Translations under genes and position numbers: made by a program | Notes under the pieces: generated by a model | The model's database searches: none | Told to the model about the DNA's origin: nothing | Seen by the model: the letters and a program-made list of their open reading frames with translations, nothing else | From: Verrucomicrobiota bacterium | Lineage (GTDB): Bacteria > Verrucomicrobiota > Verrucomicrobiia > Limisphaerales > J093 | Direction of reading: 5' to 3' | DNA length: 64,000 bases | Assembly (NCBI GenBank): GCA_022710935.1 | Contig: JAKLFY010000010.1 | Span: forward strand, 19,562 to 83,561 | Shown: positions 1 to 64,000 of the stretch, piece after piece | Layout of the letters: each line of letters opens with the position of its first letter | Numbering within the stretch: the first letter of the stretch is position 1

Positions 1-83
1 ACGCACTTCCCCGGGCGTCCGAGTCGAATCATCGAGTCGAATTCTCGGTTGAACGCCATGGGCGCTGTTCTTATGCTCGAAAG

Positions 84-2717
84 ATGTTGCGGTGCTTTGT
101 CTTCTCTTTACGCCTCCGGATGGCGGGCCTGGCTGCATTTCTCCTCCTTTCTCTGGGTGCTCTCCATGGCGCGCCCCCGCCCGCTCGGCTGGGTGCCCCT
201 GACGAGGAATCAGACCTAATCGGGGTGGCCAGGGACGCCGGCGTGAGGATTCAGACGGCGTCCGCCGGGGGTCCGGTGCAGTATCTGACGTCGCCGTATC
301 TGCAAAACGTGCGATCCAATGCCATCGCGATCCTGTGGGAACTCGAAGCCGCGGCGCAATGCGCGGTTGAATATGGACTGGACGCTGCCTATGGCTTGCA
401 GACCCCCTGCACCCGTGAGCCCTCGGGAGCGGGAAGCCAGATCTATCGCTGCACGTTGACCAGCCTGCAGCCCGGCACTACGTACTGCTTCCGTTCCCTT
501 GCGAACGGACAGCCCGGTCCGGGCGGCGTGTTCACAACCGCTCCCGCCGAGCCCGGTCCGTTTTCGTTCTGCGTTTGGTCTGACAGCCAGGGATGGAACC
601 ACGGAAGCTACGATGCCGATCCGCTCGAGCCCACCAAGAGCATGTTTCGCCACATGGCCTCGAGCGGGATTCAGTTTGCAGTGACCTGCGGCGACCTGGC
701 GGAGTCGGGATCGTCCTACGAGGACACGCGCCAGTATTACCTTGATCGTGCCGCCCTCCTGCTCGGGACCAGGGTCCCCTGGTTCGTCGCGTGGGGCAAC
801 CATGACGGCGGGGCCACGAGTCTGATCCGTCGATTCGCCGATCAACCCAGTCAGCAGCGGCCCGGATACACCGCCGGCTACGGCAGTTACTCGTTCGACT
901 ACGCGGGCTGCCACTTCGTGTGCATCGATTACGCATCGAGCGCAGTCGACATCGCCACATGGCTCGAGGCCGACCTGCAATCGACCGCAAACCGCAATGC
1001 CCGGTTCACCTTCCTCTTCATCCATGTCCCCCCCTATTGCGAACTCTGGATCGATGGGAACGCCAACCTCCGCGCGACGCTGGTGCCGCTGATGGAGGCG
1101 TACGGCGTCGACGTCTGTTTCAGCGGTCACACCCACGAGTATTCCCGCGGTTTCCTCAATGGCGTTTACTATTGCATCACGGGCGGCGGCAGTTGGCTGG
1201 ATTTTCCGGAATTCCTGGTCGCCGACTGGGACCATATGACGGTGGGTGGGCAGCACGCCATTCCCGGCGTTGTCAAACCGTCCCCTGAAAGTGGCGGCGG
1301 CCTTGTCAACGAATACGTGCGCGTGGACGTCACCGAAGACTCCTTCACCGCATCCATGATCGCTTTCTCTCCGGACGGCAAGGTGCTTGGGGTGCTGGAT
1401 CAATTCTCGATGACCCGCGATCCCGCCTCGCGTCCGCCTCTCACACCCGTCATCACCGGACCTTCCTCGATGGATGCATTCGAGGGGGGGACGCTGGAAT
1501 TGGCATGCTCGGCCTTCGCCGATCCCGATTCCGACAGCGTGCATTTGCAGAGCCGGTGGCGGCTCAGCCGCAGTTCGAACGTCGAGGCGAGCGAAGGGAT
1601 CCTTTTCGAGCAGGTGACCGGCGCCGGCATCACCAACTGCCTGATCTCCGCGACCAACATCTGGCCGGGACAAGTCGTTTACGCGAGCGTTCAGCACATG
1701 GCGGGAGACGGAATGGTGAGCGCGTTCGCGTCCCCGATTGCGATTCGCATCATGCCCGACCCGATCTATCGCGAGGACTTCGAGAGTGTGGCCGAATTCA
1801 GCCTGCCCGCCGGATGGGTGGCCACGCATTGTACGAGCGTTCTCTCGAACACTTGGGATCCAGACGACCCGCAGTCGAACACCTATCTGACCTGGACAGT
1901 CGTCTCGAGCAGCCGTTTGCAGGCTCTTGGGGCGAATCGGCTCAGCGTGCCGGGCGTCGTCCATGGCAATTCGGTGTACGCCGAGTCGGACCAGCGGAGC
2001 GGTGTCCAGATCCAATACCTGACGACCCCCGATTATGACCTGCGCGGGTTCGAGAACATCAGCCTGGTCTTTCGCAGCAACTACATCCAGAACCAAGACA
2101 GCCTCGCCGCTCTCGAGTTCTCGATTGACCGCGGCGCCACGTGGCTTCCTGTGGTCTATCTGCTCGATAGCAAGGACGTGGTTTTCCGGCCCGACGGCGT
2201 GACCATCGATGCGGCAGTCACGTTCGGTCGGGTGGACCCGGACGGCGTGCCCAACGCCAGCGGCACCGCGGCGTCTGGCGGGACCTACGGCGAACACATC
2301 TTGAGTCGTCCGTTCGAAAACCTTGCACCGCACATCCAGGGTCGGGTCAACGATGGCACGATCGAGTCGAAGCGCGTCGAGTGCTTTCGGCTGCCCGCTG
2401 CCGACGGCCAGGCCGCCGTCCGGTTCCGATTCGTGCAGGTTGGGACCGCCAGTTGGTTCTGGGGAATCGATGACTTCGCACTCTTCGGGTCCGCTGTGGC
2501 TCAGGACCCGCTCCGGATTGTCGGCGCCGCCGCCCGGCAGGATGGGCTCCACCTCGATTGGACCGGTCCGGACGGCCCGTACCGGGTCCAGGTCCGGGCC
2601 GTGCTCGATGTGGGCTCGTGGGAGGATTATGGGGTTGCGATCGACGCCGCTCGACGGTCCGTCGTCCTGCCGATCAGTGGCCTCAATGGTTTCTACCGGA
2701 TCCGACTGGATCGCTGA
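84..2717 (+). CDS. Secreted calcineurin-like metallophosphoesterase (purple-acid-phosphatase-like) with additional C-terminal beta-sandwich domains
   Basis: 877-aa ORF with ATG at 84 and a hydrophobic signal peptide (LAAFLLLSLGALHG). Metallophosphoesterase motifs GDLAESG, WGNHD and GHTHEY are present. It ends in a ...FYRIRLDR module resembling the C-termini of two other secreted proteins in this window. Confidence 0.75.
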   Translation: MLRCFVFSLRLRMAGLAAFLLLSLGALHGAPPPARLGAPDEESDLIGVARDAGVRIQTASAGGPVQYLTSPYLQNVRSNAIAILWELEAAAQCAVEYGLDAAYGLQTPCTREPSGAGSQIYRCTLTSLQPGTTYCFRSLANGQPGPGGVFTTAPAEPGPFSFCVWSDSQGWNHGSYDADPLEPTKSMFRHMASSGIQFAVTCGDLAESGSSYEDTRQYYLDRAALLLGTRVPWFVAWGNHDGGATSLIRRFADQPSQQRPGYTAGYGSYSFDYAGCHFVCIDYASSAVDIATWLEADLQSTANRNARFTFLFIHVPPYCELWIDGNANLRATLVPLMEAYGVDVCFSGHTHEYSRGFLNGVYYCITGGGSWLDFPEFLVADWDHMTVGGQHAIPGVVKPSPESGGGLVNEYVRVDVTEDSFTASMIAFSPDGKVLGVLDQFSMTRDPASRPPLTPVITGPSSMDAFEGGTLELACSAFADPDSDSVHLQSRWRLSRSSNVEASEGILFEQVTGAGITNCLISATNIWPGQVVYASVQHMAGDGMVSAFASPIAIRIMPDPIYREDFESVAEFSLPAGWVATHCTSVLSNTWDPDDPQSNTYLTWTVVSSSRLQALGANRLSVPGVVHGNSVYAESDQRSGVQIQYLTTPDYDLRGFENISLVFRSNYIQNQDSLAALEFSIDRGATWLPVVYLLDSKDVVFRPDGVTIDAAVTFGRVDPDGVPNASGTAASGGTYGEHILSRPFENLAPHIQGRVNDGTIESKRVECFRLPAADGQAAVRFRFVQVGTASWFWGIDDFALFGSAVAQDPLRIVGAAARQDGLHLDWTGPDGPYRVQVRAVLDVGSWEDYGVAIDAARRSVVLPISGLNGFYRIRLDR

Positions 2718-2779
2718 TTGCAGCCATTCGCAGCCATTCCACTTGTCAGCGGCGCGTTTCGGTGGGCAGACTGCGTCGG

Positions 2780-4156
2780 ATGTTCCCTGACACCATTCTC
2801 TCGACTGTGACCGCGCGGGGCGAGACCTTGCCATTCCCCCTCCGCCTGCGTGGACTTCTGCTTGTGATGTTTGCAGCGGCTGGCGCGGGATCGCACGCCG
2901 CGAACTGGCCGGCGTGGCGCGGGCCGGATGGCAACGGGATTTGCCCGGAGACCCGGCTTCCACTGCATTGGTCGACCAACGAGAATGTGCGTTGGCAGAC
3001 GCCGTTGCCGATGCTCGGCAATTCGACTCCGGTGGTCTGGGGCAACCGCGTGTTTCTCACCCAAACCGTGGCCGAGGAAAGCCGTCGCTGCCTCTTCTGC
3101 CTGGACCTCGAAGGCGGAGACATTCTCTGGCAGGCTGGGCCGGTCTGGACGGGACCCGATTCGGGCGGCGACCAGAATCCTCCGTGCACGCCTTCGGCCG
3201 TGACCGATGGGCGGCGGGTGATCGCATGGTTCGGATCAGCCGGCGTCTTCTGTTACGATCTGAAAGGCCGCGAGGTGTGGCGCCGCGACCTGGGCCGTCA
3301 ATCCCATCCATGGGGTTACGCCTCTTCGCCGGTGATTTATCGGGGACTCTGCCTGCTCAATTTCGGGCCGGGCGAGCGGACTTTCGTCACAGCCCTGGAT
3401 CTCCGAAACGGCCGGACAGTGTGGCAACACGACGTGCCGCCCATCCCCGCCGATGCGAAATGGGAGGCCTATGGAGGCAACGTCAACGATTGGAAGCGGC
3501 TGGGATCGCCGGCCGTTGCCGAGGTCACAGGCTCGTGTGCGACGCCCTTGCTGGTCTCGACATCCGGGCGCCCGGAAGCCGTGGTGCCACTCCCGATGCG
3601 GCTGATGGCCTTCGCGCCCGCAACGGGGGCCGTCCTGTGGAGTTGTGAAGGACCGAACACCGGCGCTTACAGCTCGCCGTTTGACGGCGATGGCCTTGTG
3701 GCCGCCTTCGGGAGCGGCCTCCGCAACACCGCCCTCGTGGTGCGGCCCGGCGGGAGGGGCGATGTCACGGCCACGCATCGGGTGTGGAATCGGTTGCCGG
3801 CCAACAGCAAGGCCTGCCTCGGCTCCGGCGTCATCACCGGCGGGCACATCTACCTGGTCACCATGATGGGCTTCGCTCAGTGCCTCGACCTCCGCACGGG
3901 CGAAACCGTCTGGGAGGAACGTCTCACTGGCACCGGCGCCCGCAACGGCTTCTGGTCTTCCCCAATCCTGGCCGGGGACCGCATCTACGCGGCGAACCAG
4001 AACGCGGACGTCTTCGTGCTTCGGGTGGCTCCGCGGTTCGAATGTCTCGCCACCAATTCCCTCGGCGGAGAACTCATGAACGCCTCGCCCGCGGCCGCGC
4101 GCGGCACCATCCTGTTGCGAACGGAGAAGCGTCTGTGGTGTATCGCCGAACGGTGA
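2780..4156 (+). CDS. Secreted PQQ-like beta-propeller repeat protein
   Basis: In-frame ATG at 2780 (MFPDT...) gives signal peptide LLLVMFAAAGAGSHA followed by NWPAWRGPDGNGI, a typical N-terminus of this family. Repeated W/G-rich blade-like segments follow. The upstream part of the 532-aa track ORF overlaps gene 1 and does not look coding. Confidence 0.75.
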   Translation: MFPDTILSTVTARGETLPFPLRLRGLLLVMFAAAGAGSHAANWPAWRGPDGNGICPETRLPLHWSTNENVRWQTPLPMLGNSTPVVWGNRVFLTQTVAEESRRCLFCLDLEGGDILWQAGPVWTGPDSGGDQNPPCTPSAVTDGRRVIAWFGSAGVFCYDLKGREVWRRDLGRQSHPWGYASSPVIYRGLCLLNFGPGERTFVTALDLRNGRTVWQHDVPPIPADAKWEAYGGNVNDWKRLGSPAVAEVTGSCATPLLVSTSGRPEAVVPLPMRLMAFAPATGAVLWSCEGPNTGAYSSPFDGDGLVAAFGSGLRNTALVVRPGGRGDVTATHRVWNRLPANSKACLGSGVITGGHIYLVTMMGFAQCLDLRTGETVWEERLTGTGARNGFWSSPILAGDRIYAANQNADVFVLRVAPRFECLATNSLGGELMNASPAAARGTILLRTEKRLWCIAER

Positions 4157-4158
4157 AC

Positions 4159-4548
4159 GGCAGCCTGCCCAGGTACGAGTGCCTGGCAACGCGTCTTGTC
4201 CGGGTCTACTCATTCGCCTCGGGGCCCGGCGGCATCGATCCGGCGACGGTGAAGGACATCACGGATCAGGGCGTGACCGCGACGGCGGACGGGCCGCGCC
4301 GGCTCACGGTGCGGGTGCCTGCCCAGTCCGGGCGCGCGGCCTGCGTGATCGCCTCGCACACGTGCCTGACACCCGACGTTTTTGCGCCGCATCTGATCGA
4401 GTACCAGCGCGGCATCATCGCGCAATACGCCGATCTGCCCCTGGCGGGGATCATGAAAGACGAGTGGGGATTTCCGCCGGACCACACGGGCAATCCCAAT
4501 CACGACCGTTACTGGCAGAGACTGTCCGTGCCGGCACCCTTCGAGTAA
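4159..4548 (+). pseudogene. Orphan C-terminal gene fragment (no credible start); possible remnant of a larger enzyme
   Basis: Continuation of the 3784..4548 frame past the stop of the preceding gene. The sequence looks coding (...HLIEYQRGIIAQYADLPLAGIMKDEWGFPPDHTGNPNHDRYW...), but the only in-frame ATG lies near the end and there is no N-terminal domain. Confidence 0.25.
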
Positions 4549-4632
4549 CGCTCTCTGCGGTGCGGGGCTCAGCCCGCATTATGGAGTTTGGACATTTTGG
4601 TTGCGGCTTTGCCGCGCCAAGAAACATGCGGG

Positions 4633-6282
4633 TCAGGAGGGGTCCCCGGCGAGTTGCGCCACGATTTGGCGTGCTTCTTTCAGAACGGCGTGGAGGTGCT
4701 CATCGCTTCGCAGGCTTTCGGCGTAGATCTTCACGATGTTCTCGGTTCCCGATGGTCGGGCGGCAAACCAGCCGTGATCGGTTGCGACCCGGAGGCCCCC
4801 GATCGGGGCGCCAAACTCCGGATCCTTCGCCACAATCGAGGTGACGGGGTCGCCCGCTAATTCGCGAGGCGCGATGCAGTCAGGGTTGGCGTTCTTGAGG
4901 ATGCGCTTCTGCTCGGCGGAACAGGGGGCATCGACGCGGCGGTAGTGGCTGCGACCCAGAATTGCGCAGAGGTGGTTGAAGTACTGGGCCGGATCGAGAC
5001 CGGTGCGGGCCGTGATCTCGGCTGCCAGCAAGCCGAGCAGAATGCCGTCTTTGTCCGTCGTCCAGACCGTCGCGTCTTTCCTGAGGAAACTCGCTCCGGC
5101 GCTCTCTTCGCCGCCGAAGCAAAACGCGCCTGTGTTCAGGCCGCCGGCAAACCACTTGAAACCGACCGGCACCTCGGCAAGGCGGCGTCCGACACTCTGC
5201 ACAACGCGGTCGATGAGGGCGCTGCTGACGATGGTCTTGCCAACGGCTGAAGAGAGCGGCCAGGCGTGCCGGCGCGTGTGGAGAAAGTGGATGGCAACGG
5301 CCAGATAGTGGTTGGGATCCATCAGGCCGTGGGAGGGCGTGACGATTCCGTGGCGGTCGGCGTCAGGGTCGTTCGCGAAGGCGATGTCATACTGTTTTTG
5401 CAGATGGACCAGGCCCTGCATCGCGTGCTTGCTCGAGCAATCCATCCGAATCTTGCCGTCGTGATCGACGGTCATGAACTGGAACGTGGGGTCGACTTTG
5501 GGATTCGTCACGGCCAGGTTCAGGCCGTAACGCTCGCGGATCGGCTCCCAGTACGGCAGCGACGCGCCGCCCAGCGGATCCACACCGATTCGGATGCCCG
5601 AGAGGCGAATGACCTCGAAATCGATCACGGAACTCAGGTCGCGGGCGTAGTCCGCCACGAAATCAGCCTGGTCTTTGGCGGTGGCCTTCAGAGCGGCCTG
5701 GGACGAGGTGCGTTTCACATCCCGGTTGCGATCGCGCAGCAGGGCGTTGGCTCGATTCTGAATCCAGTCCGTGACTTCCGTTTCCGCCGGCCCGCCCGAA
5801 CACGGGTTGTACTTGAGCCCGCCGTCCGCGGGCGGGTTGTGCGAGGGCGTGATGACGATCCCGTCCGAGAAGCCGGCCGTTCGTCCCTGATTCCAGGCGA
5901 GGATCGCGCGGGAGATTGCGGGGGTCGGTGTGTAGCCGTCACCGCGCTGGGTGACGGCCGTGACATTGTTGGCCGCCAGCACTTCGAGGGCCGTACGTTC
6001 CGCCACAGCCGAGGCGGCGTGGGTGTCCTTGCCCATGAAGAGCGGGCCGTCGATGTCTTTCGCTCGCCGATAGTCGCAGATTGCCTGGGCGATGGCCGCA
6101 ATATGACCTTCGGTGAACGTCCCATCGAGGGGCGTGCCCCGGTGCCCGCTTGTCCCGAAGCTCACCAGTTGATGGGGGTCGGTCGGGTCGGGCTTGTTTT
6201 CGTAATACGCCTTTTCGAGTTTGCTGACGTCGATCAGCAACTCAGGCGGCGCCGGTTGGCCGGCCAGCGGATGGACCTTCAT
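4633..6282 (-). CDS. pgm: Phosphoglucomutase, alpha-D-glucose phosphate-specific
   Basis: ATG at 6282 gives MKVHPLAGQPAPPELLIDVSKLEKAYY...FGTSGHRGT, collinear with enterobacterial Pgm. It has the active-site Ser loop TSGHRG, the metal loop DPDADRHG and the sugar loop GEESAG. Length is 549 aa. The track ORF N-terminal extension to 6897 is non-coding. Confidence 0.92.
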   Translation of the reverse strand: MKVHPLAGQPAPPELLIDVSKLEKAYYENKPDPTDPHQLVSFGTSGHRGTPLDGTFTEGHIAAIAQAICDYRRAKDIDGPLFMGKDTHAASAVAERTALEVLAANNVTAVTQRGDGYTPTPAISRAILAWNQGRTAGFSDGIVITPSHNPPADGGLKYNPCSGGPAETEVTDWIQNRANALLRDRNRDVKRTSSQAALKATAKDQADFVADYARDLSSVIDFEVIRLSGIRIGVDPLGGASLPYWEPIRERYGLNLAVTNPKVDPTFQFMTVDHDGKIRMDCSSKHAMQGLVHLQKQYDIAFANDPDADRHGIVTPSHGLMDPNHYLAVAIHFLHTRRHAWPLSSAVGKTIVSSALIDRVVQSVGRRLAEVPVGFKWFAGGLNTGAFCFGGEESAGASFLRKDATVWTTDKDGILLGLLAAEITARTGLDPAQYFNHLCAILGRSHYRRVDAPCSAEQKRILKNANPDCIAPRELAGDPVTSIVAKDPEFGAPIGGLRVATDHGWFAARPSGTENIVKIYAESLRSDEHLHAVLKEARQIVAQLAGDPS

Positions 6283-6408
6283 AGGCGGCGCCGAGTATGG
6301 GGCCGCGGCGTGGCCGACGCGAGCAAAGAAACGACCCCGGGCGGGCGCACGCTTTTCCGCATGACGCTCTGGATTTTCCGAAGCGGCTTCGGTATGGTCC
6401 GTCTCAAT

Positions 6409-7302
6409 ATGCTTTGCGAACCACTGTTGCAGATTGATCTGCCCGGCGTTGCCAAGGTCAAAAGCGGAAAAGTGCGGGAGATCTTCGATCTCGGGGACGC
6501 CCTCCTGCTCGTCGCCACCGACCGCATTTCCGCTTTCGATTGCATCATGCCCAACGGCATTCCACGCAAGGGCGAAGTCCTGACACAACTGTCGCATTTC
6601 TGGTTCGAACGGTTTGCGGGCCTCATCCCGAATCACCTCCTGGCGGGGCCTCGGGACCCCCTGCCGGCGGCCCTGCAGCCTCACGCCGCGGCGCTTGCCA
6701 GACGCAGCATGCTGGTCAAGAAGGCCAAACCGCTCGCCATCGAGTGCGTCGTGCGCGGCTACCTGGCCGGCTCCGGTATGAAGGAGTATCGCGCCCGCCA
6801 GACCGTCTGCGGCATCGCGCTCCCCGCCGGACTGACCGAGTCCGCGGAGTTGCCCGAGCCCATATTCACCCCGGCGACGAAGGCCGAGAGCGGCCACGAC
6901 GAGAACATCTCCTTCGATGAAGCGGCCGGCATTGTCGGTCCTGAACTGGCCGCGCAGGCTCGGGCGGCGAGCCTGGCTCTCTATACCAATGCCCGCGACT
7001 ACGCCCGCGAGCGGGGAATCATCATCGCCGATACCAAGTTCGAGTTCGGCCTGTTCAACGGACAGTTGATCCTCATCGATGAGGTGCTCACGCCGGACTC
7101 CTCGCGCTTCTGGCCGGCCGACCAGTATGCGGCGGGCCGCGGCCAGCCGAGTTTCGACAAGCAGTTTGTGCGCGATTATCTCGATACGCTCGATTGGGAC
7201 AAGACTCCGCCCGCGCCGGCCCTTCCGCCCGAGGTGGTGGCGAAGACGCAGGAGAAGTACCTCGAGGCCTACCAGCGGTTGACGGGCAAGACGTTGTCAT
7301 GA
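6409..7302 (+). CDS. purC: Phosphoribosylaminoimidazole-succinocarboxamide (SAICAR) synthase
   Basis: Motifs SGKVREIFDLG, ATDRISAFD and LIDEVLTPDSSRFW. ATG at 6409 (MLCEPLLQIDLPG...) gives 297 aa; alternative ATGs lie at 6394 and 6361. The first ~380 codons of the 678-aa track ORF are antisense to pgm. Confidence 0.9.
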   Translation: MLCEPLLQIDLPGVAKVKSGKVREIFDLGDALLLVATDRISAFDCIMPNGIPRKGEVLTQLSHFWFERFAGLIPNHLLAGPRDPLPAALQPHAAALARRSMLVKKAKPLAIECVVRGYLAGSGMKEYRARQTVCGIALPAGLTESAELPEPIFTPATKAESGHDENISFDEAAGIVGPELAAQARAASLALYTNARDYARERGIIIADTKFEFGLFNGQLILIDEVLTPDSSRFWPADQYAAGRGQPSFDKQFVRDYLDTLDWDKTPPAPALPPEVVAKTQEKYLEAYQRLTGKTLS

Positions 7303-7357
7303 CGGACTCAGACCTGTCGGCACGCGATCAACCGCGGTTTCTGCTTGGTCCTGGATG

Positions 7358-7510
7358 GTTCATGGCAAGTGTTGACATTCAACAGTTGAATGCGCACGAG
7401 GACCATGAACCGGCTTGTAGCCGTCCCGCATCGCGGGATGAGTCGGCGCTGAATCCTGCCTTTGGCGGAGCGAGATGGCGCGGACTCATCCCGCGATGCG
7501 GGACGGCGAC
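7358..7510. repeat. Composite intergenic palindromic repeat (module A plus 25-bp perfect inverted repeat)
   Basis: Nested hairpins: GGTTCATGG (7358-7366) pairs with CCATGAACC (7403-7411), and CATTCAAC-A-GTTGAATG lies at 7376-7392. A perfect 25-nt inverted repeat GCCGTCCCGCATCGCGGGATGAGTC follows at 7420-7444 and 7483-7507. Related copies occur at 36373, 37214 and 46019-46150. Confidence 0.8.
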
Positions 7511-7549
7511 GGAACCAAGGTTCACGGGTGAACTCGCGGTCTCGCGCGT

Positions 7550-10500
7550 GTGAACGACATGATTCAGAGTCCCGCTCCGGGCGAGCGTGAGGTGCGGTTC
7601 GTCGGCGACGTTGTCCGTTTCACTCTGCGTCGCTGCGAGGGCCAGCCGTGGCCACCGCGTTGGCGGGGATTCTTGAGAACCAACCTCGGCCGGGCCGCCG
7701 CGGCCCGCGCCGAGATCATCGCCTCAGTCGAACGCGAGCGCCCGCCTGCCCTGGGTTCATGGCACGATATTCCGTTGCAGCTCGAGGGGGCGACCTGGAG
7801 CTGCAAAGTCCCGCTGGCGGAGGTCGGGTGCTTTCGGGCGAAGGCCTATGTCCTCGACGAGCGCGGGTGGCAGCACTGGCCGGAGGGCCACGATGTCAGC
7901 ATTAACGTGCAACCGGATTTCTGCCGGACCCGGAACATCATCTACTGCGCCTTCACGCGCATGTTCGGTCCCACCCGCACCACGGCTTTGACAGTTGATC
8001 CGAAGCTCGACGCTCGCCTTGAGGTTCTCGATCAGCGCGGCTACACCGTCATCCCGCCCTCGGGCAAGCTGCGGGATTTGGTCCGCGCGCTGCCGCATGT
8101 GTTCGACACGCTGGGATGCCGGATTCTGCACCTGTTGCCTGTCAACCCGACGCCCACTGTGTACGCGCGCTTCGGGCGGTTCGGCAGTCCGTACGCCGCC
8201 GGCGATCTGCTGGCGATCGATCCTGCGCTTGTTGAATTCGATCGCCGCACCACGGGTTTGGATCAGTTCCGGGAGCTGGCATGGGCCGTGCACGAGCGCG
8301 GGGGCCGGCTGTTCCTCGATATGGCGATCAACCACACCGGCTGGGGGTCGACGCTCCAGGAAGAGCATCCGGAGTGGTTTGCGCGGGATCGGGAAGGCCG
8401 GTTCAAGAGTCCCAGCGCCTGGGGGACCGTATGGGAAGACCTCGTCGAGCTCGAGCAGCATCACCCCGGACTGCGCCGTCATTTCGGGGACGTCTTTCTC
8501 GAATGGTGTCGGCGGGGTGTGGATGGGTTCCGCTGCGATGCGGGGTACCAGGTGCCGCTGCCGGTCTGGCAATACGTGACCGCTCGTGTGCGCCAGGAGT
8601 TCCCGGACACCGTCTTCTTGCTCGAGGGGCTGGGGGGCGCATGGGAGACGACCGAGAGCCTGCTGACCGAGGGCGGCCTCCAATGGGCCTATTCGGAATT
8701 GTTCCAGAACTACGACGGCGTCCAGGTGGCCGGGTACCTCGACCACGCGTTGCGCCAGAGCCAGCGCGTCGGGCTTCTTGCCCACTACAGTGAAACCCAT
8801 GACAACGAGCGGCTTGCGGCCAAAGGACGCGCCTGGTCGCTCCTGCGCAATCGTCTCTGCGCTCTCACCAGTGTCAGCGGCGCTTTCGGTTTCACCTGCG
8901 GCGTCGAATGGCTGGCTCCCGAGCGCGTGAATGTCCATTCAAGCCGTGGATTGGCCTGGGGCAGCGCTGACAATATTGTGCCCGAGCTGGCGAGGCTGAA
9001 CTGCTTGCTGGGCGATCACCCGTGTTTCTTCGATGGCGCCCGGCTGACTCGCCTGAGCGAGCCGGGCTCGCCCGTCTACGCCTTGCAGCGGATCTCCGCG
9101 GAAGGTCTTGATGAGGTCCTTGTCCTGGTGAACACCGACGTCGGGTCGCCGCAGCCCCTCCGGCTTGGTGCAGACGGCCTGCCGTCCGGCGCTGGCGGTG
9201 GATCTGCGTTGGTCGATTTGCTGGATCAGGAGCCTCCGAACCTTGCCTTGAAGGGCGCGAACCTGGTTGTCACCCTGCCGCCGGCAGCAGTCTTTTGTCT
9301 GGCGTCCAGGCGGCACCCGCGTGGTTTGGCGGGCGAGGCCTATCGCCGCCGCAAGGCATGCGAAGCGCAGGCGCTCGGCGCGCTGTGCCACCACCTGCCG
9401 GTCGAGACGCTCGGCGCCATCGACGTGGTCTCGCTGGGGAAGCGCTTCTCGGAGAACCCCGCAGCCTACTTGAGCGCGCTCACTTACCTGACGCCCGCCA
9501 CGGCAGGCCCGGATATCGAATCCGCATTGGAGGCGGCGATGACCGCATTCCCGCGGGTGATAATCTGGGACTGGCCGGATCGGAACCGTGTTCTCCCCGT
9601 GCCGCCCGAGCATTGGCTGCTGGTCCACGATGCCGCTCCTTTTCGCGCAACGCTGGCTGCCAGCCCGCCGACCGCATCCGTCCCGCGGCACGCGGTGTCC
9701 GTCCCAACCGCCCAGGGGCACATCGCCTGCTTTCCGCCCCGAGCCGATGTCGGCGATGCGAGTCTGACGGTTGATCGTTTCGTGAACGGATCGGACCGGC
9801 GCGCCGAGGCCTCCGTGCGTTTCCTTCCGGCGGGACCGCCTTCCGTGGGACGGTCGGCATTGCCCACGCCAGATTCCGTGGTCCTGCTCACCAACGAGCG
9901 CGGTGGCATGGCGCGCTTGCGTGTCGACCTCGGCTCGATCGAGTCCAAGTACGACTGTCTGCTCGCGGCAAACCTGCACCCGCGCGTTCCGGTCGATCGC
10001 CATGTCTTCGCCAAACGGGCCCGCGTTTGGGTCAATGCCGACGGTTTCATTTCGCCGCTCAATGCCGGCAATCTGTTGGCCTTCTCGCCCGGTCCTCCCG
10101 CTCAGTGGCGGTTCCTTGCCCTCGCCGGAGACGGGCGTTTGGTCGAAATCGACCTCGAAGTGCGGATGATTCCCGGTCGCAACACCACTGTGCTCCGGTT
10201 CAGCCGGGCGGACGGGTCGGCGTCGGACCGCAAGAGCCTGCCGCCGGAAGCCGATGTCCGGTTGACCGTGCGTGTTGATATCGAGGACAGGGGATTCCAC
10301 GCGGAGACCAAGCGCAGCCGCGGGGTCGAGGACCACTTCGCCAAGAAGTGTCAGTCTCTCTCTGCGCATCCGACGCCGTCCGGCACTCGATCGCGCGCGC
10401 GTCGTCCGGATCTCACCGATCCCGCGCACTCGAGAGCCCCGTCCAGTCGGTCCGGTTTCGTTTTCACGCCCGCCGCGGACCGCGAACTCCGGGTCTGGGC

Positions 10501-11950
10501 CGACGCCGGCGAGTACCATCCGCAGCCCGAGTGGTGCGAGAATATTCCGCATGCCATCGAGCAATCGCGCGGGCAGGTTGGCGCCGGCGACGCGTTCAGT
10601 CCGGGCTGGTTCGAACTTCCCATCGAGCCGGGTCGCGCCGTGGCCCTTGTTGTCTGCGCCGACCCCAGGGATCCGAAGCCGGAGGAGGTTCTGGGTCCTG
10701 TCCAACAGGCGCAGAGGCCGGTGGGATTCGAGGAGCGCCTGGCTGCCGCTGCGGGCGCGTTCGTCGTCCGCCGGGATGCTGTCCGCACTGTGATTGCGGG
10801 CTATCCATGGTTCCTCGATTGGGGGCGGGACACGCTAATCTGCGCACGGGGCCTTTTGGCGGTCGGGATGCGGGAAGCCGTGATTGATCTGCTGCAGGCC
10901 TTCGGCCGCTTCGAAGAGCATGGCACTCTTCCCAATGCGATCCACGGCGAGGACGCGTCGAATCGCGACACCTCGGATGCGCCACTGTGGTATGGCATCC
11001 TCTGCGAGGAGGTGGCGGCAGGCGATTCGGCAATGCTCCATGCGCTGCGCGTGGACGCGGGCGGACGCACGATTGCGGACGTGCTCCGTTCGATCGCTGT
11101 CGGCTATGTGCGAGGCACCCCAAACGGAATCCGGATGGACCCCGCCTCGGCCCTGGTCTGGAGTCCGAGTCATTTTACATGGATGGACACCAACCACCCG
11201 CCCGGCACGCCGCGCGAAGGGTATCCGGTCGAGATCCAAGCTCTCTGGATTCGACTGCTCCGGCACCTCGATCGGATCGGGCTGCCGCCCGCCGCCGAGC
11301 CCTGGGATCAACTCGCCCGGCGCGCCCAGGCCTCTCTCTCGAAGCACTTCTGGATCGAGGAGCAGGGCTGGCCGGCGGATCTCCTCGAGGCCGGGCCGCG
11401 CCAGAGCGCCGCGTCTGCCAACCCGCAGCGCGCGTTTCGCCCCAATTGCCTGTTCCCCATCGCATTCGAGTTGATCACGGATGAACAGGCCCGACGCACC
11501 GTGGAAGCCGCCCGAAGGCATCTGCTTGTGCCGGGCGCGTTGCGATCCCTGGCACCGCTGCCCGTTGGCCCTCCGCTCGCAATTCACGGTCCCGGTGGCC
11601 GCGCCCTCAATGATCCGGAGCATCCCTACTGGGGACGTTACGCTGGAGACGAAGACACCCAGCGCAAGCCCGCTTACCATAACGGCACGGCCTGGGTCTG
11701 GATGTTGCCCGTCTTCTGCGAAGCAATGGTCCGGGCTTGGGACTGTGCGCCCGCCGCCGCGGCTGCGGCCCGTGCCTACTTGGGCGGTCTGGAGACGTTG
11801 CTCGATCATGGGTGCCTGGGCCATCTGCCCGAAATCCTGGACGGCGACGCGCCCCACACGCAGCGCGGCTGTGACGCCCAAGCCTGGAGTGTGACCGAGG
11901 CCGTGCGTGTCTGGCGTTGGCTGGATGCCCTCGCCTCTTCGCCGGGCTGA
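7550..11950 (+). CDS. GH13 alpha-amylase-family domain fused to amylo-alpha-1,6-glucosidase (GDE_N_bis + GDE_C); glycogen debranching-type enzyme
   Basis: The N-terminal half has GH13 regions DMAINHTG, GFRCDAGY, FLLEGLGG and YSETHDNERL. The C-terminal half has LTNERGGMARLRV...KYDCLL (GDE N-terminal type) plus WFLDWGRDTLI, DTSDAPLW and HNGTAWVWMLP (GDE_C type). GTG at 7550 or ATG at 7559. Confidence 0.8.
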   Translation: MNDMIQSPAPGEREVRFVGDVVRFTLRRCEGQPWPPRWRGFLRTNLGRAAAARAEIIASVERERPPALGSWHDIPLQLEGATWSCKVPLAEVGCFRAKAYVLDERGWQHWPEGHDVSINVQPDFCRTRNIIYCAFTRMFGPTRTTALTVDPKLDARLEVLDQRGYTVIPPSGKLRDLVRALPHVFDTLGCRILHLLPVNPTPTVYARFGRFGSPYAAGDLLAIDPALVEFDRRTTGLDQFRELAWAVHERGGRLFLDMAINHTGWGSTLQEEHPEWFARDREGRFKSPSAWGTVWEDLVELEQHHPGLRRHFGDVFLEWCRRGVDGFRCDAGYQVPLPVWQYVTARVRQEFPDTVFLLEGLGGAWETTESLLTEGGLQWAYSELFQNYDGVQVAGYLDHALRQSQRVGLLAHYSETHDNERLAAKGRAWSLLRNRLCALTSVSGAFGFTCGVEWLAPERVNVHSSRGLAWGSADNIVPELARLNCLLGDHPCFFDGARLTRLSEPGSPVYALQRISAEGLDEVLVLVNTDVGSPQPLRLGADGLPSGAGGGSALVDLLDQEPPNLALKGANLVVTLPPAAVFCLASRRHPRGLAGEAYRRRKACEAQALGALCHHLPVETLGAIDVVSLGKRFSENPAAYLSALTYLTPATAGPDIESALEAAMTAFPRVIIWDWPDRNRVLPVPPEHWLLVHDAAPFRATLAASPPTASVPRHAVSVPTAQGHIACFPPRADVGDASLTVDRFVNGSDRRAEASVRFLPAGPPSVGRSALPTPDSVVLLTNERGGMARLRVDLGSIESKYDCLLAANLHPRVPVDRHVFAKRARVWVNADGFISPLNAGNLLAFSPGPPAQWRFLALAGDGRLVEIDLEVRMIPGRNTTVLRFSRADGSASDRKSLPPEADVRLTVRVDIEDRGFHAETKRSRGVEDHFAKKCQSLSAHPTPSGTRSRARRPDLTDPAHSRAPSSRSGFVFTPAADRELRVWADAGEYHPQPEWCENIPHAIEQSRGQVGAGDAFSPGWFELPIEPGRAVALVVCADPRDPKPEEVLGPVQQAQRPVGFEERLAAAAGAFVVRRDAVRTVIAGYPWFLDWGRDTLICARGLLAVGMREAVIDLLQAFGRFEEHGTLPNAIHGEDASNRDTSDAPLWYGILCEEVAAGDSAMLHALRVDAGGRTIADVLRSIAVGYVRGTPNGIRMDPASALVWSPSHFTWMDTNHPPGTPREGYPVEIQALWIRLLRHLDRIGLPPAAEPWDQLARRAQASLSKHFWIEEQGWPADLLEAGPRQSAASANPQRAFRPNCLFPIAFELITDEQARRTVEAARRHLLVPGALRSLAPLPVGPPLAIHGPGGRALNDPEHPYWGRYAGDEDTQRKPAYHNGTAWVWMLPVFCEAMVRAWDCAPAAAAAARAYLGGLETLLDHGCLGHLPEILDGDAPHTQRGCDAQAWSVTEAVRVWRWLDALASSPG

Positions 11951-12162
11951 TCCTTGCCGGGTCCGACGCGGACGGGAGTGCGTAACCGACACCGGATCGA
12001 CGCCGGGGGACGGCGCGGTGACCATGAGATGGCAGGTTTGCGGGTTTGTTTTTTTTGGGTTTTTGGGTTCGTTTCCGCTGAGATTGTCCTTTACAAGCGG
12101 GGCCGAATCGGGGTATCAGAACCGCTTGTTAATGATCTGAGCTGTATAGACACAAACCTCCC

Positions 12163-14724
12163 ATGCATAAGACCATGCTGCTCCCCTTTTTCGACAAGCG
12201 CTTCCTAAGGCCCTGCCTTATCTGGACGTCATTGGTGCTCTTGGGTATGCGTGCGCTGGATGCCCAAGTTGTTTATGAACAGGTCTATTCGTTTGGATCG
12301 AGTGGCGACAGCGGTTCGTATCCAAACGCGACTCCGTTGATCGGTTTGGATGGGCGCCTCTACGGCTCGACCCTCTATGGCGGAGCAGCCGGCGCCGGCA
12401 CGCTCTACAGAGTTGAGCGAAACGGTTCGGATTTTGTGGTTCTTCACGCCTTCAGTGGACCTGATGGCAGTCAGCCGATTGGCGGGTTGGCGCAGGACGA
12501 GGCAGGGGTTCTCTATGGCGCGGCAGCCGGTGGCGGATCCGGCACCAACGGTGTCGTTTTCAAGATCAATCCCGATGGTACGGATTTCGCTGTCATCAAG
12601 GAATTGGCCGCGGATGGTTCCGAGGGCCGTGAGCCCGCTGGCGGACTCGTGCGGGCCAGTAACGGTGTGCTCTACGGCGCAACCTTCTCAGGGGGCGCCT
12701 ACGACGGGGGAACGATTTTCAGCGTGAATACCGACGGGACCGAGTTCACGATTCTGCGGGAACTCGGTGACAGCCTTTCGGACGCGCGGGGTCCTCGGTG
12801 CTTCCTGATTGAAGGATCGGATGGAATGCTTTACGGGACAACCCGTTACGGTGGTACGCAGGATGCAGGCACGCTGTTTCGGATCACGAAGTTCAGCTTC
12901 GGCTACGAGGTTCTGAAGAGCTTCGTTCCCGCAACGGAAGGCCAAGGGCCTCTCGCCGGCGTGCTCGAGGGAAGGGACGGACGGCTCTATGGCACGTTGG
13001 GTGAGAGAGGGGCGAGCGATGGAGGTGCTGTGTACGCGGTCAACCCCGACGGCACGGGCTTCACTATTCTGCACTCGTTCATTCCCAGCGAAGGAGCGGG
13101 GATTCTTGCCGGGGTTTGTCAGACCAGCGATGGAATGCTCTACGTGATCGCGTCATCTGACGGAGCAAACGAGAAAGGCGCGGTGGCGCGGTTCAAGGAG
13201 GACGGTTCGGAGTTTACCATCGTGCAGGACTTCGGAACGAGTTCTGGAAGTCCAGGCTCGGGCATCACAGCGCTCGTCGAGGGGCCGGATGGGCAATTGT
13301 ACTACACGACTGCACTGGGTGGCGCGTTCGATAGTGGCACAGTCACTCGCATGCAGAAGGATGGGAGCGGCTTGCAGATCCTCAGGAGCTTCTCCGAGAG
13401 TGGTTCTGCTGCCATCACACCTCGCGAAGGCGTGGTGGTGGGGACCGATGGTTTCCTCTACGGCACGACCTCGCACGGAGGCATCAACAATCGCGGGACC
13501 GTTTACAGGATTCGGGCCGACGGCTCGGGGTATGGTGTCCTGCGCGTTTTGGGCCAGACGCCGGGCGACGCCGCATCGCCGGTCGGAGGCGTCATCCAGG
13601 CAAGCGATGGCTTGCTCTACGGAACAGCCAGCGCAGGAGGGACACATGGCCGAGGCGCCCTGTTTCGTGTCGCGCCGGATGCCGGAGGTTATGCGCTGAT
13701 TTACAGTTTTCGAGGGACGCCTGCTGACGGGGCAGTGCCGACAACCAAGCTGCTCGAAGCCAGTGATGGTTTCCTCTACGGCACGACATCCTACGGGGGT
13801 GCCTTGAACGACGGCACGATTTTCCGCATCCGCAAGGACGGCACGGGATACACCTTGCTCAGGTCGTTCGGGGGGGCTCCCAACGATGGAAGCAACCCCA
13901 ACGGAGATCTGATGCAAACAACTGAAGGACTCATTTACGGAGTTACGTACGATGGGGGCAGCGCCGATTTGGGCATTGTGTTCCGCTTGAATCCAGACGG
14001 TTCCGGATACTCGGTTCTGAGGTCCTTTACAGGTGCGGCGCAGACGCCGGCGAACCCATGGAGCGGGCTGACTGAGGGGAGCGATGGACGCCTGTACGGG
14101 ACGAGCCTTGCGACGGGTGGAAACGGCGGCTCGGTCTATTCCCTGGCCAAAGACGGAAGTGACTTGAAGGTCCTCGTGGCGCTGCCCAAGCCAGTCGGCG
14201 GCGGCACACGCCCCGTCGGTAGACTTGTTGAGGATTCAACAGGACGGCTGTGGGGCATCTGTTGGCTCGGCGGGCCGGCGAATGGTGGCACTGTTTTTAG
14301 AGTTGCCAAAGACGGGGGCGGATACGAGGTCGTGCATGAATTCCTGGGGGCTCCCGCGGACGGCTTCGCGCCAATCTCCAGTATCGCCATCTTCTCTGAT
14401 GGTGTTATCTTTGGGACCACGTCGAGCGGCGGCGCTCTCGACTTTGGCAGCCTCTTCCGCATTTCCTCGATCCGTGCTGTTCATATTGAAGGCGTTTCGA
14501 AGCAGCTCGACGGTCCAGCAACTGTTAGCATCAGCGCAGTTCCTGGGTGGTTGTGCCAACTTGAGTGGACTTCGGACGTGAGGCCGTCCGCTTGGAATAG
14601 CGTCGCGAGTGGGCGAGCCAATGCGGCCGGAAAACTCGTTCTAACTGACGCCGCTGCAAACGATCAGGCCATCAAGTTCTATCGCGTGCGGGCGACACCC
14701 TCGATCGCCGGTCAGGCAAACTAG
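12163..14724 (+). CDS. Secreted Gloeo_Verruco (GloVer) tandem-repeat protein, about 14 repeats
   Basis: ATG at 12163 with a signal-like N-terminus. About 14 repeats of ~50 aa follow, with core G.LYGTT..GG....GT[VIL]F[RK]...DG..[FY]..L..F. The C-terminal ~70 aa end in ...KFYRVRATPS. Confidence 0.75.
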   Translation: MHKTMLLPFFDKRFLRPCLIWTSLVLLGMRALDAQVVYEQVYSFGSSGDSGSYPNATPLIGLDGRLYGSTLYGGAAGAGTLYRVERNGSDFVVLHAFSGPDGSQPIGGLAQDEAGVLYGAAAGGGSGTNGVVFKINPDGTDFAVIKELAADGSEGREPAGGLVRASNGVLYGATFSGGAYDGGTIFSVNTDGTEFTILRELGDSLSDARGPRCFLIEGSDGMLYGTTRYGGTQDAGTLFRITKFSFGYEVLKSFVPATEGQGPLAGVLEGRDGRLYGTLGERGASDGGAVYAVNPDGTGFTILHSFIPSEGAGILAGVCQTSDGMLYVIASSDGANEKGAVARFKEDGSEFTIVQDFGTSSGSPGSGITALVEGPDGQLYYTTALGGAFDSGTVTRMQKDGSGLQILRSFSESGSAAITPREGVVVGTDGFLYGTTSHGGINNRGTVYRIRADGSGYGVLRVLGQTPGDAASPVGGVIQASDGLLYGTASAGGTHGRGALFRVAPDAGGYALIYSFRGTPADGAVPTTKLLEASDGFLYGTTSYGGALNDGTIFRIRKDGTGYTLLRSFGGAPNDGSNPNGDLMQTTEGLIYGVTYDGGSADLGIVFRLNPDGSGYSVLRSFTGAAQTPANPWSGLTEGSDGRLYGTSLATGGNGGSVYSLAKDGSDLKVLVALPKPVGGGTRPVGRLVEDSTGRLWGICWLGGPANGGTVFRVAKDGGGYEVVHEFLGAPADGFAPISSIAIFSDGVIFGTTSSGGALDFGSLFRISSIRAVHIEGVSKQLDGPATVSISAVPGWLCQLEWTSDVRPSAWNSVASGRANAAGKLVLTDAAANDQAIKFYRVRATPSIAGQAN

Positions 14725-14988
14725 AGTCTCTTTTCTGGGGCGGCCCAGAACATTCTCGGCATTGACCACTCTGGCGGTGGCTTCAAGCGACTGCCAGAGC
14801 GGTGCATTTTCTCTGTTACTCCGCCGGGCGCGTCGCCGACCACCCTCTGCAAGCCGGATCGGTTTGGGCTGAATGTGGCTGGTTCTGCGTCGGGCTCCGG
14901 CTGCGGTTGGTGACAGCCAAGTTAACGTGCTGATTCGCAGCAGCGGTGCCAGTGCATCTGTGAATTGTCGGTGGGAACCGGGTTTGCG

Positions 14989-15100
14989 CCGCGTGGGGGC
15001 ACGCGGCCCACGCCGGGAGTCTCCATCTGTTGTAGGCCCGGTGCCCTCACTGGGTGACTACCACCGACACAACCAGATGCACTCGGCCCGTTGTGCGCCC
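14989..15100. repeat. REP-like hairpin pair (CCGCGTG-GGGG-CACGCGG reversed copy; TGTAGG-CCCGGTG-CCCT-CACTGGG forward copy)
   Basis: Hairpins at 14989-15006 and 15037-15054. The ~80-nt element GTCTCCATC..TGTAGGCCCGGTGCCCTCAC...ACCGACA(A)CAACCAGATG.AC is repeated at 18191-18275. Confidence 0.75.
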
Positions 15101-15200
15101 GACATTCCCTTATCGATTCTCATGCCTCAAGCTTGCTTGATGGCATCCCCTTTGTTTGAGATCAAGACCGATCGGACGAATCCGTCGTCGGTCTGGGCGG

Positions 15201-15228
15201 AAAGAAAAGGCGCCGATTGCTCGGCGCC
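15201..15228 (-). terminator. Rho-independent terminator of the small PEP-CTERM gene
   Basis: On the minus strand, an 8-bp GC stem GGCGCCGA-GCAA-TCGGCGCC is followed by TTTTCTTT, about 30 nt after the stop at 15260. Confidence 0.65.
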
Positions 15229-15259
15229 TTGCGAAGGAGTGTACTGCCTGTCGTCAGGC

Positions 15260-15766
15260 TTAGGCCCGTGTGCGGCGATAAGCCGCAAACCCAACCAAGC
15301 CCAGACCAGCGATCAGCGCGAACGAACCCGGTTCAGGGATCGGATGGTTAGCACTGACGTTGAACTTCATTGTGCCGGCAGGGTTGATTTTCGCGGTCAG
15401 CGCCCATACATCATCGCCCGTACCATGAGGCACCGAAGTGGTGGCCCAGCCCTGGGATCCAGCAATGTCGAACAGGCCAACCCCCAAGGTTGCCCACTGA
15501 GGTGCGCCACCGACGTTATGCTTACCCTTCACAGCGATGGTGTACATGTTGACCCCGCCACCGAGATCAATGACCTTTCCGGTGACGTCTGCAGTCCAGA
15601 AAGTACCGCCTGCAGTCCCCGTGTCACCATCATTCAACGGATTCCACGTGCCGTCGAAGATCAGGTCATCTCCGGTCTCCAGAATGACTGAAGTGGTAAT
15701 CGCTGCGCTCGCTGTGACTGCTCCCACGATGAGCGTGGCGACAGCCATTGTGAGTGTTTTCTTCAT
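15260..15766 (-). CDS. Small secreted PEP-CTERM sorting-domain protein
   Basis: ATG at 15766 (MKKTLTMAVATLIVGAVTASA is a signal peptide). The C-terminus PIPEPGSFALIAGLGLVGFAAYRRTRA has the PEP motif, a TM helix and a basic tail. An AT-rich upstream region includes AAGAAAGGTAAAG just before the ATG. Confidence 0.82.
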   Translation of the reverse strand: MKKTLTMAVATLIVGAVTASAAITTSVILETGDDLIFDGTWNPLNDGDTGTAGGTFWTADVTGKVIDLGGGVNMYTIAVKGKHNVGGAPQWATLGVGLFDIAGSQGWATTSVPHGTGDDVWALTAKINPAGTMKFNVSANHPIPEPGSFALIAGLGLVGFAAYRRTRA

Positions 15767-15889
15767 CTTTACCTTTCTTTTTACTGTTGATTCGGCCGAA
15801 ACACGACCTGGAGCGACCAAGTCGTGCGGCGTTTATATCACATAGCCAAATCCAGTCAAGTAATTTCTGGAAAAGTTTACGCTTGGATT

Positions 15890-15964
15890 TGGTGGGTCGG
15901 GTGGGACTCGAACCCACGACCAACGGCTTAAAAGGCCGCTGCTCTACCGCTGAGCTACCAACCC
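15890..15964 (-). tRNA. tRNA-Lys (anticodon UUU), CCA encoded
   Basis: The reverse complement folds as a cloverleaf. Acceptor is GGGTTGG/CCGACCC, D arm GCTC-AGCGGTA-GAGC, and anticodon stem GCGGC/GCCGT with loop CTTTTAA. T arm is GTGGG-TTCGAGT-CCCAC, with discriminator A plus CCA. Confidence 0.9.
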
Positions 15965-16270
15965 ACAAAACACTGCCTAAAAGCAACTTACAACGAGTCA
16001 ATGAAACAAACCGATGCAGCCCTCGATCGGGCAACCCGTGCCGGCTTGCCGCAGAACTTCTCTTGCTCATGCTCTGCTGCCCAAGCTGCAAATCGAACAA
16101 AACCCAAAGAACGGCTTGGTGAATGAAGGCGGCGTGTGTCTGCACCGCATCACGTCAACGGGCCGGTACTATGCCCCACACACTCGCAGGGGCAAGCAGT
16201 TTTCGGCAAGACTTTCGGCGAGACAGTTTCGGCGCTCATTGGAGATCGAGAGAGTCCTCTCATCCCGATT

Positions 16271-18049
16271 TCAACCGATTCCGTCTTCGGGACGTTCCGC
16301 TTCCGACGCCGTCTCCTCCGACTCGGACAGGATGGCCATGCCCACCAACTCGATTGTGCCGGTCTCCGAGAGGCGTTGGATGCGAAATCTGAGGGGACCG
16401 AACACAACAACGGCGTCCAACACGGTTTGCTCCGGGCCAAGCTCGCGTCTCATCACCTCGTCCAGAGTGGTTTTCGGCGGGGCGTCGATGTGAATCGAGT
16501 AAAACTCCTCGAGTTCGCCCACGGTGGTCGAGCCGCGGAAAGGGAACTCGATGGCCTTGGGGACCATGGCAGGCTTGTCGCTGATGCGCCCGAAAACCTG
16601 ATTTACCAGCGGTTGGGTGCCCGGTCGCAGCACGAGAATGACGTGATCGCCAGTATGAATGCGGGTGATGCCCTGCGGGGGAATGACCCGGTCCCCGCGC
16701 GCAATCAACGCGATGACGACGCCTCCCGGCAGAGCCAGGTCTTTCACCATGCGCCCCGCCGCGCGCGAGTCTTCGCCGATTGCGTAGTCGACCACTTCGC
16801 CGTCCACGTGCCGGAGAGAGCTGATCTCGAGCGTCACCGGGGGTTCCGGGTCTCGGGGACGTTCGAGGCCCAGCCATCGTGCCGCGGGGGTCAGGCTGGT
16901 TCCCTGGATGACGGCTGAGAGCACCACGATGAAGAAGACCACATCGAAGATCAGGGGCGCCTGCAACGATGCCCCGGGTGTGGCCAACATCAACGGGAAC
17001 GTCGCCAGTGTAATCGGCACAGCCCCCTTGAGCCCCACCCACGACATGAAAGCGAGTTCACGTCCGGTAAAACGAAAGGGCATGGCCGAAACCAGCACCG
17101 CAACCGGGCGCGCGACGCACATCAGCACGATGCAGATCAGGATGGCTTTTCCGCCCACATCCCACATTCGACTCGGAAAACAGAGCAAACCGAGCGTGAC
17201 GAACATCACGATCTGGGCCATCCACGCGAGGGCATCGTGGAACCTCCGGATGCTCCGCTGGAAGGCCAATCGACGGTTGCCGATGACCACCCCGGCCAGA
17301 TAAACAGCCAGAAAGCCGCTGCCGCCCAACTGGGCGGCCGCTCCGAAAATCAGGAGGCAACAGGCGCTGACAAGGACGGGGTACATGCCGGCGGCCCCCA
17401 ACTCGATGCGATTGACCAGCCAAGCGGTGGCATAGCCTCCAGCGACTCCCCAGATCCCCCCGATCACCATCTGTGAAGCGAACAGACCCAACAGGCTCGG
17501 TCCAATGGTCACGTGCCCCAGCAGAACCTCGATGCACCCGATCGTCAGAAAGATCGCCATGGGGTCGTTGGATGCGCTCTCGACTTCGAGCACGGCCGCG
17601 ATGCGCTTGGCCAAACCCACGCCGCCCCAGCGCAGAATGGCAAACACGGCCGAGGCATCCGTCGAACCCACAATGCTGCCCAACAAGAGACCCTCCATCA
17701 GCGAAATGCCCAGAATCCAGGATGCCGCCACACCGGTGATGACCGCGGTCACCAGCACACCAACCGTGGCCAACAGAATCGACGGCTTCCAGGACACGCG
17801 GATCGCCGCCAGTGAAGTGCCAAGTCCGCCGTCGAAGAGGATCACCGCCAGGGCCGCCGTGCCGATCGCATGAGCCAGGCCGTAATCCTCGAACTCGAGG
17901 CCCCCGATCCCTTCCGATCCCGCCATCATGCCCACCAAAAGGAACAGGACGAGCACTGGCATGCCCAGCCGCGCCGAGAGTTTGCTCGAAGCAAGTCCCA
18001 GCAGCAGCAAGACACCCGTGACCAGTATCAACGTGTCGATCAGAAACAT
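16271..18049 (-). CDS. nhaP2: K+/H+ antiporter, CPA1 family with C-terminal TrkA-C (RCK_C) domain (NhaP2/CvrA type)
   Basis: ATG at 18049 gives MFLIDTLILVTGVLLLLGLASSKLSARLGMPVLVLFLLVGMMAGSEGIGGLEFEDY, collinear with the CvrA/NhaP2 N-terminus. It has more than 10 TM helices, then a soluble tail (...VIALIARGDRVIPPQGITRIHTGDHVILV...). An upstream GTG at 18085 is also possible. Confidence 0.85.
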   Translation of the reverse strand: MFLIDTLILVTGVLLLLGLASSKLSARLGMPVLVLFLLVGMMAGSEGIGGLEFEDYGLAHAIGTAALAVILFDGGLGTSLAAIRVSWKPSILLATVGVLVTAVITGVAASWILGISLMEGLLLGSIVGSTDASAVFAILRWGGVGLAKRIAAVLEVESASNDPMAIFLTIGCIEVLLGHVTIGPSLLGLFASQMVIGGIWGVAGGYATAWLVNRIELGAAGMYPVLVSACCLLIFGAAAQLGGSGFLAVYLAGVVIGNRRLAFQRSIRRFHDALAWMAQIVMFVTLGLLCFPSRMWDVGGKAILICIVLMCVARPVAVLVSAMPFRFTGRELAFMSWVGLKGAVPITLATFPLMLATPGASLQAPLIFDVVFFIVVLSAVIQGTSLTPAARWLGLERPRDPEPPVTLEISSLRHVDGEVVDYAIGEDSRAAGRMVKDLALPGGVVIALIARGDRVIPPQGITRIHTGDHVILVLRPGTQPLVNQVFGRISDKPAMVPKAIEFPFRGSTTVGELEEFYSIHIDAPPKTTLDEVMRRELGPEQTVLDAVVVFGPLRFRIQRLSETGTIELVGMAILSESEETASEAERPEDGIG

Positions 18050-18190
18050 CGGACTGGGATCCCCGTCATTGTCCGCGGCAGACACTCCCGGCGATGCTGC
18101 GCATCGGTCCTTCAGGCAGCCACCCGCTGCCGACGCTCTTCAGGCCCAAGAGGCTACATCGCGGCCTCCTGGCTGACAATGGTCATCGAA

Positions 18191-18275
18191 GTCTCCATCC
18201 GGTGTAGGCCCGGTGCCCTCACCGGGCGACAGAACACCGACAACAACCAGATGTACCGTGTTCGGTCGGCGCGCC
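18191..18275. repeat. REP-like hairpin element (second copy of the 15020-15100 element)
   Basis: GTCTCCATCCGGTGTAGG-CCCGGTG-CCCT-CACCGGG (hairpin 18209-18226), followed by ...ACCGACAACAACCAGATGTAC. Confidence 0.75.
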
Positions 18276-18278
18276 ACA

Positions 18279-18389
18279 GCCAATTCATGAAGGCGAAAAG
18301 GGTGGAGGGGGACGTCTCGTCCCCCGCCGACGCGAGTGAAGAAGGTGTTTGTCGGCGACGAGGCCGTCGCCGCTCCACTTCATGTTGGC
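18279..18389. repeat. MITE-like element with terminal inverted repeats GCCAATTCATGAAG / CTTCATG(T)TGGC
   Basis: A 111-bp element whose internal sequence is the reverse complement of the 114-bp element at 34401-34514. It lies just upstream of the CotH gene. Confidence 0.7.
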
Positions 18390-18497
18390 CCTGTCGGCGC
18401 GCTCTTCGGTCGCTTGCGCCCTCTCCTGGTCATTGATACCCTCACCAGGTTTGGTGCCCGGATTCAGACGGGCACGCGAATTGCTGGAGCTGGCACT

Positions 18498-21400
18498 ATG
18501 AATCGTCACAATTGGTTTCGCCTCCGCCGCCCGGTGTCGGACACAGCCGCCCGAATGCAGCCTTCGATGAGGGATCGACTGTGGATCGCGGCCGTCTGGT
18601 TGAGCGCGCTTGTGGCGGCGTCCGTCTGGACGCGCGCTGCCCTTGTGGTCAACGAGGTCTGCTACGACAACTCGGCTTTCGCCGACGAGACCGGCGACAC
18701 GAGTTCGGATTGGATCGAGCTCTACAACTCCGGGCCCGGCAGTGTCAACGTGTCGAATTACGGGTTGGGAGACGGCAATCCTTACGACGAAGCCAAAGGT
18801 GTCAGGTTGCCGAACTACGTGATTGCGCCTGGAGGCACGCTGGTGGTCTTCGCCAACTCCGATCTGCCCGAATACACGGCGTGGACCAACGCCCCGGACA
18901 TTGCGCTGATTGGGGAGAATACGGTCTGGAGGTATGCCTCCGATTCGGGCGCGCCGGCGGCCGCCTGGAAGTCCGCCGGCTTCAACGACAGCGCCTGGGC
19001 TTCAGGCATGGCGCCTCTCGGCTACAACGACCGCACGCTCGACCTGGACTGCGCGACGATCCTGGCTTACGGGGCCAATCCGGACAGCCGCCATCCGGCG
19101 GCGTATTTCCGGAAGACATTCAACGTCATCAACCCGTCTGTGATCACCGGCCTGGTGGTCAAGGCCCGTGTCAATGATGGCATGGTCGTCTATCTGAACG
19201 GCACTGAAGTCCTGCGCCAGAACATGCCCGCCGGCGCAGTCAGCCACGCCACGCTTGCCTCGATGGAGGTCCCGCCCACCTGGTGGACCACGAACGCTTT
19301 GCCCGCGACCGGTTTGTCTCAGGGCGCCAACGTGTTGGCAGTCGAGGTGCACCAGGCCTCCGTGTCGAGTGCCGACTTGATCATGGATTTGACCCTCACG
19401 GCGTTGGTCAACGAGCAGGTGCCCATCATTCATGGCCGCTTCGGCCTGAGCAAGGACGGCGAGCATGTGCATCTGTTCAACAATTCCCTCACGCGCATCC
19501 ACAGACTCGATTCTCCAGGTTACGAGATCGGCGAAAACAAGTCGTACGGACTTGTGCCGGACGGTTTCACCGGCGCTATGAAGGTGTACGAGATCCCCAC
19601 ACCCGGTCTGCCCAATGCCACGTACGAGACGAAGTACGCCGAGACGCTGGTTTCGCAAAAGCCGACTTTCTCGATCCCGCCGGGTGTCTATGCGTCCGGG
19701 CAAAGCGTGGTCCTCAGGACAATGACCGCGGGTTACAGGGTGTTTTACACGTTGGATGGGAGCGATCCGCGGGACTCGACGGCGTTCGTCTACAGCGGCA
19801 ATGCGGTGTCGGTCAGCGCCGCGGCCCCCTTGACCTCCGGACTCTCGTGGGTCCGGACCAGCCCGGTGGAGATCGCCGACGCTGTGCCGGGTGCCGCCTG
19901 GCAGGCCCCGCTCGGGAGCGTGACCAGGGCGGTGGTGTTGCGGGCCATCGCCGTCTCGGCCGACAACAAACACTGCTCTCCCGAGACACGTGGCACCTAT
20001 TTCATCGGACCGGGTTTCGCGAACCGCGCATTGCCGACCGTCTCCCTGATCACCGACGCGAGCAATCTCTTCGGGTTCACGTCCGGCCTCTACGTGCCGG
20101 GGAAGTACTACGCCGATTCCCCCGAAGGATACGGGCAGAACAAATGGGGAAAGCCTCACGCCAATTATCATCAGGAGAGCGAGGATGACAGTTGGGAGCG
20201 CCCGGTGCAGATCGAGTTCTTCGAGACCAATCAGACAAAGGCTGCGTTCACTCAGCTTTTGGGCGTGGCCATGCACGGCGGCGGGACACGGGCAATGCCG
20301 CAAAAGGCCCTTTACCTGCTGGCCCGCCTGGGCGAATACGGGGCGGACCGGGTCCAATATCGACTCTTTCCGGACGAAGCCGCGACCGAGTACAAGCGGT
20401 TCCTGCTGCGCAGCAGCGGCAACGACTGGTATGGGCCAGACCATGCCGGGGTCGCCACCATGCTCAAGGACGCCGTGTTTCACAGAATGGTCCGAGGGCT
20501 GGACATCTCGGTGATGGCTTACCGGCCGACCGTGGTTTACATCAACGGCGAGTACTGGGGGATCCATAACCTGCGCGAGAGTTTCGACAAGCATTACCTT
20601 GCCACCCGTTACGGACTCGAGGCTGACAACTGCGACATTCTCATGCATGAGGAGGACCCGCTCGACAAAGACAAGGTCCGGATCGAGCGGATCGACGGCG
20701 ACAGGAACGCCGATGAAGAGTATGAGGCGCTCATCGACTGGATCCAGGCGAACCCGCCGAGCCAACCCGAGAACTACGCCCAGCTTCAGACGTCGATCGA
20801 TGTCAACAACTATGCGGATTACATCATCGCCGAGACGTTTTTCGCCAACACCGATTGGCCCATCAACAATTGCGATTTCTGGAGAGCCCACACCAACCAG
20901 GTCGCCTCCTCCGGCAAGTACGGCGACACACGCTGGCGCTGGATGCTCTATGACCTGGATGTCGCCGGCGCGGAAGGGTCCGGTTTCGACATGTTCGCCT
21001 ATCTCTCCTCGAAGAACATGACAGGCGGCAGGGAGCCCGGTTTCCTGATCAATCAGCTCTGGTCGAACATGGATTTCAGGAACCGTTTCGTGACGCGCTA
21101 CGCCAACCTGCTCAACACCACCTTCCGCCCCGAGCGCCTCCAACGCATTATCTCCGATGCCGCCGCCGTCATCGCGCCCGAAATCGAGACACACTTCCGC
21201 CGCTGGGGCCGCGCCTACACGGAGGCGCAGTGGCTCGACGCGGTCAGCCAGGTCCTGGTCCAGTATACGGCCACCCGCCACGACGTCTCGTGGGACCATC
21301 TGGACCAACACTTCGGCCTCGGAGGAACCGGGACACTGACGGTCAAGAACAACGATCCCGGCGGAGCAGGCGGGCGGTTTGCCGTCAACGGCGTCGTTAT

Positions 21401-22064
21401 TGACACGACAACCGAGGGCGTGGCCGACCGCGCCGAGTGGACTGGCAGATTTTTCCGCAGCCTGCCTGTCCCGGTGCAGGCCGTGCCAGACGCCGGCTAT
21501 CTGTTCGACGGCTGGGTGGGCACGGCAATCGCGAATCCCAGCCCCGCTGTGTTCGTTGGCCAAATGCCGGTGACGCTGGTGGGCCGATTCCGCCCCGACT
21601 CCGCCCCGGCTCATGTGCCGACAGGCTACGAGCGGTGGCAGGTGGCGAATTACAGCGAACAGGAGATTCTGGGCGGTGCGGCCGCCTCACCCGAGGCCCC
21701 ATCCGGCTTCGCGGGGATGAGCAACTTCGCGCTCTACGCCTTCGGCATGCGGCGCAATGACGGAATGACCGACGAAGAGCGCTTCGCCCGATCCTCGGTG
21801 TCGATCCGCGGCCAGGACGACGGGCTCTGGCTCGGGTATGCGCGTCTGAACAGCAGCTTCACCGACGTTCGATATACCTTGAAGATTGCGCACAATCTGA
21901 GCGCGCCGATCGCATGGCGCGACGCGGTCGTCGGCGTCGATCTCGATCCGGCCACGGTCACCCACGTGCTGGACGAGAACACCTGGCAGGTCGAAGTCCG
22001 TCTCCCCGCGATCTCGCCGGAGCGTGACACCCGCTATTTCATGCTCGAGGCCGCACCCCAGTAG
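18498..22064 (+). CDS. Secreted lamin-tail-domain (LTD) + CotH kinase-family protein
   Basis: LTD-like LVVNEVCYDN...SDWIELYNSGPGSVNVSNYGLGD; a chitobiase-like FYTLDGSDP segment; and a CotH core (KRFLLRSSGNDW, VYINGEYWGIHNLRESFDKHYL, DFWRAH). The C-terminus has a GYLFDGW repeat-type domain. ATG at 18498; alternatives at 18555 and 18567. Confidence 0.8.
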   Translation: MNRHNWFRLRRPVSDTAARMQPSMRDRLWIAAVWLSALVAASVWTRAALVVNEVCYDNSAFADETGDTSSDWIELYNSGPGSVNVSNYGLGDGNPYDEAKGVRLPNYVIAPGGTLVVFANSDLPEYTAWTNAPDIALIGENTVWRYASDSGAPAAAWKSAGFNDSAWASGMAPLGYNDRTLDLDCATILAYGANPDSRHPAAYFRKTFNVINPSVITGLVVKARVNDGMVVYLNGTEVLRQNMPAGAVSHATLASMEVPPTWWTTNALPATGLSQGANVLAVEVHQASVSSADLIMDLTLTALVNEQVPIIHGRFGLSKDGEHVHLFNNSLTRIHRLDSPGYEIGENKSYGLVPDGFTGAMKVYEIPTPGLPNATYETKYAETLVSQKPTFSIPPGVYASGQSVVLRTMTAGYRVFYTLDGSDPRDSTAFVYSGNAVSVSAAAPLTSGLSWVRTSPVEIADAVPGAAWQAPLGSVTRAVVLRAIAVSADNKHCSPETRGTYFIGPGFANRALPTVSLITDASNLFGFTSGLYVPGKYYADSPEGYGQNKWGKPHANYHQESEDDSWERPVQIEFFETNQTKAAFTQLLGVAMHGGGTRAMPQKALYLLARLGEYGADRVQYRLFPDEAATEYKRFLLRSSGNDWYGPDHAGVATMLKDAVFHRMVRGLDISVMAYRPTVVYINGEYWGIHNLRESFDKHYLATRYGLEADNCDILMHEEDPLDKDKVRIERIDGDRNADEEYEALIDWIQANPPSQPENYAQLQTSIDVNNYADYIIAETFFANTDWPINNCDFWRAHTNQVASSGKYGDTRWRWMLYDLDVAGAEGSGFDMFAYLSSKNMTGGREPGFLINQLWSNMDFRNRFVTRYANLLNTTFRPERLQRIISDAAAVIAPEIETHFRRWGRAYTEAQWLDAVSQVLVQYTATRHDVSWDHLDQHFGLGGTGTLTVKNNDPGGAGGRFAVNGVVIDTTTEGVADRAEWTGRFFRSLPVPVQAVPDAGYLFDGWVGTAIANPSPAVFVGQMPVTLVGRFRPDSAPAHVPTGYERWQVANYSEQEILGGAAASPEAPSGFAGMSNFALYAFGMRRNDGMTDEERFARSSVSIRGQDDGLWLGYARLNSSFTDVRYTLKIAHNLSAPIAWRDAVVGVDLDPATVTHVLDENTWQVEVRLPAISPERDTRYFMLEAAPQ

Positions 22065-22078
22065 ACGGGACCACCCGC

Positions 22079-22807
22079 ATGCCGTACCGGTTCCTCAATC
22101 TCGACGAGGCGGCGGAGCACCTCCATCTTCGACGCACGCAACTCGAGAGTCTTGTCAAAGACCGGCTCGTCCCGTTCGAGACCCGCGGTGACCGCACGGT
22201 GTTCCGCAGGCAGGACCTGGACGATTGGGCGTCGCGCCACATCCTGGGGGCGGCGGCGGGCGAGTCGGCGCGACACGACGAATCCTCGTGGCCGCACGCC
22301 TGCGCCCTGTCATCCGACGCGCCGCTCCTGCCCCGCCTGATCCGGCCCGATCAGATTGACGCGGCCATGACGGCAAAGACCAAGGCCGCCGTGCTGCACG
22401 ATCTGGTCGACATGGCCAAGCGCACGGGATGGGTTTGCGATCCGCAGGAACTGACGGCCAGCCTCCAGGCTCGAGAGGCCCTCTGCTCGACGGCGGTGCC
22501 GGGCGGGGTGGCGTTTCTCCACCCGCGTTCCCAGGACCCATACCGGTTCACTGCGTCCTTTCTGCTTCTGGGCCGCACGGTCTGTCCGATTCACTATGGC
22601 GCCCCCGACGGTCTGCCCACCGAGTTGTTTTTCATGCTCGGTTGTCAGGAGGACCGACTGCACCTGCACACGCTGGCGCGTCTGTGCCTGGTGGCCCAGA
22701 AGACCGACGTGCTCGAGCGGTTGCGCGCCGCTCCGGATTCGTGTGCCATGCACGCGTGCCTGCTGACAGCGGAAGAGACCGTGCTGCAAAAGGGGGCGGT
22801 CCGATAA
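22079..22807 (+). CDS. Helix-turn-helix (excisionase/MerR-like) domain fused to PTS EIIA type-2 (PtsN-like) domain
   Basis: N-terminus FLNLDEAAEHLHLRRTQLESLVKDRLVPF...RTVFRRQDLDDWA. The C-terminus has the EIIA-2 pattern ...REALCSTAVPGGVAFLHPR... with a conserved His, plus ...TELFFMLG. ATG lies 15 nt after the CotH stop. Confidence 0.7.
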   Translation: MPYRFLNLDEAAEHLHLRRTQLESLVKDRLVPFETRGDRTVFRRQDLDDWASRHILGAAAGESARHDESSWPHACALSSDAPLLPRLIRPDQIDAAMTAKTKAAVLHDLVDMAKRTGWVCDPQELTASLQAREALCSTAVPGGVAFLHPRSQDPYRFTASFLLLGRTVCPIHYGAPDGLPTELFFMLGCQEDRLHLHTLARLCLVAQKTDVLERLRAAPDSCAMHACLLTAEETVLQKGAVR

Positions 22808-23253
22808 TCCGAAGCCGAGGCATTCCGGTCGGTCCGGCCACGGCTGTTATCCAGGGCGATATCCATGATGCAGCGCCGGGCCAAGGAACCCGGTCTCCAA
22901 CCCCGCGGGCCGCATGGCCTCACGCGGCGGAACGTGTCTAGCGCGTCATCTTCGCATCGAGTGTCCCGGCGCGGCGATTCGCCAGATGGGGCGGGCGGTT
23001 TCCTGGCGACCTTGTTCATCAATTCTCGGACCGACCCCTTTTCTCCAAAAAATGGCGCGCTTTCGCCAATTCCGGACGAGTGAATCGGCGCGGGAATCTC
23101 TAACCTGACCGCGGTGGCTGAATTGCCGTTGGAACTGCCCGGGCGCGGATTCCCTTGCATTTCGGGGCGGATGTCTGGCGGCACGCGGGATGACGTGGAT
23201 TCGGCCCAAGAGCGGGTTGCTGCTTCGCGGGGCGGCCTTGAAAGATTACGAGT

Positions 23254-25353
23254 ATGCTTGAGACATTGCTTTACCCACAGACCGTGGCGGTCATTGGTGC
23301 GTCACGGAATCCGGAGAAGGTCGGCTACGCCTTCATGCACAACCTGACCCGTGGCGGGTTCAAGGGCACGATCGTCCCGATCAACCTGGAAGCCTCGGAG
23401 ATCCTCGGCGTCAAGTGCTACAAGAACCTCGGGGAGTACGGAGGCAAGATCGACCTGAGCGTCGTGGTGGTGGGGGGCAAGTACGTCAGACAGGCCATCC
23501 AGGACTCGATCGATGCCGGCGCCAAGACCGTGATTGTCATCACCGCCGGGTTCAAGGAGGTCGGCGCCAAGGGCGCCGAGGCCGAGAAGGAGCTGGTCGC
23601 GCTCTGTCAGGCGCACGGCGTGCGGATGATGGGGCCCAACTGTCTGGGCGTGCTGAACACGCACCATGCCATGAACGCCACCTTTGCGCCCACGGTGCCG
23701 CCGCCCGGCCACATCTCGGTCATCTCGCAGTCCGGCGCCTTGTGCGTGGCCATCCTCGACTGGGCGGCAAGCCAGGAGTTGGGTCTCGGCAAGGTCATCA
23801 GCTTCGGGAACAAGGCGGACCTGAACGAAGTCGACTTCATCCAGGCGCTTGCGGAGGACAAGGAGACGCGGGTGATCGCGGGTTATCTCGAGAGCATCAA
23901 GGAGGGGGACAAGTTCCTGCGCGTTGCCGAGCAGGCGGCGGCTGTCAAGCCGGTCGTGATTCTCAAGGTGGGCATCACCCAGGCCGGGGCCAAGGCGGCC
24001 TCTTCCCACACCGGCAGCCTCGCCGGAGCCGACATCGCGTACGGCGCGGCGTTCAAGCGCTCGGGCGTCATCCGGGCGGAGAATTTCGAGGCGTTGTTCG
24101 ACTACGCCATGGCCTTTTCCACCCAACCGCTCCCCGCCGGTGAGCGGGTCTGTGTCATCACCAACGCGGGCGGTCCGGGCATCATGGCGGCCGACGCGGC
24201 CGAGACAATGGGGCTCAAGATGGTGGTTCCGGGGGATGCGACCAAGGAGCGACTGCGCGCGGTGCTGCCCGCGACCGCCTCGTTTGGCAATCCTGTGGAT
24301 GTGATCGGCGATGCCGAACCGGAGCGGTACCTCAAGGCCTTCGAGATCCTGCAGGAGGACGACACGATCGACGCGATTCTGGTTGTTGCCACGCCGCAGA
24401 ACATGACACGGCCGCTCGAGTTGGCTGAGAAGCTGGCGGCGGCCAACAAGGGGAAAAAGCCGCTGCTCACCGCGTTCATGGGCGGCGAGGAGGTGGCAGC
24501 GGGCAAGGCGCGGCTCATGGAACTCGGGATTCCGAACTATCCGGCGCCCGACCGCGCGGTGGCCGCGTTGCGGGCCATGTGCGATTACGCGGCGTGGCGA
24601 CGGCGCCCGGCTCGGATTGTAAGCCGGTTCCCGGTCAATCGCCGCCGCGTCGACCGCGTCATTCAATGGCACACCCGGAGCGATATCGAGCGGGTGGGCG
24701 AAGTCGAGGCCAAGGACATCCTGCGCGCCTACGATTTCAAGATTCTTCCGGGCGCATTGGCGAAGGATGCCGACGAAGCCGTCGACGTGGCCAACCGGAT
24801 CGGTTACCCGGTCGTGCTCAAGATCTCGTCCCCGGACATCGTTCACAAATCGGACTTCGGCGGCGTGCGGATCAACCTCGCCGCGGCGGAGCAGGTGCGT
24901 GATGCCTTTGACCTGATGATGCTGCGCGTCCAGAGGCGCGCGCCCAACGCCTTCATCCGGGGCGCCTACGTCGAGAAGATGGGCCACCGCGGGCGCGAGG
25001 TCATTCTTGGGATGACAAGGGACCCGCAGTTCGGACCGATGCTCATGTTCGGTCTGGGCGGCATTTTTGTTGAGGTCATGAAGGACGTGACGTTCCACCT
25101 GGCGCCGATCACGCAGGAGGAGGCGATGCAGATGCTCATGGGGACGCGCTCGTATGCCTTGCTGAAAGGGGCGCGCGGCCAGGCGCCCGTCGACCTCCAT
25201 GCGCTCGCCAGCGCGCTCCAGCGCATCAGCCAACTGGCGACCGATTATCCCGAGATCAGGGAGCTGGACATCAACCCCTACATTGTGGGCGAAGTGGGCA
25301 CGGAGGCCTACGCCGCCGACGCCCGGATGACCCTCTCCAAACTTGCGAACTAA
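23254..25353 (+). CDS. ADP-forming acetyl-CoA synthetase / acetate--CoA ligase family protein (fused alpha-beta, CoA-binding + ATP-grasp)
   Basis: TVAVIGASRNPEKVGY (CoA-binding Rossmann); a phosphohistidine loop SSHTGSLAGAD; and a C-terminal ATP-grasp region (YPVVLKISSPDIVHKSDFGGV). Length 699 aa. Confidence 0.85.
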   Translation: MLETLLYPQTVAVIGASRNPEKVGYAFMHNLTRGGFKGTIVPINLEASEILGVKCYKNLGEYGGKIDLSVVVVGGKYVRQAIQDSIDAGAKTVIVITAGFKEVGAKGAEAEKELVALCQAHGVRMMGPNCLGVLNTHHAMNATFAPTVPPPGHISVISQSGALCVAILDWAASQELGLGKVISFGNKADLNEVDFIQALAEDKETRVIAGYLESIKEGDKFLRVAEQAAAVKPVVILKVGITQAGAKAASSHTGSLAGADIAYGAAFKRSGVIRAENFEALFDYAMAFSTQPLPAGERVCVITNAGGPGIMAADAAETMGLKMVVPGDATKERLRAVLPATASFGNPVDVIGDAEPERYLKAFEILQEDDTIDAILVVATPQNMTRPLELAEKLAAANKGKKPLLTAFMGGEEVAAGKARLMELGIPNYPAPDRAVAALRAMCDYAAWRRRPARIVSRFPVNRRRVDRVIQWHTRSDIERVGEVEAKDILRAYDFKILPGALAKDADEAVDVANRIGYPVVLKISSPDIVHKSDFGGVRINLAAAEQVRDAFDLMMLRVQRRAPNAFIRGAYVEKMGHRGREVILGMTRDPQFGPMLMFGLGGIFVEVMKDVTFHLAPITQEEAMQMLMGTRSYALLKGARGQAPVDLHALASALQRISQLATDYPEIRELDINPYIVGEVGTEAYAADARMTLSKLAN

Positions 25354-25354
25354 C

Positions 25355-27232
25355 ATGAAGAACATCAACGTCACTTACGATCCGGAGTGGAGAGAGAAGT
25401 ATAAGTCGATGACGGCCACGCCCGACGAGGCTGTGGCCAAGATCCGCCCCGGTCAGCGCATCTTCATCGGCACCGGGTGCGCGGAACCGCTCCAGTTGGT
25501 CAGTGCTCTCACAAAACGGGCCTACGAACTTCCCGACACCGAGATCATTCATCTGCTGACTTTCGGCGACGCCCCCTATGCCCACAAGGAAATGACCCAG
25601 TTCTTTCGGGTCAATAGCTTCTTCATCGCGGAGAACGTCCGGGGCATCATTCAGGAAGGCCTGGGGGACTACACCCCCATCCATCTTTCCGATGTCCCGG
25701 GGCTCTTCAACTCGGGTCAGTTGCCCCTGGATGCCGCCCTGATCCAGGTCACGCCCCCGGACGAGCGCGGCATGTGCAGTCTGGGTGTGTCCGTCGACGT
25801 TGTGAAATGCGCAACCGAGAACGCGTCGCTCGTCATCGCACAGGTGAATCCCAACATGCCCCGCACCCTCGGCGATTCGTTCGTGCATGTGTATGACCTG
25901 GATGTTCTCGTGCCTGTCGACGATCCCATCCTCGAAGTTCCGGAGATGGAGTTGACCGAGGAGACAAAGCAAATCGGCGAGAACATCGCGGCCCTGATCG
26001 ACGACGGCGCGACCATCGAGGTGGGCATCGGTCGGATTCCGCAGGCCCTGCTGGGATTTCTGAAGGACAAGAAGGACCTGGGTGTGCACACCGAGATGGT
26101 CTCCGACCGGATTGTCGAGCTCGTCCAGTCGGGCGCGGTCAACGGCTCGCGAAAGACCGTCGATCGCGGCAAGATTGTGGCCAGCTTTTGCCTGGGGACC
26201 AAGCAGTTGTACGAGTTCATCGACAACAACCCGATGTTCGCCTTTCACCCCACGGAGTACGTGAATGATCCCCACGTGATCAGCCAGCAAAACAAGATGG
26301 TGGCGATCAACGTCGCCCTCGAAGTCGATCTGACCGGCCAGGTGTGCGCGGACTCGATCGGCACCCGGTTCTTTTCGGGCGTGGGTGGCCAGGTTGATTT
26401 CAACCGGGGCGCGGCCAAGGCCCACGGCGGAAAGGCGATTATCGCCCTGCCCTCGACCGCCAAGAACGGCACCATCTCCCGGATCGTCACGCGCCTCAGT
26501 CCGGGCGCGGGAGTCGTCACAACGCGCGCCGGGGTGAACTACGTCGTCACCGAGTACGGCGTCGCTTATCTGCACGGCAAGAGCATTCAGGAGCGTGCGC
26601 TGGCCCTGATCTGCATCGCCCATCCGAACTACCGCGCCCAGTTGCTGCGGGAGGCCATCGAGGCCAAGTACCTCTCCGCCTCCATGTCCGACAAGGAGGG
26701 CAAGATCCACGTCGGCCCCAAGGAACTGCGCACGACCCACCTTCTGGCTGATGGCACCCAGATCAACTTCCGCCCAATTCACCCGACCGATGAGCCGCGA
26801 ATGCGCGATCTGTTCTACGCCTTGTCGCAGCAGACGATGTATTACCGGTTCATGAGTTTTCGCCGCGCCGTCCCGCGCCGGGAGCTTCAGGAGTTCGTCT
26901 ACATCGACCATCGCAACGACGTGACCGTCGTCGCGACATTGCCCGAGGCGCACGGCGAGAACATCATCGCCGTCGGCAGTTACTATCTGGATCCCAAACA
27001 CAACATGGCCGAGGTCGCCTTCGTCGTTCACGACGAATGGCAGAATCGCGGGATCGGCACCGCGATGCTGCGCTACCTGATCCGCACGGCGCGCCGCAAC
27101 GGCATTCACGGCTTCACGGCCGAAGTGCTCACGGACAACAAGGCCATGCAGGCCGTGTTCAACAAGAGCAACTGCAAAATCAAGACACGCTTCGCCGGCA
27201 ACGTCGTCAGCTTCGAGATGACTTTCGATTAG
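25355..27232 (+). CDS. Acetyl-CoA hydrolase/transferase family domain fused to C-terminal GNAT acetyltransferase
   Basis: CoA-transferase motifs GIGRIPQAL, EMVSD and SGVGGQVDF. From about 26751 there is a GNAT fold with acetyl-CoA loop WQNRGIGTAMLRYL. ATG lies 1 nt after the stop of the preceding gene. Confidence 0.8.
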   Translation: MKNINVTYDPEWREKYKSMTATPDEAVAKIRPGQRIFIGTGCAEPLQLVSALTKRAYELPDTEIIHLLTFGDAPYAHKEMTQFFRVNSFFIAENVRGIIQEGLGDYTPIHLSDVPGLFNSGQLPLDAALIQVTPPDERGMCSLGVSVDVVKCATENASLVIAQVNPNMPRTLGDSFVHVYDLDVLVPVDDPILEVPEMELTEETKQIGENIAALIDDGATIEVGIGRIPQALLGFLKDKKDLGVHTEMVSDRIVELVQSGAVNGSRKTVDRGKIVASFCLGTKQLYEFIDNNPMFAFHPTEYVNDPHVISQQNKMVAINVALEVDLTGQVCADSIGTRFFSGVGGQVDFNRGAAKAHGGKAIIALPSTAKNGTISRIVTRLSPGAGVVTTRAGVNYVVTEYGVAYLHGKSIQERALALICIAHPNYRAQLLREAIEAKYLSASMSDKEGKIHVGPKELRTTHLLADGTQINFRPIHPTDEPRMRDLFYALSQQTMYYRFMSFRRAVPRRELQEFVYIDHRNDVTVVATLPEAHGENIIAVGSYYLDPKHNMAEVAFVVHDEWQNRGIGTAMLRYLIRTARRNGIHGFTAEVLTDNKAMQAVFNKSNCKIKTRFAGNVVSFEMTFD

Positions 27233-27312
27233 CGAGCCTCGGCCTCAGACCGATGAGGCTGCACACAGCGTCAGAAGCTGCGCCGCTTGAGGACACCACA
27301 AGCCAACAGCAT

Positions 27313-27428
27313 TGTAGGCCGGGTCCCCTGACCCGGCGCTTGCGCCGGTGTCTGTTCTCGCGCCGCGTGAGGGCACGCGGCCTACAACACCGACGTCTGC
27401 CTCTAGTAGGCCGGGTCCCCTGACCCGG
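27313..27428. repeat. Cluster of three REP-like hairpins (forward, reverse, forward)
   Basis: TGTAGG-CCGGGTC-CCCT-GACCCGG at 27319-27336; reversed CCGCGTG-AGGG-CACGCGG-CCTACAA at 27363-27380; TAGTAGG-CCGGGTC-CCCT-GACCCGG at 27411-27428. Confidence 0.8.
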
Positions 27429-27652
27429 GGCAGCATCATCCAATGGTGAGTTGGGAGGGTGCACTCCACGGACCTCTGACCCCGTCCCTCCCTCATCCGA
27501 TGCTCATCCTCGCGGCGGCGTGCTGCCCGCCCTCACCCGATTCGGCACGCGACTTGCTAATCCTCAGAATCGAACCGGGCGCAGCGTGAGCGGCGGGAGC
27601 CACTAGCACGGTCGAGTTGACCGGGCAAATCCTGCGCGCGGTCCAACGAGCC

Positions 27653-27982
27653 ATGTATGGCATGATGCAAGCGGCGGCATTGAAACCACACGATGGGGCG
27701 GCGCGGTACTCGGCTAAGCGCATGCTCAAGCCGGTCAATTTCTTCTGCAACGCGCCCGAGGCGCGTCATGTCACGGTGATCGGAGACTTCAATGACTGGC
27801 AGGCGGACGCGAATCCGATGCGCCGCCAACCCGACGGGGGCTGGGCGGCGCAGATTCCGCTGCACCACGGGCATCATCTCTACCTCTTCCTCGTGGACGG
27901 CCAACCCCTGCTCGATCCCCGCGCCCAGGGCTATGCGAGGAATGCGCGCAACGAACGGGTCTCGATGATCGCCGTCAGCTAG
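27653..27982 (+). CDS. Stand-alone CBM48 / glycogen-binding (isoamylase N-terminal, E-set) domain protein
   Basis: VNFFCNAPEARHVTVIGDFNDWQADANPMRRQPDGGWAAQIPLHHGHHLYLFLVDGQPLLDP matches the CBM48/AMPK-beta GBD pattern. The start is uncertain: ATG at 27653, 27662 or 27722, or TTG at 27617. Confidence 0.6.
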   Translation: MYGMMQAAALKPHDGAARYSAKRMLKPVNFFCNAPEARHVTVIGDFNDWQADANPMRRQPDGGWAAQIPLHHGHHLYLFLVDGQPLLDPRAQGYARNARNERVSMIAVS

Positions 27983-28114
27983 CCCGCATCGATCACTGGC
28001 TCCGCGCTGAACCTGATCCGGGCTAGTGTGGTGTCTCACAATTGGCTGGTGTTTCGTTGTGCCCAAAACGGCCTGGAGCGAGGCGCGAGGAAGGAGCATC
28101 CCCCAAGAAACTCG

Positions 28115-28156
28115 TTGACATCATCCAAGCCATGTACTATGTAAGACAAGGTACAT
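28115..28156 (+). promoter_or_regulatory. Sigma-70-like promoter overlapped by a PadR-type palindrome
   Basis: TTGACA (28115-28120), a 17-nt spacer, then TATGTA (28138-28143) in a locally AT-rich patch. Inverted repeat ATGTAC (28132-28137) / GTACAT (28151-28156) is present, plus ATGT-N10-ACAT. It lies 29 nt upstream of the ATG at 28185, with GAGAGGA as a possible RBS. Confidence 0.45.
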
Positions 28157-28184
28157 ATGAACACGCGGTAGAGAGGAACGCAGC

Positions 28185-28859
28185 ATGGGTGATGACGCGC
28201 GCCAACCGATTCGTCCCGTGAGCCGGGCGACGATCCTCGCCGTCGCCGGCTGGCTCCCGTTCTTCCTGGCATTGACGCAGGTCATCCGGCTTCAACCCGC
28301 GTTCGAGGACCCCACACGGTCCGTCGAGTTCCTGCCGGGCTGGACTGCGTATGCCGGCCCTGCCTCCGCGTACGGGGTGAATTGGCTTCTCCTGCTCTCG
28401 CTCAGCGGCGTGGGCGCTTTGGTTGGCTGGGGCCTGTGGATCGAGTGTATCGGCGCCCGCCATCTCGTTGTCTGGCCTCGGCTGCGTTGGTTCGTGCTGG
28501 CCGGGCCGCTCTCGGCGTGGACGTTGCTGGCTCTTTGGGGAGCGATGCAGGACGTCCGCCACCGCGATGACGTCTGGGCGGTGGCGTTGTTTCTCCACAC
28601 GCCGACACTTCTGGTCAGTTTCGCCATCGTCGGGTCCGGCTTGCGCTCAGTCCGCTCGGTGGGCGTGTGGGGCATGATCTTGCTGGCCTTGTGGGCCGTG
28701 ACGGCGGCGGTTCAGTTGCGGTTTGATCGACCCGGGCAGATCGATCCGGGCGACTGGATTGGTTTTGGGGGATCCATGTCGTTGGGATTGGCGGTGGCGT
28801 TGCGTGTGGCGATCTGGGGATGGGCCGAGCCGCCGCGGGTCCTGGCGCGAGCCTCATGA
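28185..28859 (+). CDS. Polytopic membrane protein of unknown function (about 6 TM), first gene of the PadR operon
   Basis: 224 aa with repeated hydrophobic helices (ILAVAGWLPFFLALTQVI, WLLLLSLSGVGALVGWGLWI, GMILLALWAVTAAV...). Its stop overlaps the PadR start as ATGA at 28856-28859. Confidence 0.6.
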   Translation: MGDDARQPIRPVSRATILAVAGWLPFFLALTQVIRLQPAFEDPTRSVEFLPGWTAYAGPASAYGVNWLLLLSLSGVGALVGWGLWIECIGARHLVVWPRLRWFVLAGPLSAWTLLALWGAMQDVRHRDDVWAVALFLHTPTLLVSFAIVGSGLRSVRSVGVWGMILLALWAVTAAVQLRFDRPGQIDPGDWIGFGGSMSLGLAVALRVAIWGWAEPPRVLARAS

Positions 28860-29203
28860 ACGACTATTTCGACAACTGGACGGTGCAGGTGCGCAAGGGT
28901 CTGTTGGACCTCTGCGTGCTCAGCGCGCTGGCCGAGAAGGAGCGGTACGGCTACGAGTTGGTGAAGACGCTGGTGGATCTGCCCGGACTGGGGGTCACCG
29001 AAGGAACGCTGTATCCGCTGCTCTCGCGCTTGCGCGTCCAGGGTTTGGTGACCGCGCGACTCGAGGAATCGCCCGAGGGGCCGGCGCGCAAGTATTACGC
29101 CTTGAGTTCAGCGGGCCGTGAGGTTTTGGGACTGATGCAGCAGTACATGGACGGCCTCAACCAGGGGGCCAGGATCCTGCGGAAACGAGGAGCAATCGCA
29201 TGA
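28856..29203 (+). CDS. PadR-family transcriptional regulator
   Basis: MNDYFDNWTVQVRKGLLDLCVLSALAEKERYGYELVKTL...TEGTLYPLLSRLRVQGLV...KYYALSSAGRE is the classic PadR winged-HTH. ATGA overlaps occur at both ends (28856-28859 and 29200-29203). Confidence 0.88.
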   Translation: MNDYFDNWTVQVRKGLLDLCVLSALAEKERYGYELVKTLVDLPGLGVTEGTLYPLLSRLRVQGLVTARLEESPEGPARKYYALSSAGREVLGLMQQYMDGLNQGARILRKRGAIA

Positions 29204-31818
29204 GGACGTGGACAGCCGCAGCCCGGGAGGAGCTGGAACAGTACTTCGATCGCGTGCGGACGGCACTCGAAGCGTCGGGGGCCGATGTCGCCGAGGTGAT
29301 CGACGATCTGCGCCGTCACATCGAGCAGGAGGCCGCGAGCTCCCAACTCGAAGTCGTGACCGAACAGGATGTCCGCCGGTTGCTGGCCCGGATCGGTGCG
29401 CCAGAGCCGCCGGCGTCCGAGGCTTCGGGGCGCCACGAAGGCCGGTCGAGCGCGCTTGCGACTGCCGATCCGAGGTCTCGAGGCCCTTTGGCCAACGCAA
29501 TGGCAATTGGCTTCGGCATTGTGCTGCCGACCATCGCACTGCTGATCGAATGGATGACTGGCATGTGCGCCGGGGCCTTCTTCGATCCGCTCCCGACACT
29601 CTGGCATGTGGCGTTGGTGGCGATGGTTCCCCTGACCAACGGACTCCTTTGGCGAGCCCTGCGCCAGGGTGGCGAAGCGGGTCGTGGCTGGGTGGGCTGG
29701 GCAAGCGGCGTGGCGGTCGGGGTCGAACTCTACTATGCGCTGCTCTTTCTCCCTTTGATGCTGCCGGGCTTGTTGGGCATTGTCTTTTACGGTTGGGGTC
29801 TGCTGCCACTATCCCCGGTGCTCTCGATGATCGTCACGCTCCTCCTGATCCGGCGTTTGCGAGTTCAGCGCGCGGCAATCGGCCCCGGCGCCGTTCGGGG
29901 CGTATGGCCAGGATTCGCTGTCGGCCTGGCAGGGCTGGTCTTCCTCGAGACCCCGGAAGCGTTGACCCGTTATGGGCTGACGCTGGCGACGGACGATGAT
30001 CCGAGGACCATCCGGCGCGGGATTCAACTGCTCCGCGACTGGGGCGACCGCGACGTGCTTCTGCGGGATTGCTACGGGCGCACGCGGGCGGCCGAGAACA
30101 TGGATCTGGTGGGGTGGGTCGTTACGGGCGGGCGCGCGACGCGACCCGAGAAGGCGCGCGAGATCTACTACCGTGTGACCGGGCAGCCGTTCAACAGCGT
30201 TCCCGCCCCGAAGGTGCGGACTGGGCGGGCACGCTGGGCCGGCCTGGACGATTGGACTTGGGACTTCGACCAGGCGGGCGAGGAAGTGGGCGGGCGAATC
30301 AAGGGTCTCACGTTGCACAGTTCACGGCTGGATGCCGTTGTGGAACCGGATGCGGCGATCGCCTATTGCGAATGGACGATGGAGTTCAAGAACGCCAGCG
30401 CTCGCCAGCGCGAGGCCCGCGCCCAAATCCTGCTCCCGCCGGGCGGCGTCGTCTCCCGCCTGACACTCTGGGTGAATGGAGAGGAGAGGGAGGCGGCGTT
30501 TGCAGGGCGTGGCGAGGTCAGAGAAGCGTACGAGAAGATCGTGCGCCAGCGGCGGGATCCTGTGTTGGTCACCACCGCCGGTCCGGACCGTGTCCTGGTG
30601 CAGTGTTTTCCCGTGCCGCCGGACGGCGGGATTATGAAAGTGCGTTTGGGGATCACGGCCCCGCTCGAAATGAAGTCGGCTGAGACGGGCCTCATGCGCT
30701 GGCCGCACGCGATCGAGAGGAACTTCACGATCCACGAGACGTTTCGTCATCAATTGTGGGTCGAGGGCCCGCGACCGCTGACCAGCTCGGGCGGCGCGCT
30801 TCAGACGGAGCAACCCAGGGAGGGCTGGCATGCGATCCGGGGGCAGGCCCAGGAAACCGACCTCTGGCTGGCCAGGAACTTTGTCCAAGTCTCGCGTGAA
30901 GGCGCCGTGCGCGAGGTCTGGGCTCGGGACACACGTGGCGCCACGCCGGACGTCGTGCGTCGGACGCTGCGCGCGGCGGCGGTTCGTCCGCCCGCTCGCA
31001 TGGTGCTGGTGATCGACGGTTCCCAAGGCATGGATCAGATGCCAGCCCTGGCAGAGGCCCTGGCCGAACTGCCTTCGACCGTCGAAGCGTCTGTGATGAT
31101 CGCCGGTGACGAACCGGTTTCGGTCGGAGCGGTCAGCACTGACACGCGCGACCGATTGGCCAGATGGAGGGTCCGTGGAGGGCAGGACAACGTGCCTGCG
31201 CTGGTCGAGGCATGGGATGTTGCCGTGCAGAGGCCCGACAGTCTGGTTGTCTGGATCTGTGCTCCGGTGCCGGTGGCGCTCGAGAGCGCGGAGGGGTTGC
31301 GTCAGCGCTACGAGCGCAGGCCCAACGGTCCGCGCCTGATGGCAGTGCAGACTCGAGTGGGGCCGAACCGCCTTCTTGAAGCGCTTGATGGGGTCGCCGC
31401 GGTTCAGTTGCTGCCGCGCACAGGAGATCTGGCTGCTGATCTTGGGGCGCTCTTCCGCTCATGGACGGACACAGGCAGCCGATGGGAGTGGGCGCAGGAG
31501 CGGGAGATCGACGTATCCGCCGCACCCCGAGAAGGGGCTGAGGCCTCGTCACACCTGGTGCGGCTCTGGGCCAAGGACGAGATCAGGCGATTAGCGGCGT
31601 CGCGGATGACGGAGGCGGCGGTCGAGATGGCTGGGCGTTATCAACTGGTCACGCCCGTTAGCGGCGCCGTCGTGCTCGAGACGGCGCAGCAGTACCGCGA
31701 CAGTGGGCTCGAACCGGTGCCGCCGTCCACTGTGCCGTCGATTCCGGAACCGTCCACCTGGGCCCTGCTCGCTCTGGGTTCTGGGTTCCTGCTGTTCATG
31801 CGGAGGCGCGGACCGTGA
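29200..31818 (+). CDS. DUF1700/HAAS-like N-terminal helical domain + polytopic TM region + VIT + vWA-like domain + PEP-CTERM sorting signal
   Basis: N-terminus EELEQYFDRVRTAL...VAEVIDDLRRHIEQEA...VTEQDVRRLLARIGAPE is the PadR-associated DUF1700 pattern. About 6-8 TM helices span 29480-29960. VIT-like: AIAYCEWTMEFKNASARQREARAQILLPPGGVVSRLTLWVNGEE...AYEKIV. vWA-like: MVLVIDGSQGM. C-terminus: SIPEPSTWALLALGSGFLLFMRRRGP. Confidence 0.8.
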   Translation: MRTWTAAAREELEQYFDRVRTALEASGADVAEVIDDLRRHIEQEAASSQLEVVTEQDVRRLLARIGAPEPPASEASGRHEGRSSALATADPRSRGPLANAMAIGFGIVLPTIALLIEWMTGMCAGAFFDPLPTLWHVALVAMVPLTNGLLWRALRQGGEAGRGWVGWASGVAVGVELYYALLFLPLMLPGLLGIVFYGWGLLPLSPVLSMIVTLLLIRRLRVQRAAIGPGAVRGVWPGFAVGLAGLVFLETPEALTRYGLTLATDDDPRTIRRGIQLLRDWGDRDVLLRDCYGRTRAAENMDLVGWVVTGGRATRPEKAREIYYRVTGQPFNSVPAPKVRTGRARWAGLDDWTWDFDQAGEEVGGRIKGLTLHSSRLDAVVEPDAAIAYCEWTMEFKNASARQREARAQILLPPGGVVSRLTLWVNGEEREAAFAGRGEVREAYEKIVRQRRDPVLVTTAGPDRVLVQCFPVPPDGGIMKVRLGITAPLEMKSAETGLMRWPHAIERNFTIHETFRHQLWVEGPRPLTSSGGALQTEQPREGWHAIRGQAQETDLWLARNFVQVSREGAVREVWARDTRGATPDVVRRTLRAAAVRPPARMVLVIDGSQGMDQMPALAEALAELPSTVEASVMIAGDEPVSVGAVSTDTRDRLARWRVRGGQDNVPALVEAWDVAVQRPDSLVVWICAPVPVALESAEGLRQRYERRPNGPRLMAVQTRVGPNRLLEALDGVAAVQLLPRTGDLAADLGALFRSWTDTGSRWEWAQEREIDVSAAPREGAEASSHLVRLWAKDEIRRLAASRMTEAAVEMAGRYQLVTPVSGAVVLETAQQYRDSGLEPVPPSTVPSIPEPSTWALLALGSGFLLFMRRRGP

Positions 31819-31956
31819 GATGGAGAGTGGGTGCCGAGTTCGTGAGACTCGACGCCTGTTGCGATCCCCGGTCGAGATGGATTCCCGGCGGAGTGGCGTG
31901 AAGGCCGAAGAGACCCAAGGGGCCAGCAGGGGGTGGTTGGCGCGCGGTCTCGCTCG

Positions 31957-33432
31957 TCAACGACCCACATCTTTGGGCTTGAGCTGGGGGAAGAGGATCA
32001 CGTCGCGGATGCTCTCCTGGCCCAGGAGCATCATGCAGAGTCGATCGATGCCCAGGCCCATGCCTCCCGCCGGCGGCATGCCGTGTTCGAGTGCCACAAG
32101 GAAATCCTCGTCGAGTTTCTGTTGCTCGCCGCCGGCCTGGTGTTCGAGCCGCTCGCGCTGTTCGATCGGGTCGTTCTGCTCGGTGTAAGCCGGCGCGATC
32201 TCCTGGCCGTTGATGCAGCACTCGAAAACCTCGACCGTGGTCGGATCTTCGGGCGAAAGCTTGGCGAGCGGAATCAACTCCTTCGGCGCGTGGGTGACAA
32301 AGGTGGGGTTGATGAGCGTCGGCTCGATCAGTTTCTCGAAGACAGCCTGGGTCACTTCGAAATCCTCGTATTCAGTCGCGATTTCGGCGCCCAACTCGAC
32401 GGCGCGTGCGCGCCGTTGCTCGGGTAGGAGGTCGAACCAGTCGGCCCCCGCGCGTTCGCGAACGATGTCCTTGTACTTGACCCGGCGCCAGGGCGGGGTG
32501 AGATCGATGGTCTTGACCACCTCGCCCGCGGAGTTTCTGTGTTCGACGCGCAGGGTTCCGAGGACATTCTGGGCGACGTGGCAGACCAGTCCTTGAACCA
32601 GGTCCATCATCGACTCGTAGTCGCCGAAGGCTTGGTAGGCTTCGAGCATGGTGAACTCGGGGTTGTGTTTGCGGGAGAGTCCTTCGTTGCGGAAGTTGCG
32701 TCCGATCTCGAAAACGCGGTCGATTCCGCCCACGAGCAGGCGTTTGAGATAGAGTTCGATGGCGATGCGCAGATAGAAATCGCAAGCCAGCGCGTTGTGA
32801 TGGGTTTTAAAAGGCCTTGCGGCCGCGCCGCCGGGGATCGCCTGCATCATGGGCGTCTCCACTTCCACAAAGCCGCGTCCGTGCATGAACTCGCGGATTT
32901 CTCTCAGGATTCGGCTGCGAAGCAGAAAGACGCGTTGAACGTCGTCGTTCGACATGAGATCGAGGTAGCGCTGGCGGTAGCGAATCTCCGTGTCTTCGAG
33001 GCCGTGCCATTTGGCGGGAGGCGGGCGGAGGGCCTTGGCCAGGATGGTGAACGACTCGACCCGCACGCTCGGTTCGCCGGTCTTCGTGCGAAACATCGTG
33101 CCGGTCACCCCGAGAAAATCCGCCAGGTCGAGATGCTTGAAGATGGCGTATTGCGCCTCGCCCAGCACCTGTTTCTGGGCGTAGACCTGGATGCGTCCGC
33201 TCTGGTCTTTGAGATCGAGGAACTGGCTCTTCCCCATGTCGCGATGGGACGTGATGCGGCCGGCGACGGCGACGCGCGCGCCTTCGGCCAGTTGGCCGGA
33301 CTCGAACCGCGCGCGCGTCTCGCCGCATCCGCCGGAGGGGGCGAATTTGTTCCGGAACGGATCGAGGCCCTGGGCGCGCAAAGCGGCCAGTTTCGTCCGA
33401 CGCTGCTCGATCAATGTGTTGGTGTCTTCCAT
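31957..33432 (-). CDS. lysS: Lysine--tRNA ligase (class II)
   Basis: ATG at 33432 (MEDTNTLIEQRRTKLAALRAQGLDPF...). There is an OB-fold region, and class II motifs FRNEG, RKHNPEFTMLEAY and GGMGLGIDRLCMML. Length 491 aa. The track ORF extension to 33771 overlaps tatD. Confidence 0.93.
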   Translation of the reverse strand: MEDTNTLIEQRRTKLAALRAQGLDPFRNKFAPSGGCGETRARFESGQLAEGARVAVAGRITSHRDMGKSQFLDLKDQSGRIQVYAQKQVLGEAQYAIFKHLDLADFLGVTGTMFRTKTGEPSVRVESFTILAKALRPPPAKWHGLEDTEIRYRQRYLDLMSNDDVQRVFLLRSRILREIREFMHGRGFVEVETPMMQAIPGGAAARPFKTHHNALACDFYLRIAIELYLKRLLVGGIDRVFEIGRNFRNEGLSRKHNPEFTMLEAYQAFGDYESMMDLVQGLVCHVAQNVLGTLRVEHRNSAGEVVKTIDLTPPWRRVKYKDIVRERAGADWFDLLPEQRRARAVELGAEIATEYEDFEVTQAVFEKLIEPTLINPTFVTHAPKELIPLAKLSPEDPTTVEVFECCINGQEIAPAYTEQNDPIEQRERLEHQAGGEQQKLDEDFLVALEHGMPPAGGMGLGIDRLCMMLLGQESIRDVILFPQLKPKDVGR

Positions 33433-33455
33433 AGCGATTGCCCGTTGGCTCGATG

Positions 33456-34265
33456 TCAGCGCCCCATTCGAGGAAAGAACGCCTGCGCGGCGGCACAGGT
33501 CGCCTCGCTTAGTTCTTCGAGGCTGATGCCCTTGACCGCGGCTGCCGCGGCAGCAATCTCGCGGACGTACGCCGGCTCGCAGCGCTTTCCCCGATACGGT
33601 TCGGGGGCCAGGTAGGGCGCATCTGTTTCGAGCATGAAGTGTTGAAGGGGCGTGGCGGCGAATGCCTCCCGGACTGTTCCCGAGTTCTTGAAGGTCAGAA
33701 TCCCTGTGTAGCTGACGATCGACCCAAGCGCCAGGACCCGCTGCAGCGCGGCGACATCCCCGGAAAAACAATGAAACTGCCCTCGCACGCGCCCGGCGAA
33801 CGGCCGCACAGCCTCGAGGGCATCCTCGAACGACCTGCGCTCATGGACAACGCAATTGAGCCCCATCTCGGCGGCCAGTTCGAGGTGCTGACGAAACAGC
33901 TCTTTCTGTTTCGCCGTATGCCGCAAATCATCCGCCGCGGTCCCTCCTCGTTTGGATGGGAGATGGAAGTAGTCGAGCCCCGTCTCGCCTATGGCCACGA
34001 CTCTCGGGTGCCGCGCCAGGTCTCGAAGGTCGCCTCGCACGTCCTCCGGGGCGTCATCGGCGTGGGTCGGGTGCCAGCCGACGGCTGCGTAGACGATTGG
34101 ATGATCATTGGCGAGTTGCACAGCCCGTTGGCTGGACAGCAGATCAATGCCGACAGTGATAATGCGCGTGATGCCGGCGGCAGCCGCTCGAGCCAAAAGG
34201 TCCTCGAGATCCCCGGCAAACTCGCGGGAACTCAAATGCGCGTGTGTATCGTAGAAAACGCTCAT
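33456..34265 (-). CDS. tatD: TatD-family metal-dependent hydrolase/DNase
   Basis: ATG at 34265 gives MSVFYDTHAHL. Motifs GETGLDY, VVHER, HCFSG and LETDAPYL are present. Length 269 aa. It lies 23 nt upstream of lysS on the same strand. Confidence 0.85.
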   Translation of the reverse strand: MSVFYDTHAHLSSREFAGDLEDLLARAAAAGITRIITVGIDLLSSQRAVQLANDHPIVYAAVGWHPTHADDAPEDVRGDLRDLARHPRVVAIGETGLDYFHLPSKRGGTAADDLRHTAKQKELFRQHLELAAEMGLNCVVHERRSFEDALEAVRPFAGRVRGQFHCFSGDVAALQRVLALGSIVSYTGILTFKNSGTVREAFAATPLQHFMLETDAPYLAPEPYRGKRCEPAYVREIAAAAAAVKGISLEELSEATCAAAQAFFPRMGR

Positions 34266-34400
34266 GTGTCGACTCAGCGAAAGCCGAACCGGATCTCTCC
34301 TGCCTGTCCTCTGGCGGGCTGCGTCGCGTTCACTGATCAACCGTAGGAAATCCGCGATGCGATTTCAAGCCGGAGGGAGTTGTGGCCGTGCGGTTGCAGG

Positions 34401-34514
34401 GCCAATTCATGAAGTGGAGCGGCGACGGCCTCGTCGCCGACAAACACCTTCTTCACTCGCGTCGGCGGGGGACGAGCCGTCCCCCCTCCACCCTTTTCGC
34501 CTTCATGAATTGGC
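34401..34514. repeat. MITE-like element with perfect 14-bp terminal inverted repeats GCCAATTCATGAAG / CTTCATGAATTGGC
   Basis: 114 bp, with an interior that is the reverse complement of 18279-18389. It is flanked by near-identical direct repeats GGCCGTGCGGTTG (left) and GGCCGTGGTGCGGTTG (right). Confidence 0.75.
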
Positions 34515-34716
34515 CGTGGTGCGGTTGACCAACGCGCCAGGCGTAATCCGCTTCTGCCGGGGCAGACCCGGAAATCTCACCCACGGACCGTCAGGAATGC
34601 CGCGACCGCCCCACTGGTGAGATTTCCGGGTGAGTCAGCCGATCGCATCCGCAAACTGGTTTCGCGCGCGCGAAATCGCCTGCTTTCGCCGTCAGGTCTG
34701 TTACCTTTCGCGCCTC

Positions 34717-35994
34717 ATGAGTCTGACGTTGAAACATGTCGAGGCCGCGGCGGAGCGACTGCGGGGCAACCTCCTGATGACACCCTGCACGTACTCGCGC
34801 ACGCTCTCGAAGATCACCGGTGCGGAGGTCTTCTTGAAGTTCGAGAACCTCCAGTTCACCGCGGCCTTCAAGGAGCGCGGCGCGTTGAACAAGCTGCTTT
34901 CGCTCGCCCCGGCGGAGTGCCGGCGCGGCGTCATCGCCATGTCCGCCGGCAATCACGCGCAAGGGGTCGCCTACCATGCCAAACGGCTCGGCATCCCGGC
35001 GGTTATCGTCATGCCCCGGCACACGCCCAACGTGAAGGTCGAGCACACGCGGGCGCACGGCGCGGAGGTGATACTCGAGGGCGACACGTTCGATGAGGCG
35101 AGCGGCTTCACCCGGCAACTGGCCAGGCGGCGCAAGCTCACCCTGGTGCATCCTTACGACGACGACCGGGTCATGGCCGGGCAGGGGACGATCGCGCTCG
35201 AAATGCTGGCGCAACAGCCGGGCTTGGAGGTGCTGCTCGTCCCCATCGGGGGCGGCGGATTGATCGCCGGCATGGCCGTGGCCGCCAAGGGCATCAAGCC
35301 GGATCTCGAAGTGTTCGGCGTGCAGTCGGAGCGCTTTCCCGCGATGGCCCAATGGATCGCCGGACAACCCGTCCATTGCGACCGGTTCACCGTGGCCGAA
35401 GGCATCGCCGTGAGAAATCCCGGGCGGCGGACCCGGCGCGTCGTTCAACGCCTCGTCAGCGACATCCTGCTGGCGGGGGAAGGCGAGATCGAGGATGCCG
35501 TGCTGATGCTGCTGCAAATCGAGAAGACCGTGGTGGAAGGCGCGGGCGCCTGCGGTCTGGCCGCGCTGCTGAAGTCCAGGCGGCGGTTTCGCCACAAGCA
35601 GGTCGGGCTGGTTCTCTGCGGCGGCAACATTGATCTGATGGTGCTTTCGTCCATCATCCAGCGCGGGCTGGCGCGCGACGCCCAATTGGTGCGGCTGCGG
35701 GTGAAGACGCGGGACGTGCCGGGAGAATTGGCGCGCGTCAGCGGCCTGATCGGCAAGCACGGCGGCAACATCATGGAAGTCCACCACCAACGCGCCTTCA
35801 GCGCGGAGCCGCTGCAAACCGCGATGGTGGATTTCACGATGCGCACCCGCGGCGTTGATCACCTCAGCCGCATCGTGAGGGGGCTGCGCGACGCCGGGTA
35901 CCGAACCTCTCTGCCGGACGGGGACGTCCTGCCGAGGCTCTACGCCAAGAGAGAGCAGAAGGCACAAGTGCGCCTTACCGCAGGATGTGGCTGA
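34717..35994 (+). CDS. ilvA: Threonine ammonia-lyase (threonine dehydratase), short form with one ACT-like domain
   Basis: ATG at 34717 (MSLTLKHVEAAAERLRGNLLMTP...). PLP-lysine motif FTAAFKERGALNKL, glycine loop PIGGGGLIAG, and a C-terminal regulatory domain (LVRLRVKTRDVPGELARV). Confidence 0.85.
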   Translation: MSLTLKHVEAAAERLRGNLLMTPCTYSRTLSKITGAEVFLKFENLQFTAAFKERGALNKLLSLAPAECRRGVIAMSAGNHAQGVAYHAKRLGIPAVIVMPRHTPNVKVEHTRAHGAEVILEGDTFDEASGFTRQLARRRKLTLVHPYDDDRVMAGQGTIALEMLAQQPGLEVLLVPIGGGGLIAGMAVAAKGIKPDLEVFGVQSERFPAMAQWIAGQPVHCDRFTVAEGIAVRNPGRRTRRVVQRLVSDILLAGEGEIEDAVLMLLQIEKTVVEGAGACGLAALLKSRRRFRHKQVGLVLCGGNIDLMVLSSIIQRGLARDAQLVRLRVKTRDVPGELARVSGLIGKHGGNIMEVHHQRAFSAEPLQTAMVDFTMRTRGVDHLSRIVRGLRDAGYRTSLPDGDVLPRLYAKREQKAQVRLTAGCG

Positions 35995-36364
35995 CCGGGG
36001 CGTAGGCCTTGAGATCGAGGGTCAGTTGACCTCCGGAGATCGGCAGCACCCCGCCAGTCGTCTCGCCCCTCAGCGTGACCGGTTGGGCCACGGAGACCTT
36101 CAAGCCGGCTGGCAGTGTGACCGTCAAGGGTCCGGCCAACCCGCCCTGTTCCCAGACACGCAAGAGGGTGCCGGGCTGGCCGTCGGGGTCCTCGCCAAAC
36201 GCGGTGACGAGCACGCCGCGACGGGACAGAGTGAGGCCTGCCTGAGTCTTGTAAACGATGATGTCTTTGGGCGGGGGTGTGTCGACGGCCTCAACGGCGC
36301 TCGGGGCCAGCAGGCTGAGCAGCAGCCAGACCAGGAGTGAGGGGAGGGTGTTAGGTGCTTTCAT
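35975..36364 (-). CDS. Small secreted hypothetical protein
   Basis: ATG at 36364 (MKAPNTLPSLLVWLLLSLLAPSAVEA is a signal peptide) followed by a beta-rich mature part. It is convergent with ilvA and overlaps it by 20 nt. An alternative ATG at 36379 lies inside repeat module A. Confidence 0.5.
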   Translation of the reverse strand: MKAPNTLPSLLVWLLLSLLAPSAVEAVDTPPPKDIIVYKTQAGLTLSRRGVLVTAFGEDPDGQPGTLLRVWEQGGLAGPLTVTLPAGLKVSVAQPVTLRGETTGGVLPISGGQLTLDLKAYAPVSHILR

Positions 36365-36372
36365 GGAGAGCG

Positions 36373-36697
36373 TTGACATTCAACGGGTGAATGCGCACGA
36401 GGACCGTGGACCAGAAACGCTCAACGCTCAACGCTCAACGCCCAACGTTCAACGCCCAACGCCCAACCAGCCGATTCACGGGCGTCGCGGTTTCATCGTC
36501 TCCGGCAACGCCGACAACGCGACAGACCGGCGGTGTGGTACGCCGACATGCCTTGCCAGCGCGGCGGCGGGACGCGGCGACTGCGCTGGGCGAGGCGCGG
36601 TGGCTCCGGGGCGGTCTGCTGCCAGTGGCGTCCCTCCGGTGAAATCGACCGCGTTCAGGTTGTTGGGCCTGACCAGGGGCAGGCCCGAGTTTCTGAA
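36373..36697. repeat. Composite intergenic repeat R1 (module A + 7x heptamer array + ~230-bp GC-rich body)
   Basis: 325 bp, roughly 85-90% identical by eye to R2 (37214-37517). It contains a CGYYCAA heptamer array at 36418-36466 (7 units). Confidence 0.85.
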
Positions 36698-36865
36698 ATA
36701 GCGCGCGGCAACAACGTTTGGCACGCCCATGTATGTTCGTCGCGTGACGCCGTGGAGTCCGACCCCGCCTCCCCATCCACCCGCCATGCCTGAGGCAAAT
36801 TGGGCGCAGGCGCTCGAAGCCGACAGGACGAAAGCGCTAACCAGGATGCAGGAGATGATGCGCAT
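36476..36865 (-). CDS. Possible small secreted protein whose C-terminal half is encoded by repeat R1 (doubtful)
   Basis: ATG at 36865 gives MRIISCILVSAFVLSASSACAQ, a good signal peptide, then a G/W-rich stretch. The frame runs on into R1, where several frames are open because of the GC content. Confidence 0.25.
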   Translation of the reverse strand: MRIISCILVSAFVLSASSACAQFASGMAGGWGGGVGLHGVTRRTYMGVPNVVAARYFRNSGLPLVRPNNLNAVDFTGGTPLAADRPGATAPRPAQSPRPAAALARHVGVPHRRSVALSALPETMKPRRP

Positions 36866-37112
36866 GGCCGATAAGTACGCTCCTCTCCGCATCGCTGCAA
36901 GCCGACAACCGTTCGTCCGCGTCATCGCCGCCCCCGCCTCCGTCATCCGCGGTTCTTACCCCCCTCGGCAGTCTGTGTCGCAGCCTTCGGCGCTCCTTTC
37001 GTCAGGCGGCGTGGCAGTCGACCGGGGAGATCATCGAGTGCACAGAGGGGATTGTCCGAGTTTGACGCGGCCGATTGTGCCCTGCTCGTTGAACTGCCCA
37101 GGAGAGGGAGTG

Positions 37113-37179
37113 ACCACGAATGACACGAATGACACGAATCATGGTTCCCTCGAATTCGTGTCATTCGAGTGATTCGTGG
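37113..37179. repeat. Long imperfect hairpin with 27-nt arms built from ACGAATGAC repeats
   Basis: ACCACGAATGACACGAATGACACGAAT (37113-37139) pairs with ATTCGTGTCATTCGAGTGATTCGTGGT (37153-37179) with 3-4 mismatches. The loop is 13 nt. Confidence 0.7.
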
Positions 37180-37213
37180 TTGGCGCCTGACAGTACGGGC
37201 CAAAGGTGAGGCC

Positions 37214-37517
37214 TTGACATTCAGAGGGTCAATGCGCACGGGGACCGTGAACCAGGAATGTTCAACGCTCAACGCTCAACCAGCCACCAGCCGACTCATG
37301 GGCGTCGCGCTTTCATCGTCTCCGGCAACGCCGACACCGCAACGGACGGGGCGTGTGGCACGCCGACCCGCCTTGCCATCGCGGCGGCGGGACGCGGCGA
37401 CTGCGCTGGGCGAGGCGCGGAGGCTCCGGGGCCATCTGCTGCCAGTGACGTCCCTCCGGGGAAATTGACCGCGTTCAGGTTGTTGGGCCTGACCAGGGGC
37501 AGGCCCGAGTTTCTGAA
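37214..37517. repeat. Composite intergenic repeat R2 (module A + 3x heptamer array + GC-rich body)
   Basis: A 304-bp direct repeat of R1, with a heptamer array at 37259-37279 (3 units) and a duplicated CCAGCC(A/G) heptamer. It ends 30 nt before the ASPIC gene start. Confidence 0.85.
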
Positions 37518-37546
37518 TTCGGAGCTGCATTTGAGGCTTTCGCTCG

Positions 37547-40500
37547 ATGGCGTCGGCGGCTATTGATGCGAGAGCGGACGATGGCATGGGCGCTTTCGGG
37601 AACATCCTGGTCTTCGCCACGGGCGTCCTCGCGGGAGGGTGGACGATCTGTGCGGCTTCCGTTTCGGCCCTGGTTTGGGGGACGGGCGAGGGGTTTCGCG
37701 CCGCCGCGCTCCCTGTGTTCGAGGGGGGGCGCGCAGGGTTCACGCTTCTTGCGGCATCGGAGACGGGCATCGCGTTCGCGAACATGCTGCCCGAGTCGCG
37801 TTTTGTGACCAACCAGGTGTTGCCCAACGGGGCGGGTGTCGCGGCGGGCGACGTCGACGGCGACGGCTGGTGCGATCTCTACTTTTGCGGGCTGAGTGTG
37901 AGCAACCGGCTCTACCGGAACCTGGGTGGCTGGCGTTTCGAGGACATCACCGGGGTGGCTGGCGTCGCGTGCGCGAACCGGGATTGCACGGGCGCCGCGT
38001 TCGCCGATCTCGATGGGGACGGCGATCTCGACCTGGTGGTCAACTCGATCGGCGGCGGGACCCACCTGTTCTTCAACAACGGGCGCGGCGGTTTTGCGGC
38101 CAGCCCGACCCCGTTGAATCCAGGGCGGGGCGGCACGTCGCTGGCATTGGCGGACGCCGACGGCGACGGGGACCTGGATTTGTACGTCGCCAATTACCGC
38201 ACTTCGACTTTGATGGACGCGCCCGGGACGCGCTTCACGCTCAAAGTGGTCGACGGGCGCCCGTTCGTCGCCGCGATCAACGGGCGTCCGCCGACCGATC
38301 TCGAGTGGACGAATCGGTTTCGGTTCAGCTTCGATCTGGGGTCGGGTGGCGTGGGGCGATTCGCCCGGGAGGAGTTGGGCGAGCCCGATGTGTTCTTTCT
38401 GAACGACGGGCACGGACGATTCACTCCCGTGCCGTGGACTGGCGGCGCGTTTCTGGACGAGGACGGCCAACCGCTGACGCAGCCGTTGTTCGACTGGGGG
38501 CTTTCGGTCCTGTTCCGCGATTTCAACGGAGACGGGCGCCCGGATCTCTATGTCTGCAACGACTTTGCCACGCCGGACCGTTTCTGGCTCAACGAAGGGC
38601 AGGGCCGGTTCCGGCTCGCGCCCAGGCTCGCGCTGCGTCAGACGAGCCTGGCGTCGATGTCGGGCGATGTTGCGGACATCGACCGGGACGGTCACGTCGA
38701 TTTCATGGTCACGGAGATGCTGAGTCCCGACCACAGCCGGCGGCTGACCCAGAGAAACGTCGTGCAGGGCGAGACGCCCGCCGGAACACAGATTGAAGGC
38801 CGTCCCCAGTACCCGCGCAACACCCTGTTCCTGAGCCGTGGGGACGGGACCTATGCCGAGATTGCGCAATATTGCGGTGTCGAGGCTTCAGAATGGTCCT
38901 GGGGACCGCTCTTCCTGGATGTCGACCTGGACGGTTACGAGGATGTGCTGGTGCCCAACGGATTCGAACGCGACAACATGAACGCGGACGTCCAGGCCCG
39001 CATCCATGCGGCCAAGGCGGGACGGAAGATGTTGACCGTGGACGAGCTGCAATTGCGCCGGATGTTCCCGCGTCTGAACACGGCCAATCTGGCCTTTCGG
39101 AACACCGGCGCGCTCGAGTTCGTGGAATGCAGCACGACGTGGGGATTCGACCAGCCGACCATTTCGCAGGGGGCGTGTCTTGCCGATCTCGACAACGACG
39201 GCGACCTCGATGTGGCGGTGAACAACATGAACAGCCCGGCCGGGATCTACCGCAATGAGTCGCTCGCACCGCGTCTGGGCGTCCGGCTGCGGGGACGTCC
39301 GCCGAACACCAGCGGCGCCGGGGCGCGCATCACGGTTTCGGGCGGACCGGTCGAGCAAAGCCAGGAGATGGTTTTGGGCGGACGCTATTGTTCGGGCGAT
39401 CAGGCGCAGCGCACCTTCGCGGCAGGCTCGGGGCGGTCGATGGATGTCAGGGTGCGGTGGCGCAGCGGGCGTGAGACGATCCTGACAAACATTGGTCCGA
39501 ATCGCCTGATCGAGATCATCGAGTCGGACGGAACCGCGTCGGTGTCATCAGCCGCGCCGATCGAAATCGGGCAGGGGACTGCCGGGGAGGGAGGTTTGCG
39601 GCGCGATCGCGGAGGCGAACGGGTTTCGGAGTCTCCGGCGCTCCGATTTGTTGACGTGAGCAGCGCGATTCGGCACGTGCATGTGGACGAGCCCTATGAC
39701 GATTTCGGGCGGCAACCGTTGTTGCCGCGGAAGCTGAGTCAGCTCGGCCCCGGCGCGGCCTGGTGGGACATGGACGGCGACGGGCGGGACGATTTGGTGA
39801 TTGGGGGCGGACGGGGCGGCGCGGCCGCGTTGTTCCTGAACCTGGGCGATGACCGTTTCAAGCGCTCGACGCACGAGGCGTGGCGTCGCGCGCTCGATCG
39901 CGATATGGCCGGGCTGGCCGGGATCGCCCCAGGCGAACTGTTGGGCGCGATGGCGAACTACGAAGACGGCGTCACGAATGGAGTCGGGGTCGCAGTTTGG
40001 CGCAAGGAGGTGTCGACCGGGGTGCTGCCGCTTGCCCCGGCGAGTTTTGGGCCGATTGCGGTTGCCGATTTCGACGGCGACGGCGACCTCGACCTGTTTG
40101 TTGGCGCCCGCGCGGGGGCGGGGCGCTATCCGGAGGCGGTTGCGTCGGCACTCTGGCGGCGGGAAGGGGCGGGGTTTGAACTGGACTCCGAGAACACGGC
40201 GCGGCTGCCGCAAGGGTTGGTGAGCAGTGCGATCTGGACGGAACTGACGGGGGACGGCTGGCCCGAGTTGGTGCTGGCCTGCGATTGGGGGCCCATTCGG
40301 ATGTTTCGCAACGAGCGCGGACGGCTCAGCGAGTGGAATGTGCCGGTGAACGTTCAGCGTTCAACGTTCAACGTTCAACATTCAACCCCCAGCCGCGCCC
40401 TCGCCATCAACCCTCTTCCATCAACGCTCGACGAAATGACAGGCTGGTGGAACGGGGTGGGGGCGGGCGATTTCGACAACGATGGGCGGCTCGATTTGGT

Positions 40501-41440
40501 GGTTGCCAACTGGGGCTCGAACACCCGCTACCAGCGCTGGCGTCCTCAGGCCCTTCGGTTGACGTTTGGCGACTTCGATGGCGATGGAGCGATCGAGACG
40601 ATCGAGAACCACTACGCGCCCGCACTGCGCGCGCACGCGCCGGACCGCATGCTGGATGTCGTGACCCGGGCGATTCCCAGCCTGGCCGGGCGTTTCCCGA
40701 ACCACCAGTCCTGGGCCGCCGCCACCATCGACGCGGTCCTGGGCGAGTGGCGCGATTCCGCACGCCAGGTCGAGGCCGTTTGGCTCGAGTCGACGCTGCT
40801 GCTCAACCGGGACGATCATTTCGAGGTCCGGGTGTTGCCGGCGGAAGCGCAATTCGCCCCTGCATTTGCGGTCTGCGTTGGCGATGCGGATGGCGACGGC
40901 AACGAGGATGTCTTTCTGAGTCAGAACTTCTTCGGGGTGGGCGCCGACACGTCGCGTTCCGATGCGGGACGGGGCCTCTGGTTGCGAGGCGATGGGCGGG
41001 GCGGTCTCGATCCGGTGCGGGGCGAGGATTGCGGCGTGCGGGTTTACGGCGAGCAGCGCGGGGCTGCGTTGGCAGACTTCGATGCGGACGGGCGCGTGGA
41101 TTTTGCGGTCACGCAGAGCGGCGCGGAGACGAAGCTGTATCGCAATGTCGGGGCCAGGCCGGGATTGCGGGTCCGGATCGAGGGGCCGGCGCAGAATCCG
41201 CTGGGACTCGGTGCGGTCATGCGCCTGCATTCGGGGGACACGGCCGGGGCGGCGCGCGAGGTGCGCGGGGGGGGCGGGTATTGGTCTCAGGACAGCCCCG
41301 TTGGCGTACTCGGGGCGGCGGGGGCCCCCACGGCGCTCGAGGTGCGTTGGCCGGGCGGACGCGTCACTTGGACGCCAGTGCCGCCGGGTCTGAGGGAGAT
41401 CGTGGTGCGCGCGGGTGCGGGAAGCGAACGAGTCGAGTGA
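37547..41440 (+). CDS. FG-GAP/VCBS repeat + UnbV_ASPIC (CRTAC1-family) protein, tandem double module, paralogue 1
   Basis: Many FG-GAP calcium loops (GDVDGDGWCDLYF, ADLDGDGDLDLVV, ADADGDGDLDLYV, ADLDNDGDLDVAV...). Two UnbV_ASPIC-like segments are present: GARITVSGGPVEQSQEMVLGGRYCSGD...VRVRWRSGRE, and MRLHSGD...GGGYWSQDS...VRWPGGRV. ATG at 37547, alternative at 37586. Confidence 0.85.
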   Translation: MASAAIDARADDGMGAFGNILVFATGVLAGGWTICAASVSALVWGTGEGFRAAALPVFEGGRAGFTLLAASETGIAFANMLPESRFVTNQVLPNGAGVAAGDVDGDGWCDLYFCGLSVSNRLYRNLGGWRFEDITGVAGVACANRDCTGAAFADLDGDGDLDLVVNSIGGGTHLFFNNGRGGFAASPTPLNPGRGGTSLALADADGDGDLDLYVANYRTSTLMDAPGTRFTLKVVDGRPFVAAINGRPPTDLEWTNRFRFSFDLGSGGVGRFAREELGEPDVFFLNDGHGRFTPVPWTGGAFLDEDGQPLTQPLFDWGLSVLFRDFNGDGRPDLYVCNDFATPDRFWLNEGQGRFRLAPRLALRQTSLASMSGDVADIDRDGHVDFMVTEMLSPDHSRRLTQRNVVQGETPAGTQIEGRPQYPRNTLFLSRGDGTYAEIAQYCGVEASEWSWGPLFLDVDLDGYEDVLVPNGFERDNMNADVQARIHAAKAGRKMLTVDELQLRRMFPRLNTANLAFRNTGALEFVECSTTWGFDQPTISQGACLADLDNDGDLDVAVNNMNSPAGIYRNESLAPRLGVRLRGRPPNTSGAGARITVSGGPVEQSQEMVLGGRYCSGDQAQRTFAAGSGRSMDVRVRWRSGRETILTNIGPNRLIEIIESDGTASVSSAAPIEIGQGTAGEGGLRRDRGGERVSESPALRFVDVSSAIRHVHVDEPYDDFGRQPLLPRKLSQLGPGAAWWDMDGDGRDDLVIGGGRGGAAALFLNLGDDRFKRSTHEAWRRALDRDMAGLAGIAPGELLGAMANYEDGVTNGVGVAVWRKEVSTGVLPLAPASFGPIAVADFDGDGDLDLFVGARAGAGRYPEAVASALWRREGAGFELDSENTARLPQGLVSSAIWTELTGDGWPELVLACDWGPIRMFRNERGRLSEWNVPVNVQRSTFNVQHSTPSRALAINPLPSTLDEMTGWWNGVGAGDFDNDGRLDLVVANWGSNTRYQRWRPQALRLTFGDFDGDGAIETIENHYAPALRAHAPDRMLDVVTRAIPSLAGRFPNHQSWAAATIDAVLGEWRDSARQVEAVWLESTLLLNRDDHFEVRVLPAEAQFAPAFAVCVGDADGDGNEDVFLSQNFFGVGADTSRSDAGRGLWLRGDGRGGLDPVRGEDCGVRVYGEQRGAALADFDADGRVDFAVTQSGAETKLYRNVGARPGLRVRIEGPAQNPLGLGAVMRLHSGDTAGAAREVRGGGGYWSQDSPVGVLGAAGAPTALEVRWPGGRVTWTPVPPGLREIVVRAGAGSERVE

Positions 41441-41645
41441 TGTTCTCCGGTTTTATCTTGCAGGTGGCGGGAGGCTGGTGCCTAACATCGGGGACAGTTC
41501 AAGAATGCACTTTGGGGCATTCGATGTCAGAGGTGACCTTTCGACAACGCCTTCCGCGTGTAGAGGTGGCGGCCTGGGTGGGTGCCCAGGCTCCGCGGGC
41601 ATGGCGCAGGGACGGGGATCCGATGACGAACAGAGACGGAATCCT

Positions 41646-44600
41646 ATGCACAAGAGATTGATACAGGGGTTTGCGGCGATGGCTCTGGCTGGCGCGACCG
41701 CGCTGGCGGGATCCTTCACCTCGAACTTCAGCGACCCCTTCCAACTGGGGTTCAGCCTGACGAGCAATGGCGCCATGCGCGCGGACGGGGTGACCCCGTT
41801 CATGCCGGCGGTCGAGGACGGGCATCTTGTCCTCACGTACAACGAGGCGGGTGCGATCGGGACGTTCATCCTGGATGATCTGGACGCGTACCAGGCGATC
41901 GAGAGTTTCACCGCGAGGTTCAAGCTGCAGATCGGGCCCGGATCGGCCGAGCCAGCAGACGGCGCAGCGTTCTGTTTCAGCCCGGAGATCTATTCGTACA
42001 CCTCGAACTTTGGCGAGCAAGGCGTGGGCACCGGGATCACCGTCAGCTTTGACATCTACGTCAACGCTGACGTGGGCGAGACCTCCCCGGCCATCAAGGT
42101 GAACTACGAGGGAACCACCGTGGCGATCGCGCCGTTTGCCAAGCCCGAGATGGTGACGAGCCAGTTCGAAGACGTCTTCATTCAGCTCACCCGGAGCGGC
42201 ACGCTGAACGTGGGCTACAAGGGGGCGATCGTGTTCACCAACCTGGTCCTGCCCGACTTCGTTCCCTCCGCGGGCCAGTTCGCCATCGGCGCCCGCGCCG
42301 GCGGCCAGAGCGCGCTCCATCAGGTCGACGATCTCACCGTGACGACCGTGGTTCAGGGCGCAGGCGTGGGGCCTTCCATCACGTCGCATCCCCAGAGTCA
42401 GACCGTCGACGAGGCGGCGACCGCCACGTTCACCATCGGCTTCGACGGTTCGGCGCCACTGGCTTTTCAGTGGTACAAGAACAACGCACCCATTGACGGG
42501 GCGACCGATCCGACGCTGACCTTGACGGGCGTCAGCTTCAGCGACAACCAGAGCAAGTACAAGTGCGAGGTCAGCAACACGCTGGGGACGGCGACCTCGA
42601 ACGAGGCGACACTGACAGTGGTTCAGGACACGACCCCGCCGGTGTTGATCTCGGCGCAAGGGAACACGGACTTCCTGGGCGTCGTGGTGACGTTCTCCGA
42701 GCCGGTGGCGGTCGACAGTGGCGGCAACAAGGACAACTATGCCATTGCCGGCCTGACCATCAACTCGGCGACGGTGAACGGGGCGACCGTGGTGCTGGCC
42801 ACCTCGAAACAGTCCGAGGGGACGAGCTACACGCTGGTGGTGAATAACGTCAAGGACCGGTCGGCCAGCGGCAACACCATTGCCGCCAATAGCCAGGCCA
42901 CATTCAAGACCTTTGCGTTCATGCTCGGGACGGTGCTTCACAAGAAGTACGAGAACGTCAGCGACAACGCCGGCGGCGATCCTGCGAACCTGTTCAACGA
43001 TCCGCGGTATCCGAACCAGCCGGATCGGGCCGATCTCCTCACGGCGTGGGAGTATCCCCCGAACGGTGCGGGGCGCGATGCGGTCGCGGATCCGACGCGG
43101 AATTACTTCGACACCATCGAGGGCTATTTCATCCCGCCTGAGAACGGCAACTACGTGTTCCTGACGGCCGGTGCGGACCGGTGGTGGCTCTATTTGAGCA
43201 CGGACGACAATCCGGCGAACCTGGTGATGATCGCGGCGGAACCAGGTGGTTGGAGCAATCCGCGCGGTTGGACGCAGATCCACTCCGGGAGCCTCGAAGC
43301 CCGCCGGTCGGACCAGTCGTTGCACAATCAATGGGCGACGGCTCCGACCATCACGCTCGAGAAGGGCAAGCGGTATTACATGCTGCAGATCCATCATGAC
43401 CCGAGCTGGTGCGGGGCAGACGACTTCGGCACCACCTACATCAAGGAGGGCGACACGGATCCGGCCAACGGCAGCGTGCCGACCCTGACTGGCGGAGTGA
43501 TCGGTTGCCTGTTGGACCCGACGGGGTCGTCGGTGACCATCACCCAGCATCCGCAGGACGCGAACATCGAGGCGGGGCGCAGTGCTGTGTTTAGCGTGGC
43601 TGCGACCGGCTCCTCGCTCTACGGTTCACTCCTCACCTACCAATGGCAGCGGCGCGCCCCGGGCGCGGGGACATGGACGGACATCGCGGGGGCCAACGCG
43701 GCCACCTACACGACACCCGCGCTGACGCTTGCGGACAATGGCGCCCAGTATCGTGCCATCTGCATGGTGCCGGCGATCAACGAGCCCACCGAGGCGGCGA
43801 CGCTGACGGTGTTCGCCGACACCCTGGCGCCCACCCTCGTCTCGGCTCGTGGAAGCAGCGACTTCTTGACTGCGGTGGTCCTTTTCTCGGAGCCGGTCGA
43901 CGCGGTGAGCGGCGGCAACATTCTGAACTACAACATTCCGGGGCTTTCGGTGAGTTCGGCGACAGTCCTCGGTCAGGAAGTGCTTCTCGCCACGAGTCGT
44001 CAGACCGAGGGCGCGATCTACACGATCACCGTGAACAACGTCAAGGACCGCTCGGTTGCGGGCAACACGATCGCCCCGAACAGCACTGTCCAGTTCCGCG
44101 GCTTCGTCTTCACGCCGGGCAACGTGCTTCGCAAGAAGTATAACAACATGAGCGACGCCATGGGCGAGGATCCAGCCAACCTGTTCAACGATCCGCGCTA
44201 CCCCCTCCAGCCAGATCGAATGGACCTCGTGTCGGCGTTCGAGTATCCGGCCAATGGTGCTGGCCGCGACGCGGTGGCGGACCCAAACCGCCTCTACTAT
44301 GACACGCTCGAGGCGTTCTTCGCTCCGCCCGAGGACGGCAACTACGTGTTCTTCACCGCCGGGGCCGATCGCTGGTGGCTCTATCTGAGCACTGACGAAG
44401 ACCCGGCGAACCTCTGCCTGATCGCGGCCGAACCCGGCGGTTGGAGCGATCCGCGCGGCTGGCTGCAAACCTATGACAGCCCGCCCGAGGATCATTTGGC
44501 CGCTCATCGGTCCGATCAGTATCCCCTCACCGAGTGGCCTTACGGCAACACCATCACGCTCGAAGCCGAGAAGCGCTATTACATGCTGATGGTCCATCAC

Positions 44601-45749
44601 GATCCGAGTTGGGCCGGCGGCGACTGGTACGCGGCCACCTACAAACTCGAATCCGAGCTCGACCCGGCCAACGGGACGGCGCCGACCCTGACTGGGAACG
44701 TTGTCGGCAGCTTCGTGCAGGCCCCGCTCAAGCTGGAGATCACCCAACAGCCTCAGAGCGTGACGACGCATGGATGGGATCAGGCCGTCTTCACGGTGGA
44801 CGCCACCACCGATGTTTCCTACCCGCCGACCTATCAGTGGCGACGCGATGGCACCCCGATCCCGGGGGCCACGGGCAAGACCTTCTCCCTGGTCACGAGC
44901 CTCGCCGACAACGGCGCCAAGTTCGATTGCGTCGTTTCCCTGCTCAATTATCCCAACCCTGTCACCAGTGACGCGGCGACGCTCACGGTGTTGGGCGACG
45001 CGGTCTTTGTGCCGGGCTCGCTCAAGGAGGAGCGGTTCAACGGCACCAGCCGTCAGGCCGTCGAGATCGGCAACGTTGGCGCGCCCGAATTCCTGGGGAC
45101 GCTGACTGCGTTCTCGGCCGGGGTTGACGTGGCCGACAACTTCACCCGGCGCGTGAGCGGGTTGTTCGTCCCGCAGACCGCGGGCAACTATGTCTTCTTT
45201 GTCTGCTCGGACGACGACAGCGACTTGTTCATCAGCACGGACGATCAGCCCGCGAACAAGCGGCTGGTGGCCCAGGAACAGGGCTGGAGCGCCGCGTTGC
45301 AGTGGCACACCGCCAACGGCGGCGACCCGACCATGAAACGTTCCGATCTCTGGTCGCCTGACGGAGGCGTGACCGTTCCTTGGGCGGCGGGCATCGCCCT
45401 CGAAGCGAACAAGCGCTACTACATCGAGGGTGTGCAGCACGAAGGAACCGGCGGCGACAACTTCGCGGCGACCTTCATCGTCCAGTACGGAGCCGAGCCG
45501 GCCAACGGCGACCCGAGCGCCTTCGTGCCCGCGGTCATCGGGCGGATGGACGCGCCGGCTACGGATCAGCCCAGGATCACACGCATCGTCGAGAATGCCG
45601 ACGGCACGATCACGGTGGAATGGGCCGGCGGCGGGACACTCCAGGCTGCGACCAGCATCCTGGGCCCGTGGCAGGATGTGACAGGCGCGACCAGCCCGTA
45701 CACGTTCACGCCGGAGGCGCCAATCATGTTCGGTCGGATTCGCCGGTAG
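41646..45749 (+). CDS. Giant secreted adhesin-like protein: L-type-lectin-like domain + 3x [Ig-like + (SbsA-Ig-like) + PA14-like] modules
   Basis: ATG at 41646 (MHKRLIQGFAAMALAGATALAG is a signal peptide). Lectin-like ADGAAFCFSP...GITVSFDIY; Ig-like PSITSHPQSQTV...FQWYKNNAPI...YKCEVSN; PA14-like GYFIPPENGNYVFLTAGADRWWLYLS. The C-terminal module ends ...MFGRIRR. Confidence 0.8.
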   Translation: MHKRLIQGFAAMALAGATALAGSFTSNFSDPFQLGFSLTSNGAMRADGVTPFMPAVEDGHLVLTYNEAGAIGTFILDDLDAYQAIESFTARFKLQIGPGSAEPADGAAFCFSPEIYSYTSNFGEQGVGTGITVSFDIYVNADVGETSPAIKVNYEGTTVAIAPFAKPEMVTSQFEDVFIQLTRSGTLNVGYKGAIVFTNLVLPDFVPSAGQFAIGARAGGQSALHQVDDLTVTTVVQGAGVGPSITSHPQSQTVDEAATATFTIGFDGSAPLAFQWYKNNAPIDGATDPTLTLTGVSFSDNQSKYKCEVSNTLGTATSNEATLTVVQDTTPPVLISAQGNTDFLGVVVTFSEPVAVDSGGNKDNYAIAGLTINSATVNGATVVLATSKQSEGTSYTLVVNNVKDRSASGNTIAANSQATFKTFAFMLGTVLHKKYENVSDNAGGDPANLFNDPRYPNQPDRADLLTAWEYPPNGAGRDAVADPTRNYFDTIEGYFIPPENGNYVFLTAGADRWWLYLSTDDNPANLVMIAAEPGGWSNPRGWTQIHSGSLEARRSDQSLHNQWATAPTITLEKGKRYYMLQIHHDPSWCGADDFGTTYIKEGDTDPANGSVPTLTGGVIGCLLDPTGSSVTITQHPQDANIEAGRSAVFSVAATGSSLYGSLLTYQWQRRAPGAGTWTDIAGANAATYTTPALTLADNGAQYRAICMVPAINEPTEAATLTVFADTLAPTLVSARGSSDFLTAVVLFSEPVDAVSGGNILNYNIPGLSVSSATVLGQEVLLATSRQTEGAIYTITVNNVKDRSVAGNTIAPNSTVQFRGFVFTPGNVLRKKYNNMSDAMGEDPANLFNDPRYPLQPDRMDLVSAFEYPANGAGRDAVADPNRLYYDTLEAFFAPPEDGNYVFFTAGADRWWLYLSTDEDPANLCLIAAEPGGWSDPRGWLQTYDSPPEDHLAAHRSDQYPLTEWPYGNTITLEAEKRYYMLMVHHDPSWAGGDWYAATYKLESELDPANGTAPTLTGNVVGSFVQAPLKLEITQQPQSVTTHGWDQAVFTVDATTDVSYPPTYQWRRDGTPIPGATGKTFSLVTSLADNGAKFDCVVSLLNYPNPVTSDAATLTVLGDAVFVPGSLKEERFNGTSRQAVEIGNVGAPEFLGTLTAFSAGVDVADNFTRRVSGLFVPQTAGNYVFFVCSDDDSDLFISTDDQPANKRLVAQEQGWSAALQWHTANGGDPTMKRSDLWSPDGGVTVPWAAGIALEANKRYYIEGVQHEGTGGDNFAATFIVQYGAEPANGDPSAFVPAVIGRMDAPATDQPRITRIVENADGTITVEWAGGGTLQAATSILGPWQDVTGATSPYTFTPEAPIMFGRIRR

Positions 45750-45768
45750 TTTTACCAGGCATGACACA

Positions 45769-45800
45769 AGAGACCGGGCTCGCGCCCGGTCTCTTTTTTT
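45769..45800 (+). terminator. Rho-independent terminator after the giant adhesin gene
   Basis: An 11-bp perfect stem AGAGACCGGGC-TCGC-GCCCGGTCTCT followed by TTTTTT, 20 nt after the stop at 45749. Confidence 0.85.
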
Positions 45801-45954
45801 GCCCTTGCATGGGGGTTGATTGCGGCCTAATCGCTTTCCGTGACCCTTGACATGGAAAACAGCGCTACGCCGCCGCGGTTCAAAACGCTTCGCCTCTTCA
45901 AGCGTATTTGGCGAAGTGGCGGGGCCTTTGGAGTGCGGCGGTTTACGGCCGCTT

Positions 45955-46272
45955 TGGGTTCATGGTCCCAATGCGTTCATAAGAAACACAACTCCGCTCC
46001 CCAGGAACCGTGGTTCCGTAGCCATCCCGCATCGCGGGATGAGTCCGCGCCATCTCGCACCGCAAAGACAGGAATCAGCGCCGACTCACGTCGGCGGCTA
46101 CAAATCAGTTCATGGTCCCCGCGCGCATTGAGCGGGTGAATGTCAACGCTCCCCATGCATTGTGTGCGCAAACCGTTGGTAGCTGAAAGGAACGTTCAAC
46201 GCTCAACGTTCAACGTTCAACGCTCAACATGCACCTGAGCAGTTCGTTGGACGTTGGATGTTGAACGTTGCG
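45955..46272. repeat. Composite repeat region upstream of ASPIC paralogue 2
   Basis: 46019-46100 is a reversed copy of the 7420-7507 element with one arm degraded. 46105-46150 is reversed module A (...GGTGAATGTCAACG). A heptamer array lies at 46193-46227 (5 units), followed by an inverted heptamer array (TTGGACG TTGGATG TTGAACG) at 46247-46267. Confidence 0.8.
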
Positions 46273-46286
46273 CTGAGCAGGCCGCG

Positions 46287-49200
46287 ATGATCAGACCGCC
46301 TTCGATCAACCTGGCAGGGCTCATGGGTGCGCTGCTTTGTGTCGCATGCCACTCTCTCGAGATTCCTTCCTTGCCTCCGTGGCAAGACGTTGCCGGCTAT
46401 CGCGTTCGTCCGGTGGTCCAGCCTCCTGGAAAGCGTCCCGGCTTCACGCTGCTCACCCCGGCGCAGTCGGGTCTGAACTTCACAAACGTGTTGACGCCCG
46501 GGCGAGCGGCGGAAAACCAGATCCGGCTCAACGGATCGGGCGTCGCCCTGGGGGATGCGGATGGCGACGGGTGGTGCGACATCTATTTGTGCGGGCTCGA
46601 GAACGAGAACGCCCTCTATCGCAACCTTGGCAACGGGCGCTTCACGAACATCACGGCATCGGCGGGCGTTGGGTGCGGGGGGCAGTATTCGAGCGGGGCG
46701 GTGTTTGCCGACGTGGATGGCGACGGCGACCTGGATCTGCTCGTGAACGGTGTCGGCACAGGGACCCGTTTGTTTCTCAACGGCGGCGGGGCGGTCTTCA
46801 CCGAAGCGGCGGAGGCCGGGTTGGTGCGCACGTACGGCGCCACGACCGCGGCTCTGGCCGATACGGATGGCGACGGCGACCTTGACCTGTACGTGGCCAA
46901 CTACCGGACGACGACCGTGCGGTCGACCGGTTTTGTCGTTCTCAACGTGGGCGGTCGCCGGATGATTCGTCCGCAGGACCGCGAGCGGCTCGAACTGACC
47001 CCCGAGGGGCGCGTGCTCGAGCATGGGGAGCCCCATTTCTTCTACCGGAACGACGGTGGCGGGCGCTTCAGCATCGTGCCGTGGACGGATGGGTCTTTTG
47101 TCGACGAGGATGGCCGGCCCCTGGCGGGGGCCCCGCGGGACTGGGGCTTGTCGGCCATGTTCCGCGACCTGAACGGGGACGGCGCGCCCGACTTGTATGT
47201 CTGCAACGATTTCCACTCGAACGACAAGATTTGGATCAACGATGGCCGGGGCCGTTTCCGGCTCATCGACCGGCTGGCCATCCGCAACTCTGCGACCTTT
47301 TCGATGGCAGCCGATTTCGCCGATGTGAACCGGGACGGTCACGATGACATCCTGGTGTCCGACATGATGAGCCGGCAGCATGGGCGGCGCCTGATGCAGG
47401 ATGCCGGGATGGATCCCTATTCCGTGCGGCTCGGTGTGTTCGACGACCGGCAGCAATTCGACCGCACCGTCTTGCAGCTCAATCGCGGGGATGGCACCTA
47501 CGCGGAAATGGCCTACTACGCGGGTGTGCCGGCCTCGGAATGGACGTGGTCGGTGGTCTTTCTCGATGTGGATCTGGACGGGTTCGAGGACATTCTTTGC
47601 ACGACAGGGCACATGTTCGACACCCAGGATCTCGATGCCCAGGCGATGATTGCCGCCAAAGGCCCCTGGCCGCGGGAACGCGTCCCCGAGAAGCTCCTGC
47701 TGCTGCCGCCTCTGCATCAGGCCAATCTCGTCTTCCGCAACCTTGGATCGAATCGGTTCGCCGAGGCCGGACGGGATTGGGGCTTCGATCAGGTGGGCGT
47801 CTCGCAGGGGATTGCGCTGGCGGACCTGGACAACGACGGCGATCTCGATGTCGTGGTGAACAACCTCAACGGCGCCGCCGGGCTGTATCGGAACGACACG
47901 TCCGCGCCGCGCGTGGGTGTGCGCTTGCGCGGCCTGCCGCCCAACACGCGCGGGGTGGGCGCGAAACTGCGGCTCGATGGCGGCGCCGTTCCGCTTCAAA
48001 TCCAGGAAGTGATCTGCGGCGGACGGTATCTTTCGGGCGACGAAGGGGCACGCGCGTTCGCCGCCGGGCATCCCACCAACCGGATGCGGCTCGAAGTGAT
48101 CTGGCGCAGCGGGCGTCGGAGCCTCATCGACGGCGTGCGCGCGGATTCCTGCTACGAGGTTTTCGAGCCGGCGGACGGCCCGGTTGCGCCCCGGCCGCAG
48201 GCAAATCCGGAGCGGCCTTTGTTCGAGGATGTGTCGAATCGCTTCGGCCATCGGCATGTCGAGACCCCGTTCGACGATTTCGCGCGCCAAAAGTTGTTGC
48301 CGAATCGGCTCAGTCAGCTCGGTCCCGGTGTGGCCTGGCACGATCTCGATGGAGACGGGTGGGAGGATTTGACCGTGGGCGCGGGCAAGGGCGGGAAGCT
48401 GGCGATGTTCCGCAACAACGGACAGGGCGGATTCGACCGTCAGGAAGTGCCGCCGGGCGACCAAACCGCGCCGCGGGATCAGACGGGCGTGGTCGGTTGG
48501 CGCGTGGGCGATGCGGCCGCGCGTCTGCTTGTGGGCCACGCCCATTACGAGGACGAAGAAAGCGTCCCCGGCGGCTGTGCGGTCGCAGTGTTAGACATGG
48601 CCGGCCGCGGTCCCGAGGAAGCGATTCCCGCGGACCAATCGAGTGTCGGTCCGCTTGCCCTCGCCGACTACGATGGCGACGGGGAACTCGACTTGTTCGT
48701 GGGCGGCCGCGTGATTCCCGGACGCTATCCTCTCGCCGCCTCGTCCCGCCTTTACCAGGGCAAGGGCGGACGGCTCATGTTGGACGAGGCGCAGACCGCA
48801 GTTCTGCAGCACGTGGGTTTGGTGAGCGGGGCGGTTTGGACCGATCTGGATGGGGACGGCTGGCCCGATCTGGCGCTGGCGTGCGAGTGGGGGCCGGTGC
48901 GTGTCTTCCTCAACGATCGCGGGCGGCTCCGCGCGTGGAATGTGGCGGTGAACGTTCAACGTTCAACGCACAACGTTCAACGCTCAACCGACGCCCTCAC
49001 CATCGACGCGCATCCATCAACCCTCAATGGACTGACAGGCTGGTGGAACGGGATCACCGCCGGCGACCTGGACGGCGACGGGCATCTGGACCTGATCGTG
49101 TCGAACTGGGGTTTGAACACGAAGTACCAGGCGGGTCCTGAGAGCCCGCGTCGGCTCTACTATGGCGACTTCACCGGGAGCGGCGGGGTCGATCTCATCG

Positions 49201-50051
49201 AGGCGTTCTTCGATCCCGGCCGGGGGCAGGATGTGCCCGAGCGGGACCGGGATGCGGTCGCCGCCATGATGCCGGCGTTGAATGCCCGGCTGTCTACGCA
49301 TCTCGAGTATGGGCGCGCCACCGTGGGGGAGATTCTCGGCGAGGCCGCCGGGCACGCGGCTCGAGTCGAGGCAACCGCGCTCGCCTCGATGGTCTTCTAC
49401 AATCGAGGCGATCAGTTCGAGGCCAAGGCCCTCCCATTCGAGGCTCAGTTGGCCCCCGCCTTTGGCGTCGCGGTGGGCGACTGCGACGGCGATGGCCTCG
49501 AGGATGTTTTCCTGGCGCAGAATTTCTTTGCCATGCAGCCCAAGACGAGCCGGGCTGATGCCGGGCGCGGACTCTGGCTTCGCGGCGACGCCCAGGCGGG
49601 TCTTGTCGCCGTGCCGGGTCAGGAATCGGGCATCAGGGTCTACGGTGAACAGCGCGGCTGCGCTCTGGCGGACTACGACGCGGACGGCTGCGTCGATCTT
49701 GTCGTCACGCAGAATGCAGGTGAAACGAAGCTGTATCGAAACGTCCGCGGCCGCCCCGGCCTGCGCGTTCGCATCGAAGGCCCCTCGGGCAATCCCACCG
49801 GGGTCGGGGCGGTGGTCCGGTTGGGAACGGGCGGTCGTTGGGGGCCGGCGCGCGAGATCCATGCCGGGTCGGGCTATTGGTCGCAAGACGGTGCGGCGCA
49901 GGTGATGGCATGGCCTCGGGCGGTCGGCACCATGCCGGTCCAGATCAAGGTGCGGTGGCCGGGCGGGCGCGAGACGGTTTCGTCGATTCCACCGGGCGCC
50001 CGCGAAGTTCGGATCGCGCCCGATGGCGGCCTTCGAGTGCGCGGCAGTTGA
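46287..50051 (+). CDS. FG-GAP/VCBS repeat + UnbV_ASPIC (CRTAC1-family) protein, paralogue 2
   Basis: Collinear with 37547-41440 and has the same double-module architecture. ATG at 46287 gives MIRPPSINLAGLMGALLCVAC (signal or lipoprotein-like). The track start at 46254 is a TTG inside the inverted heptamer array. Confidence 0.85.
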   Translation: MIRPPSINLAGLMGALLCVACHSLEIPSLPPWQDVAGYRVRPVVQPPGKRPGFTLLTPAQSGLNFTNVLTPGRAAENQIRLNGSGVALGDADGDGWCDIYLCGLENENALYRNLGNGRFTNITASAGVGCGGQYSSGAVFADVDGDGDLDLLVNGVGTGTRLFLNGGGAVFTEAAEAGLVRTYGATTAALADTDGDGDLDLYVANYRTTTVRSTGFVVLNVGGRRMIRPQDRERLELTPEGRVLEHGEPHFFYRNDGGGRFSIVPWTDGSFVDEDGRPLAGAPRDWGLSAMFRDLNGDGAPDLYVCNDFHSNDKIWINDGRGRFRLIDRLAIRNSATFSMAADFADVNRDGHDDILVSDMMSRQHGRRLMQDAGMDPYSVRLGVFDDRQQFDRTVLQLNRGDGTYAEMAYYAGVPASEWTWSVVFLDVDLDGFEDILCTTGHMFDTQDLDAQAMIAAKGPWPRERVPEKLLLLPPLHQANLVFRNLGSNRFAEAGRDWGFDQVGVSQGIALADLDNDGDLDVVVNNLNGAAGLYRNDTSAPRVGVRLRGLPPNTRGVGAKLRLDGGAVPLQIQEVICGGRYLSGDEGARAFAAGHPTNRMRLEVIWRSGRRSLIDGVRADSCYEVFEPADGPVAPRPQANPERPLFEDVSNRFGHRHVETPFDDFARQKLLPNRLSQLGPGVAWHDLDGDGWEDLTVGAGKGGKLAMFRNNGQGGFDRQEVPPGDQTAPRDQTGVVGWRVGDAAARLLVGHAHYEDEESVPGGCAVAVLDMAGRGPEEAIPADQSSVGPLALADYDGDGELDLFVGGRVIPGRYPLAASSRLYQGKGGRLMLDEAQTAVLQHVGLVSGAVWTDLDGDGWPDLALACEWGPVRVFLNDRGRLRAWNVAVNVQRSTHNVQRSTDALTIDAHPSTLNGLTGWWNGITAGDLDGDGHLDLIVSNWGLNTKYQAGPESPRRLYYGDFTGSGGVDLIEAFFDPGRGQDVPERDRDAVAAMMPALNARLSTHLEYGRATVGEILGEAAGHAARVEATALASMVFYNRGDQFEAKALPFEAQLAPAFGVAVGDCDGDGLEDVFLAQNFFAMQPKTSRADAGRGLWLRGDAQAGLVAVPGQESGIRVYGEQRGCALADYDADGCVDLVVTQNAGETKLYRNVRGRPGLRVRIEGPSGNPTGVGAVVRLGTGGRWGPAREIHAGSGYWSQDGAAQVMAWPRAVGTMPVQIKVRWPGGRETVSSIPPGAREVRIAPDGGLRVRGS

Positions 50052-50102
50052 CCGAAGCGGTCGTCTGGACAGTGGGGCGGCCGGGCGGTACGGTCGGGGC
50101 CC

Positions 50103-51077
50103 ATGGCGACGCCCCTGGCGAGTTACACCTGCGAACTGACCGATGCCCAAGCCGCTGCGCTCGAGGCGTGGCTGCGGGAGCAGGACTGGACCTGGCGCGA
50201 GGTGGCGCATGCCCGCTTTGCGGCGGAGAAGGGGCGGGTGAACCTTGTTCAGTACCAGAGCGGGAAGCTGGTGGTGCAGGGGAAGGAGACGCGCGAGTTT
50301 GTCGAGTTCGTTCTCGAACCGGTGATTCTCAAGGAGGCGCGCCTGGGCTACGAGACGGTGCTGAACCCCGATCTGCTCCTGCCGCGCGTCGGTGTCGATG
50401 AGAGCGGCAAGGGGGATTTTTTCGGCCCGCTTTGCGTTGCGGGGGTGTACGTGAACGAGGCCATCATCCGGGCGTGGGAGGGGGCTGGAGTCAAGGACTC
50501 GAAGTCGATCGGGAGCGCGAAGCGGATTGGCGAGTTGGCCCGGCTCATTCGCGAGACGCCGGGCTGCATCACGAGTGTCGTGCCGATCGGGAATGCGGCC
50601 TACAACCGGCTCTACGCGAGCATGGGGAACGTGAATCGGATTCTGGCGTGGGGCCACGCGCGCGCCATCGAGAATCTGATGCTGCAGCGGCATCGGATGA
50701 ATCCGCTGCCGGTGCGGGCCATCAGCGATCAGTTTGCGGCGAACAAGGCGACTGTGGCCAAGGCCTTGATGAGTTTGGGCCGCCAGATCGAGCTGGTCCA
50801 ACGCCACAAAGCCGAATCGGACCTGGCCGTGGCCGCAGCGTCGATTCTCGCCCGGGACGAGTTTGTCCGTCGGCTCGCTGGTCTCGAAAAGGACTATGCG
50901 ATGGAGTTCCCCAAGGGGGCTTCGTCGGCTGTGGACGCCGCGGCTGCGGCGTTCGTGAAGGCGCACGGGGCGAACGCGCTCCCCGCGGTGGCCAAGACGC
51001 ACTTTCGCACTGCGTTCCGGGCGCAGGGATTGGCTGAGCCGCCGCGCAGCGAATGGCGGAAGCCGCGGCAGGGCTAG
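50103..51077 (+). CDS. rnhC: Ribonuclease HIII
   Basis: N-terminal TBP-like domain (YTCELTDAQAAALEAWLREQDW...VQYQSGKLVVQG), then the RNase HII/HIII catalytic core VGVDESGKGDFFGPL and VKDSKSI. Length 324 aa. Confidence 0.85.
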   Translation: MATPLASYTCELTDAQAAALEAWLREQDWTWREVAHARFAAEKGRVNLVQYQSGKLVVQGKETREFVEFVLEPVILKEARLGYETVLNPDLLLPRVGVDESGKGDFFGPLCVAGVYVNEAIIRAWEGAGVKDSKSIGSAKRIGELARLIRETPGCITSVVPIGNAAYNRLYASMGNVNRILAWGHARAIENLMLQRHRMNPLPVRAISDQFAANKATVAKALMSLGRQIELVQRHKAESDLAVAAASILARDEFVRRLAGLEKDYAMEFPKGASSAVDAAAAAFVKAHGANALPAVAKTHFRTAFRAQGLAEPPRSEWRKPRQG

Positions 51078-51574
51078 CGGGACGGGACAACGTAGCCCAC
51101 CGGGTTGAGATTGCCGCCCGACGAGGGATGCCAGAGCGGCAGTCCCGGGGCGGACAATCCCGCGGGGATGACGGGCGTGACGCTGGGGCGCGACGGACGG
51201 GCATCGCGGGCCAAGGCGGAGGTCACTCGATGTTCGAAGGCTGAGAACGGCCGGCGCTCGAAACCGCTGGCGATCTCGATCCGCGCCGGGGCGTCTTGGG
51301 GTTGTTGAGCGACGCGTCCGGAGTAGCCCAAGCCGGCGAGGTAGAAGGCGCCCAGTGCGAAGCTGAAGAACCCGGCCAGGGCCGGGCGCAGCCGGAATCT
51401 CTCGAAGAGGGCTTCAAACCAGTCCTCGGGCTCGACATCCGGCTCGAGGGGAAGGCGGTCGAGGACGCGTCTGTGGAGGCGATCGAAGTAGCCCGGGGGG
51501 GGCTGTTCGTGGCGCTTGAGGGCGACCGCCCTGCGCAGGGCTGCAAAGGAATCGTGATCGTGATCCGGATGCAT
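51074..51574 (-). CDS. Putative membrane-anchored anti-sigma factor
   Basis: 166 aa, immediately downstream of the ECF sigma gene (7-nt gap). It has a single TM helix (LAGFFSFALGAFYLAGLGY). No zinc-finger anti-sigma motif was seen, so the call rests mainly on position. Confidence 0.4.
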   Translation of the reverse strand: MHPDHDHDSFAALRRAVALKRHEQPPPGYFDRLHRRVLDRLPLEPDVEPEDWFEALFERFRLRPALAGFFSFALGAFYLAGLGYSGRVAQQPQDAPARIEIASGFERRPFSAFEHRVTSALARDARPSRPSVTPVIPAGLSAPGLPLWHPSSGGNLNPVGYVVPSR

Positions 51575-51581
51575 GCTGATT

Positions 51582-52205
51582 CTAATTCAAATAGTCTGAC
51601 AAATAGGCCTGCAACTGCTGGCGTGCATAGAACAAACGCGACCTCACCGTGCCGACATTGCAATCCATAATGCGCCCGATTTCCTCATGGGGCAGGCCTT
51701 GGATGTCGTGCAAGGTCACCACCAGTCTATGCACTTCGGACAGTTTCTGCATCGCCTCGTTCAATCTCTCCTGGAGCTCGGCCAGGTTGATTTCCCGCCG
51801 GGGCGTGCGGTCCGACACCAGCGCGACGAGGTCCGGATCATGTTCGGCGTTGAAATCCAGATCGTTGAGGCTCATCTGGCTGCCGCGGTGTTTGCGCTGC
51901 TTGAGGAAGTTGATCGTCTTGTTGATCGCGATGCGGTAGAGCCAGGTGAAGAAGCTCGAGTCGCCCTTGAACGATTTCAGGGCCCGATAGGCCTTGATGA
52001 AGCTTTCCTGGGTGAGGTCGTCCGCATCTTCATGGGACGACGTCATATGGTAAATGGTGGCGTAAATGCGCTCCTGGTACCGCCGCACCAGCTCGTCGAA
52101 CGCCTCCATCTTCCCGTGCTGCGCGTCGCGCACCAGCACGGCATCCGCCACGGGGAGTTTGGACTGGTCTGACGCGGGCGGACTGGGGTGCAAGGCGGCC
52201 GGCAT
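51582..52205 (-). CDS. RNA polymerase ECF-type sigma-70 family factor
   Basis: ATG at 52205 gives 207 aa. Region 2 is DADDLTQESFIKAYRALKSF...FFTWLYRIAIN; region 4 is LPHEEIGRIMDCNVGTVRSRLFYARQQL. Confidence 0.88.
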   Translation of the reverse strand: MPAALHPSPPASDQSKLPVADAVLVRDAQHGKMEAFDELVRRYQERIYATIYHMTSSHEDADDLTQESFIKAYRALKSFKGDSSFFTWLYRIAINKTINFLKQRKHRGSQMSLNDLDFNAEHDPDLVALVSDRTPRREINLAELQERLNEAMQKLSEVHRLVVTLHDIQGLPHEEIGRIMDCNVGTVRSRLFYARQQLQAYLSDYLN

Positions 52206-52206
52206 C

Positions 52207-53277
52207 TTAGGAGGGGATCTTCCAGGATGGAACCCCCAGCGAGCCGGTGATCTGCTCGACGAACTCCGCGGCCGCGGCGAGGGCCGGGCGCTCGGCGGGG
52301 CGATCCGGGGCCGATACCGACTCGCGGGCGGAGTGGCACAGGGCGCGGATGGTGGACACCGATTCGGCGAGGGCATCGAGCTGTTCCAACACCGCGCACA
52401 AAGGAGCGAGCCGTTCCGGGTGCCAGTCGGCGAGCAGCCGGTCGAGTTGTCTGCGTTGGGCCGGATCGGCCCGTTCGTACGCGACAATGATGGGAAGCGT
52501 GACTTTGCCGGCGGCCAGATCGGTGCCGAGCGACTTGCCAGCCTCCCGCTCGCGTCCGTACAGATCGAGGCAATCGTCGTAGATCTGGTAGGCCGTCCCG
52601 AGGGCCATGCCGTAGTCGTGCAGCCCCTGCTCCTCGGCGTCACTGGCCCCGGTCAGCCGTCCGCCCAGCCTGCACGAGAGGGCGAAGAGTTCGCCCGTCT
52701 TCATGCGCAGGATACGAAAGTACTCTTCGCGCCCGAGTATGGCTCTGCGTTGAGAGAGCAAGGTCTGGAGGGTCTCGCCGGTGCAGACCGTCTTGGTGGC
52801 CGCGGCGACGGCCCGGCAGATGTCGGGTGTGGGAAAGCTGGCGGCCAGTTCCAGGGCGTGCGCGAACAGGCAATCCCCGGCAAGCACCGAGACCGCATTG
52901 CCGCACCGGACCGACAGGGTGGGGCGTCGTCGCCGGACCCGGGCTTCGTCCATGACATCGTCGTGGACCAGGGTGGCCAGGTGGACCATTTCGATAATGG
53001 TGGCGACGGTGATCAGCTCTTCGGTGAGGGCGCCGATTGGTTTGGCGCTCAGGGCCAGGAGGGCCGGGCGGAGCTGCTTGCCCTGGCTGGCCAAAGCGTA
53101 GCGGACATAGCTGGCGATGTCGGGTTCGAAGCCGCCGACCTGGTCCTCCAATCGCCGGGCCACGGATTTGAGGAAGCCGTCGGCAGGACCGACAATGCGC
53201 CGCCAGGAATGGGGCGAGACGGGGGCGGGAGCGGCTCTGACCGCGGCTCCCGCCGCTTTGGATTCAGCAGCCAGCAC
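52207..53277 (-). CDS. Polyprenyl diphosphate synthase (IspB-like, long-chain trans-prenyltransferase)
   Basis: First Asp-rich motif LVHDDVMDEARVRRR and second motif QIYDDCLDL. The start is uncertain: there is no in-frame ATG, and I chose the GTG at 53277. The stop lies 1 nt before the sigma-factor ATG. Confidence 0.78.
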   Translation of the reverse strand: MLAAESKAAGAAVRAAPAPVSPHSWRRIVGPADGFLKSVARRLEDQVGGFEPDIASYVRYALASQGKQLRPALLALSAKPIGALTEELITVATIIEMVHLATLVHDDVMDEARVRRRRPTLSVRCGNAVSVLAGDCLFAHALELAASFPTPDICRAVAAATKTVCTGETLQTLLSQRRAILGREEYFRILRMKTGELFALSCRLGGRLTGASDAEEQGLHDYGMALGTAYQIYDDCLDLYGREREAGKSLGTDLAAGKVTLPIIVAYERADPAQRRQLDRLLADWHPERLAPLCAVLEQLDALAESVSTIRALCHSARESVSAPDRPAERPALAAAAEFVEQITGSLGVPSWKIPS

Positions 53278-53357
53278 GATGGCCGAGAATCTAAAGTTGT
53301 GGGCTGGACAAGTCAAACGGTTACGCAGCCGGGGGCTGGAGACCGTTCGGGCTGAAT

Positions 53358-53852
53358 TCAGAAGCCGTGCCGGGCCAGTTCCTGTTCCAGCAGCATCTGG
53401 AATTCCTGGACATCGCTGGACGACGGCCGGTGGCCCTTCTCTTGCGGGGCGATGCCGAGGCGGCCCATCTGGTCGATTGACCAGACCGCGCTCTTGCCAT
53501 CGCTGAAGGTGACGTTGCCGCTGACGACCGCGCCCGCCCGGGTCAACTGGTCCACGCTGATCCGGACACGGGCGGCGGGGGGTGTCGGGGCCGTCTTGGG
53601 TTCCCAGGCGCCGCCGCTGGCCGGCGCATGGGGCGCCCCGGGAGCCTTGGGATTTCCGCCGGTCAAGTCGGTCGGCGCCGTCGGTTCGACATCCTTGGGG
53701 AGGACGTCGAGGTCGCTGACAAGGAACTTGACGTCCCGGTAGGTGAGGCGCAGGCCGAATGTCGTCTCGAGTCGTTTCTGCAGTTCCGCCAGGGTGGCGC
53801 CTTGCTGAAGCCACTCGGTGACCTGTTGTTTCTGGGCGTCGTCCAAATTCAT
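53358..53852 (-). CDS. Hypothetical protein
   Basis: ATG at 53852 (MNLDDAQKQQVTEWLQQGATLAELQKRLE...). It has a helical N-terminus, a Pro/Ala-rich linker and a small beta-rich C-terminal domain. It is the first gene of the ispB-sigma operon and is divergent from the exosortase. Confidence 0.5.
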   Translation of the reverse strand: MNLDDAQKQQVTEWLQQGATLAELQKRLETTFGLRLTYRDVKFLVSDLDVLPKDVEPTAPTDLTGGNPKAPGAPHAPASGGAWEPKTAPTPPAARVRISVDQLTRAGAVVSGNVTFSDGKSAVWSIDQMGRLGIAPQEKGHRPSSSDVQEFQMLLEQELARHGF

Positions 53853-53990
53853 AGCGTACGGGTGGCCATTCGGCGCGATTTGGCGCATTCAGGCAACAGA
53901 TTTCTTTGTCCATAATTTGATTGAGCGACGCGGGTGAGTGGTGTCAGATGAGATGAATCTCGTCTGCGCGCATGATGAGAGGGACGGGCG

Positions 53991-55025
53991 ATGCGCGCGG
54001 CGGGGCGCGAGCGGCATTCCGGGATGACGACAACAACAGAGAGCCAGACCGACGAGCGGGGCGAGTTCCGGCGGGAATTCGCCCGTGTTTGGCGGCAGAT
54101 GTCCGACAAAGGGCTCCTCCTGGGGCTGGCGGCCGCATGGTTTGCCCTGTTCCATTTCCTGGGCAACTCGACTTTTGGCTACGTCGACAGTCCTTCCCTG
54201 TTTGGCTGGCTCTGGGGCGCGTACAGTTCGAGTTCGTTTCCCGGCGGACCGATTGTGAAGCTGCTCAACGCCGACGACGGGTACTGTGTCCTGATCCCGT
54301 TCCTGGTGCTTGGTCTGTTCTGGTCGAGGCGTCAACAATGGCTGGCAATTCCGCGGGAAACGTGGTGGCCGGGCCTGGTCGGGCTGGCGCTGGCGACGAT
54401 GCTGCATGTGTTGGGCTACCTGGTGCAGCAGCCCCGGGTTTCACTTCTGGCGTTTCTGGGGGGCGGGTACGCGCTGATCGCGCTGGTCTGGGGGTGGCGG
54501 TTCGCCGCCGGCGTGTTTTTCCCCTATGTGCTGCTTGTCTTCTGTGTTCCCCTGGGCACGGTCAGCGATCCGATCACCGTCCCGCTCCGGCAGGTCTCGA
54601 CGGACGTTTCGGTGGTGATTGTGCGGGATGTGTTGGGCATACCGGTGATTCAGCAGGGGGTACAGATCAGCGATCCGCGCGGGTCGTACACCTACGAAGT
54701 CGCCGCGGCATGCAGCGGGATTCGGAGTTTGATTGCCCTGTTCGCCCTGGCCACGATCTATGGGTTTCTGACATTCACGCGCCTCTGGAAACGTCTGCTG
54801 GTGATCCTGCTCGTTGTCCCCCTGACCCTGGCGGGCAACATCCTGCGGCTGGTCTGCATCGTGATCGCGTCCGAGGCCTTCGGACAGAGCGCGGGGGAGT
54901 TCGTGCACGACTGGTTCGGATTCGTCACGTTCGGCCTGGCGCTTCTGGTGCTGTTCGGCGTCGGGAACTGGCTGCGCGAGCCGGCGTCGGCCCGGGTTCC
55001 GTCGGGAGTGCCTCAAGCCGTATGA
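53991..55025 (+). CDS. Exosortase (Xrt family; subtype not assignable by eye)
   Basis: Polytopic membrane protein with the catalytic-Cys motif AAACSGIRSL and the Asn/Arg motif GNILRL. The start could also be the ATG at 54024 (MTTTTESQ). Confidence 0.8.
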   Translation: MRAAGRERHSGMTTTTESQTDERGEFRREFARVWRQMSDKGLLLGLAAAWFALFHFLGNSTFGYVDSPSLFGWLWGAYSSSSFPGGPIVKLLNADDGYCVLIPFLVLGLFWSRRQQWLAIPRETWWPGLVGLALATMLHVLGYLVQQPRVSLLAFLGGGYALIALVWGWRFAAGVFFPYVLLVFCVPLGTVSDPITVPLRQVSTDVSVVIVRDVLGIPVIQQGVQISDPRGSYTYEVAAACSGIRSLIALFALATIYGFLTFTRLWKRLLVILLVVPLTLAGNILRLVCIVIASEAFGQSAGEFVHDWFGFVTFGLALLVLFGVGNWLREPASARVPSGVPQAV

Positions 55026-55759
55026 AGGCCCGCCAATGCATCCTGTTCGCGCTGGCCCTTGCGGTGATCGTGGGCGGCGGCGGCCTTCTGGTGCGGCTCA
55101 AGTCGATTCAGCGGCTGGGGGCGCCGGGGATCAAGGTGAGCCCGATCGAGGGGAGTGACCGGCTCCGGATCGAGTTGCCGGAGCGCGTGCCGCTCTATGA
55201 GTCAACGGGCATGGAGCCGACGCGCGCCGAGCTCGACATGCTGCCTGAGGATACGGCCTTTGCCAGGCGTCTCTACCGTGCGGCCGACGGATTCCAGATC
55301 ATGATGAACGTCGTGATGATGGGAACCGACCGCACGAGCATCCACAAGCCGGAGTTCTGTTTGACGGCGCAAGGGTGGCGGATCGAGCGGCAGGAGACGG
55401 ACGTGCTGCCAGTCTATCGGCCACATCGGTACGATCTTCCGGTCCAGCGTTACACGACCAAGGCGGAGTGGGAGGAGGAAGGGGGGCGCCGAGTGCCCTG
55501 GAGCGGTGTCTACGTCTTCTGGTTTGTGGCCGAGAACAAGTTGACCGCCAGCCATTGGGTGCGTGTGGGTTGGATCACGCGGGAACTGCTCACGCGCGGC
55601 GTGCTGCCGCGGTGGGCCTACATCGGCTGTTTCGCGGCCTGTCCGCCGGGGCAGGAGGAGGCCACCTTCCGGCGAATGCGCCAGTTTCTGACCTCCTCAG
55701 TGCCCGATTTTCAGACTGCCGTGCCGCCTGCTCCGCCGGGGGGAAGCGCGGAGCGTTAG
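55022..55759 (+). CDS. Exosortase-associated EpsI-family protein
   Basis: ATG at 55022 overlaps the exosortase stop (ATGA). It has an N-terminal TM helix (CILFALALAVIVGGGGLLV), then ...FARRLYRAADGFQIMMNVVMMGTDRTSIHKPEFCLTAQGW..., typical of EpsI. Confidence 0.7.
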   Translation: MKARQCILFALALAVIVGGGGLLVRLKSIQRLGAPGIKVSPIEGSDRLRIELPERVPLYESTGMEPTRAELDMLPEDTAFARRLYRAADGFQIMMNVVMMGTDRTSIHKPEFCLTAQGWRIERQETDVLPVYRPHRYDLPVQRYTTKAEWEEEGGRRVPWSGVYVFWFVAENKLTASHWVRVGWITRELLTRGVLPRWAYIGCFAACPPGQEEATFRRMRQFLTSSVPDFQTAVPPAPPGGSAER

Positions 55760-55771
55760 CGAGGAAGCCTC

Positions 55772-57169
55772 ATGTTGAGCCGCCACACACGTCTTCGAAC
55801 ACAGCTCCAGATCGTGCTGGACGCGGTTCTTTTTGGGCTGAGCCTGTACCTGGCTCACCTGTTGCGCACGCATTGGCGCCTCGAGGTGTTCGGCGGGACC
55901 AAGGACATTCAGGGTCTCGAGTCCTATGTGTGGCTGTTTCCGCTCGTGATGGTCGGCGGGCCGTTCCTGCTCAGGTCGATCGGTTTCTACAACCGTCCGT
56001 TCCTGCCGTCGCGCCGGCTTACGGCGTGGCAGTTGATCAAGGGCTGCGTGTACGCAACCATCGGGCTGATCATCGTGATCTTCGTGGTGCGGCAGGGGGG
56101 CGAGATTGGGCGCTCGGTGATCATTCTCTTCGGGCTGATCAGTTTCGGGGTGATCTCGGTCAAGGAGGAGGTCGTTTTGCAGTGGCGCACGGGGCGTTTG
56201 GGGGGCGCCCCGCTCGAGATGCGGCTGATCCTGGTGGGAACGACCGAAGACACGGCGCGCCTGCGGCAGGACCTCTCGCGGAGTCAGCGCGAGGAGCTGA
56301 ACATTGTGGCGCAATTAAGCATCAACGAACGCCCCGTGAGCGACCTGGTCGAGCTCATGCACGTGCATTCGGCCAACGGCGTGGTCCTCACGGCCAAGCA
56401 CACCTACCTGGGTCAAATCGAGCAGGCGATCGAGTTGTGCGAGCGCGAAGGGGTCGAGGTCTGGTTGCTTGCGGACTTTTTCAAGACCCAGATTTCCCGC
56501 ACGGGTGTGGATGATTTCTACGGTCGTCCGATGCTTGTCTTCCGGTCCGGACCCGACACCTCCTGGCCCCTGGCGGTCAAGAGGCTCATCGATTTCTGGG
56601 GGTCGCTCCTGCTCCTGGTCCTGCTGGGACCCCTGATGCTCCTGGTCGGCCTGATCATCAAGCTCGGGTCCCCGGGCCCCGCCCTGTTTCGACAGCAGCG
56701 CAGCGGGCTCAACGGGCGGCCGTTCACGATGCTGAAATTCCGATCGATGGTGACCGACGCCGAGCAGCGCAAGCAGGAACTGGCGTTGCTCAACGAAATG
56801 AGCGGTCCGGTCTTCAAGGTCACGAATGACCCCCGCGTCACACCGGTGGGGCGTTTCATCCGCAAGTGGAGCATCGACGAACTGCCGCAGCTCATCAACG
56901 TGCTGCGGGGCGAGATGAGCCTGGTGGGCCCGCGCCCCCTGCCGGTCGCCGAAGTCGCCCGGTTCGACGACCTGGCCCACCGGCGGCGCCTGAGCGTGCG
57001 GCCGGGGCTCACGTGTCTTTGGCAGGTCAACGGGCGCAACGAGGTTCGGGATTTCCGGGATTGGGTGCGGCTCGATCTCGAGTATATCGACAACTGGTCG
57101 CTCTGGCTGGACCTCAAGATTCTGCTTCGGACCATACCCGCGGTTCTGACCGCCGCGGGGGCAAAATGA
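55772..57169 (+). CDS. Exopolysaccharide polyprenyl-phosphate glycosylphosphotransferase (bacterial sugar transferase, EpsB/WbaP-like)
   Basis: N-terminal TM helices plus a C-terminal sugar-transferase domain: KRLIDFWGSLLLLVLLGPLML...GRPFTMLKFRSM...GPVFKVTNDPRVTPVGRFIRKWSIDELPQLINVLRGEMSLVGPRP. A GAGGAAG RBS lies before the ATG. Confidence 0.88.
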   Translation: MLSRHTRLRTQLQIVLDAVLFGLSLYLAHLLRTHWRLEVFGGTKDIQGLESYVWLFPLVMVGGPFLLRSIGFYNRPFLPSRRLTAWQLIKGCVYATIGLIIVIFVVRQGGEIGRSVIILFGLISFGVISVKEEVVLQWRTGRLGGAPLEMRLILVGTTEDTARLRQDLSRSQREELNIVAQLSINERPVSDLVELMHVHSANGVVLTAKHTYLGQIEQAIELCEREGVEVWLLADFFKTQISRTGVDDFYGRPMLVFRSGPDTSWPLAVKRLIDFWGSLLLLVLLGPLMLLVGLIIKLGSPGPALFRQQRSGLNGRPFTMLKFRSMVTDAEQRKQELALLNEMSGPVFKVTNDPRVTPVGRFIRKWSIDELPQLINVLRGEMSLVGPRPLPVAEVARFDDLAHRRRLSVRPGLTCLWQVNGRNEVRDFRDWVRLDLEYIDNWSLWLDLKILLRTIPAVLTAAGAK

Positions 57170-57297
57170 CCTTGAGAACGACTTTTGTGTTTGACCGGCT
57201 TGATCATTTCCAGTAACCACAGCGCGCTTTCTCGGTTTTGGCCCGATACTGGCTATCATAAACCCGGAATCGTTGGAACCATGATCGACGGAATCAC

Positions 57298-59193
57298 ATG
57301 TTAGGTGCGAAATCATTCCTCTGTATCGATTTCGGCGCAGGCAGCCTGAAGCTGGCCGAATTCGATGTGGGTGACTCCGGCGCTCTGCGCCTGGTCCGGT
57401 ATGCCCTCAAGCCGCTCGGGTTGGCCGGCGCTCAGGACGCCGCGCGCGAAGGTGTCGTGCTGCGCGGCCTCCAGGAGCTGTTGTCCGACAAGTCGATCGC
57501 GGCCCGGACCTGCAACGTCTGCGCCCCGGGCTTCCACGTCTTTTCGAAGTTCGTCAAGCTGCCCCCTGTCGATTCGTCCAAGATCGGCCAAATCATCCAG
57601 TACGAGGCCCAGCAGAACGTCCCCTTCCCGCTCGAAGAGGTGGTCTGGGATTACCAGATCCTGGGCACATTGCCCTCGGGCGAACTCGAAGTGCTCCTGG
57701 TCGCCATCAAGTCCGACGTCGTCGAGTCCCTCTTCCGGTCGGCGGAAGGGGTGGGTCTGCGGCTCGAACTGGTGGATGCGTCGCCGGCGGCCTTGTGCAA
57801 CGCCTTCCGCTACAACTACGGCGACCTGGAAGGGTGCTCGATGCTGCTGGACATCGGGGCAAAGACCAGCAACGTGCTGTTCTTCGACAAGGGCAAGGTC
57901 TTCTCCCGAAGCATCAACATCGGCGCCAACTCGATCACACAGGAGTTTGCGGCCGAAGCCAAGCTCCCGTTCGTCGAGGCGGAGAAACTGAAGATCGCGG
58001 AAGGGTTTGTCAGCCTGGGTGGCGCGTACGAGGAGCCCGACAACCCGCGGCAGGCTGCCATTTCGAAGATCGCCCGGCAGGTGATGACCCGGCTTCACAT
58101 CCAGGTCAATCAGACGATCCAGTTCTTCCGCAGCCAGCAGGGCGGAACGGCCCCTCAGCGGGTCTACCTGGCAGGCGGCGCGTCGATCATGCCCTACACG
58201 CGCGAGTTCTTTCAGGAAAAGCTCAACATCACCGTCGAGTATTTCAACCCCTTCCGCAACATCGAGATCGATCCGGGCGTCAACCTCGAGGAGTTGGCCA
58301 AGGTCGCGCATGCCTACGGCGAGGTGGTCGGACTCGGATTGCGCAATCCGACCCAGTGTCCCGTCGAGCTCAATCTCATCCCCAAGAGCATTCTCAAGCG
58401 CCAGGAACTCAACCAGAAGAAGCCGTATTTCATCGCCGCCGCCGCCAGTCTGATCCTCGTCGTCTTCATCTTTGGCTGGTTTTTCGACAAGCTGGCCAAG
58501 GAAAAACAGGGGGCCATCGATGCCCGCGCCCCGAAAGTCGAGGGGCTGCGGATGAAGAAGCAGGCCCTCGACACGGCAATCGCGAGCAAGGACAAGTCGT
58601 TCAAGGAGGCCGAGCAGTATGCCGAGTGGATGTCGGAACGCTTCCGCTGGGCGGATATCATGACCGCTTTGGACCAGGCGCTCCGGAACACTGAGAACAG
58701 CACCCGCCGTCCCAACATGCGCACGGCGGTTTGGATCGAGAAGATGGCGGCCGAGAACGCGGAGGTTCCCGAAGCGGAGGCCCAGGAAGAAGATGAGAAT
58801 CGCCCCCGCCCCATGATGGACATTCGCATGCTGATGCGCTACGGGTTGTTGCCGAGGGGTTTGAAGCTGACGACCGAAGGCGGGGAGAAGATGGATATCG
58901 CGTCCGCCCTTGCCTCGGCCCAGCGGGGAGGCGCTGAGACCCAGACCAAACAGGCATCGACCAACGAGATTTCGGTGATCAATCTGACCTGTCGCGGACT
59001 GAGCTGGAACAAGTTGTTTGCGACCGCTGACAACGAGCTGGCCTACACACTGCTCAGGGAGTTGGAGGCCAACTCGCAGTTCATGGCCGGGACCAACGGG
59101 ACGCAATTGGCTGGGCAGATGGAACAGGACGAGACCACCAGCACGTTCAAGTTCGACGTCAAACTGAAGCTCGCGAAGCCCATCAGATTCTAA
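57298..59193 (+). CDS. PilM-like actin-fold ATPase fused to a PilN-like TM/periplasmic segment (Amuc_1101-like)
   Basis: Actin-fold motifs FLCIDFGAGSLKLA, LLDIGAKTSNVLF and YLAGGAS. After about 355 aa comes LNLIPKSILKRQELNQKKPYFIAAAASLILVVFIFGWFF (PilN-type TM), then coiled-coil and acidic regions. Confidence 0.8.
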   Translation: MLGAKSFLCIDFGAGSLKLAEFDVGDSGALRLVRYALKPLGLAGAQDAAREGVVLRGLQELLSDKSIAARTCNVCAPGFHVFSKFVKLPPVDSSKIGQIIQYEAQQNVPFPLEEVVWDYQILGTLPSGELEVLLVAIKSDVVESLFRSAEGVGLRLELVDASPAALCNAFRYNYGDLEGCSMLLDIGAKTSNVLFFDKGKVFSRSINIGANSITQEFAAEAKLPFVEAEKLKIAEGFVSLGGAYEEPDNPRQAAISKIARQVMTRLHIQVNQTIQFFRSQQGGTAPQRVYLAGGASIMPYTREFFQEKLNITVEYFNPFRNIEIDPGVNLEELAKVAHAYGEVVGLGLRNPTQCPVELNLIPKSILKRQELNQKKPYFIAAAASLILVVFIFGWFFDKLAKEKQGAIDARAPKVEGLRMKKQALDTAIASKDKSFKEAEQYAEWMSERFRWADIMTALDQALRNTENSTRRPNMRTAVWIEKMAAENAEVPEAEAQEEDENRPRPMMDIRMLMRYGLLPRGLKLTTEGGEKMDIASALASAQRGGAETQTKQASTNEISVINLTCRGLSWNKLFATADNELAYTLLRELEANSQFMAGTNGTQLAGQMEQDETTSTFKFDVKLKLAKPIRF

Positions 59194-59194
59194 T

Positions 59195-60325
59195 ATGGAC
59201 TGGGTCAAGAAGAACTTGCTGCTGGTCGTGAGTGGGGCCGTCACGCTCGTGCTCCTGGGCGTTGCGGGGTACTTCCTCTGGTCGAAGCACACGCTCGAGG
59301 CGCGGGTCACCGAGGACCTTGCGACGCAGACCAGTGAGTTGAACCAGTTGTCCAACTCGGATCCCCACCCCGGAAACGAGAAAGTCAAGAACATCGAAGC
59401 CGCCAAGGAGCAGGACAAGAAGCTCCAGGAATTCGTGGCCGAGGCCCGAAAGACCTTCGTCCCCATCGAGTATCCGACCAATCTCGACAGCGGCCAGTTG
59501 AAGCTCCTGCTCGATACCGTCATCGATGAATTGCACCGGAAGGCGGACGGCATGGGTGTGAAGCTGCAGTCAGATCCGAAATACGCGTTCACGTTCGGCG
59601 CGCAGCGCACACAGATGTACTTCGACCAGAAGGACATACTGCCGACCGCCCGCATGATGGTCGACATCAAGACGATCGCCACGATGCTCTTCGACGCCCG
59701 CGTCCTCGCTCTCGATGGGATTCGCCGTTGCACGGTCAGCAGCCTGGACACGCCCGGCGCGGAGTTCTGGAACAAGAAGCCGACCACCAACGACACGTAC
59801 GGTGCAGTGCTGACCCCGTACGAGTTCACCTTCCATTGCTTCACTCCCGAGCTCAACCGCGTGGTCGAAAGCCTCTACCGCAGTCCACACGCCTTTCTGC
59901 TCAAGAGTGTCGTCGTGGACACCTCGCCCTCCCAATTGCTCGAGAGGCCGGCCGACGGCTCAGCCGAGCCGATGGGTCCCATGATGATGCCCGGCATGAA
60001 CATGGCGCAACTGCAGATGATGTTGCGATACGGGGGGCGCGGCGCCATGCGCTATGCCACTCCGCCACCCCAGGAGGTGCCCCCGCCCACAGCCCGCGGC
60101 GGTCTGACTCCCCTGCTCGACGAGAAGCCGTTCCGCGCCGTGCTCTGGGTTGAGTCGGTTCGTCTTTTGGATCCCGAGGAAATCAAGGCAGCAAAGGCGG
60201 CCGCGCGCACGAGCCGGCCCGTCCGCGCCGTGACTCCCGAAGGGGGAGAGCCGGGCGCGGATCCGACCGCAACCGGGGGCGAGACCCCCGCCGAACCCGC
60301 TCCGGACGCTCCCCCCGTTCCCTAG
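59195..60325 (+). CDS. Pilus-system membrane protein, Amuc_1100-like / PilO-position (tentative)
   Basis: N-terminal TM helix (LLLVVSGAVTLVLLGVAGYFLW), a coiled-coil, a globular domain and a Pro/Ala-rich tail. Its position between the pilM-like and secretin genes matches the Akkermansia Amuc_1101-1100-1099-1098 order. Similarity was judged by architecture only. Confidence 0.45.
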   Translation: MDWVKKNLLLVVSGAVTLVLLGVAGYFLWSKHTLEARVTEDLATQTSELNQLSNSDPHPGNEKVKNIEAAKEQDKKLQEFVAEARKTFVPIEYPTNLDSGQLKLLLDTVIDELHRKADGMGVKLQSDPKYAFTFGAQRTQMYFDQKDILPTARMMVDIKTIATMLFDARVLALDGIRRCTVSSLDTPGAEFWNKKPTTNDTYGAVLTPYEFTFHCFTPELNRVVESLYRSPHAFLLKSVVVDTSPSQLLERPADGSAEPMGPMMMPGMNMAQLQMMLRYGGRGAMRYATPPPQEVPPPTARGGLTPLLDEKPFRAVLWVESVRLLDPEEIKAAKAAARTSRPVRAVTPEGGEPGADPTATGGETPAEPAPDAPPVP

Positions 60326-60337
60326 CCGCATTCCGCC

Positions 60338-61129
60338 ATGGAGTTTCTTAAGAAGCATTACGAGAAGCTGATTCTCAGCGTGGTGTTGCTGGGAATGGCC
60401 ATCGCCGCCGCGCTCCTGCCTCTCAAGGTCAGCCAGGTCCGGCAAGAACTCCAGCAGGCGACCCTCAATATCGAACGCGCCCGCATCAAGCCCCTCCCGG
60501 AGTTGGACCTCTCGACGAACAACGCCCTGTTGCGACGGGTCCGGACCCCGGGCCGGCTGACCCTCGATGCCCCCGGCCACAACCTTTTCAACCCCATCCA
60601 GTGGAAGAAGAAGCCGGACGGCACCCCGGTGCCCAGCGAACAGTTCGGTTTGAGCGCCCTCGCGGTGACGAACATCACGCCGCTCTATCTGAGAATCCAG
60701 TTCCGGGGCGTGCGCGACTACGGCAGCGACGTTCGCTACGACTTCATGATCACACGCGAGGCCGCCACCAACAACGCGGCGCGCGGCCCATTGCCCAACA
60801 CGCTGGCCGTGGGCGCCAGAACCGACCTCTTTACCGTCAAGGACGTGGATGGACCGAAGGAGAATCCGCAGGGGATCATTCTCGAACTGGCCGACTCGCG
60901 GCAGCCGGTGGTCGTGACGCGCGACAAACCATACACCGAGGTGCAGGGTCACACGGCCGATTTCTGGCACAAAACCGAGAATAAGGTCTTCCTCCGACAG
61001 CGCCAGGGACAGAAGATTTCCTTTGGCGGTGAAACCTACAATATTATTGCCATCAGCGAAAGCGACGTTACACTCCGAGACAGCCGGACTCAAAAGCAGA
61101 CAACCATCAGTCTTACAGCGGCGCCGTAG
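60338..61129 (+). CDS. Pilus-system membrane protein, Amuc_1099-like / PilP-position (tentative)
   Basis: N-terminal TM helix (LILSVVLLGMAIAAALLPL) and a beta-rich C-terminal domain. The call is based on position. Confidence 0.4.
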   Translation: MEFLKKHYEKLILSVVLLGMAIAAALLPLKVSQVRQELQQATLNIERARIKPLPELDLSTNNALLRRVRTPGRLTLDAPGHNLFNPIQWKKKPDGTPVPSEQFGLSALAVTNITPLYLRIQFRGVRDYGSDVRYDFMITREAATNNAARGPLPNTLAVGARTDLFTVKDVDGPKENPQGIILELADSRQPVVVTRDKPYTEVQGHTADFWHKTENKVFLRQRQGQKISFGGETYNIIAISESDVTLRDSRTQKQTTISLTAAP

Positions 61130-61142
61130 GTAATGCGACTTT

Positions 61143-63584
61143 ATGTTCCCTGTCCCAACTGAAGACAAATCCATGATCCGTTCAGCTTTTACCCTCCTCA
61201 CCCTCGCGCTGCTGGTTGGCAGCGCGCATTCCGCGTTCGCTCAAGTCGCTCCGGCGGATCCCGTCACGGAGGAGGCGGTGCGAAGGCAGGAAATGAGCAT
61301 CATTCTCCGCAAGACGCTGGCCGACGCCCAAGCCGAGCAGAAGCTCGGCGACTACGGAACCGCGGCCAAGCTTTATGAGGAGGCCTGGGGCTACGTCCGG
61401 AACATCGGCGAGACGGTTATCGAAAAGGAGTATCGGGAGACGGTCCAGGGTTTCAGCCACGTCTACCTCGAACTCGCGAAAAAATCCTATTCCCGCGGAC
61501 AATACAACGAAGCCAAGAGCCAGGTCTCCCGCGTGCTGCGGGTCGATCCCAAGAACCGCGACGCCCTGAACCTCGCCGCGAGTGTTGACAAGGCCCTCAA
61601 GGCGCAGGAAGGGCGCGTCCCGAGCAAGGAGACGCAGGCGCTTTTGTCGGAAGTGCAGAGTGAAAAGACGACCGCCGCAACCCTGGTGCAGGACGGCAAG
61701 TTGCTCTATGAAATGGGGAGGCTTGAAGAGGCCGCGGACAAGTTGCGGGAGGCCGTCAAACTCGATCCGCAGAACCAGGGGGCGTTCTACTACGCGCGGC
61801 TGGTCGAGGAGGCCGTGTATTCAATCGAGGCGCGCAAGCGGGAGGCGATGGCGAAGTGGAAGATGGTCGAGGTCGAGCGCGCATGGAATCCGCCCTTGAA
61901 GTGGGGCAACATCACGAATACCACAAACCCCTTCGCCCGCACGAACACGATCTATACCGGGGCCGGTCGGCGCGTCATCTTCAATAAGCTCGAAAAGATC
62001 CGGTTCAATCAATACCCCGTCAGCGGCGATATGCCGGGCGTCCCGTTGAGCGTGGTGGTGAAGGACCTGGACGAGGAGGTGAAGCAGCGCGATCCCGACA
62101 AGAAAGGCCTCAACTTCATCCTGGCTCCATACGTGGACATTCAGACCGCTTCGGCCCTCCCGATGATGCCCGGCCAGATCGATCCCATGACCGGCCAGCC
62201 GATCGGCACGGCTCCCCAGCAGGAACAGTTCGACCTGGGTTCGGATGTGTTGATCAAGATCGAGCCTCCCTTGAAGGACGTCCGGTTGATGGACGTGCTC
62301 GATACGATCATCAAAGTGTCGAACAAGCAGATCAAGTACTCGGTTGAAGACTACGCCATCGTGTTCACGCGCAAGATTCCCGAGCAGGAACAGCTCTTCA
62401 CCCGCCAGTTCCGCGTGAACCCCAACACGTTCGTGCAGGGCCTCGAAGGCGTGATCGGTGAGCAGTTCGTCGGGGCGTCCATCAGTTCCGATTCCAGCGG
62501 CACGGGAACAACCGGCGGCGGCGGAATGATGGGCGGCATGAGCGGTGGGATGAGCGGCGGCTACGGTGGTGGTGGCGGTTACATGATCCCGCGCGTCGAC
62601 GTCACCGGCTATGGCGGTATGAGCGGCATGGGCGGCATGGGGGGCATGGGCGGCATGGGCGGCGGCATGATGGGCGGCAGTGGGGGCATGGGCGGCGGAA
62701 TGATGGGGGGCATGGGCGGCGGAATGATGGGCGGCATGGGCGGCGGCTCGCCAATGGGCTATATGTCCACCGGCGGCTCGCTGATGGGTGTCAACCGCAT
62801 GACCGACATGTCCGTGGTCAACCAGATGGTGGTCGCCTATTTCAGCGCCGCGGGCGTGAACCTCGGCGGCTCGAACCTGCTGGCTGGTGGCGGAATGATG
62901 GGCGGCATGGGCGGCGGGTTCACCGGAGGCGGCTTCCAGAACTCGGCGGGCAAGTCGGTCTTTTACAATGACCGCCTCGGGCTCCTGCTGGTGCGCGCCA
63001 CGCTCCAGGATCTCGACATCATCGAGGCGGCTATCCAGGTCCTCAACCTCACGCCCGACCAGATCACGATCGAGGCGAAGTTTGTCGAGATTGGGCAAGA
63101 CGATGCGAAGGCCCTCGGGTTTGATTGGCTGCTAGGTAATTTCTTGATGAGAGGAGGAGGCATTGGGCTTTCTGGCGGCACCTATCCCTCCGTCGCTGGC
63201 GAGCCGTCACAGGCCAACCCGTCCGGCGTCTTCCCAGGTGTTTTCGGAGTCCCATCGGCGCTCCCCAATTCAGGGACCGACCAGATTCTCACGCAGGGCC
63301 TGCGCAACAGTGATGCCGAAGGATCGCCCATACCGGCGATCGGCACCATCACAGGCATTCTGACCGATCCGCAATTCCGCGTCGTGATCCGGGCGCTCGA
63401 ACAGCGCTCCGGCGTCGATATGTTGGCGTCGCCCAAGGTGACGACCGTCAGTGGACGACAGGCCCAGATCCAGAGCGTCGATATTCGCCAGATTGTCACC
63501 GGGCTCGACGTTGGAACCAGCGGCGCGGGTGGGGCGGTGAGCACATCAACCGGCACAACCGGCACGACCGGCACAGTTCAGTAG
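61143..63584 (+). CDS. Secretin, N-terminal part: TPR-like region, Gly/Met-rich tract, secretin-N domain and first half of the secretin domain
   Basis: Signal peptide (MIRSAFTLLTLALLVGSAHSAFAQ from the ATG at 61173 or 61143). Secretin-N-like NDRLGLLLVRATLQDLDIIEAAIQVLN and the secretin-domain start VDMLASPKVTTVSGRQAQIQS. The ORF ends at a TAG after (TGT)3VQ. Confidence 0.8.
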   Translation: MFPVPTEDKSMIRSAFTLLTLALLVGSAHSAFAQVAPADPVTEEAVRRQEMSIILRKTLADAQAEQKLGDYGTAAKLYEEAWGYVRNIGETVIEKEYRETVQGFSHVYLELAKKSYSRGQYNEAKSQVSRVLRVDPKNRDALNLAASVDKALKAQEGRVPSKETQALLSEVQSEKTTAATLVQDGKLLYEMGRLEEAADKLREAVKLDPQNQGAFYYARLVEEAVYSIEARKREAMAKWKMVEVERAWNPPLKWGNITNTTNPFARTNTIYTGAGRRVIFNKLEKIRFNQYPVSGDMPGVPLSVVVKDLDEEVKQRDPDKKGLNFILAPYVDIQTASALPMMPGQIDPMTGQPIGTAPQQEQFDLGSDVLIKIEPPLKDVRLMDVLDTIIKVSNKQIKYSVEDYAIVFTRKIPEQEQLFTRQFRVNPNTFVQGLEGVIGEQFVGASISSDSSGTGTTGGGGMMGGMSGGMSGGYGGGGGYMIPRVDVTGYGGMSGMGGMGGMGGMGGGMMGGSGGMGGGMMGGMGGGMMGGMGGGSPMGYMSTGGSLMGVNRMTDMSVVNQMVVAYFSAAGVNLGGSNLLAGGGMMGGMGGGFTGGGFQNSAGKSVFYNDRLGLLLVRATLQDLDIIEAAIQVLNLTPDQITIEAKFVEIGQDDAKALGFDWLLGNFLMRGGGIGLSGGTYPSVAGEPSQANPSGVFPGVFGVPSALPNSGTDQILTQGLRNSDAEGSPIPAIGTITGILTDPQFRVVIRALEQRSGVDMLASPKVTTVSGRQAQIQSVDIRQIVTGLDVGTSGAGGAVSTSTGTTGTTGTVQ

Positions 63585-63612
63585 CTCGATCCACACGAAT
63601 TCCTACACAGTT

Positions 63613-64000
63613 ATGCATACAAGGCACATTCTCTTCGCCGCCGTGGCGGTCTGCGGTTTGGGAGGTCTGTTGGTCGGGCGCGCCCAGGTGGTCAATCAGG
63701 CGGCCGCAGTCTCCCAAGTCCAACCCACCACTGTTCCTGTTCCCCTCGGGCCTACCCTGGACGTGCTGCCCCACGTCTCCGCCGATGGATACACGATTCA
63801 GATGAATCTGATCCCCACCATGACGGAGTTTCTGGGCTACGAGGAAACCGCCTACACCGCCCAGGTCGGCGACATCAACACCCTCCCCTATCCGCTGCCG
63901 TCCTTCCGGGTCCGGCAGGTGACAACCACGGCGATTGTCTGGGACGGCCAGACCATCATGCTCGGCGGGCTGATCAGCGAGAAGGTGAACAAGGTCAAGG
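63613..64000 (+). CDS. Secretin-domain C-terminal half as a separate ORF with its own signal peptide (partial, runs off the window)
   Basis: ATG at 63613 gives MHTRHILFAAVAVCGLGGLLVGRAQ. It continues ...PTLDVLPHVSADGYTIQMNLIPT...PSFRVRQVTTTAIVWDGQTIMLGGLISEK, matching the second half of the secretin domain (G.L.V.P.I..DG...L.I...; R.....V.V.DG.T.V.GGL). It is in a different frame from the upstream ORF. Confidence 0.7.
   Translation, partial: MHTRHILFAAVAVCGLGGLLVGRAQVVNQAAAVSQVQPTTVPVPLGPTLDVLPHVSADGYTIQMNLIPTMTEFLGYEETAYTAQVGDINTLPYPLPSFRVRQVTTTAIVWDGQTIMLGGLISEKVNKVK

Follow-up and report, generated by a model that had tools for sequence, protein, structure and literature searches.

A three-gene cassette in a Verrucomicrobiota genome probably constitutes a small, autoregulated HAAS-PadR operon whose predicted sensor is an exosortase substrate. 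The cassette combines two known kinds of system, namely the dyad of a PadR repressor with a HAAS-bearing membrane protein and the exosortase-linked VIT-vWA substrate. Its arrangement is non-random: dozens of independent loci repeat it with differing flanking genes, and the flanks vary among the loci of relatives while the cassette itself stays conserved. An earlier note had described this architecture, and every sequence claim that it made was confirmed on checking. Its interpretation fared less evenly, in that the HAAS-type partnership with PadR and the family's link to exosortases stood, whereas the exosortase 22 kb away is only a candidate partner and the signal relayed to PadR is a hypothesis.

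Gene order and the HAAS-padR association

Within the window (the whole 64,000-nucleotide stretch of DNA analysed), the three genes lie on the + strand and are joined by ATGA stop/start overlaps at 28856-28859 and 29200-29203, as had been reported; the coordinates and both overlaps were verified in the sequence. The operon begins with ORF1 (28185..28859), encoding a 224-aa six-helix membrane protein. This is followed by a gene for a PadR-family winged-helix repressor (28856..29203; 115 aa counted from the ATG within ATGA, the longest ORF beginning at 28820), which shares an ATGA overlap with each neighbour, and by the gene for an 872-aa protein (29200..31818) carrying a HAAS domain, five transmembrane (TM) helices, a VIT-vWA region and a PEP-CTERM tail. 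The second product is indeed a canonical PadR (PF03551; 72.1 bits, cut-off 27), and in L001, L002 and L004 the VIT gene is preceded by the gene for an orthologue about 80% identical to it. The earlier estimate of about six TM segments for ORF1 agrees with six hydrophobic segments in its hydropathy profile and with the six helices that AF2 models at low confidence (pLDDT 61.6). ORF1 matched no Pfam or NCBIfam family, and its model matched no fold in the PDB. Homologues retrieved with an iterative HMM occur in 18 genome loci, in every one directly 5' of padR.

The HAAS domain (PF22564) occupies residues 1-69 of the 872-aa protein (29200..29406, + strand). Its assignment, made previously as DUF1700/HAAS, is upheld by the isolated N-terminal 72 aa, which score 28.7 bits against a cut-off of 27, whereas the full-length protein scores 23.1; PF22564 is matched by 14 of 18 family N-termini. 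AF2 places its helices at 6-26, 30-47 and 55-65, ending in G66-A-P68, of which P68 is invariant and G66 at least 90% conserved. Residues 69-93 form a disordered linker after the domain.

Across 80 genome loci, padR adjoins 59 of the 61 assessable HAAS-fused genes, directly upstream and mostly overlapping, whereas none of 17 HAAS-less relatives has a padR within 10 kb (Fisher 3e-15, not corrected for phylogeny or shared ancestry). The pattern in a rough and poorly resolved NJ tree suggests that gain or loss has happened several times. The counts support the earlier proposals that the large protein is the HAAS-type partner of the adjacent PadR and that such fusions co-occur with PadR in other genomes. 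Two HAAS-type loci, L006 and L054, are missing padR, and therefore either the protein can exist without its regulator or these assemblies are faulty. These two loci, together with the subthreshold full-length HAAS score, might suggest that the genes are neighbours by chance, with PadR regulating something else and the N-terminal helices forming no functional HAAS domain. However, the isolated domain clears the cut-off, padR co-occurrence divides sharply between the two kinds of locus, the overlapping stop/start codons are conserved, and the operator described below travels along with the cassette. Chance neighbourhood is already contradicted by these comparative data, and we consider it extremely improbable.

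HAAS-PadR dyads have been proposed to act as two-component-like systems in which a GxP groove contacts PadR, a mechanism that is a prediction only in the literature (Ravi et al., mSystems 2024, PMC11237479). As in those dyads, the window holds a standalone padR beside a membrane protein with an N-terminal three-helix HAAS domain, a GxP motif and a multi-TM module and, as in some of the published examples, a TM-protein gene 5' of padR. The fusions reported there involve PspC, LiaI-LiaF-TM, Toastrack, FtsX-like, FtsW/RodA and VanZ domains, pentapeptide repeats and unnamed 2/4/6-TM modules, and neither the text nor the supplement of this HAAS-defining paper mentions VIT, vWA, PEP-CTERM or exosortases. 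The sensor in the window differs by its ITIH-like ectodomain, its sorting signal and its occurrence in the phylum Verrucomicrobiota. We found no description of the fusion, in keeping with the earlier view that this is not a described system.

A predicted operator at the cassette promoter

A 23-bp imperfect palindrome, TGTACTATGT-AAG-ACAAGGTACA (28133..28155), is the predicted PadR operator, a feature absent from the earlier note. The two 11-nt arms of this inverted repeat flank a 3-nt spacer; the family consensus is nGTACYWTGY-nnT-RCAAGGTASn, and the palindrome of L048 is perfect. A position weight matrix (PWM) derived from 27 sites was scanned over both strands of 85 loci and the window (1.42 Mb). 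Matches are confined to one place per locus, just 5' of the first cassette gene, which holds either one site or a pair spaced 17 nt apart. Sites were found in 54 of 59 padR loci versus none of the 17 HAAS-less loci, and 28133-28155 is the sole match in the window. No match fell outside the cassette promoter anywhere in the 1.42 Mb, so that no downstream regulon emerges and the PadR system may control only itself.

Of the non-coding DNA, only the promoter-operator stretch is conserved between the window and its 92%-identity relatives L005 and L008. It includes TTGACA (28115..28120, + strand), a possible -35 box of which TTGAC is kept in both relatives, and DNA farther upstream is unalignable. 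This assignment is tentative because a strict sigma-70 scan yielded no full promoter at the palindrome.

Autorepression has been reported for Listeria PadR operons that encode DUF1700 or DUF1048 partners, namely LltR-Lmo0600 (DUF1700), LstR-Lmo0421 and LftR-LftS (DUF1048) (PMC6624303, PMC4517056). The operon in the window likewise encodes a HAAS-family partner, and autorepression is predicted for it. The Listeria systems differ in belonging to Firmicutes, in having other partner architectures and in carrying neither a sorting signal nor VIT-vWA domains, and the action of the partner on PadR is not established for them either.

The restriction of the operator to the cassette's own promoter, and the strict translational coupling of padR to the HAAS protein gene, would also be expected of dosage control without a signal. 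Such an operon would use HAAS to titrate PadR one-to-one, thereby gauging its own membrane product with no external input. However, titration alone needs neither a large, highly conserved ectodomain nor a flexible 25-residue HAAS linker, and a constitutive anti-repressor co-made with its repressor would provide no useful regulation. This possibility therefore seems to us quite improbable.

Membrane topology and an ITIH-like ectodomain

The five-span membrane domain (residues 96-263; 29485..29988, + strand), delimited by AF2 helices, has conserved residues E117, C123, D129-P-x-P, H136, N147 and GxGLLPLxP. Positive-inside counts (K+R) are 3.6 and 3.1 in loops 2 and 4 versus zero in loops 1 and 3. 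Together with the AF2 helices, these counts predict a cytoplasmic HAAS domain, as the earlier idea of a relay across the membrane presupposes, and a VIT-vWA region outside, in the periplasm. Residues 99-217 are similar to the membrane part of MSEP-CTERM proteins (TIGR04286), and the five-span domain is common to HAAS-less relatives.

Perhaps envelope stress is sensed in the membrane by this domain and/or the 6-TM ORF1, with VIT-vWA being the regulated effector rather than the sensor, a reading modelled on the proposal for PspC/LiaF-linked HAAS-PadR systems. Described HAAS fusions are mainly to multi-TM modules tied to membrane stress, a TM-protein gene 5' of padR is found among those examples as well (PMC11237479), and the operons of the window's clade also take in ORF1 and other small membrane genes. 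Yet more distant cassettes lack ORF1 while HAAS-VIT is constant, PspC, LiaF and Toastrack domains were not found by Pfam/NCBIfam profile searches, and HAAS-less relatives, which have no regulator, conserve the five-span domain just as well. We judge stress sensing of this kind to be unlikely.

The ectodomain contains a beta-rich VIT domain (residues ~370-600; 30307..30999, + strand), for which PF08487 scores 39.4 bits at residues 386-476 (cut-off 26.5) and which is matched in 33 of 33 family members. A vWA-like alpha/beta domain follows (residues ~601-770; 31000..31509, + strand). Of these two earlier assignments, VIT is thus supported by Pfam, whereas the 872-aa protein has no Pfam VWA match and its vWA domain is recognized by an ITIH4 profile match (family profile versus ITIH4 vWA, E 0.0019) and by fold. 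The AF2 model (pLDDT 85.4) aligns over 583 columns with the heavy chain of ITIH1 (6FPY; E 1e-18), Foldseek also matches vWA domains such as 4fx5, and strands alternate with helices. The MIDAS motif, D606-G-S608-Q-G, is partly degenerate as first noticed, retaining the first D and S but lacking the second S and T; GGQDN lies at 660-664. A C-terminal helical region (RLWA...YQLVTPVSGAVVLE; 31552..31704, + strand) is the third stretch aligned with ITIH4, and its RLWA...YQLVTPVSGAVVLE residues are invariant in alignment A1.

Eukaryotic inter-alpha-trypsin inhibitor heavy chains, blood proteins represented by ITIH1 (PDB 6FPY) and ITIH4 (9C4F), are the best structural match across the VIT, vWA and C-terminal regions. 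Unlike these chains, to which it is only ~13% identical, the protein in the window has a degenerate MIDAS, membrane anchoring at both ends and a bacterial origin. ITIH chains are cleaved near the C-terminus and then transferred to a glycan, which by analogy parallels what exosortase substrates are suspected to undergo.

Sorting signal, exosortases and the proposed switch

The 872-aa protein ends, as claimed, in a PEP-CTERM sorting signal (VPSIPEPSTWALLALGSGFLLFMRRRGP; 31735..31818 with the stop codon, + strand) that exceeds both relevant cut-offs (PF07589, 22.3 vs 20.7; TIGR02595, 24.6 vs 16). Residues V845, P846, P849, E850 and P851 are invariant. The core 5TM-VIT-vWA-PEP-CTERM architecture defines a large unnamed family of 1281 clusters at E<=1e-30, and HAAS is present in about half of them; that the core also occurs without HAAS or PadR is a point absent from the earlier note. 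Similarity to TIGR04477 (XrtN-system VIT), TIGR04286 (MSEP-CTERM/XrtK) and TIGR02921 (PEP-CTERM integral membrane), which share the multi-span N-terminus, VIT, vWA-like domain and sorting tail, is weak but significant, with scores far under the cut-offs (120.9 vs 250, 58.5 vs 150 and 19.5 vs 200, respectively). Some bacterial VIT-vWA proteins terminate in GlyGly-CTERM, LPXTG or, in Verrucomicrobium spinosum, PEP-CTERM tails, and the interchangeable tails of VIT/vWA/ITI-homology proteins pair with matching sorting enzymes (Haft and Varghese 2011, PMC3237569). Unlike the protein in the window, they were described with neither a transcription-factor link nor a HAAS domain.

A dedicated XrtQ-like exosortase, scoring under the XrtQ family cut-off, and an EpsI-like gene lie directly 3' of the VIT gene in 14 of 17 HAAS-less loci and in six HAAS+PadR loci, as for other VIT-vWA substrates with dedicated exosortases. 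This adjacent enzyme, the family's usual partner, had not been noted before. The tail covaries with its presence: PEPE tails occur in 19 of 20 loci with an adjacent exosortase versus 3 of 49 without, where a canonical PEP[S/G] tail is typical. The previously suggested link between family and exosortase is thereby substantiated. The form in the window departs from such dedicated substrates in having gained HAAS and PadR and lost the adjacent exosortase; its Verrucomicrobiota clade has no adjacent XrtQ-like gene, and the tail is canonical PEP-CTERM. Judging from these sequence features, processing in this clade is therefore most likely performed by the genome's general XrtA-like exosortase.

The candidate enzyme in the window (53991..55025, + strand) scores 129.7 with TIGR02602 (cut-off 105.55), 163 with the XrtA model (cut-off 208) and only E 7e-6 with the HMM of the relatives' XrtQ-like enzymes. 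The earlier note was correct that an exosortase lies downstream, at a distance of 22.2 kb. However, this XrtA-like enzyme belongs to an EPS locus outside the operon, with an EPS priming glycosyltransferase gene (55772-57169) 3' of it, the housekeeping genes lysS, tatD, ilvA and rnhC intervene, and it is syntenic with the cassette in no relative. The canonical PEP-CTERM tail is the sole basis for its candidate link to the 872-aa protein. A second PEP-CTERM protein in the window (15260..15820, - strand; PF07589, 22.9 vs 20.7; tail HPIPEPGSFALIAGLGLVGFAAYRRTRA) gives this exosortase more than one candidate substrate.

Exosortase processing might itself be the signal to PadR. The attached PEP-CTERM helix would pack on the five-span bundle while HAAS holds PadR, and cleavage or transfer would free PadR to repress, such that cassette transcription would reflect how much substrate still awaits processing; where the cassette is complete, the exosortase gene is itself part of the operon. 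A dedicated exosortase is genetically linked to the family, six loci (L048 and others) string padR, HAAS-VIT, xrt and an epsI-like gene behind the operator, the tail covaries with exosortase type, and loss of one of two anchors would sharply alter a protein held at both ends. However, the operon in the window's clade lacks an exosortase, so the feedback would be unable to increase processing and might escalate unchecked, and HAAS-less relatives use the same exosortase without any regulator. This version is the less probable one, although it deserves consideration.

We favour the broader interpretation that the locus is likely to be a HAAS-PadR-type cassette in which two proteins, under autorepression, form a self-contained transmembrane signalling system. 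A PadR dimer would occupy the palindrome at 28133-28155, overlapping the promoter, and repress orf1-padR-vit, whose translation would be coupled. The 872-aa product is predicted to hold HAAS in the cytoplasm, to span the membrane with five helices, to expose the ITIH-like VIT-vWA region to the periplasm and to re-enter the membrane through its PEP-CTERM helix. The state of the ectodomain or anchor would be relayed through the five-span bundle to HAAS, which would capture or release PadR and so set cassette transcription. That state may reflect a bound surface or EPS ligand, exosortase removal of the C-terminal anchor, or both. The sequence comparisons show the domain composition, the logic of the topology, the joint occurrence of HAAS and padR, the conserved and exclusive operator, the synteny with exosortases in relatives and the covarying tail; that PadR binds the palindrome and touches HAAS, which way the switch works and what it senses are inferred from them. 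Elsewhere in the sensor's large family, each member would have a dedicated XrtQ-like exosortase encoded next to it and would be the only substrate of that enzyme. The cassette would represent an undescribed yet widespread way of tying gene control to a surface protein that undergoes sorting.

Architecture of the cassette and of its 872-aa protein

The cassette consists of three forward-strand ORFs: ORF1 (28185-28859, 224 aa), padR (28856-29203, 115 aa when started at the ATG within the ATGA; the longest ORF starts at 28820) and the VIT gene (29200-31818, 872 aa). All three have high third-position GC. ATGA overlaps at both gene junctions, together with the arrangement of the flanking genes (an acetyl-CoA hydrolase/GNAT gene and a small CBM48 ORF on the 5' side, lysS and tatD on the opposite strand on the 3' side), define a compact three-gene unit. 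A strict sigma-70 scan yielded no promoter at the cassette start, and a terminator search 3' of the VIT gene yielded none. The CBM48 ORF just 5' of the cassette (27617-27982, +; 121 aa) encodes a CBM48/AMPK glycogen-binding module alone (PF02922, 41.7 bits) and is missing in the syntenic relative L085. Elsewhere in the window, three very large ORFs of 1297, 1444 and 1265 aa occur in succession at 37547-50051 (+), with high coding GC3 and almost no NCBIfam family matches. A candidate paralogue of similar length to the VIT gene product (84-2717, 877 aa) proved to be an unrelated metallophosphoesterase.

The second gene encodes a member of the PadR family (PF03551, residues 21-91, 72.1 bits against a gathering cut-off of 27). 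The ORF1 product carries six hydrophobic helices, matches no Pfam or NCBIfam family and has only 10 close homologues in a large database. Its AlphaFold2 (AF2) model is of low confidence (pLDDT 61.6), and a fold search with this model returned no match (best E 0.6).

Proteins of the HAAS class are recognized by three consecutive helices with a conserved GxP at the end of the third (PMC11237479). The AF2 model of the 872-aa protein, which draws on 33 homologues and is confident (pLDDT 85.4, pTM 0.77), places helices at residues 6-26, 30-47 and 55-65, ending in G66-A-P68 with P68 invariant. The HAAS model PF22564 scores 23.1 bits with the whole protein, below the cut-off of 27, and 28.7 bits when residues 1-72 are scanned alone, and it matches 14 of 18 family N-termini (best E 2.9e-9). 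The earlier note's reading of the N-terminal ~70 aa as a DUF1700/HAAS-type domain therefore stands. A profile of this region compared with PDB sequences retrieved only designed helical proteins and noise, and hence no solved relative.

A disordered linker (residues 69-93) leads to a membrane helix bundle (96-263), which is followed in the model by a beta-rich domain, an alpha/beta domain and a final helix at 853-870. Basic residues cluster in loops 2 and 4 and in the C-terminal tail and are absent from loops 1 and 3. This distribution gives a topology with the N terminus inside, five spans, an external ectodomain and a C-terminal helix that returns into the membrane, so that HAAS shares its side of the membrane with PadR. 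Several polar residues are invariant, also in relatives that lack HAAS: E117, C123, D129-P-x-P, H136 and N147 within the membrane domain (window 29545-29640) and C291-Y-G in a juxtamembrane position (30070-30078). They look like a metal or catalytic site at the periplasmic face.

The remaining domain assignments of the earlier note were also borne out, with one shift in the grounds for them. The VIT domain is clear (PF08487, 39.4 bits against 26.5) and is matched by all 33 family members. The vWA-like domain is correct by fold, though the Pfam VWA models do not match the window protein and VWA_CoxE is weakly matched by only 1 of the 33. This judgement follows from the top Foldseek match of the model, ITIH1 (6FPY, E 1e-18, 583 columns), and from the match of the family profile to the vWA domain of ITIH4 (E 0.0019), whose C-terminal region is matched too. 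Both place a Rossmann-like alpha/beta fold after VIT, as in ITIH chains; Foldseek also matches the vWA entries 4fx5 and ArnB. The MIDAS motif (DxSxS ... T ... D) is indeed partly degenerate, since only the first Asp and Ser are kept: D606 is invariant, position 608 is S or T, position 610 is variable (G in the window) and GGQDN has Q in place of the Thr. The protein ends in IPEPS, 16 hydrophobic residues and RRRGP, a PEP-CTERM tail that exceeds the cut-offs of both PF07589 (22.3 against 20.7) and TIGR02595 (24.6 against 16).

Association of HAAS with PadR and a predicted operator

In a HAAS-PadR dyad, the gene for the HAAS protein is expected always to neighbour one for a standalone PadR-like wHTH. 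The linkage between the HAAS fusion and padR that the note had proposed extends well beyond the window. Co-occurrence was tabulated over 80 genome loci, with HAAS-type genes counted only where upstream DNA was available (n=61). A homologue of the cassette PadR is encoded directly 5' of 59 of these 61 genes, as it is in the window, and the padR stop and VIT-gene start usually overlap or lie no more than 6 nt apart. In contrast, none of 17 HAAS-less relatives has a cassette PadR within 10 kb. These 17 share the 5-TM domain and the ectodomain and end in a PEP-CTERM tail, and their N-terminal tails are short. Because the flanking genes differ between loci, the cassette moves as a unit. In a rough and poorly resolved NJ tree the two forms are intermixed in one of two main groups, which suggests, tentatively, that HAAS and PadR were gained or lost together more than once.

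The two exceptions are L006 and L054. At L006 (9300-10010, corresponding to window 27617-29203; Verrucomicrobia bacterium ADurb.Bin006) the VIT gene is 90% identical, ORF1 and padR are absent, and the start of the CBM48-like ORF joins the ribosome-binding region of the VIT gene directly; either the regulator was lost in a natural deletion or the MAG is misassembled. L054 lacks both padR and the operator. At a further locus, L027, the HAAS region (10001-10291) and the remaining VIT gene (10197-12647) are separate ORFs, reflecting either a frameshift or a split gene. A HAAS-less subgroup from Acidobacteriota and others (L075, L077, L079 and L080) shares a short conserved cytoplasmic motif, (L)ELPDTPxNRLLxQ, ahead of the first membrane helix, which may serve as an alternative docking peptide.

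Upstream of ORF1, just 3' of a conserved TTGACA, lies an imperfect 23-bp palindrome (28133-28155; TGTACTATGT-AAG-ACAAGGTACA). Relatives of 92% identity conserve the sequence from TTGAC to ORF1, palindrome included, and DNA farther 5' cannot be aligned. At L048 the palindrome is perfect (TGTACCTTGT-GTT-ACAAGGTACA) and lies 44 nt 5' of padR; this form led us to drop the first operator guesses, ATGT-N8-ACAT and ATGTAC-N13-GTACAT, for a 10+3+10 palindrome. A position weight matrix built from 27 sites was then scanned over both strands of 85 loci and the window (1.42 Mb). Matches occur at one place per locus, either as a single site or as two sites 17 nt apart, just 5' of the first cassette gene, and are present in 54 of 59 padR loci and exactly once in the window. 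There are none in HAAS-less loci or elsewhere in the 1.42 Mb, and thus no regulon near these loci beyond the cassette itself. Where ORF1 or extra small genes precede padR, the site is shifted upstream along with them; because its position tracks whichever gene comes first, the predicted operator marks the operon start. These patterns provide strong indirect evidence that PadR autoregulates the cassette through the predicted operator, and the arrangement can be likened to the autoregulated PadR operons of Listeria (PMC6624303).

Five loci carry operator-like palindromes in pairs whose starts are exactly 17 nt apart (L043:942-981, L047:9608-9647, L050:9217-9256, L058:3299-3338 and L061:9600-9639), a spacing that suggests tandem PadR dimers. 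In clades other than the window's (L001:4122-5660, L004:6011-7646, L013, L049, L060 and L067) the operator lies 1.4-2 kb 5' of padR, and one or two extra small genes ahead of the ORF1 homologue create a five- or six-gene operon. The products of these small genes share conserved C-termini (...FLNWF(F/L)D) and match no Pfam family.

The wider family and its exosortases

A word-indexed search found more than 2100 clusters of relatives, nearly all full-length (865-917 aa), and searching the 50%-identity representatives exhaustively returned 3884 hits, of which 1281 reach E<=1e-30. Among the 141 best full-length representatives, HAAS is present in 71 and absent in 70, and nearly all have a PEP-CTERM-like tail. 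Scanning one genome per species (185,579 species genomes) recovered 409 stretches encoding relatives. Most of these come from MAGs of Verrucomicrobiota, and some from Planctomycetota, Acidobacteriota and Desulfobacterota. Those nearest to the window (90-92% identity) are likewise Verrucomicrobiota MAGs, among them isolates AnMBR.bin335 and ADurb.Bin006. The cassette is also present in complete genomes, for instance OW818681.1 and CP170459.1. The family is not covered by any NCBIfam model. Matches of the window protein to the XrtN-system VIT protein TIGR04477 (120.9 bits, relatives 114-120, where the equivalog needs 250), MSEP-CTERM TIGR04286 (58.5 against 150) and the PEP-CTERM integral protein TIGR02921 (19.5 against 200) are weak and fall far under the cut-offs. 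A search of the open-access literature on XrtQ, XrtN, XrtK and MSEP-CTERM found no relevant paper.

The exosortase that the earlier note placed 22 kb downstream is real (53991-55025, +; TIGR02602 (8TM_EpsH), 129.7 bits against 105.55), but it resides at an EPS locus and is set apart from the cassette by housekeeping genes. We call it only XrtA-like because its score with the XrtA model, 163, is below the 208 required. The window encodes a second PEP-CTERM protein (15260-15820, -; 186 aa, tail PIPEPGSFALIAGLGLVGFAAYRRTRA), which argues that this exosortase is a general enzyme. No exosortase is encoded beside the VIT gene in the window, where lysS follows on the opposite strand, or elsewhere in its clade.

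Twenty relatives, comprising 14 of 17 HAAS-less and 6 HAAS-type (HAAS plus PadR) loci, have an adjacent exosortase. A phmmer search with the window's XrtA-like enzyme had found none near the relatives, which was misleading; neighbour-gene clustering revealed that the two genes directly 3' of the VIT gene at these loci encode a divergent exosortase (Pfam Exosortase_EpsH, 68-83 bits; nearest NCBIfam model XrtQ, under cut-off) and a ~175-aa protein similar to the C-terminal portion of XrtT. For the latter gene (L048:6468-6983, L071:13224-13778 and equivalents) the XrtT match is limited to positions ~290-445, and no Pfam family is matched. It may encode an EpsI-like accessory domain that in XrtT, and apparently in L055, is part of the enzyme itself. 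Six cassettes, for example that of L048, are therefore complete, in the order operator-padR-HAAS/VIT-xrt-epsI-like.

The sorting tail varies with the presence of this enzyme. Where an exosortase is adjacent, PEP is followed by Glu at 19 of 20 loci; without one, Glu follows at only 3 of 49, and Gly or Ser predominates, as in canonical PEP-CTERM tails. The window's clade has a canonical tail and no adjacent exosortase. The simplest reading is that the clade lost an ancestral dedicated enzyme and that the general exosortase took over the protein.

A possible relay from ectodomain to repressor

The HAAS-PadR dyad was itself defined computationally, as a prediction, and many fusions have been listed, but none with VIT, vWA, PEP-CTERM or exosortase (PMC11237479). 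Precedents exist for VIT-vWA proteins whose sorting tails are interchangeable and which have dedicated sorting enzymes (PMC3237569), and NCBIfam model names also attest such pairings. The combination of HAAS-PadR with VIT-vWA/PEP-CTERM, the PEPE/XrtQ-like subfamily (named for the Glu after PEP) and the predicted operator appear to be undescribed.

The best-supported general model, which we consider likely, is an autorepressed HAAS-PadR cassette in which the state of an exosortase-substrate ectodomain would be relayed through the 5-TM bundle to HAAS, which would bind or release PadR accordingly. We infer that PadR binds the palindrome and that HAAS contacts PadR; which way the switch works and what it senses are likewise inferred. 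A signal sensed by the ectodomain or the anchor is favoured over pure membrane stress. In a more specific and rather improbable version, the signal would be processing by the exosortase. Once the enzyme removed or transferred the PEP-CTERM anchor, this would be sensed via the 5-TM bundle and would feed back on gene expression, such that the HAAS-PadR add-on would let the substrate report, through transcription, on the processing of its own C-terminus.

Exosortases and PEP-CTERM proteins are widespread, and to our knowledge how these enzymes act on their substrates, and how cells monitor that action, is largely unknown. Our analyses define a large unnamed protein family with two forms and a PEPE sorting-signal variant that tracks a dedicated XrtQ-like exosortase. 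The cassette unites two fields, in that a protein built for handling by an exosortase bears a predicted repressor docking domain and the predicted operator is found only before the cassette. With three genes and one 23-bp site, it offers a compact, testable system whose expression could report ligand binding or exosortase processing. If the processing version is true, the cassette would represent the first description of a regulatory checkpoint in exosortase-dependent protein sorting; it would also offer a natural read-out for these enzymes, whose reaction is poorly defined.

Follow-up and report, generated by a model that had tools for sequence, protein, structure and literature searches.

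Paralogous propeller proteins with a heptamer-periodic loop

The window analyzed here, a 64,000-nucleotide stretch of a Verrucomicrobiota genome, carries two forward-strand genes encoding ASPIC/CRTAC1-like paralogues, here called P1 (positions 37547 to 41440; 1,297 aa, assigned from its ORF, translation and Pfam matches) and P2 (46287 to 50051, with a probable ATG start at 46287 in an ORF that is open from a TTG at 46254). Matches above cut-offs to PF13517, PF01839 and PF07593 in both proteins identify FG-GAP/VCBS repeats plus UnbV_ASPIC domains, and in P1 the succession of an FG-GAP propeller and a UnbV_ASPIC domain occurs twice. The N-terminal sequences suggest that both proteins are secreted. 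They are 50% identical and align so that arrays of a heptanucleotide repeat fall in the same loop, placing a non-triplet repeat within the reading frame of both genes.

The best-preserved stretches of these arrays comprise five CGTTCAA-like units in P1 (40351 to 40385, forward strand) and five CGYTCAA-like units in P2 (48953 to 48987, forward strand), with the coordinates and encoded peptides given in the original prediction. Tandem Repeats Finder delimited period-7 coding arrays of 5.4 copies each at 40349 to 40386 and 48951 to 48988, together with further period-7 arrays at 36416 to 36467 (7.4 copies), 37262 to 37280 (2.7 copies) and 46191 to 46228 (5.4 copies, with an inverted partner at 46245 to 46270), at 83–90% matches. 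A two-unit probe allowing at most one mismatch matched the window 10 times, compared with 0.04 matches expected from shuffles. The 35 nt first reported are only the clearest part of the pattern, as the 7-nt periodicity spans the entire 84–90-nt loop segment. In P1, the heptamer-periodic segment extends from 40346 to 40435 on the forward strand (residues 934–963, V-N-V-Q-R-S-T ... P-S-T-L-D-E) with a lag-7 identity of 0.60; stretches of equal length elsewhere in the gene average 0.26 and reach 0.41 at most. The equivalent P2 segment (48948 to 49031, forward strand) has a lag-7 identity of 0.56, and the corresponding values for its gene are 0.24 on average and 0.38 at most.

An AlphaFold model of the C-terminal half of P1 (mean pLDDT 88.3, pTM 0.91) has as its best match murine CRTAC1 (9etn, by PDB sequence and fold; Foldseek E 8e-22, TM 0.61–0.67). 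The suggestion that the repeat peptide occupies a surface loop was borne out by this model, in which the segment is a low-confidence loop of an otherwise confident CRTAC1-like propeller: blocks covering model residues 251–270 (P1 residues 938–957) have mean pLDDT values of 41–48, and residues 253–267 (P1 residues 940–954) fall below 50. Within the second propeller, the loop connects strand 4 of one FG-GAP blade with strand 1 of the following blade, and the encoded peptide is a polar, probably disordered surface loop. Across the protein family, the site tolerates from 0 to about 60 residues. By eye, the repeat peptides N-V-Q-R-S-T-F and P-S-T-L-N-P-Q contain no N-x-S/T sequon. Hairpin folding of the two coding arrays is modest (−9 and −13 kcal/mol, z about −2.3), and we make no claim of a structural RNA.

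The loop array belongs to a genome-wide class of heptanucleotide repeats

Arrays of the same unit family also lie between the genes of the window. The largest (36416 to 36467, forward strand) has 7 units here and 32 in a sister strain that is 99.46% identical; this gain of 25 units (175 nt) is the only indel over the 23.7 kb compared. The other intergenic arrays are the same in the sister strain. One of them, with 3 units, lies about 270 nt ahead of P1 (37262 to 37280, forward strand). The other has 5 units and, together with its inverted partner (46191 to 46270, forward strand), makes up a long hairpin that closely precedes the P2 start (−26.5 kcal/mol, z = −5.3, folded as single-stranded DNA). 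Both coding arrays are likewise identical in the two strains.

In the whole 7.5-Mb genome, we counted 63 strict arrays of at least three NNNTCAA units and 282 period-7 arrays with at least three copies. About 80% of the period-7 arrays lie outside candidate coding calls and about 56 are in frame in candidate genes, where coding calls are crude and rest on ORF length plus a codon score rather than a gene finder. The most common period-7 units are AACGCTC (41), AACCATC (24), AGATCGG (23) and AACGTTC (22). In-frame arrays occur in many kinds of genes, including those for cytoplasmic kinases, and heptamer arrays also recur at equivalent spots in another paralogous family, that of the Ser/Thr kinase-WD40 proteins. 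All five genomes of the same genus contain the repeat class, as do many other phyla. It had been proposed that the coding heptamers are of a repeat type abundant between genes, and the strong genome-wide enrichment of the unit family agrees with this: the loop array is a member of a genome-wide class of heptanucleotide simple-sequence repeats (SSRs), and its units are of the NNNTCAA family.

The intergenic array at 36416 to 36467 adjoins the core of a dispersed composite element (TTGACATTCAA ... TGAATGCGCA ... GGGGACCATGAACC-like; 36373 to 36417, forward strand), further copies of which lie at 37214 to 37258 (forward strand) and at about 46108 to 46146 (reverse strand). The only Rfam match in the window is one tRNA, and neither the arrays nor the composite element match a described RNA family. 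The association raises the question of whether a mobile intergenic module, similar to a Rickettsia palindromic element (RPE) or a MITE, was inserted in frame and later domesticated as a loop. The element has 63 copies in the genome, three of them within 10 kb of these genes, and the short motif CCAGCCG comes after the array in P1 as well as in many intergenic copies. However, no coding array adjoins the element core or flank (TTGACATTCAA..., GGTTCATGG), and CCAGCCG is absent from P2 and most orthologues. The codons bordering the array are ancestral: the left edge W-N-V-P and the right edge P-S-T-L-N-x-L-T-G-W-W-N are coding sequence common to other genera. Moreover, TCAA-type heptamers directly follow only 14 of the 63 cores, the other 49 do not directly precede an array, and many arrays have no composite-element flanks; the array is thus a separable microsatellite. 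Unrelated heptamer units fill the same loop in distant ASPIC homologues across Verrucomicrobiota, namely (GACCACG)/(GACTTCG) with a lag-7 identity of 0.72, (AACGCTC)x4 and (GAAACTC)x5. A discrete element with conserved ends, complete at each insertion, is not what the coding arrays present, and we regard this origin as very unlikely. The original prediction of an intergenic module domesticated or tolerated as a loop is supported as regards tolerance and unsupported as regards an inserted module, given the missing composite-element flanks and the ancestral edge codons.

Turnover and probable exchange of the loop among orthologues and paralogues

Alignment of orthologues, suggested as a check in the original prediction, indicated that the insert is lineage-specific, with NVQRST-type sequence confined to the genus. 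Orthologues from other genera have a non-periodic P/S/T/A-rich loop at the same place, and the loop is missing altogether from two paralogues and some homologues. In a phylogenetic tree, each of the three paralogue clades groups with array-less sequences from other genera, and well-supported branches force at least three changes of state. The third paralogue, located elsewhere in the genome (G000:C35:5694-5721), carries (CCCTCAA)x4 in the same loop; the array is (CCCTCAA)4 in genomes G000 and G003 versus (CCATCAA)4 in G002.

Clean 21-nt indels, equal to three units or 7 aa, separate coding arrays of orthologues that are at least 90% identical. For example, exactly 21 nt, or three units, are missing from the loop segment of the G005 orthologue of P2 (93% identical). 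P0004 and P0130 are 7 aa apart, and one copy in G004 has a pure (CAACGTT)3(CAACCAT)3 loop. Some orthologue length differences (12 and 18 nt) are not whole-unit steps; hence, point mutation and other kinds of indel contribute to its form as well. Overall, only 25–33% of loop columns are invariant, compared with 65–83% in the remainder of the protein.

The paralogues of the window are far more alike across the array than elsewhere. P1 and P2 share 60% nucleotide and 45% third-position identity overall, versus 88–90% nucleotide and 86–93% third-position identity in the array plus the flank to its left; no other stretch of the C-terminal half is as similar. The G016 paralogues also have a run of identical codons at this place. 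At the level of sequence comparison, the sharing of the array by P1 and P2 is best explained by gene conversion between tandem copies, as opposed to two insertions.

These comparisons also bear on the idea that N-V-Q-R-S-T-x is an ordinary conserved motif selected as amino acids, with an incidental DNA periodicity. Five or six species of the genus have the peptide in both paralogue lineages, and this conservation of N-V-Q-R-S-T could reflect some selection on the peptide. Third positions, however, reach their highest conservation within the gene in this segment, contrary to what synonymous drift would give, and the unit type changes in concert in ways that alter the peptide (T-L-N-P-Q-P-S to T-I-N-H-Q-P-S). 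The motif is absent outside the genus, and the segment is modeled with low confidence. Among about 120 homologues, no distant orthologue encoded the same peptide with scrambled codons. Of the readings considered here, this one strikes us as the least credible, with almost no probability attached to it.

Probable in-frame microsatellite DNA in a permissive loop

In our judgment, the arrays probably represent in-frame microsatellite DNA that is tolerated in a permissive, fast-changing loop, where selection keeps only the frame. The loop in the second propeller is written by a heptanucleotide microsatellite of the NNNTCAA family, the same class as the mostly intergenic repeats scattered through the genome and those of its relatives. 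As 7 and 3 have no common factor, three units make 21 nt and therefore one heptapeptide (R-S-T-F-N-V-Q, P-S-T-L-N-P-Q or P-S-T-I-N-H-Q), and the same cyclic peptide results in all three frames. The complement contains TGA; the array is consequently free of stops only in the TCAA orientation and fits inside a gene in that orientation only. Units would be gained and lost, presumably by replication slippage, and selection would purge any change unless it spans a multiple of three units or is compensated in another way, so that steps of 7 aa survive. Variant units may then spread through an array, giving concerted turnover, and gene conversion may copy the segment between tandemly arranged paralogues. 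The peptide itself would probably have no specific function. As for its origin, the array might conceivably have begun from the codons of the conserved P-S-T-L-N, a sequence that two exact units can encode; P-S-T-L-S codons of outgroups agree with a two-unit repeat in one sequence at 5 of 7 positions but in another at only about 2 of 7. Paired one-unit slips, one in each of the two repeat blocks, that compensate each other and re-read the spacer in another frame were also considered and rejected, as a single frame aligns the spacers throughout P1, P2 and their orthologues.

The same unit-length arithmetic could allow a contingency locus, a selected device for phase or antigenic variation in which slips of one or two units switch off or truncate a secreted propeller protein and slips of three units vary an exposed loop. 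The 7-nt unit lies inside the ORF, and the expectation that gain or loss of one unit would frameshift P1 was upheld, in that such a change would wreck the C-terminal third of the protein. Loss of one unit leaves 961 aa, gain of one replaces the last ~350 residues with 436 out-of-frame ones, and a single-unit change in P2 gives 913 or 953 aa. The unit family slips actively between genes (7 versus 32 units at 99.5% identity), close orthologues include three-unit alleles, and the apparently secreted proteins expose the loop in the model. Nevertheless, consecutive perfect units number at most three in P1 and two in P2, well short of the long perfect tracts associated with high slippage. The loops are identical in six P1 and four P2 sequences of the same species (the window's own included), and the array keeps the reading frame in every genus orthologue and cluster member examined. 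This lack of change, also seen in the 99.5%-identical strain, is in line with the earlier argument that imperfect units speak against fast slippage. No frame-shifting unit-number allele was found at the coding arrays among about 25 orthologous or near-identical sequences, although rare ones may exist in the population. Metagenome contigs scanned with the loop-bearing 151-aa segment yielded no near-identical relatives, only matches of 49–57%. The only frameshifted copy, the third paralogue in G004, was examined as a natural OFF allele and set aside: its cause is a 10-nt deletion in the spacer, and neighboring genes in that assembly are also broken, which makes assembly error and decay indistinguishable. 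Finally, about 56 in-frame arrays in many kinds of genes fit a mutational by-product better than a tuned switch. A contingency function is thus improbable on present comparisons. We give a similarly low probability to a broader proposal, namely that a lineage-wide, possibly enzyme-driven process generates 7-nt repeats in Verrucomicrobiota and is exploited both for diversifying exposed loops in 7-residue steps and for out-of-frame OFF switching of paralogues; if true, it would constitute a contingency system in free-living environmental bacteria.

Relation to known repeat systems

Tolerated in-frame microsatellites of this kind illustrate how a non-triplet repeat can persist inside a folded protein, as seen by comparing orthologues, paralogues and a sister strain. 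The pattern of persistence consists of the stop-free strand only, three-unit steps only, concerted unit turnover and exchange of segments between tandem paralogues, and offers a concrete route by which repeat-prone genomes could create and remodel protein loops. It also holds a warning for annotators and phylogeneticists, in that identical loop peptides in paralogues may be recent events at the DNA level rather than conserved motifs.

Phase-variable contingency loci with non-triplet repeats include Neisseria opa, with CTCTT in the coding sequence, and Haemophilus influenzae hmw1A, with 7-bp repeats. The loci described here resemble them in having a non-triplet unit at the gene of a surface or secreted protein, where a one-unit slip would alter expression. 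They differ in that the tracts are short and imperfect, no out-of-frame alleles occur among the sequences compared and the same repeat class is present in housekeeping-type and cytoplasmic proteins of this genome. RPEs are mobile repeats inserted in frame into ORFs and, as here, repeat DNA is translated as an extra surface segment with the fold intact. The arrays in P1 and P2, however, have no fixed length or ends, and behave as a microsatellite that lengthens, shortens and switches unit type where it stands.

Closer parallels exist among the heptanucleotide repeats of prokaryotes, and Verrucomicrobiota join the few lineages in which such repeats have been studied in any detail. Known long SSRs with this unit length include the STRR heptamers of the cyanobacteria Calothrix and Nostoc, as well as repeats of the GGGAATC type in Xanthomonas and Nostoc (Rehm et al. 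2015, PMC4692102, citing Mrazek et al. 2007). As in these systems, the arrays consist of head-to-tail 7-nt units, are numerous, dispersed and mostly intergenic, and vary strongly in unit number, including between close relatives; such repeats are typical of large, GC-rich genomes of non-pathogens. One difference is that the NNNTCAA family is not G-rich, and therefore no G-quadruplex is expected. A further difference from STRR-like SSRs is that a substantial minority of the arrays is read in frame as protein, with the array making up an entire protein loop in three paralogues. The TAACTGA direct repeats of marine Beggiatoaceae are also dispersed heptamers (MacGregor 2015, PMC4679880). They share with the present arrays a frequent position just upstream of start codons and a strand-dependent coding potential, with stops in one orientation and the few copies in ORFs in the stop-free orientation. 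TAACTGA copies within ORFs are mostly at protein ends, whereas the arrays described here lie deep in a folded domain, in a blade-to-blade loop, and show orthologous three-unit indels, unit turnover and exchange between paralogues.

Heptamer arrays encode a shared loop of two ASPIC paralogs

P1 (37547–41440, 1,297 aa) and P2 (46254/46287–50051), neighboring ASPIC/CRTAC1-like paralogs with FG-GAP_3, FG-GAP, and UnbV_ASPIC domains, each contain a CGYTCAA-like period-7 array inside the long ORF (40349–40386 and 48951–48988, respectively). The proteins are 50% identical and the arrays fall at equivalent alignment positions; coordinates, ORFs, and alignment agree with the original prediction that heptamers are read in frame in the same loop of both paralogs. 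The five units predicted per array are present as listed, but their extent was understated, as periodicity spans the full loop segment. The fraction of bases matching the base 7 nt further on (lag-7 identity) was 0.60 across the entire loop-coding segment of P1 (40346–40435) and 0.56 in P2 (48948–49031), versus a mean of ~0.25, and none >0.41, in equal-length windows elsewhere in both genes. Further period-7 arrays are intergenic (36416–36467, 37262–37280, and 46191–46228, the last with an inverted copy at 46245–46270), and a two-unit probe (≤1 mismatch) gave 10 matches in the window, compared with 0.04 expected from shuffles. The last array and its inverted partner (46191–46270 together) are predicted to form a hairpin (−26.5 kcal/mol, z = −5.3) ending ~20 nt upstream of the probable P2 start.

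Overall, the coding arrays are a real and well-documented case of a microsatellite with a non-triplet unit that stays in frame and encodes a probably disordered protein loop. Murine CRTAC1 (9etn) was the best solved relative by both sequence profile and fold. An AlphaFold2 model of P1 residues 688–1297, based on an alignment of 37 sequences, was confident overall (mean pLDDT 88.3, pTM 0.91), while model residues 253–267 (P1 940–954, window 40364–40408) had pLDDT <50. This segment joins the last strand of one propeller blade to the first of the following blade, in keeping with the loop location anticipated. Strand 4-to-1 connections of integrin alpha propellers lie on a face that often binds ligands; by analogy, the P1 loop, as such a connection, may occupy an often ligand-binding face.

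Reading of the sequence indicates that three units (21 nt) encode one heptapeptide whose cyclic sequence does not depend on the frame (CGTTCAA, R-S-T-F-N-V-Q; CCCTCAA, P-S-T-L-N-P-Q; CCATCAA, P-S-T-I-N-H-Q). Read in sense, an NNNTCAA array is stop-free, and its complement always includes TGA; hence, in-frame arrays of this family are all in the TCAA orientation. TAACTGA repeats of Beggiatoaceae, located mostly upstream of genes, are likewise restricted to the stop-free orientation where they lie within ORFs, chiefly at the ends of proteins (PMC4679880). Removal of three units leaves the frame intact. As predicted, gain or loss of one unit shifts the frame of the host protein, truncating P1 to 961 aa or replacing its last ~350 residues, and giving P2 products of 913–953 aa.

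Loop variation and recurrence among homologs

The window is positions 19562–83561 of contig C2 in genome G000, which its relatives place in Verrucomicrobiota. G000 has five copies of the loop-bearing region, of which P1, P2, and a third paralog on contig C35, with (CCCTCAA)x4, have the long loop and two lack it. The ASPIC family was found in 35 of 41 related genomes (G000 included), often in multiple copies. Orthologs of P1 and P2 within the genus retain N-V-Q-R-S-T-type loops; outside the genus, the loop lacks periodicity, is P/S/T/A-rich, and varies in length, retaining only P-S-T-L-(N/S/D)-x-L-T-G-W-W-N on the right and W-x-x-P on the left, which supports the suggested lineage specificity of the insert. 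Among genus orthologs, 25%–33% of loop columns were invariant, compared with 65%–83% elsewhere. The P2 ortholog in genome G005 (93% identical) has exactly 21 nt (three units) fewer, and a difference of 7 aa separates two members of another 90% cluster. Unit type also varies: one G004 loop is purely (CAACGTT)3(CAACCAT)3, and third-paralog units are (CCCTCAA)4 in G000 and G003 and (CCATCAA)4 in G002. In G004, with loops in CCATCAA, the genome-wide repertoire is also shifted toward CCATCAA and CTCTCAA. In the G004 cluster (loci L186, G004:C24:57500–62600; L004; L150), each of the three ASPIC genes is split into shorter ORFs, and in one the frame changes inside the loop because 10 nt are deleted from the spacer separating its heptamer blocks; either genuine decay or an assembly error could explain this.

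Across ~120 homologs (40%–60% identity), loops ranged from 7 to 61 residues, many with heptapeptide periodicity. For three distant homologs, the DNA itself was examined. The 61-residue loop of one (L181; GCA_015075445.1, JABTUJ010000050.1) is encoded by ~ten GACCACG-like units and then nine perfect GACTTCG units (lag-7 identity 0.72), and the others have (AACGCTC)x4 and (GAAACTC)x5. Such unrelated units point to a permissive site repeatedly filled by the active heptamer of each lineage, which makes a special seed less necessary. Two exact CCCTCAA units can nevertheless spell P-S-T-L-N; outgroup sequences matched such a two-unit repeat at 5/7 positions in one case and only ~2/7 in another.

Probable gene conversion between P1 and P2

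In a tree constructed with the loop removed (574 columns), P1, P2, and the third paralog fell in three separate clades, each grouping with array-less sequences from other genera. The well-supported branches require the heptamer-loop state to have changed at least three times. The paralogs are therefore older than the genus. P1 and P2 share 60% nucleotide identity overall (45% at third codon positions), versus 88%–90% (86%–93% at third positions) across the array plus some 12 codons on its left side, the most similar stretch in the entire C-terminal half. This pattern is consistent with gene conversion between these neighboring paralogs and fits neither peptide conservation nor two independent insertions. 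The corresponding tandem ASPIC paralogs of another genus (L005 and L152, G016:C1), otherwise 64% identical, have ~19 consecutive identical codons over the left flank of the loop, suggesting that conversion around the loop may recur in the family.

Array stability and the composite element

L184, a contig of a sister strain (JGI metagenome 3300010346), was 99.46% identical to the window across a 23.7-kb alignment. Its sole indel, of 175 nt (25 units), lies in the intergenic array at 36416–36467 (7 units in the window versus 32), implying that long intergenic arrays undergo very active slippage. L184 matched the window exactly in the intergenic arrays of 3 and 5 units and in the two coding arrays, and loops were identical among six P1 and four P2 same-species sequences (the window's own included). 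At this sampling depth, no slippage could therefore be detected in the coding arrays, which are short and imperfect, as expected if imperfect units oppose it. A scan of metagenome contigs with the loop-bearing segment yielded nothing close. A phase-variation switch is not demonstrated by these data.

Many intergenic arrays in G000 are joined to a conserved ~45–50 nt core (TTGACATTCAA ... TGAATGCGCA ... GGGGACCATGAACC), often flanked by inverted repeats (GGTTCATGG/CCATGAACC). This composite element has no match in Rfam, and its copies in the window lie at 36373–36417, 37214–37258, and ~46108–46146 (minus strand). TCAA-type heptamers directly follow 14 of the 63 core copies in G000; array and element are therefore separable. 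The CATGG end of some copies coincides with an opposite-strand gene's start codon (e.g., ATG at 36364, minus strand). A 27-codon ORF (46153–46236) starts at the ATG ending a composite element and reads the array upstream of P2 as N-V-Q-R-S-T-F-N-V-Q-R-S-T, the protein-loop peptide.

Heptamer repeats across genomes

Among long simple-sequence repeats, heptamers are reported to be the most over-represented in many prokaryotes, notably those with large GC-rich genomes, and have been little studied (PMC4692102; PMC4679880). The arrays here are a variant of this known class and no new kind of element. A literature search for in-frame heptamer arrays in Verrucomicrobiota found no paper. In G000 (7.5 Mb, 64% G+C, 259 contigs), Tandem Repeats Finder returned 520 period-7 rows, most commonly AACGCTC (41), AACCATC (24), AGATCGG (23), and AACGTTC (22). 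The motif is enriched beyond the window, as predicted, with 63 strict (NNNTCAA)x3-or-more arrays and 282 merged period-7 arrays (≥3 copies), ~56 of the latter being in frame within candidate coding regions by a crude codon-score test. All five same-genus genomes have such arrays. The exact four-unit pattern occurs in many Verrucomicrobiota, Kiritimatiellia, Lentisphaerae, Acidobacteriota, Comamonadaceae, and others, mostly in intergenic regions and often beside other heptamer types or inverted partners.

Other in-frame arrays in G000 include 16x GAGGTCA (39 aa) in a DUF354 protein (L178, C239:5498–5612) and 13x GGGAGAT (32 aa) in a 965-aa ORF (C35:28034–28127). Seven Ser/Thr protein kinase proteins (L171–L177; contigs C13, C184, C206, C211, and C157), six with WD40 propellers, also carry in-frame arrays, encoding peptides of the S-T-L-N-S-Q-L, P-S-T-I-N-H-R, and I-S-N-L-K-S-Q types. 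Like the ASPIC proteins, these kinases form a paralogous family whose arrays recur at equivalent positions: six have one at a similar kinase-domain position, and four have another in the kinase-WD40 linker, ~220–280 residues beyond.

What the first reader, a model, noticed from the sequence alone, without database searches (positions are those of the whole stretch)
63400..64000. Secretin domain split mid-domain into two ORFs, the downstream half carrying its own signal peptide
Seen in sequence: the 813-aa secretin ORF ends at TAG 63582-63584, just after the first conserved block of the secretin domain (LASPKVTTVSGRQAQIQSVDIRQIV) and a (TGT)3 tract. A 28-nt, noticeably AT-richer spacer follows. 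A new ORF in another frame then starts at ATG 63613 with MHTRHILFAAVAVCGLGGLLVGRAQ, a positively charged n-region plus a hydrophobic core. It continues with the missing second half of the secretin domain (PTLDVLPHVSADGYTIQMNLIPT...FRVRQVTTTAIVWDGQTIMLGGLISEK). The downstream frame is closed by a TGA at 63538 and has no alternative start before 63613. A simple frameshift repair would place a hydrophobic helix inside a beta-barrel domain. Inference: either a naturally bipartite secretin assembled from two exported polypeptides, which would be unusual, or a recent disruption or assembly error.
Basis: partly seen in the sequence, partly recalled or inferred. Interest (0 to 1): 0.65.

Follow-up and report, generated by a model that had tools for sequence, protein, structure and literature searches.

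The report
Naturally two-gene secretin, cut at gate
The outer-membrane pilus channel protein (secretin) of this Verrucomicrobiota bacterium is really encoded as two adjacent genes, each with its own export signal. The break falls at the tip of the channel's central gate loop and is conserved and under selection in dozens of related species, so it is a natural two-piece secretin, not an error.

Summary
ORF1 (61143-63584, 813 aa) ends just after Pfam Secretin positions 1-46. A 28-nt spacer follows. ORF2 starts at ATG 63613 with a Sec-type signal peptide and carries Secretin positions 47-169.

It is not an assembly error or a recent disruption:
- About half of the 80 best GTDB species representatives, and at least 120 protein clusters, have the same two-gene layout.
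- The stop codon varies (TAA/TAG/TGA), the spacer runs from -4 to 63 nt, and all three frame offsets occur. That excludes recoding.
- ORF2 has dN/dS of 0.05-0.09 among close relatives.
- Synteny is constant: PilM-like, Amuc_1100-like, a ~265-aa gene, ORF1, ORF2, 5'-3' exonuclease.

The other relatives, which share the 907-aa TPR-plus-secretin architecture published for Akkermansia PilQ Amuc_1098, have one gene with a long G/T-rich loop at this spot.

Alignment to V. cholerae GspD places the cut between the two pivot positions of the central gate (Gate 1). An AlphaFold model of an unsplit homologue shows a disordered hairpin tip there.

Best reading: two separately exported polypeptides co-assemble by beta-strand complementation into a secretin whose gate hairpin is nicked.

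The only split secretin I found in the literature, rhizobial RhcC1/RhcC2, is cut between domains, not inside the barrel domain. I rate this a new variant of a known kind, of moderate to high interest.

The parts
57298..59193 (+). PilM-like gene (631 aa), first gene of the conserved pilus-type cluster (context)
   Evidence: ORF listed. It is 70% identical over 98% of its length to the L001 gene that carries PilM_2/FtsA Pfam hits.
59195..60325 (+). 376-aa gene, counterpart of the Amuc_1100-like (PF28028) gene of related loci (context)
   Evidence: 49% identical to the L001 373-aa gene annotated PF28028. The local Pfam copy gave no hit for it.
60338..61129 (+). 263-aa conserved gene of unknown family immediately upstream of ORF1 (context)
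   Evidence: 51% identical over its full length to the L001 264-aa gene. It holds the same position in all loci examined.
61143..63584 (+). ORF1, the N-terminal secretin polypeptide (813 aa). It contains a signal peptide, TPR region, G/M-rich linker, N-domains, the first half of the secretin barrel domain, the ascending arm of the central-gate hairpin and a G/T-rich tail.
   Evidence: TPR families; Secretin positions 1-46 at aa 751-796. Homologues ending at the same point.
61143..61241 (+). Predicted Sec signal peptide of ORF1 (MFPVPTEDKSMIRSAFTLLTLALLVGSAHSAFA | QVAP)
   Evidence: Read from the translation: a hydrophobic core followed by A-F-A. No signal-peptide predictor was available, so this is inferred.
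61347..61796 (+). TPR repeat region of ORF1 (aa 69-218)
   Evidence: Pfam TPR_2, TPR_11, TPR_14 and TPR_19 hits.
62484..62762 (+). Extreme G/M-rich low-complexity stretch of ORF1 (aa 448-540, 73% Gly+Met). A second short stretch lies at 62877-62939.
   Evidence: The corresponding region of the unsplit homologue model has pLDDT below 50.
62961..63479 (+). N3-like domain and first half of the secretin C-domain, up to the position that aligns with the first gate pivot (V779, 63477-63479)
   Evidence: Alignments to V. cholerae GspD (5wq8/5wq9), where V779 aligns with G453. Strand pattern in the AF2 model of P0009. Coordinates.
63480..63581 (+). Ascending arm of the central-gate (Gate 1) hairpin plus the G/T-rich C-terminal tail of ORF1 (34 aa: DIRQIVTGLDVGTSGAGGAVSTSTGTTGTTGTVQ)
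   Evidence: Among split relatives the tail after the pivot has a median length of 35 aa (range 25-53).
63582..63584 (+). TAG stop codon of ORF1
   Evidence: Orthologues use TAA, TAG or TGA at this point.
63585..63612 (+). 28-nt intercistronic spacer, 46% G+C, with no promoter-like or terminator-like site
   Evidence: Spacers in orthologues range from -4 to 63 nt.
63613..63684 (+). Sec-type signal peptide of ORF2 (MHTRHILFAAVAVCGLGGLLVGRA), with predicted cleavage after G-R-A
   Evidence: All 32 split loci scored (31 fetched loci, some near-identical, plus the window) have K/R before a hydrophobic core (10-residue Kyte-Doolittle mean at least 2.1). A small-residue/Q motif follows, then V-V-Q/N-Q in most. 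The Cys is not conserved, so this is not a lipoprotein signal.
63685..63747 (+). Mature N-terminus of ORF2, the descending arm of the central-gate hairpin (QVVNQAAAVSQVQPTTVPVPL, 21 aa), ending just before the second pivot Gly (G46, 63748-63750)
   Evidence: Profile alignment pairs 'plGPtLDViP' with GspD 'EVGIKLKVVP'. The 21-aa distance is the median and minimum across split loci, range 21-40.
63748..64000 (+). Rest of ORF2 as far as the window reaches (aa 46-129 of 195): remaining inner- and outer-barrel strands of the secretin domain
   Evidence: Pfam Secretin positions 46-129 in the window part and 47-169 in the full 195-aa protein from L023.

Best explanation
This is a genuine two-gene, PilQ-type secretin of a type IV pilus-like machine.

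**The two products**
- ORF1 contains a signal peptide, TPR region, N-domains and roughly the first half of the strands of the secretin barrel domain.
- ORF2 contains its own signal peptide and the second half of those strands.
- The two genes are adjacent and co-transcribed.

**Proposed mechanism (inferred)**
- Each product is exported by Sec and cleaved by signal peptidase I.
- In the periplasm or outer membrane the two fragments pair by beta-strand complementation into one pseudo-subunit.
- About 12-15 such pairs build the usual double-walled barrel.

**Where the break lies**
- The chain break is at the tip of the central-gate (Gate 1) hairpin. This loop points to the middle of the pore and is disordered in solved secretins.
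- The break should therefore be structurally tolerated.
- It leaves a gate whose two arms are not covalently joined. ORF1's flexible G/T-rich tail and ORF2's conserved QVV(N/Q)Q N-terminus would meet at the pore centre.

**Shown versus inferred**
- Shown: the complementary halves, the conserved signal peptide, separate cistrons, deep conservation, purifying selection, and the position of the cut relative to the gate pivots.
- Inferred: export, cleavage site, co-assembly, and any effect on gating.
For: **Complementary halves**
- ORF1 matches Secretin model positions 1-46 and ORF2 matches 47-169.

**Conservation**
- Many of the 120 best ORF1 homologues (40-67% identity, from several sources) end at the same point, in a G/T-rich tail.
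- Loci L001, L003, L004 and L007 carry a downstream 194-217-aa Secretin gene in the same synteny.
- About 40 of 80 GTDB species-representative loci are split in the same way.
- All 120 listed hits to ORF2 are stand-alone proteins of 182-219 aa.

**Separate cistrons, not recoding**
- Stop codons are TAA, TAG or TGA. Spacers run from -4 to 63 nt. Frame offsets of 0, 1 and 2 all occur.
- There is no promoter-like or terminator-like site between the ORFs.

**Signal peptide**
- All 32 split loci scored (31 fetched loci, some near-identical, plus the window) have a charged n-region, a hydrophobic core and a small-residue cleavage motif.

**Selection**
- ORF2 dN/dS is 0.05-0.09 at dS 0.2-0.9.

**Independent assemblies**
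- L020, L021 and L023 (92-99% nt identity to the window) all have the same kind of junction: TAG, a 28-nt spacer and frame offset +1.

**Position in the fold**
- ORF1's last conserved block aligns to V. cholerae GspD 437-461, and V779 aligns with pivot G453. ORF2's G46 aligns with the Gly of 'EVGIKL' (G481 by my count).
- The central gate lies between two conserved Gly pivots and its tip is poorly ordered (PMC10550240; PMC8563730).
- In the AF2 model of unsplit P0009, strands 746-760 and 785-808 flank a coil at 761-783 with pLDDT below 50, exactly where relatives are cut.
- That model matches solved secretins at Foldseek E 1e-19 to 1e-10.

**A real free terminus**
- Two ORF1 homologues carry an extra Peptidase_S74 domain after the tail, with ORF2 still a separate gene. 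ORF1's C-terminus can therefore accept an added module.
Against: - There is no direct evidence here (proteomics, structure, genetics) that both polypeptides are made, exported and assembled together.
- No signal-peptide predictor was available. The cleavage site is read from the conserved A-x-A/Q pattern.
- No obvious Shine-Dalgarno sequence precedes ORF2 in the window or in the spacers I read, so the mode of translation initiation is unknown.
- The first pivot position is Val, not Gly, in this family. The gate may therefore not hinge as it does in GspD or pIV.
- The AF2 model is a monomer with pTM 0.38 and says nothing about the oligomer.
- The same-species assembly L023 has four 1-nt deletions inside ORF1. 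This shows that assemblies of this gene can contain errors, although none lies at the junction.
Confidence: 0.8

Rival explanations
1. Assembly or sequencing error, or a very recent disruption (pseudogene), of a normally single secretin gene.
For: Single-ORF orthologues of 890-1030 aa exist. The same-species MAG L023 shows four 1-nt deletions elsewhere in ORF1, so errors do occur in this gene.
Against: - The same split, with a signal peptide, is found in about 40 species-level genomes and at least 120 protein clusters from NCBI, JGI, ENA and Logan.
- The three closest relatives (L020, L021, L023) have the same TAG stop, 28-nt spacer and frame offset, and L023 is identical to the window over its last 500 nt.
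- ORF2 dN/dS is 0.05-0.09.
- No indel repair gives a sensible protein, because about 95 nt of stop, spacer and signal peptide are extra relative to unsplit genes.
Confidence: 0.02
2. One polypeptide is made after all, by programmed recoding across the junction (frameshift, stop-codon readthrough or ribosomal bypass).
For: In some species (L001, L004/L006, L009) ORF2 is in frame with ORF1 and only one stop separates them. The spacers are short.
Against: - Frame offset is 0, 1 or 2, the stop codon is TAA, TAG or TGA, and spacer length runs from -4 to 63 nt in different species. No single recoding signal can be conserved.
- The bypassed or read-through segment has the conserved physico-chemical profile of a Sec signal peptide in every species. 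That makes sense only if it is an N-terminus.
- A fused product would place about 24 hydrophobic residues in the gate loop.
Confidence: 0.03
3. Both genes are real, but they do not rebuild one secretin subunit. For example, ORF2 alone forms a minimal channel while ORF1 acts as a separate TPR scaffold or pilotin-like accessory. Alternatively, one of the two has lost its function in channel formation.
For: ORF2 holds the most conserved part of the domain, at 108.7 bits against 16.3 bits for ORF1's part. In rhizobia an N-domain protein (RhcC1) and a complete secretin (RhcC2) are separate proteins.
Against: - ORF2 lacks Secretin positions 1-46 and everything before them. By the strand order of the AF2 model and of pIV, this includes the first outer-barrel strands, the beta-lip and the first inner-barrel strand.
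- ORF1 keeps exactly those segments, well conserved (SGRQAQIQ block), in every split lineage.
- The two genes are always adjacent and in the same order.
- The mature ORF2 N-terminus keeps a near-constant 21 aa before the second pivot. This suggests it still forms the descending gate arm paired with ORF1's ascending arm.
Confidence: 0.12

Closest known systems
Akkermansia muciniphila PilQ (Amuc_1098) and the unsplit Verrucomicrobiota TPR-secretins
   Same: Same architecture when ORF1 and ORF2 are joined: N-terminal TPR region plus C-terminal secretin domain. Amuc_1098 is published as 907 residues, with TPR at 71-239 and the secretin domain at 650-876, and is the most abundant outer-membrane protein (PMC4960237). 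Unsplit homologues of the window protein (890-1030 aa, 40-57% identity) sit in the same gene cluster, with PilM-like and Amuc_1100-like genes.
   Different: Those proteins are single polypeptides with a continuous G/T-rich gate loop of median 47 aa. Here the loop is interrupted by a stop, a spacer and a second signal peptide. I did not compare directly with the Amuc_1098 sequence itself.
Rhizobial Rhc type III secretion 'split secretin' RhcC1 (NolW) / RhcC2 (Y4xJ)
   Same: This is a secretin function encoded by two genes. It is recognised in the literature as a distinguishing feature of a whole clade, and its significance is unknown (PMC3574062, PMC3973906).
   Different: - On pNGR234a, NolW (234 aa) has only N0 and Secretin_N domains.
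- Y4xJ (475 aa) has a complete Secretin domain (model positions 1-169) plus its own N-terminal domains.
- That split is therefore between domains, and the two genes lie about 12 kb apart.
- Here the cut is inside the barrel-forming domain (model position 46/47), the genes are adjacent, and the system is of the type IV pilus kind.
Central gate (Gate 1) of canonical secretins (GspD, XcpD, PilQ, InvG, phage pIV)
   Same: The cut maps between the positions aligned with the two gate pivots (V. cholerae GspD G453 and, by my count, G481). This hairpin has a poorly ordered tip that closes the pore (PMC8563730, PMC10550240). An unsplit homologue has the secretin fold (Foldseek E 1e-19).
   Different: The loop between the pivots is about twice as long in this family (41-63 aa, against 27 counted in GspD and about 29 in XcpD and pIV). 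The first pivot is Val rather than Gly. In the split lineages the hairpin is not a covalent loop at all.

Membership tests
Secretin superfamily (Pfam PF00263 C-domain) | Full-length match to the Secretin domain model | tested here: met
   Met only by the two ORFs together. ORF1 aa 751-796 matches model positions 1-46 at 16.3 bits, below the 27.5-bit cut-off on its own. ORF2 aa 33-167 matches positions 47-169 at 108.7 bits.
Secretin superfamily (Pfam PF00263 C-domain) | Secretin three-dimensional fold (double beta-sheet subunit with gate hairpins) | tested here: met
   The AF2 model of unsplit homologue P0009 matches GspD, PilQ, InvG, RcpA and pIV chains at Foldseek E 1e-19 to 1e-10, probability 1.0. 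This was tested on the homologue, not on the split pair.
Secretin superfamily (Pfam PF00263 C-domain) | Export to the periplasm through an N-terminal signal peptide | tested here: inconclusive
   Both ORFs begin with an n-region, a hydrophobic core and a small-residue motif. No dedicated predictor or experiment was available.
Secretin superfamily (Pfam PF00263 C-domain) | Assembly into a 12-15-mer outer-membrane ring | not testable with these tools
   Needs biochemistry or cryo-EM.
Verrucomicrobiota TPR-PilQ family (Amuc_1098-like) in a type IV pilus-like cluster | N-terminal TPR region fused to secretin N- and C-domains | tested here: met
   TPR families match at ORF1 aa 69-218. Homologues with the same architecture appear (P0009).
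Verrucomicrobiota TPR-PilQ family (Amuc_1098-like) in a type IV pilus-like cluster | Synteny with PilM-like and Amuc_1100-like genes | tested here: met
   The three ORFs upstream of ORF1 in the window are 70%, 49% and 51% identical to the PilM_2/FtsA gene, the PF28028 gene and the 264-aa gene of L001.
Rhizobial RhcC1/RhcC2 split secretin | N-domain protein plus a second protein with a complete secretin domain, within a T3SS cluster | tested here: not met
   RhcC2 carries Secretin model positions 1-169, whereas ORF2 here carries only 47-169. No T3SS genes are nearby, and the context is pilus-type.
Programmed ribosomal frameshift / readthrough gene | Conserved frame relation and recoding signal at the junction | tested here: not met
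   Frame offsets of 0, 1 and 2 occur, all three stop codons are used, and spacers range from -4 to 63 nt among orthologues.
Pseudogene / disrupted gene | Relaxed selection and sporadic, non-conserved disruption | tested here: not met
   ORF2 dN/dS is 0.05-0.09. The same break point is found in whole clades.

The most novel reading that the evidence does not exclude
The nick in the central gate is an adaptive design rather than a tolerated accident. Fission, or re-fusion, at exactly this loop has happened repeatedly in Verrucomicrobiota: about 10 state changes on a neighbour-joining tree. It always leaves 21 or more residues (21 in most loci) before the second pivot.

The result would be a secretin whose gate arms belong to different chains. 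ORF1's free G/T-rich tail would act as a flexible plug or as an attachment point. In two lineages that tail even carries a self-cleaving Peptidase_S74 trimerisation module. This would be a gating and assembly mode not seen in any studied secretin.
Probability: 0.25. Interest if true: 0.8.

Novelty: new variant of a known kind. Interest (0 to 1): 0.62.

Why it matters
Secretins are the giant gated outer-membrane channels of type II and type III secretion, type IV pili and filamentous phage export. All structurally studied ones are homo-oligomers of one chain.

A natural version with these properties would be useful in several ways:
- **Assembly.** Each subunit is made from two separately exported chains, so it is a ready-made fragment-complementation system for studying how secretin barrels fold and insert.
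- **Gating.** The covalent link at the gate tip is absent. This asks whether the continuity of the Gate 1 hairpin matters for sealing and opening.
- **Annotation.** In current records the first half is named 'TPR protein' or 'hypothetical' and the second a short 'GspD'. Pilus and secretion systems of many environmental Verrucomicrobiota are therefore likely mis-scored as lacking a complete secretin.

The family includes the relatives of Akkermansia PilQ, the most abundant outer-membrane protein of a medically important gut bacterium.

Tried and rejected
- **Exact look-up of ORF1.** An exact-sequence look-up in the contig index found nothing. I reached related loci through homologues instead.
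- **Lipoprotein reading of ORF2.** The window sequence has VAVC, but the -1 residue is atypical and the Cys is absent in orthologues. Rejected.
- **Recoding and bypass.** Rejected because frames, stops and spacers vary.
- **Rhizobial split as the same phenomenon.** Two regions of pNGR234a were read in vain before nolW and y4xJ were found. Pfam then showed that split is between domains.
- **Direction of change.** I aligned the junction DNA of the nearest unsplit gene (P0009, L094) to split L026. It shows only a ~95-nt indel with no recognisable homology, so direction is unresolved.
- **Amuc_1100 family.** The local Pfam copy does not detect it in the window's 376-aa protein. The link rests on 49% identity to a gene annotated PF28028 elsewhere.
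- **Literature.** Searches for a split PilQ-type secretin returned nothing relevant. One search was malformed.
- **Trees.** The neighbour-joining trees have no support values. I use them only qualitatively.


Full report
**1. The observation**

- ORF1 runs 61143..63584 (813 aa) and ends ...VTTVSGRQAQIQSVDIRQIVTGLDVGTSGAGGAVSTSTGTTGTTGTVQ, followed by TAG at 63582-63584.
- A 28-nt spacer follows. It is 46% G+C, against 62% in both ORFs.
- ORF2 begins at ATG 63613, one frame over, with MHTRHILFAAVAVCGLGGLLVGRAQVVNQ..., and runs off the end of the window.
- ORF2's frame is closed upstream by TGA at 63538. None of the 24 codons between that stop and 63613 is ATG, GTG or TTG.
- The Pfam Secretin model (169 positions) matches ORF1 aa 751-796 at positions 1-46. 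It matches the window's part of ORF2 at positions 46-129.
- The full ORF2 (195 aa) was recovered from locus L023, a genome of the same species. L023 is 99.3% identical over ORF1 and identical over the last 500 nt of the window. The full ORF2 covers positions 47-169.

The two ORFs are therefore complementary, non-overlapping halves of one domain.

**2. The split is conserved, not an artefact**

*Protein homologues of ORF1.* A search returned 223 homologues. Among the 120 listed, many at 40-67% identity are 720-840 aa long and end at the same place, after the SGRQ.Q block and a short G/T-rich tail. They come from NCBI, JGI, ENA and Logan. The others are 890-1030 aa single proteins with a whole secretin domain.

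*Contigs for split homologues.* I fetched contigs for four split homologues of different similarity. Each showed the same gene order: PilM_2/FtsA-like, Amuc_1100-like (PF28028), a ~265-aa gene, ORF1, a 194-217-aa 'Secretin' gene, and a 5'-3' exonuclease. The three ORFs upstream of ORF1 in the window are 70%, 49% and 51% identical to the first three of these.

*Species representatives.* A scan of one genome per GTDB species found 575 relatives of the C-terminal half.
- Of the best 80, a first automated parse called 36 of 87 loci held at that point (80 scan loci plus seven fetched earlier) split and 40 unsplit, with 11 unresolved.
- By eye, several of the unresolved loci are also split. So are L022 and L025, whose ORF2 frame happens to stay open upstream.
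- The result is roughly half and half.

*Protein homologues of ORF2.* Searching with ORF2 gave 251 hits. All 120 listed are stand-alone proteins of 182-219 aa, at 51-97% identity.

**3. Two separate cistrons**

- Across species the ORF1 stop is TAA, TAG or TGA.
- The spacer ranges from -4 to 63 nt.
- ORF2 lies in frame 0, +1 or +2 relative to ORF1.

No frameshift, readthrough or bypass signal could be conserved under those conditions. There is no promoter-like or terminator-like site between the ORFs in the window, so they are probably co-transcribed.

All 32 split loci scored (31 fetched loci, some near-identical, plus the window) begin ORF2 with the same features:
- one to five K/R residues;
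- a hydrophobic core (best 10-residue Kyte-Doolittle mean 2.1-3.3);
- a small-residue motif, after which most read Q-V-V-(Q/N)-Q.

The Cys in the window's signal peptide is not conserved, so a lipoprotein signal is unlikely. ORF1 has its own signal-peptide-like N-terminus.

**4. Selection**

Between L023 and relatives at dS 0.2-0.9, ORF2 has dN/dS 0.05-0.09. At greater distances it is 0.11-0.23. The signal-peptide codons change faster but keep their character. This is a working gene, not a decaying fragment.

For contrast, the same-species MAG L023 has four 1-nt deletions inside ORF1, at window positions 62680, 62705, 63120 and 63246. These break that ORF in that assembly only. Real sequencing or assembly frameshifts in this gene look like that: single-base, private to one assembly, and away from the junction.

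**5. Where the cut lies in the fold**

*Alignment to solved secretins.*
- A single-sequence search and a profile search against solved structures align ORF1's last conserved block with V. cholerae GspD residues 437-461. ORF1 V779 falls on G453.
- The G453A mutant entry 5wq9 differs from 5wq8 at exactly that column.
- ORF2's invariant 'LGPTLDV' aligns with GspD 'EVGIKLKV'.

*What the literature says about this region.*
- The central gate of secretins lies between two conserved glycine pivots.
- It is formed by a hairpin that reaches the pore centre.
- Its tip is poorly ordered in all maps: XcpD 466-496, and pIV Gly267-Gly297 with residues 275-289 unseen (PMC10550240; PMC8563730).

*Loop lengths.*
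- In unsplit members of this family the segment between the pivot positions is 41-63 aa (median 47) and G/T-rich. By my count it is 27 aa in GspD.
- In split members ORF1 keeps a median of 35 aa after the first pivot.
- Mature ORF2 keeps 21 aa before the second pivot in most loci (median and minimum 21, range 21-40).

*Structure prediction.*
- An AlphaFold2 model of the unsplit homologue P0009 (57-sequence alignment; mean pLDDT 69, pTM 0.38) shows strands 746-760 and 785-808.
- Between them is a coil at 761-783 with pLDDT below 50. This is the stretch that aligns with the stop, spacer and signal peptide of split relatives.
- The model matches GspD, PilQ, InvG, RcpA and pIV chains at Foldseek E 1e-19 to 1e-10.

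*Division of the barrel.* By the model's strand order, which agrees with the order described for pIV, the halves divide as follows.
- ORF1 supplies the first outer-barrel strands, the lip, the first inner-barrel strand and the ascending gate arm.
- ORF2 supplies the descending arm, the remaining inner-barrel strands with Gate 2, and the last outer-barrel strands.

Neither half looks able to form the barrel alone.

**6. Most likely mechanism**

Shown:
- two adjacent genes;
- complementary domain halves;
- a conserved signal peptide on each;
- purifying selection;
- a cut at a disordered hairpin tip.

Inferred:
- Both products cross the inner membrane by Sec and are cleaved, ORF2 probably after G-R-A at residue 24.
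- The two fragments then associate through the inter-strand hydrogen bonding that normally holds the subunit's sheets together.
- These pairs oligomerise into a normal double-walled ring.

The gate would then be built from two unlinked arms. ORF1's flexible G/T tail and ORF2's conserved QVV(N/Q)Q end would meet at the pore centre. Whether this changes gating is unknown. I give 0.8 to the two-chain secretin reading overall.

**7. Rivals**

- *Assembly error or recent disruption (0.02).* Contradicted by sections 2-4.
- *Recoding (0.03).* Contradicted by section 3.
- *Real but functionally separate proteins (0.12).* This cannot be excluded without biochemistry. It fits poorly with the strict adjacency of the genes. 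It also fits poorly with ORF1 retaining exactly the missing strands, and with the near-constant length of ORF2's gate arm.

**8. Evolution**

Neighbour-joining trees place split genes in several separate clades, interleaved with unsplit ones.
- One tree used 336 columns around the junction.
- The other used 695 columns of the ORF1 part, for 164 sequences.
- There is one large clade containing the window, a second of at least nine species, and several smaller ones.
- Fitch parsimony on the second tree needs about 10 changes.
- The unsplit pair P0009/P0016 is nested inside the window's split clade.

The trees have no support values, and the direction of change (repeated fission or repeated re-fusion) is not resolved. 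Aligning the P0009 gene to the split L026 locus shows only a ~95-nt indel. Some unsplit proteins already have V-(V/N)-Q-(Q/A) at the corresponding loop position. That motif therefore does not prove a single origin.

**9. Comparison with what is known**

- *Akkermansia PilQ (Amuc_1098).* It is published as an unsplit 907-residue TPR-secretin (PMC4960237). It has the same architecture as the unsplit homologues here. I did not compare its sequence directly.
- *Rhizobial RhcC1/RhcC2.* The only 'split secretin' I found in the literature is this pair from rhizobial-type T3SS (PMC3574062, PMC3973906).
  - I read both genes on pNGR234a.
  - NolW (234 aa) has only N0 and Secretin_N domains.
  - Y4xJ (475 aa) has a complete Secretin domain plus its own N-domains.
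  - The genes lie about 12 kb apart.
  - That is a between-domain split, which is different in kind from the mid-domain cut seen here.
- *Other searches.* Three further full-text searches found no report of a split PilQ-type secretin. The library does not hold most subscription-journal papers, so absence there is not proof.

**10. Verdict**

- The finding is real.
- It is a new variant of a known kind: a secretin of the Verrucomicrobiota TPR-PilQ family encoded as two exported polypeptides cut at the central-gate tip.
- Interest is 0.62. A secretin specialist would be surprised, and the system offers a natural handle on secretin assembly and gating. The components themselves are familiar, and the functional consequence is untested.

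Noticed in passing
L092:5001-7775 (P0005) and L093:5001-7544 (P0081): Two ORF1 homologues from different split clades carry a C-terminal Peptidase_S74 domain directly after the G/T-rich tail. This is the 'chaperone of endosialidase' domain, the self-cleaving intramolecular chaperone of phage tailspikes. It scores 35 and 47 bits against a cut-off of 22, and the Ser-Lys motif T|SDRNVK is present. ORF2 still follows as a separate gene. Self-cleavage would leave ORF1 ending in the same kind of tail. A trimerisation module in a secretin gate loop is unexplained.
   Followed up: partly
window 62484-62762 and 62877-62939: ORF1 contains an extreme Gly/Met-rich low-complexity stretch (aa 448-540, 73% G+M, for example GGMMGGMSGGMSGG...GMGGMGGMGGMGGGMMGG), plus a second shorter one. 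Homologues have G-rich stretches at the same place. In the AF2 model of P0009 this region has pLDDT below 50. Its function is unknown.
   Followed up: no
L023 versus window 62680, 62705, 63120, 63246: The GTDB representative of the same species (JAXGQW010000013.1, isolate AnMBR.bin335, 99.3% identical over ORF1) has four single-base deletions inside ORF1. These break the reading frame in that assembly. The window's ORF1 is intact. They are probably assembly or sequencing errors in the MAG.
   Followed up: partly
L008, L009, L011, L013, L015, L019, L021, L024, L027 (locus starts): Many related contigs end 0.1-1.5 kb upstream of ORF2, that is, inside ORF1. One possible cause is that the G-rich repeat region of ORF1 is a frequent assembly break point. 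If so, ORF1 would be under-represented as a complete gene in metagenome assemblies.
   Followed up: no
whole family; window 63477-63750: The segment between the two gate-pivot positions is about twice as long in this Verrucomicrobiota family as in solved secretins. It is 41-63 aa in unsplit members, against 27 counted in GspD and about 29 in XcpD and pIV. The first pivot is Val or another residue instead of the conserved Gly.
   Followed up: partly
L042, L045, L076, L079: Four MAGs titled 'Akkermansia muciniphila isolate ...' carry this locus, one split and three unsplit. They share only 62-73% identity with the query in the conserved C-terminal half and fall in different clades of the tree. 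The organism labels look unreliable.
   Followed up: no
downstream of ORF2 in L001, L003, L004, L007, L092, L094: In most loci examined, split or unsplit, a 5'-3' exonuclease gene (5_3_exonuc_N/5_3_exonuc) directly follows the secretin gene or genes. L093 is an exception. This may be conserved neighbourhood without an obvious functional link.
   Followed up: no
window 61821-63098 (- strand) and 59960-61201 (- strand): Long antisense ORFs of 425 and 413 aa overlap ORF1 and the upstream genes. Their translations are low-complexity (H/A/R-rich). They are most likely by-products of the high G+C content (64%) rather than genes.
   Followed up: no
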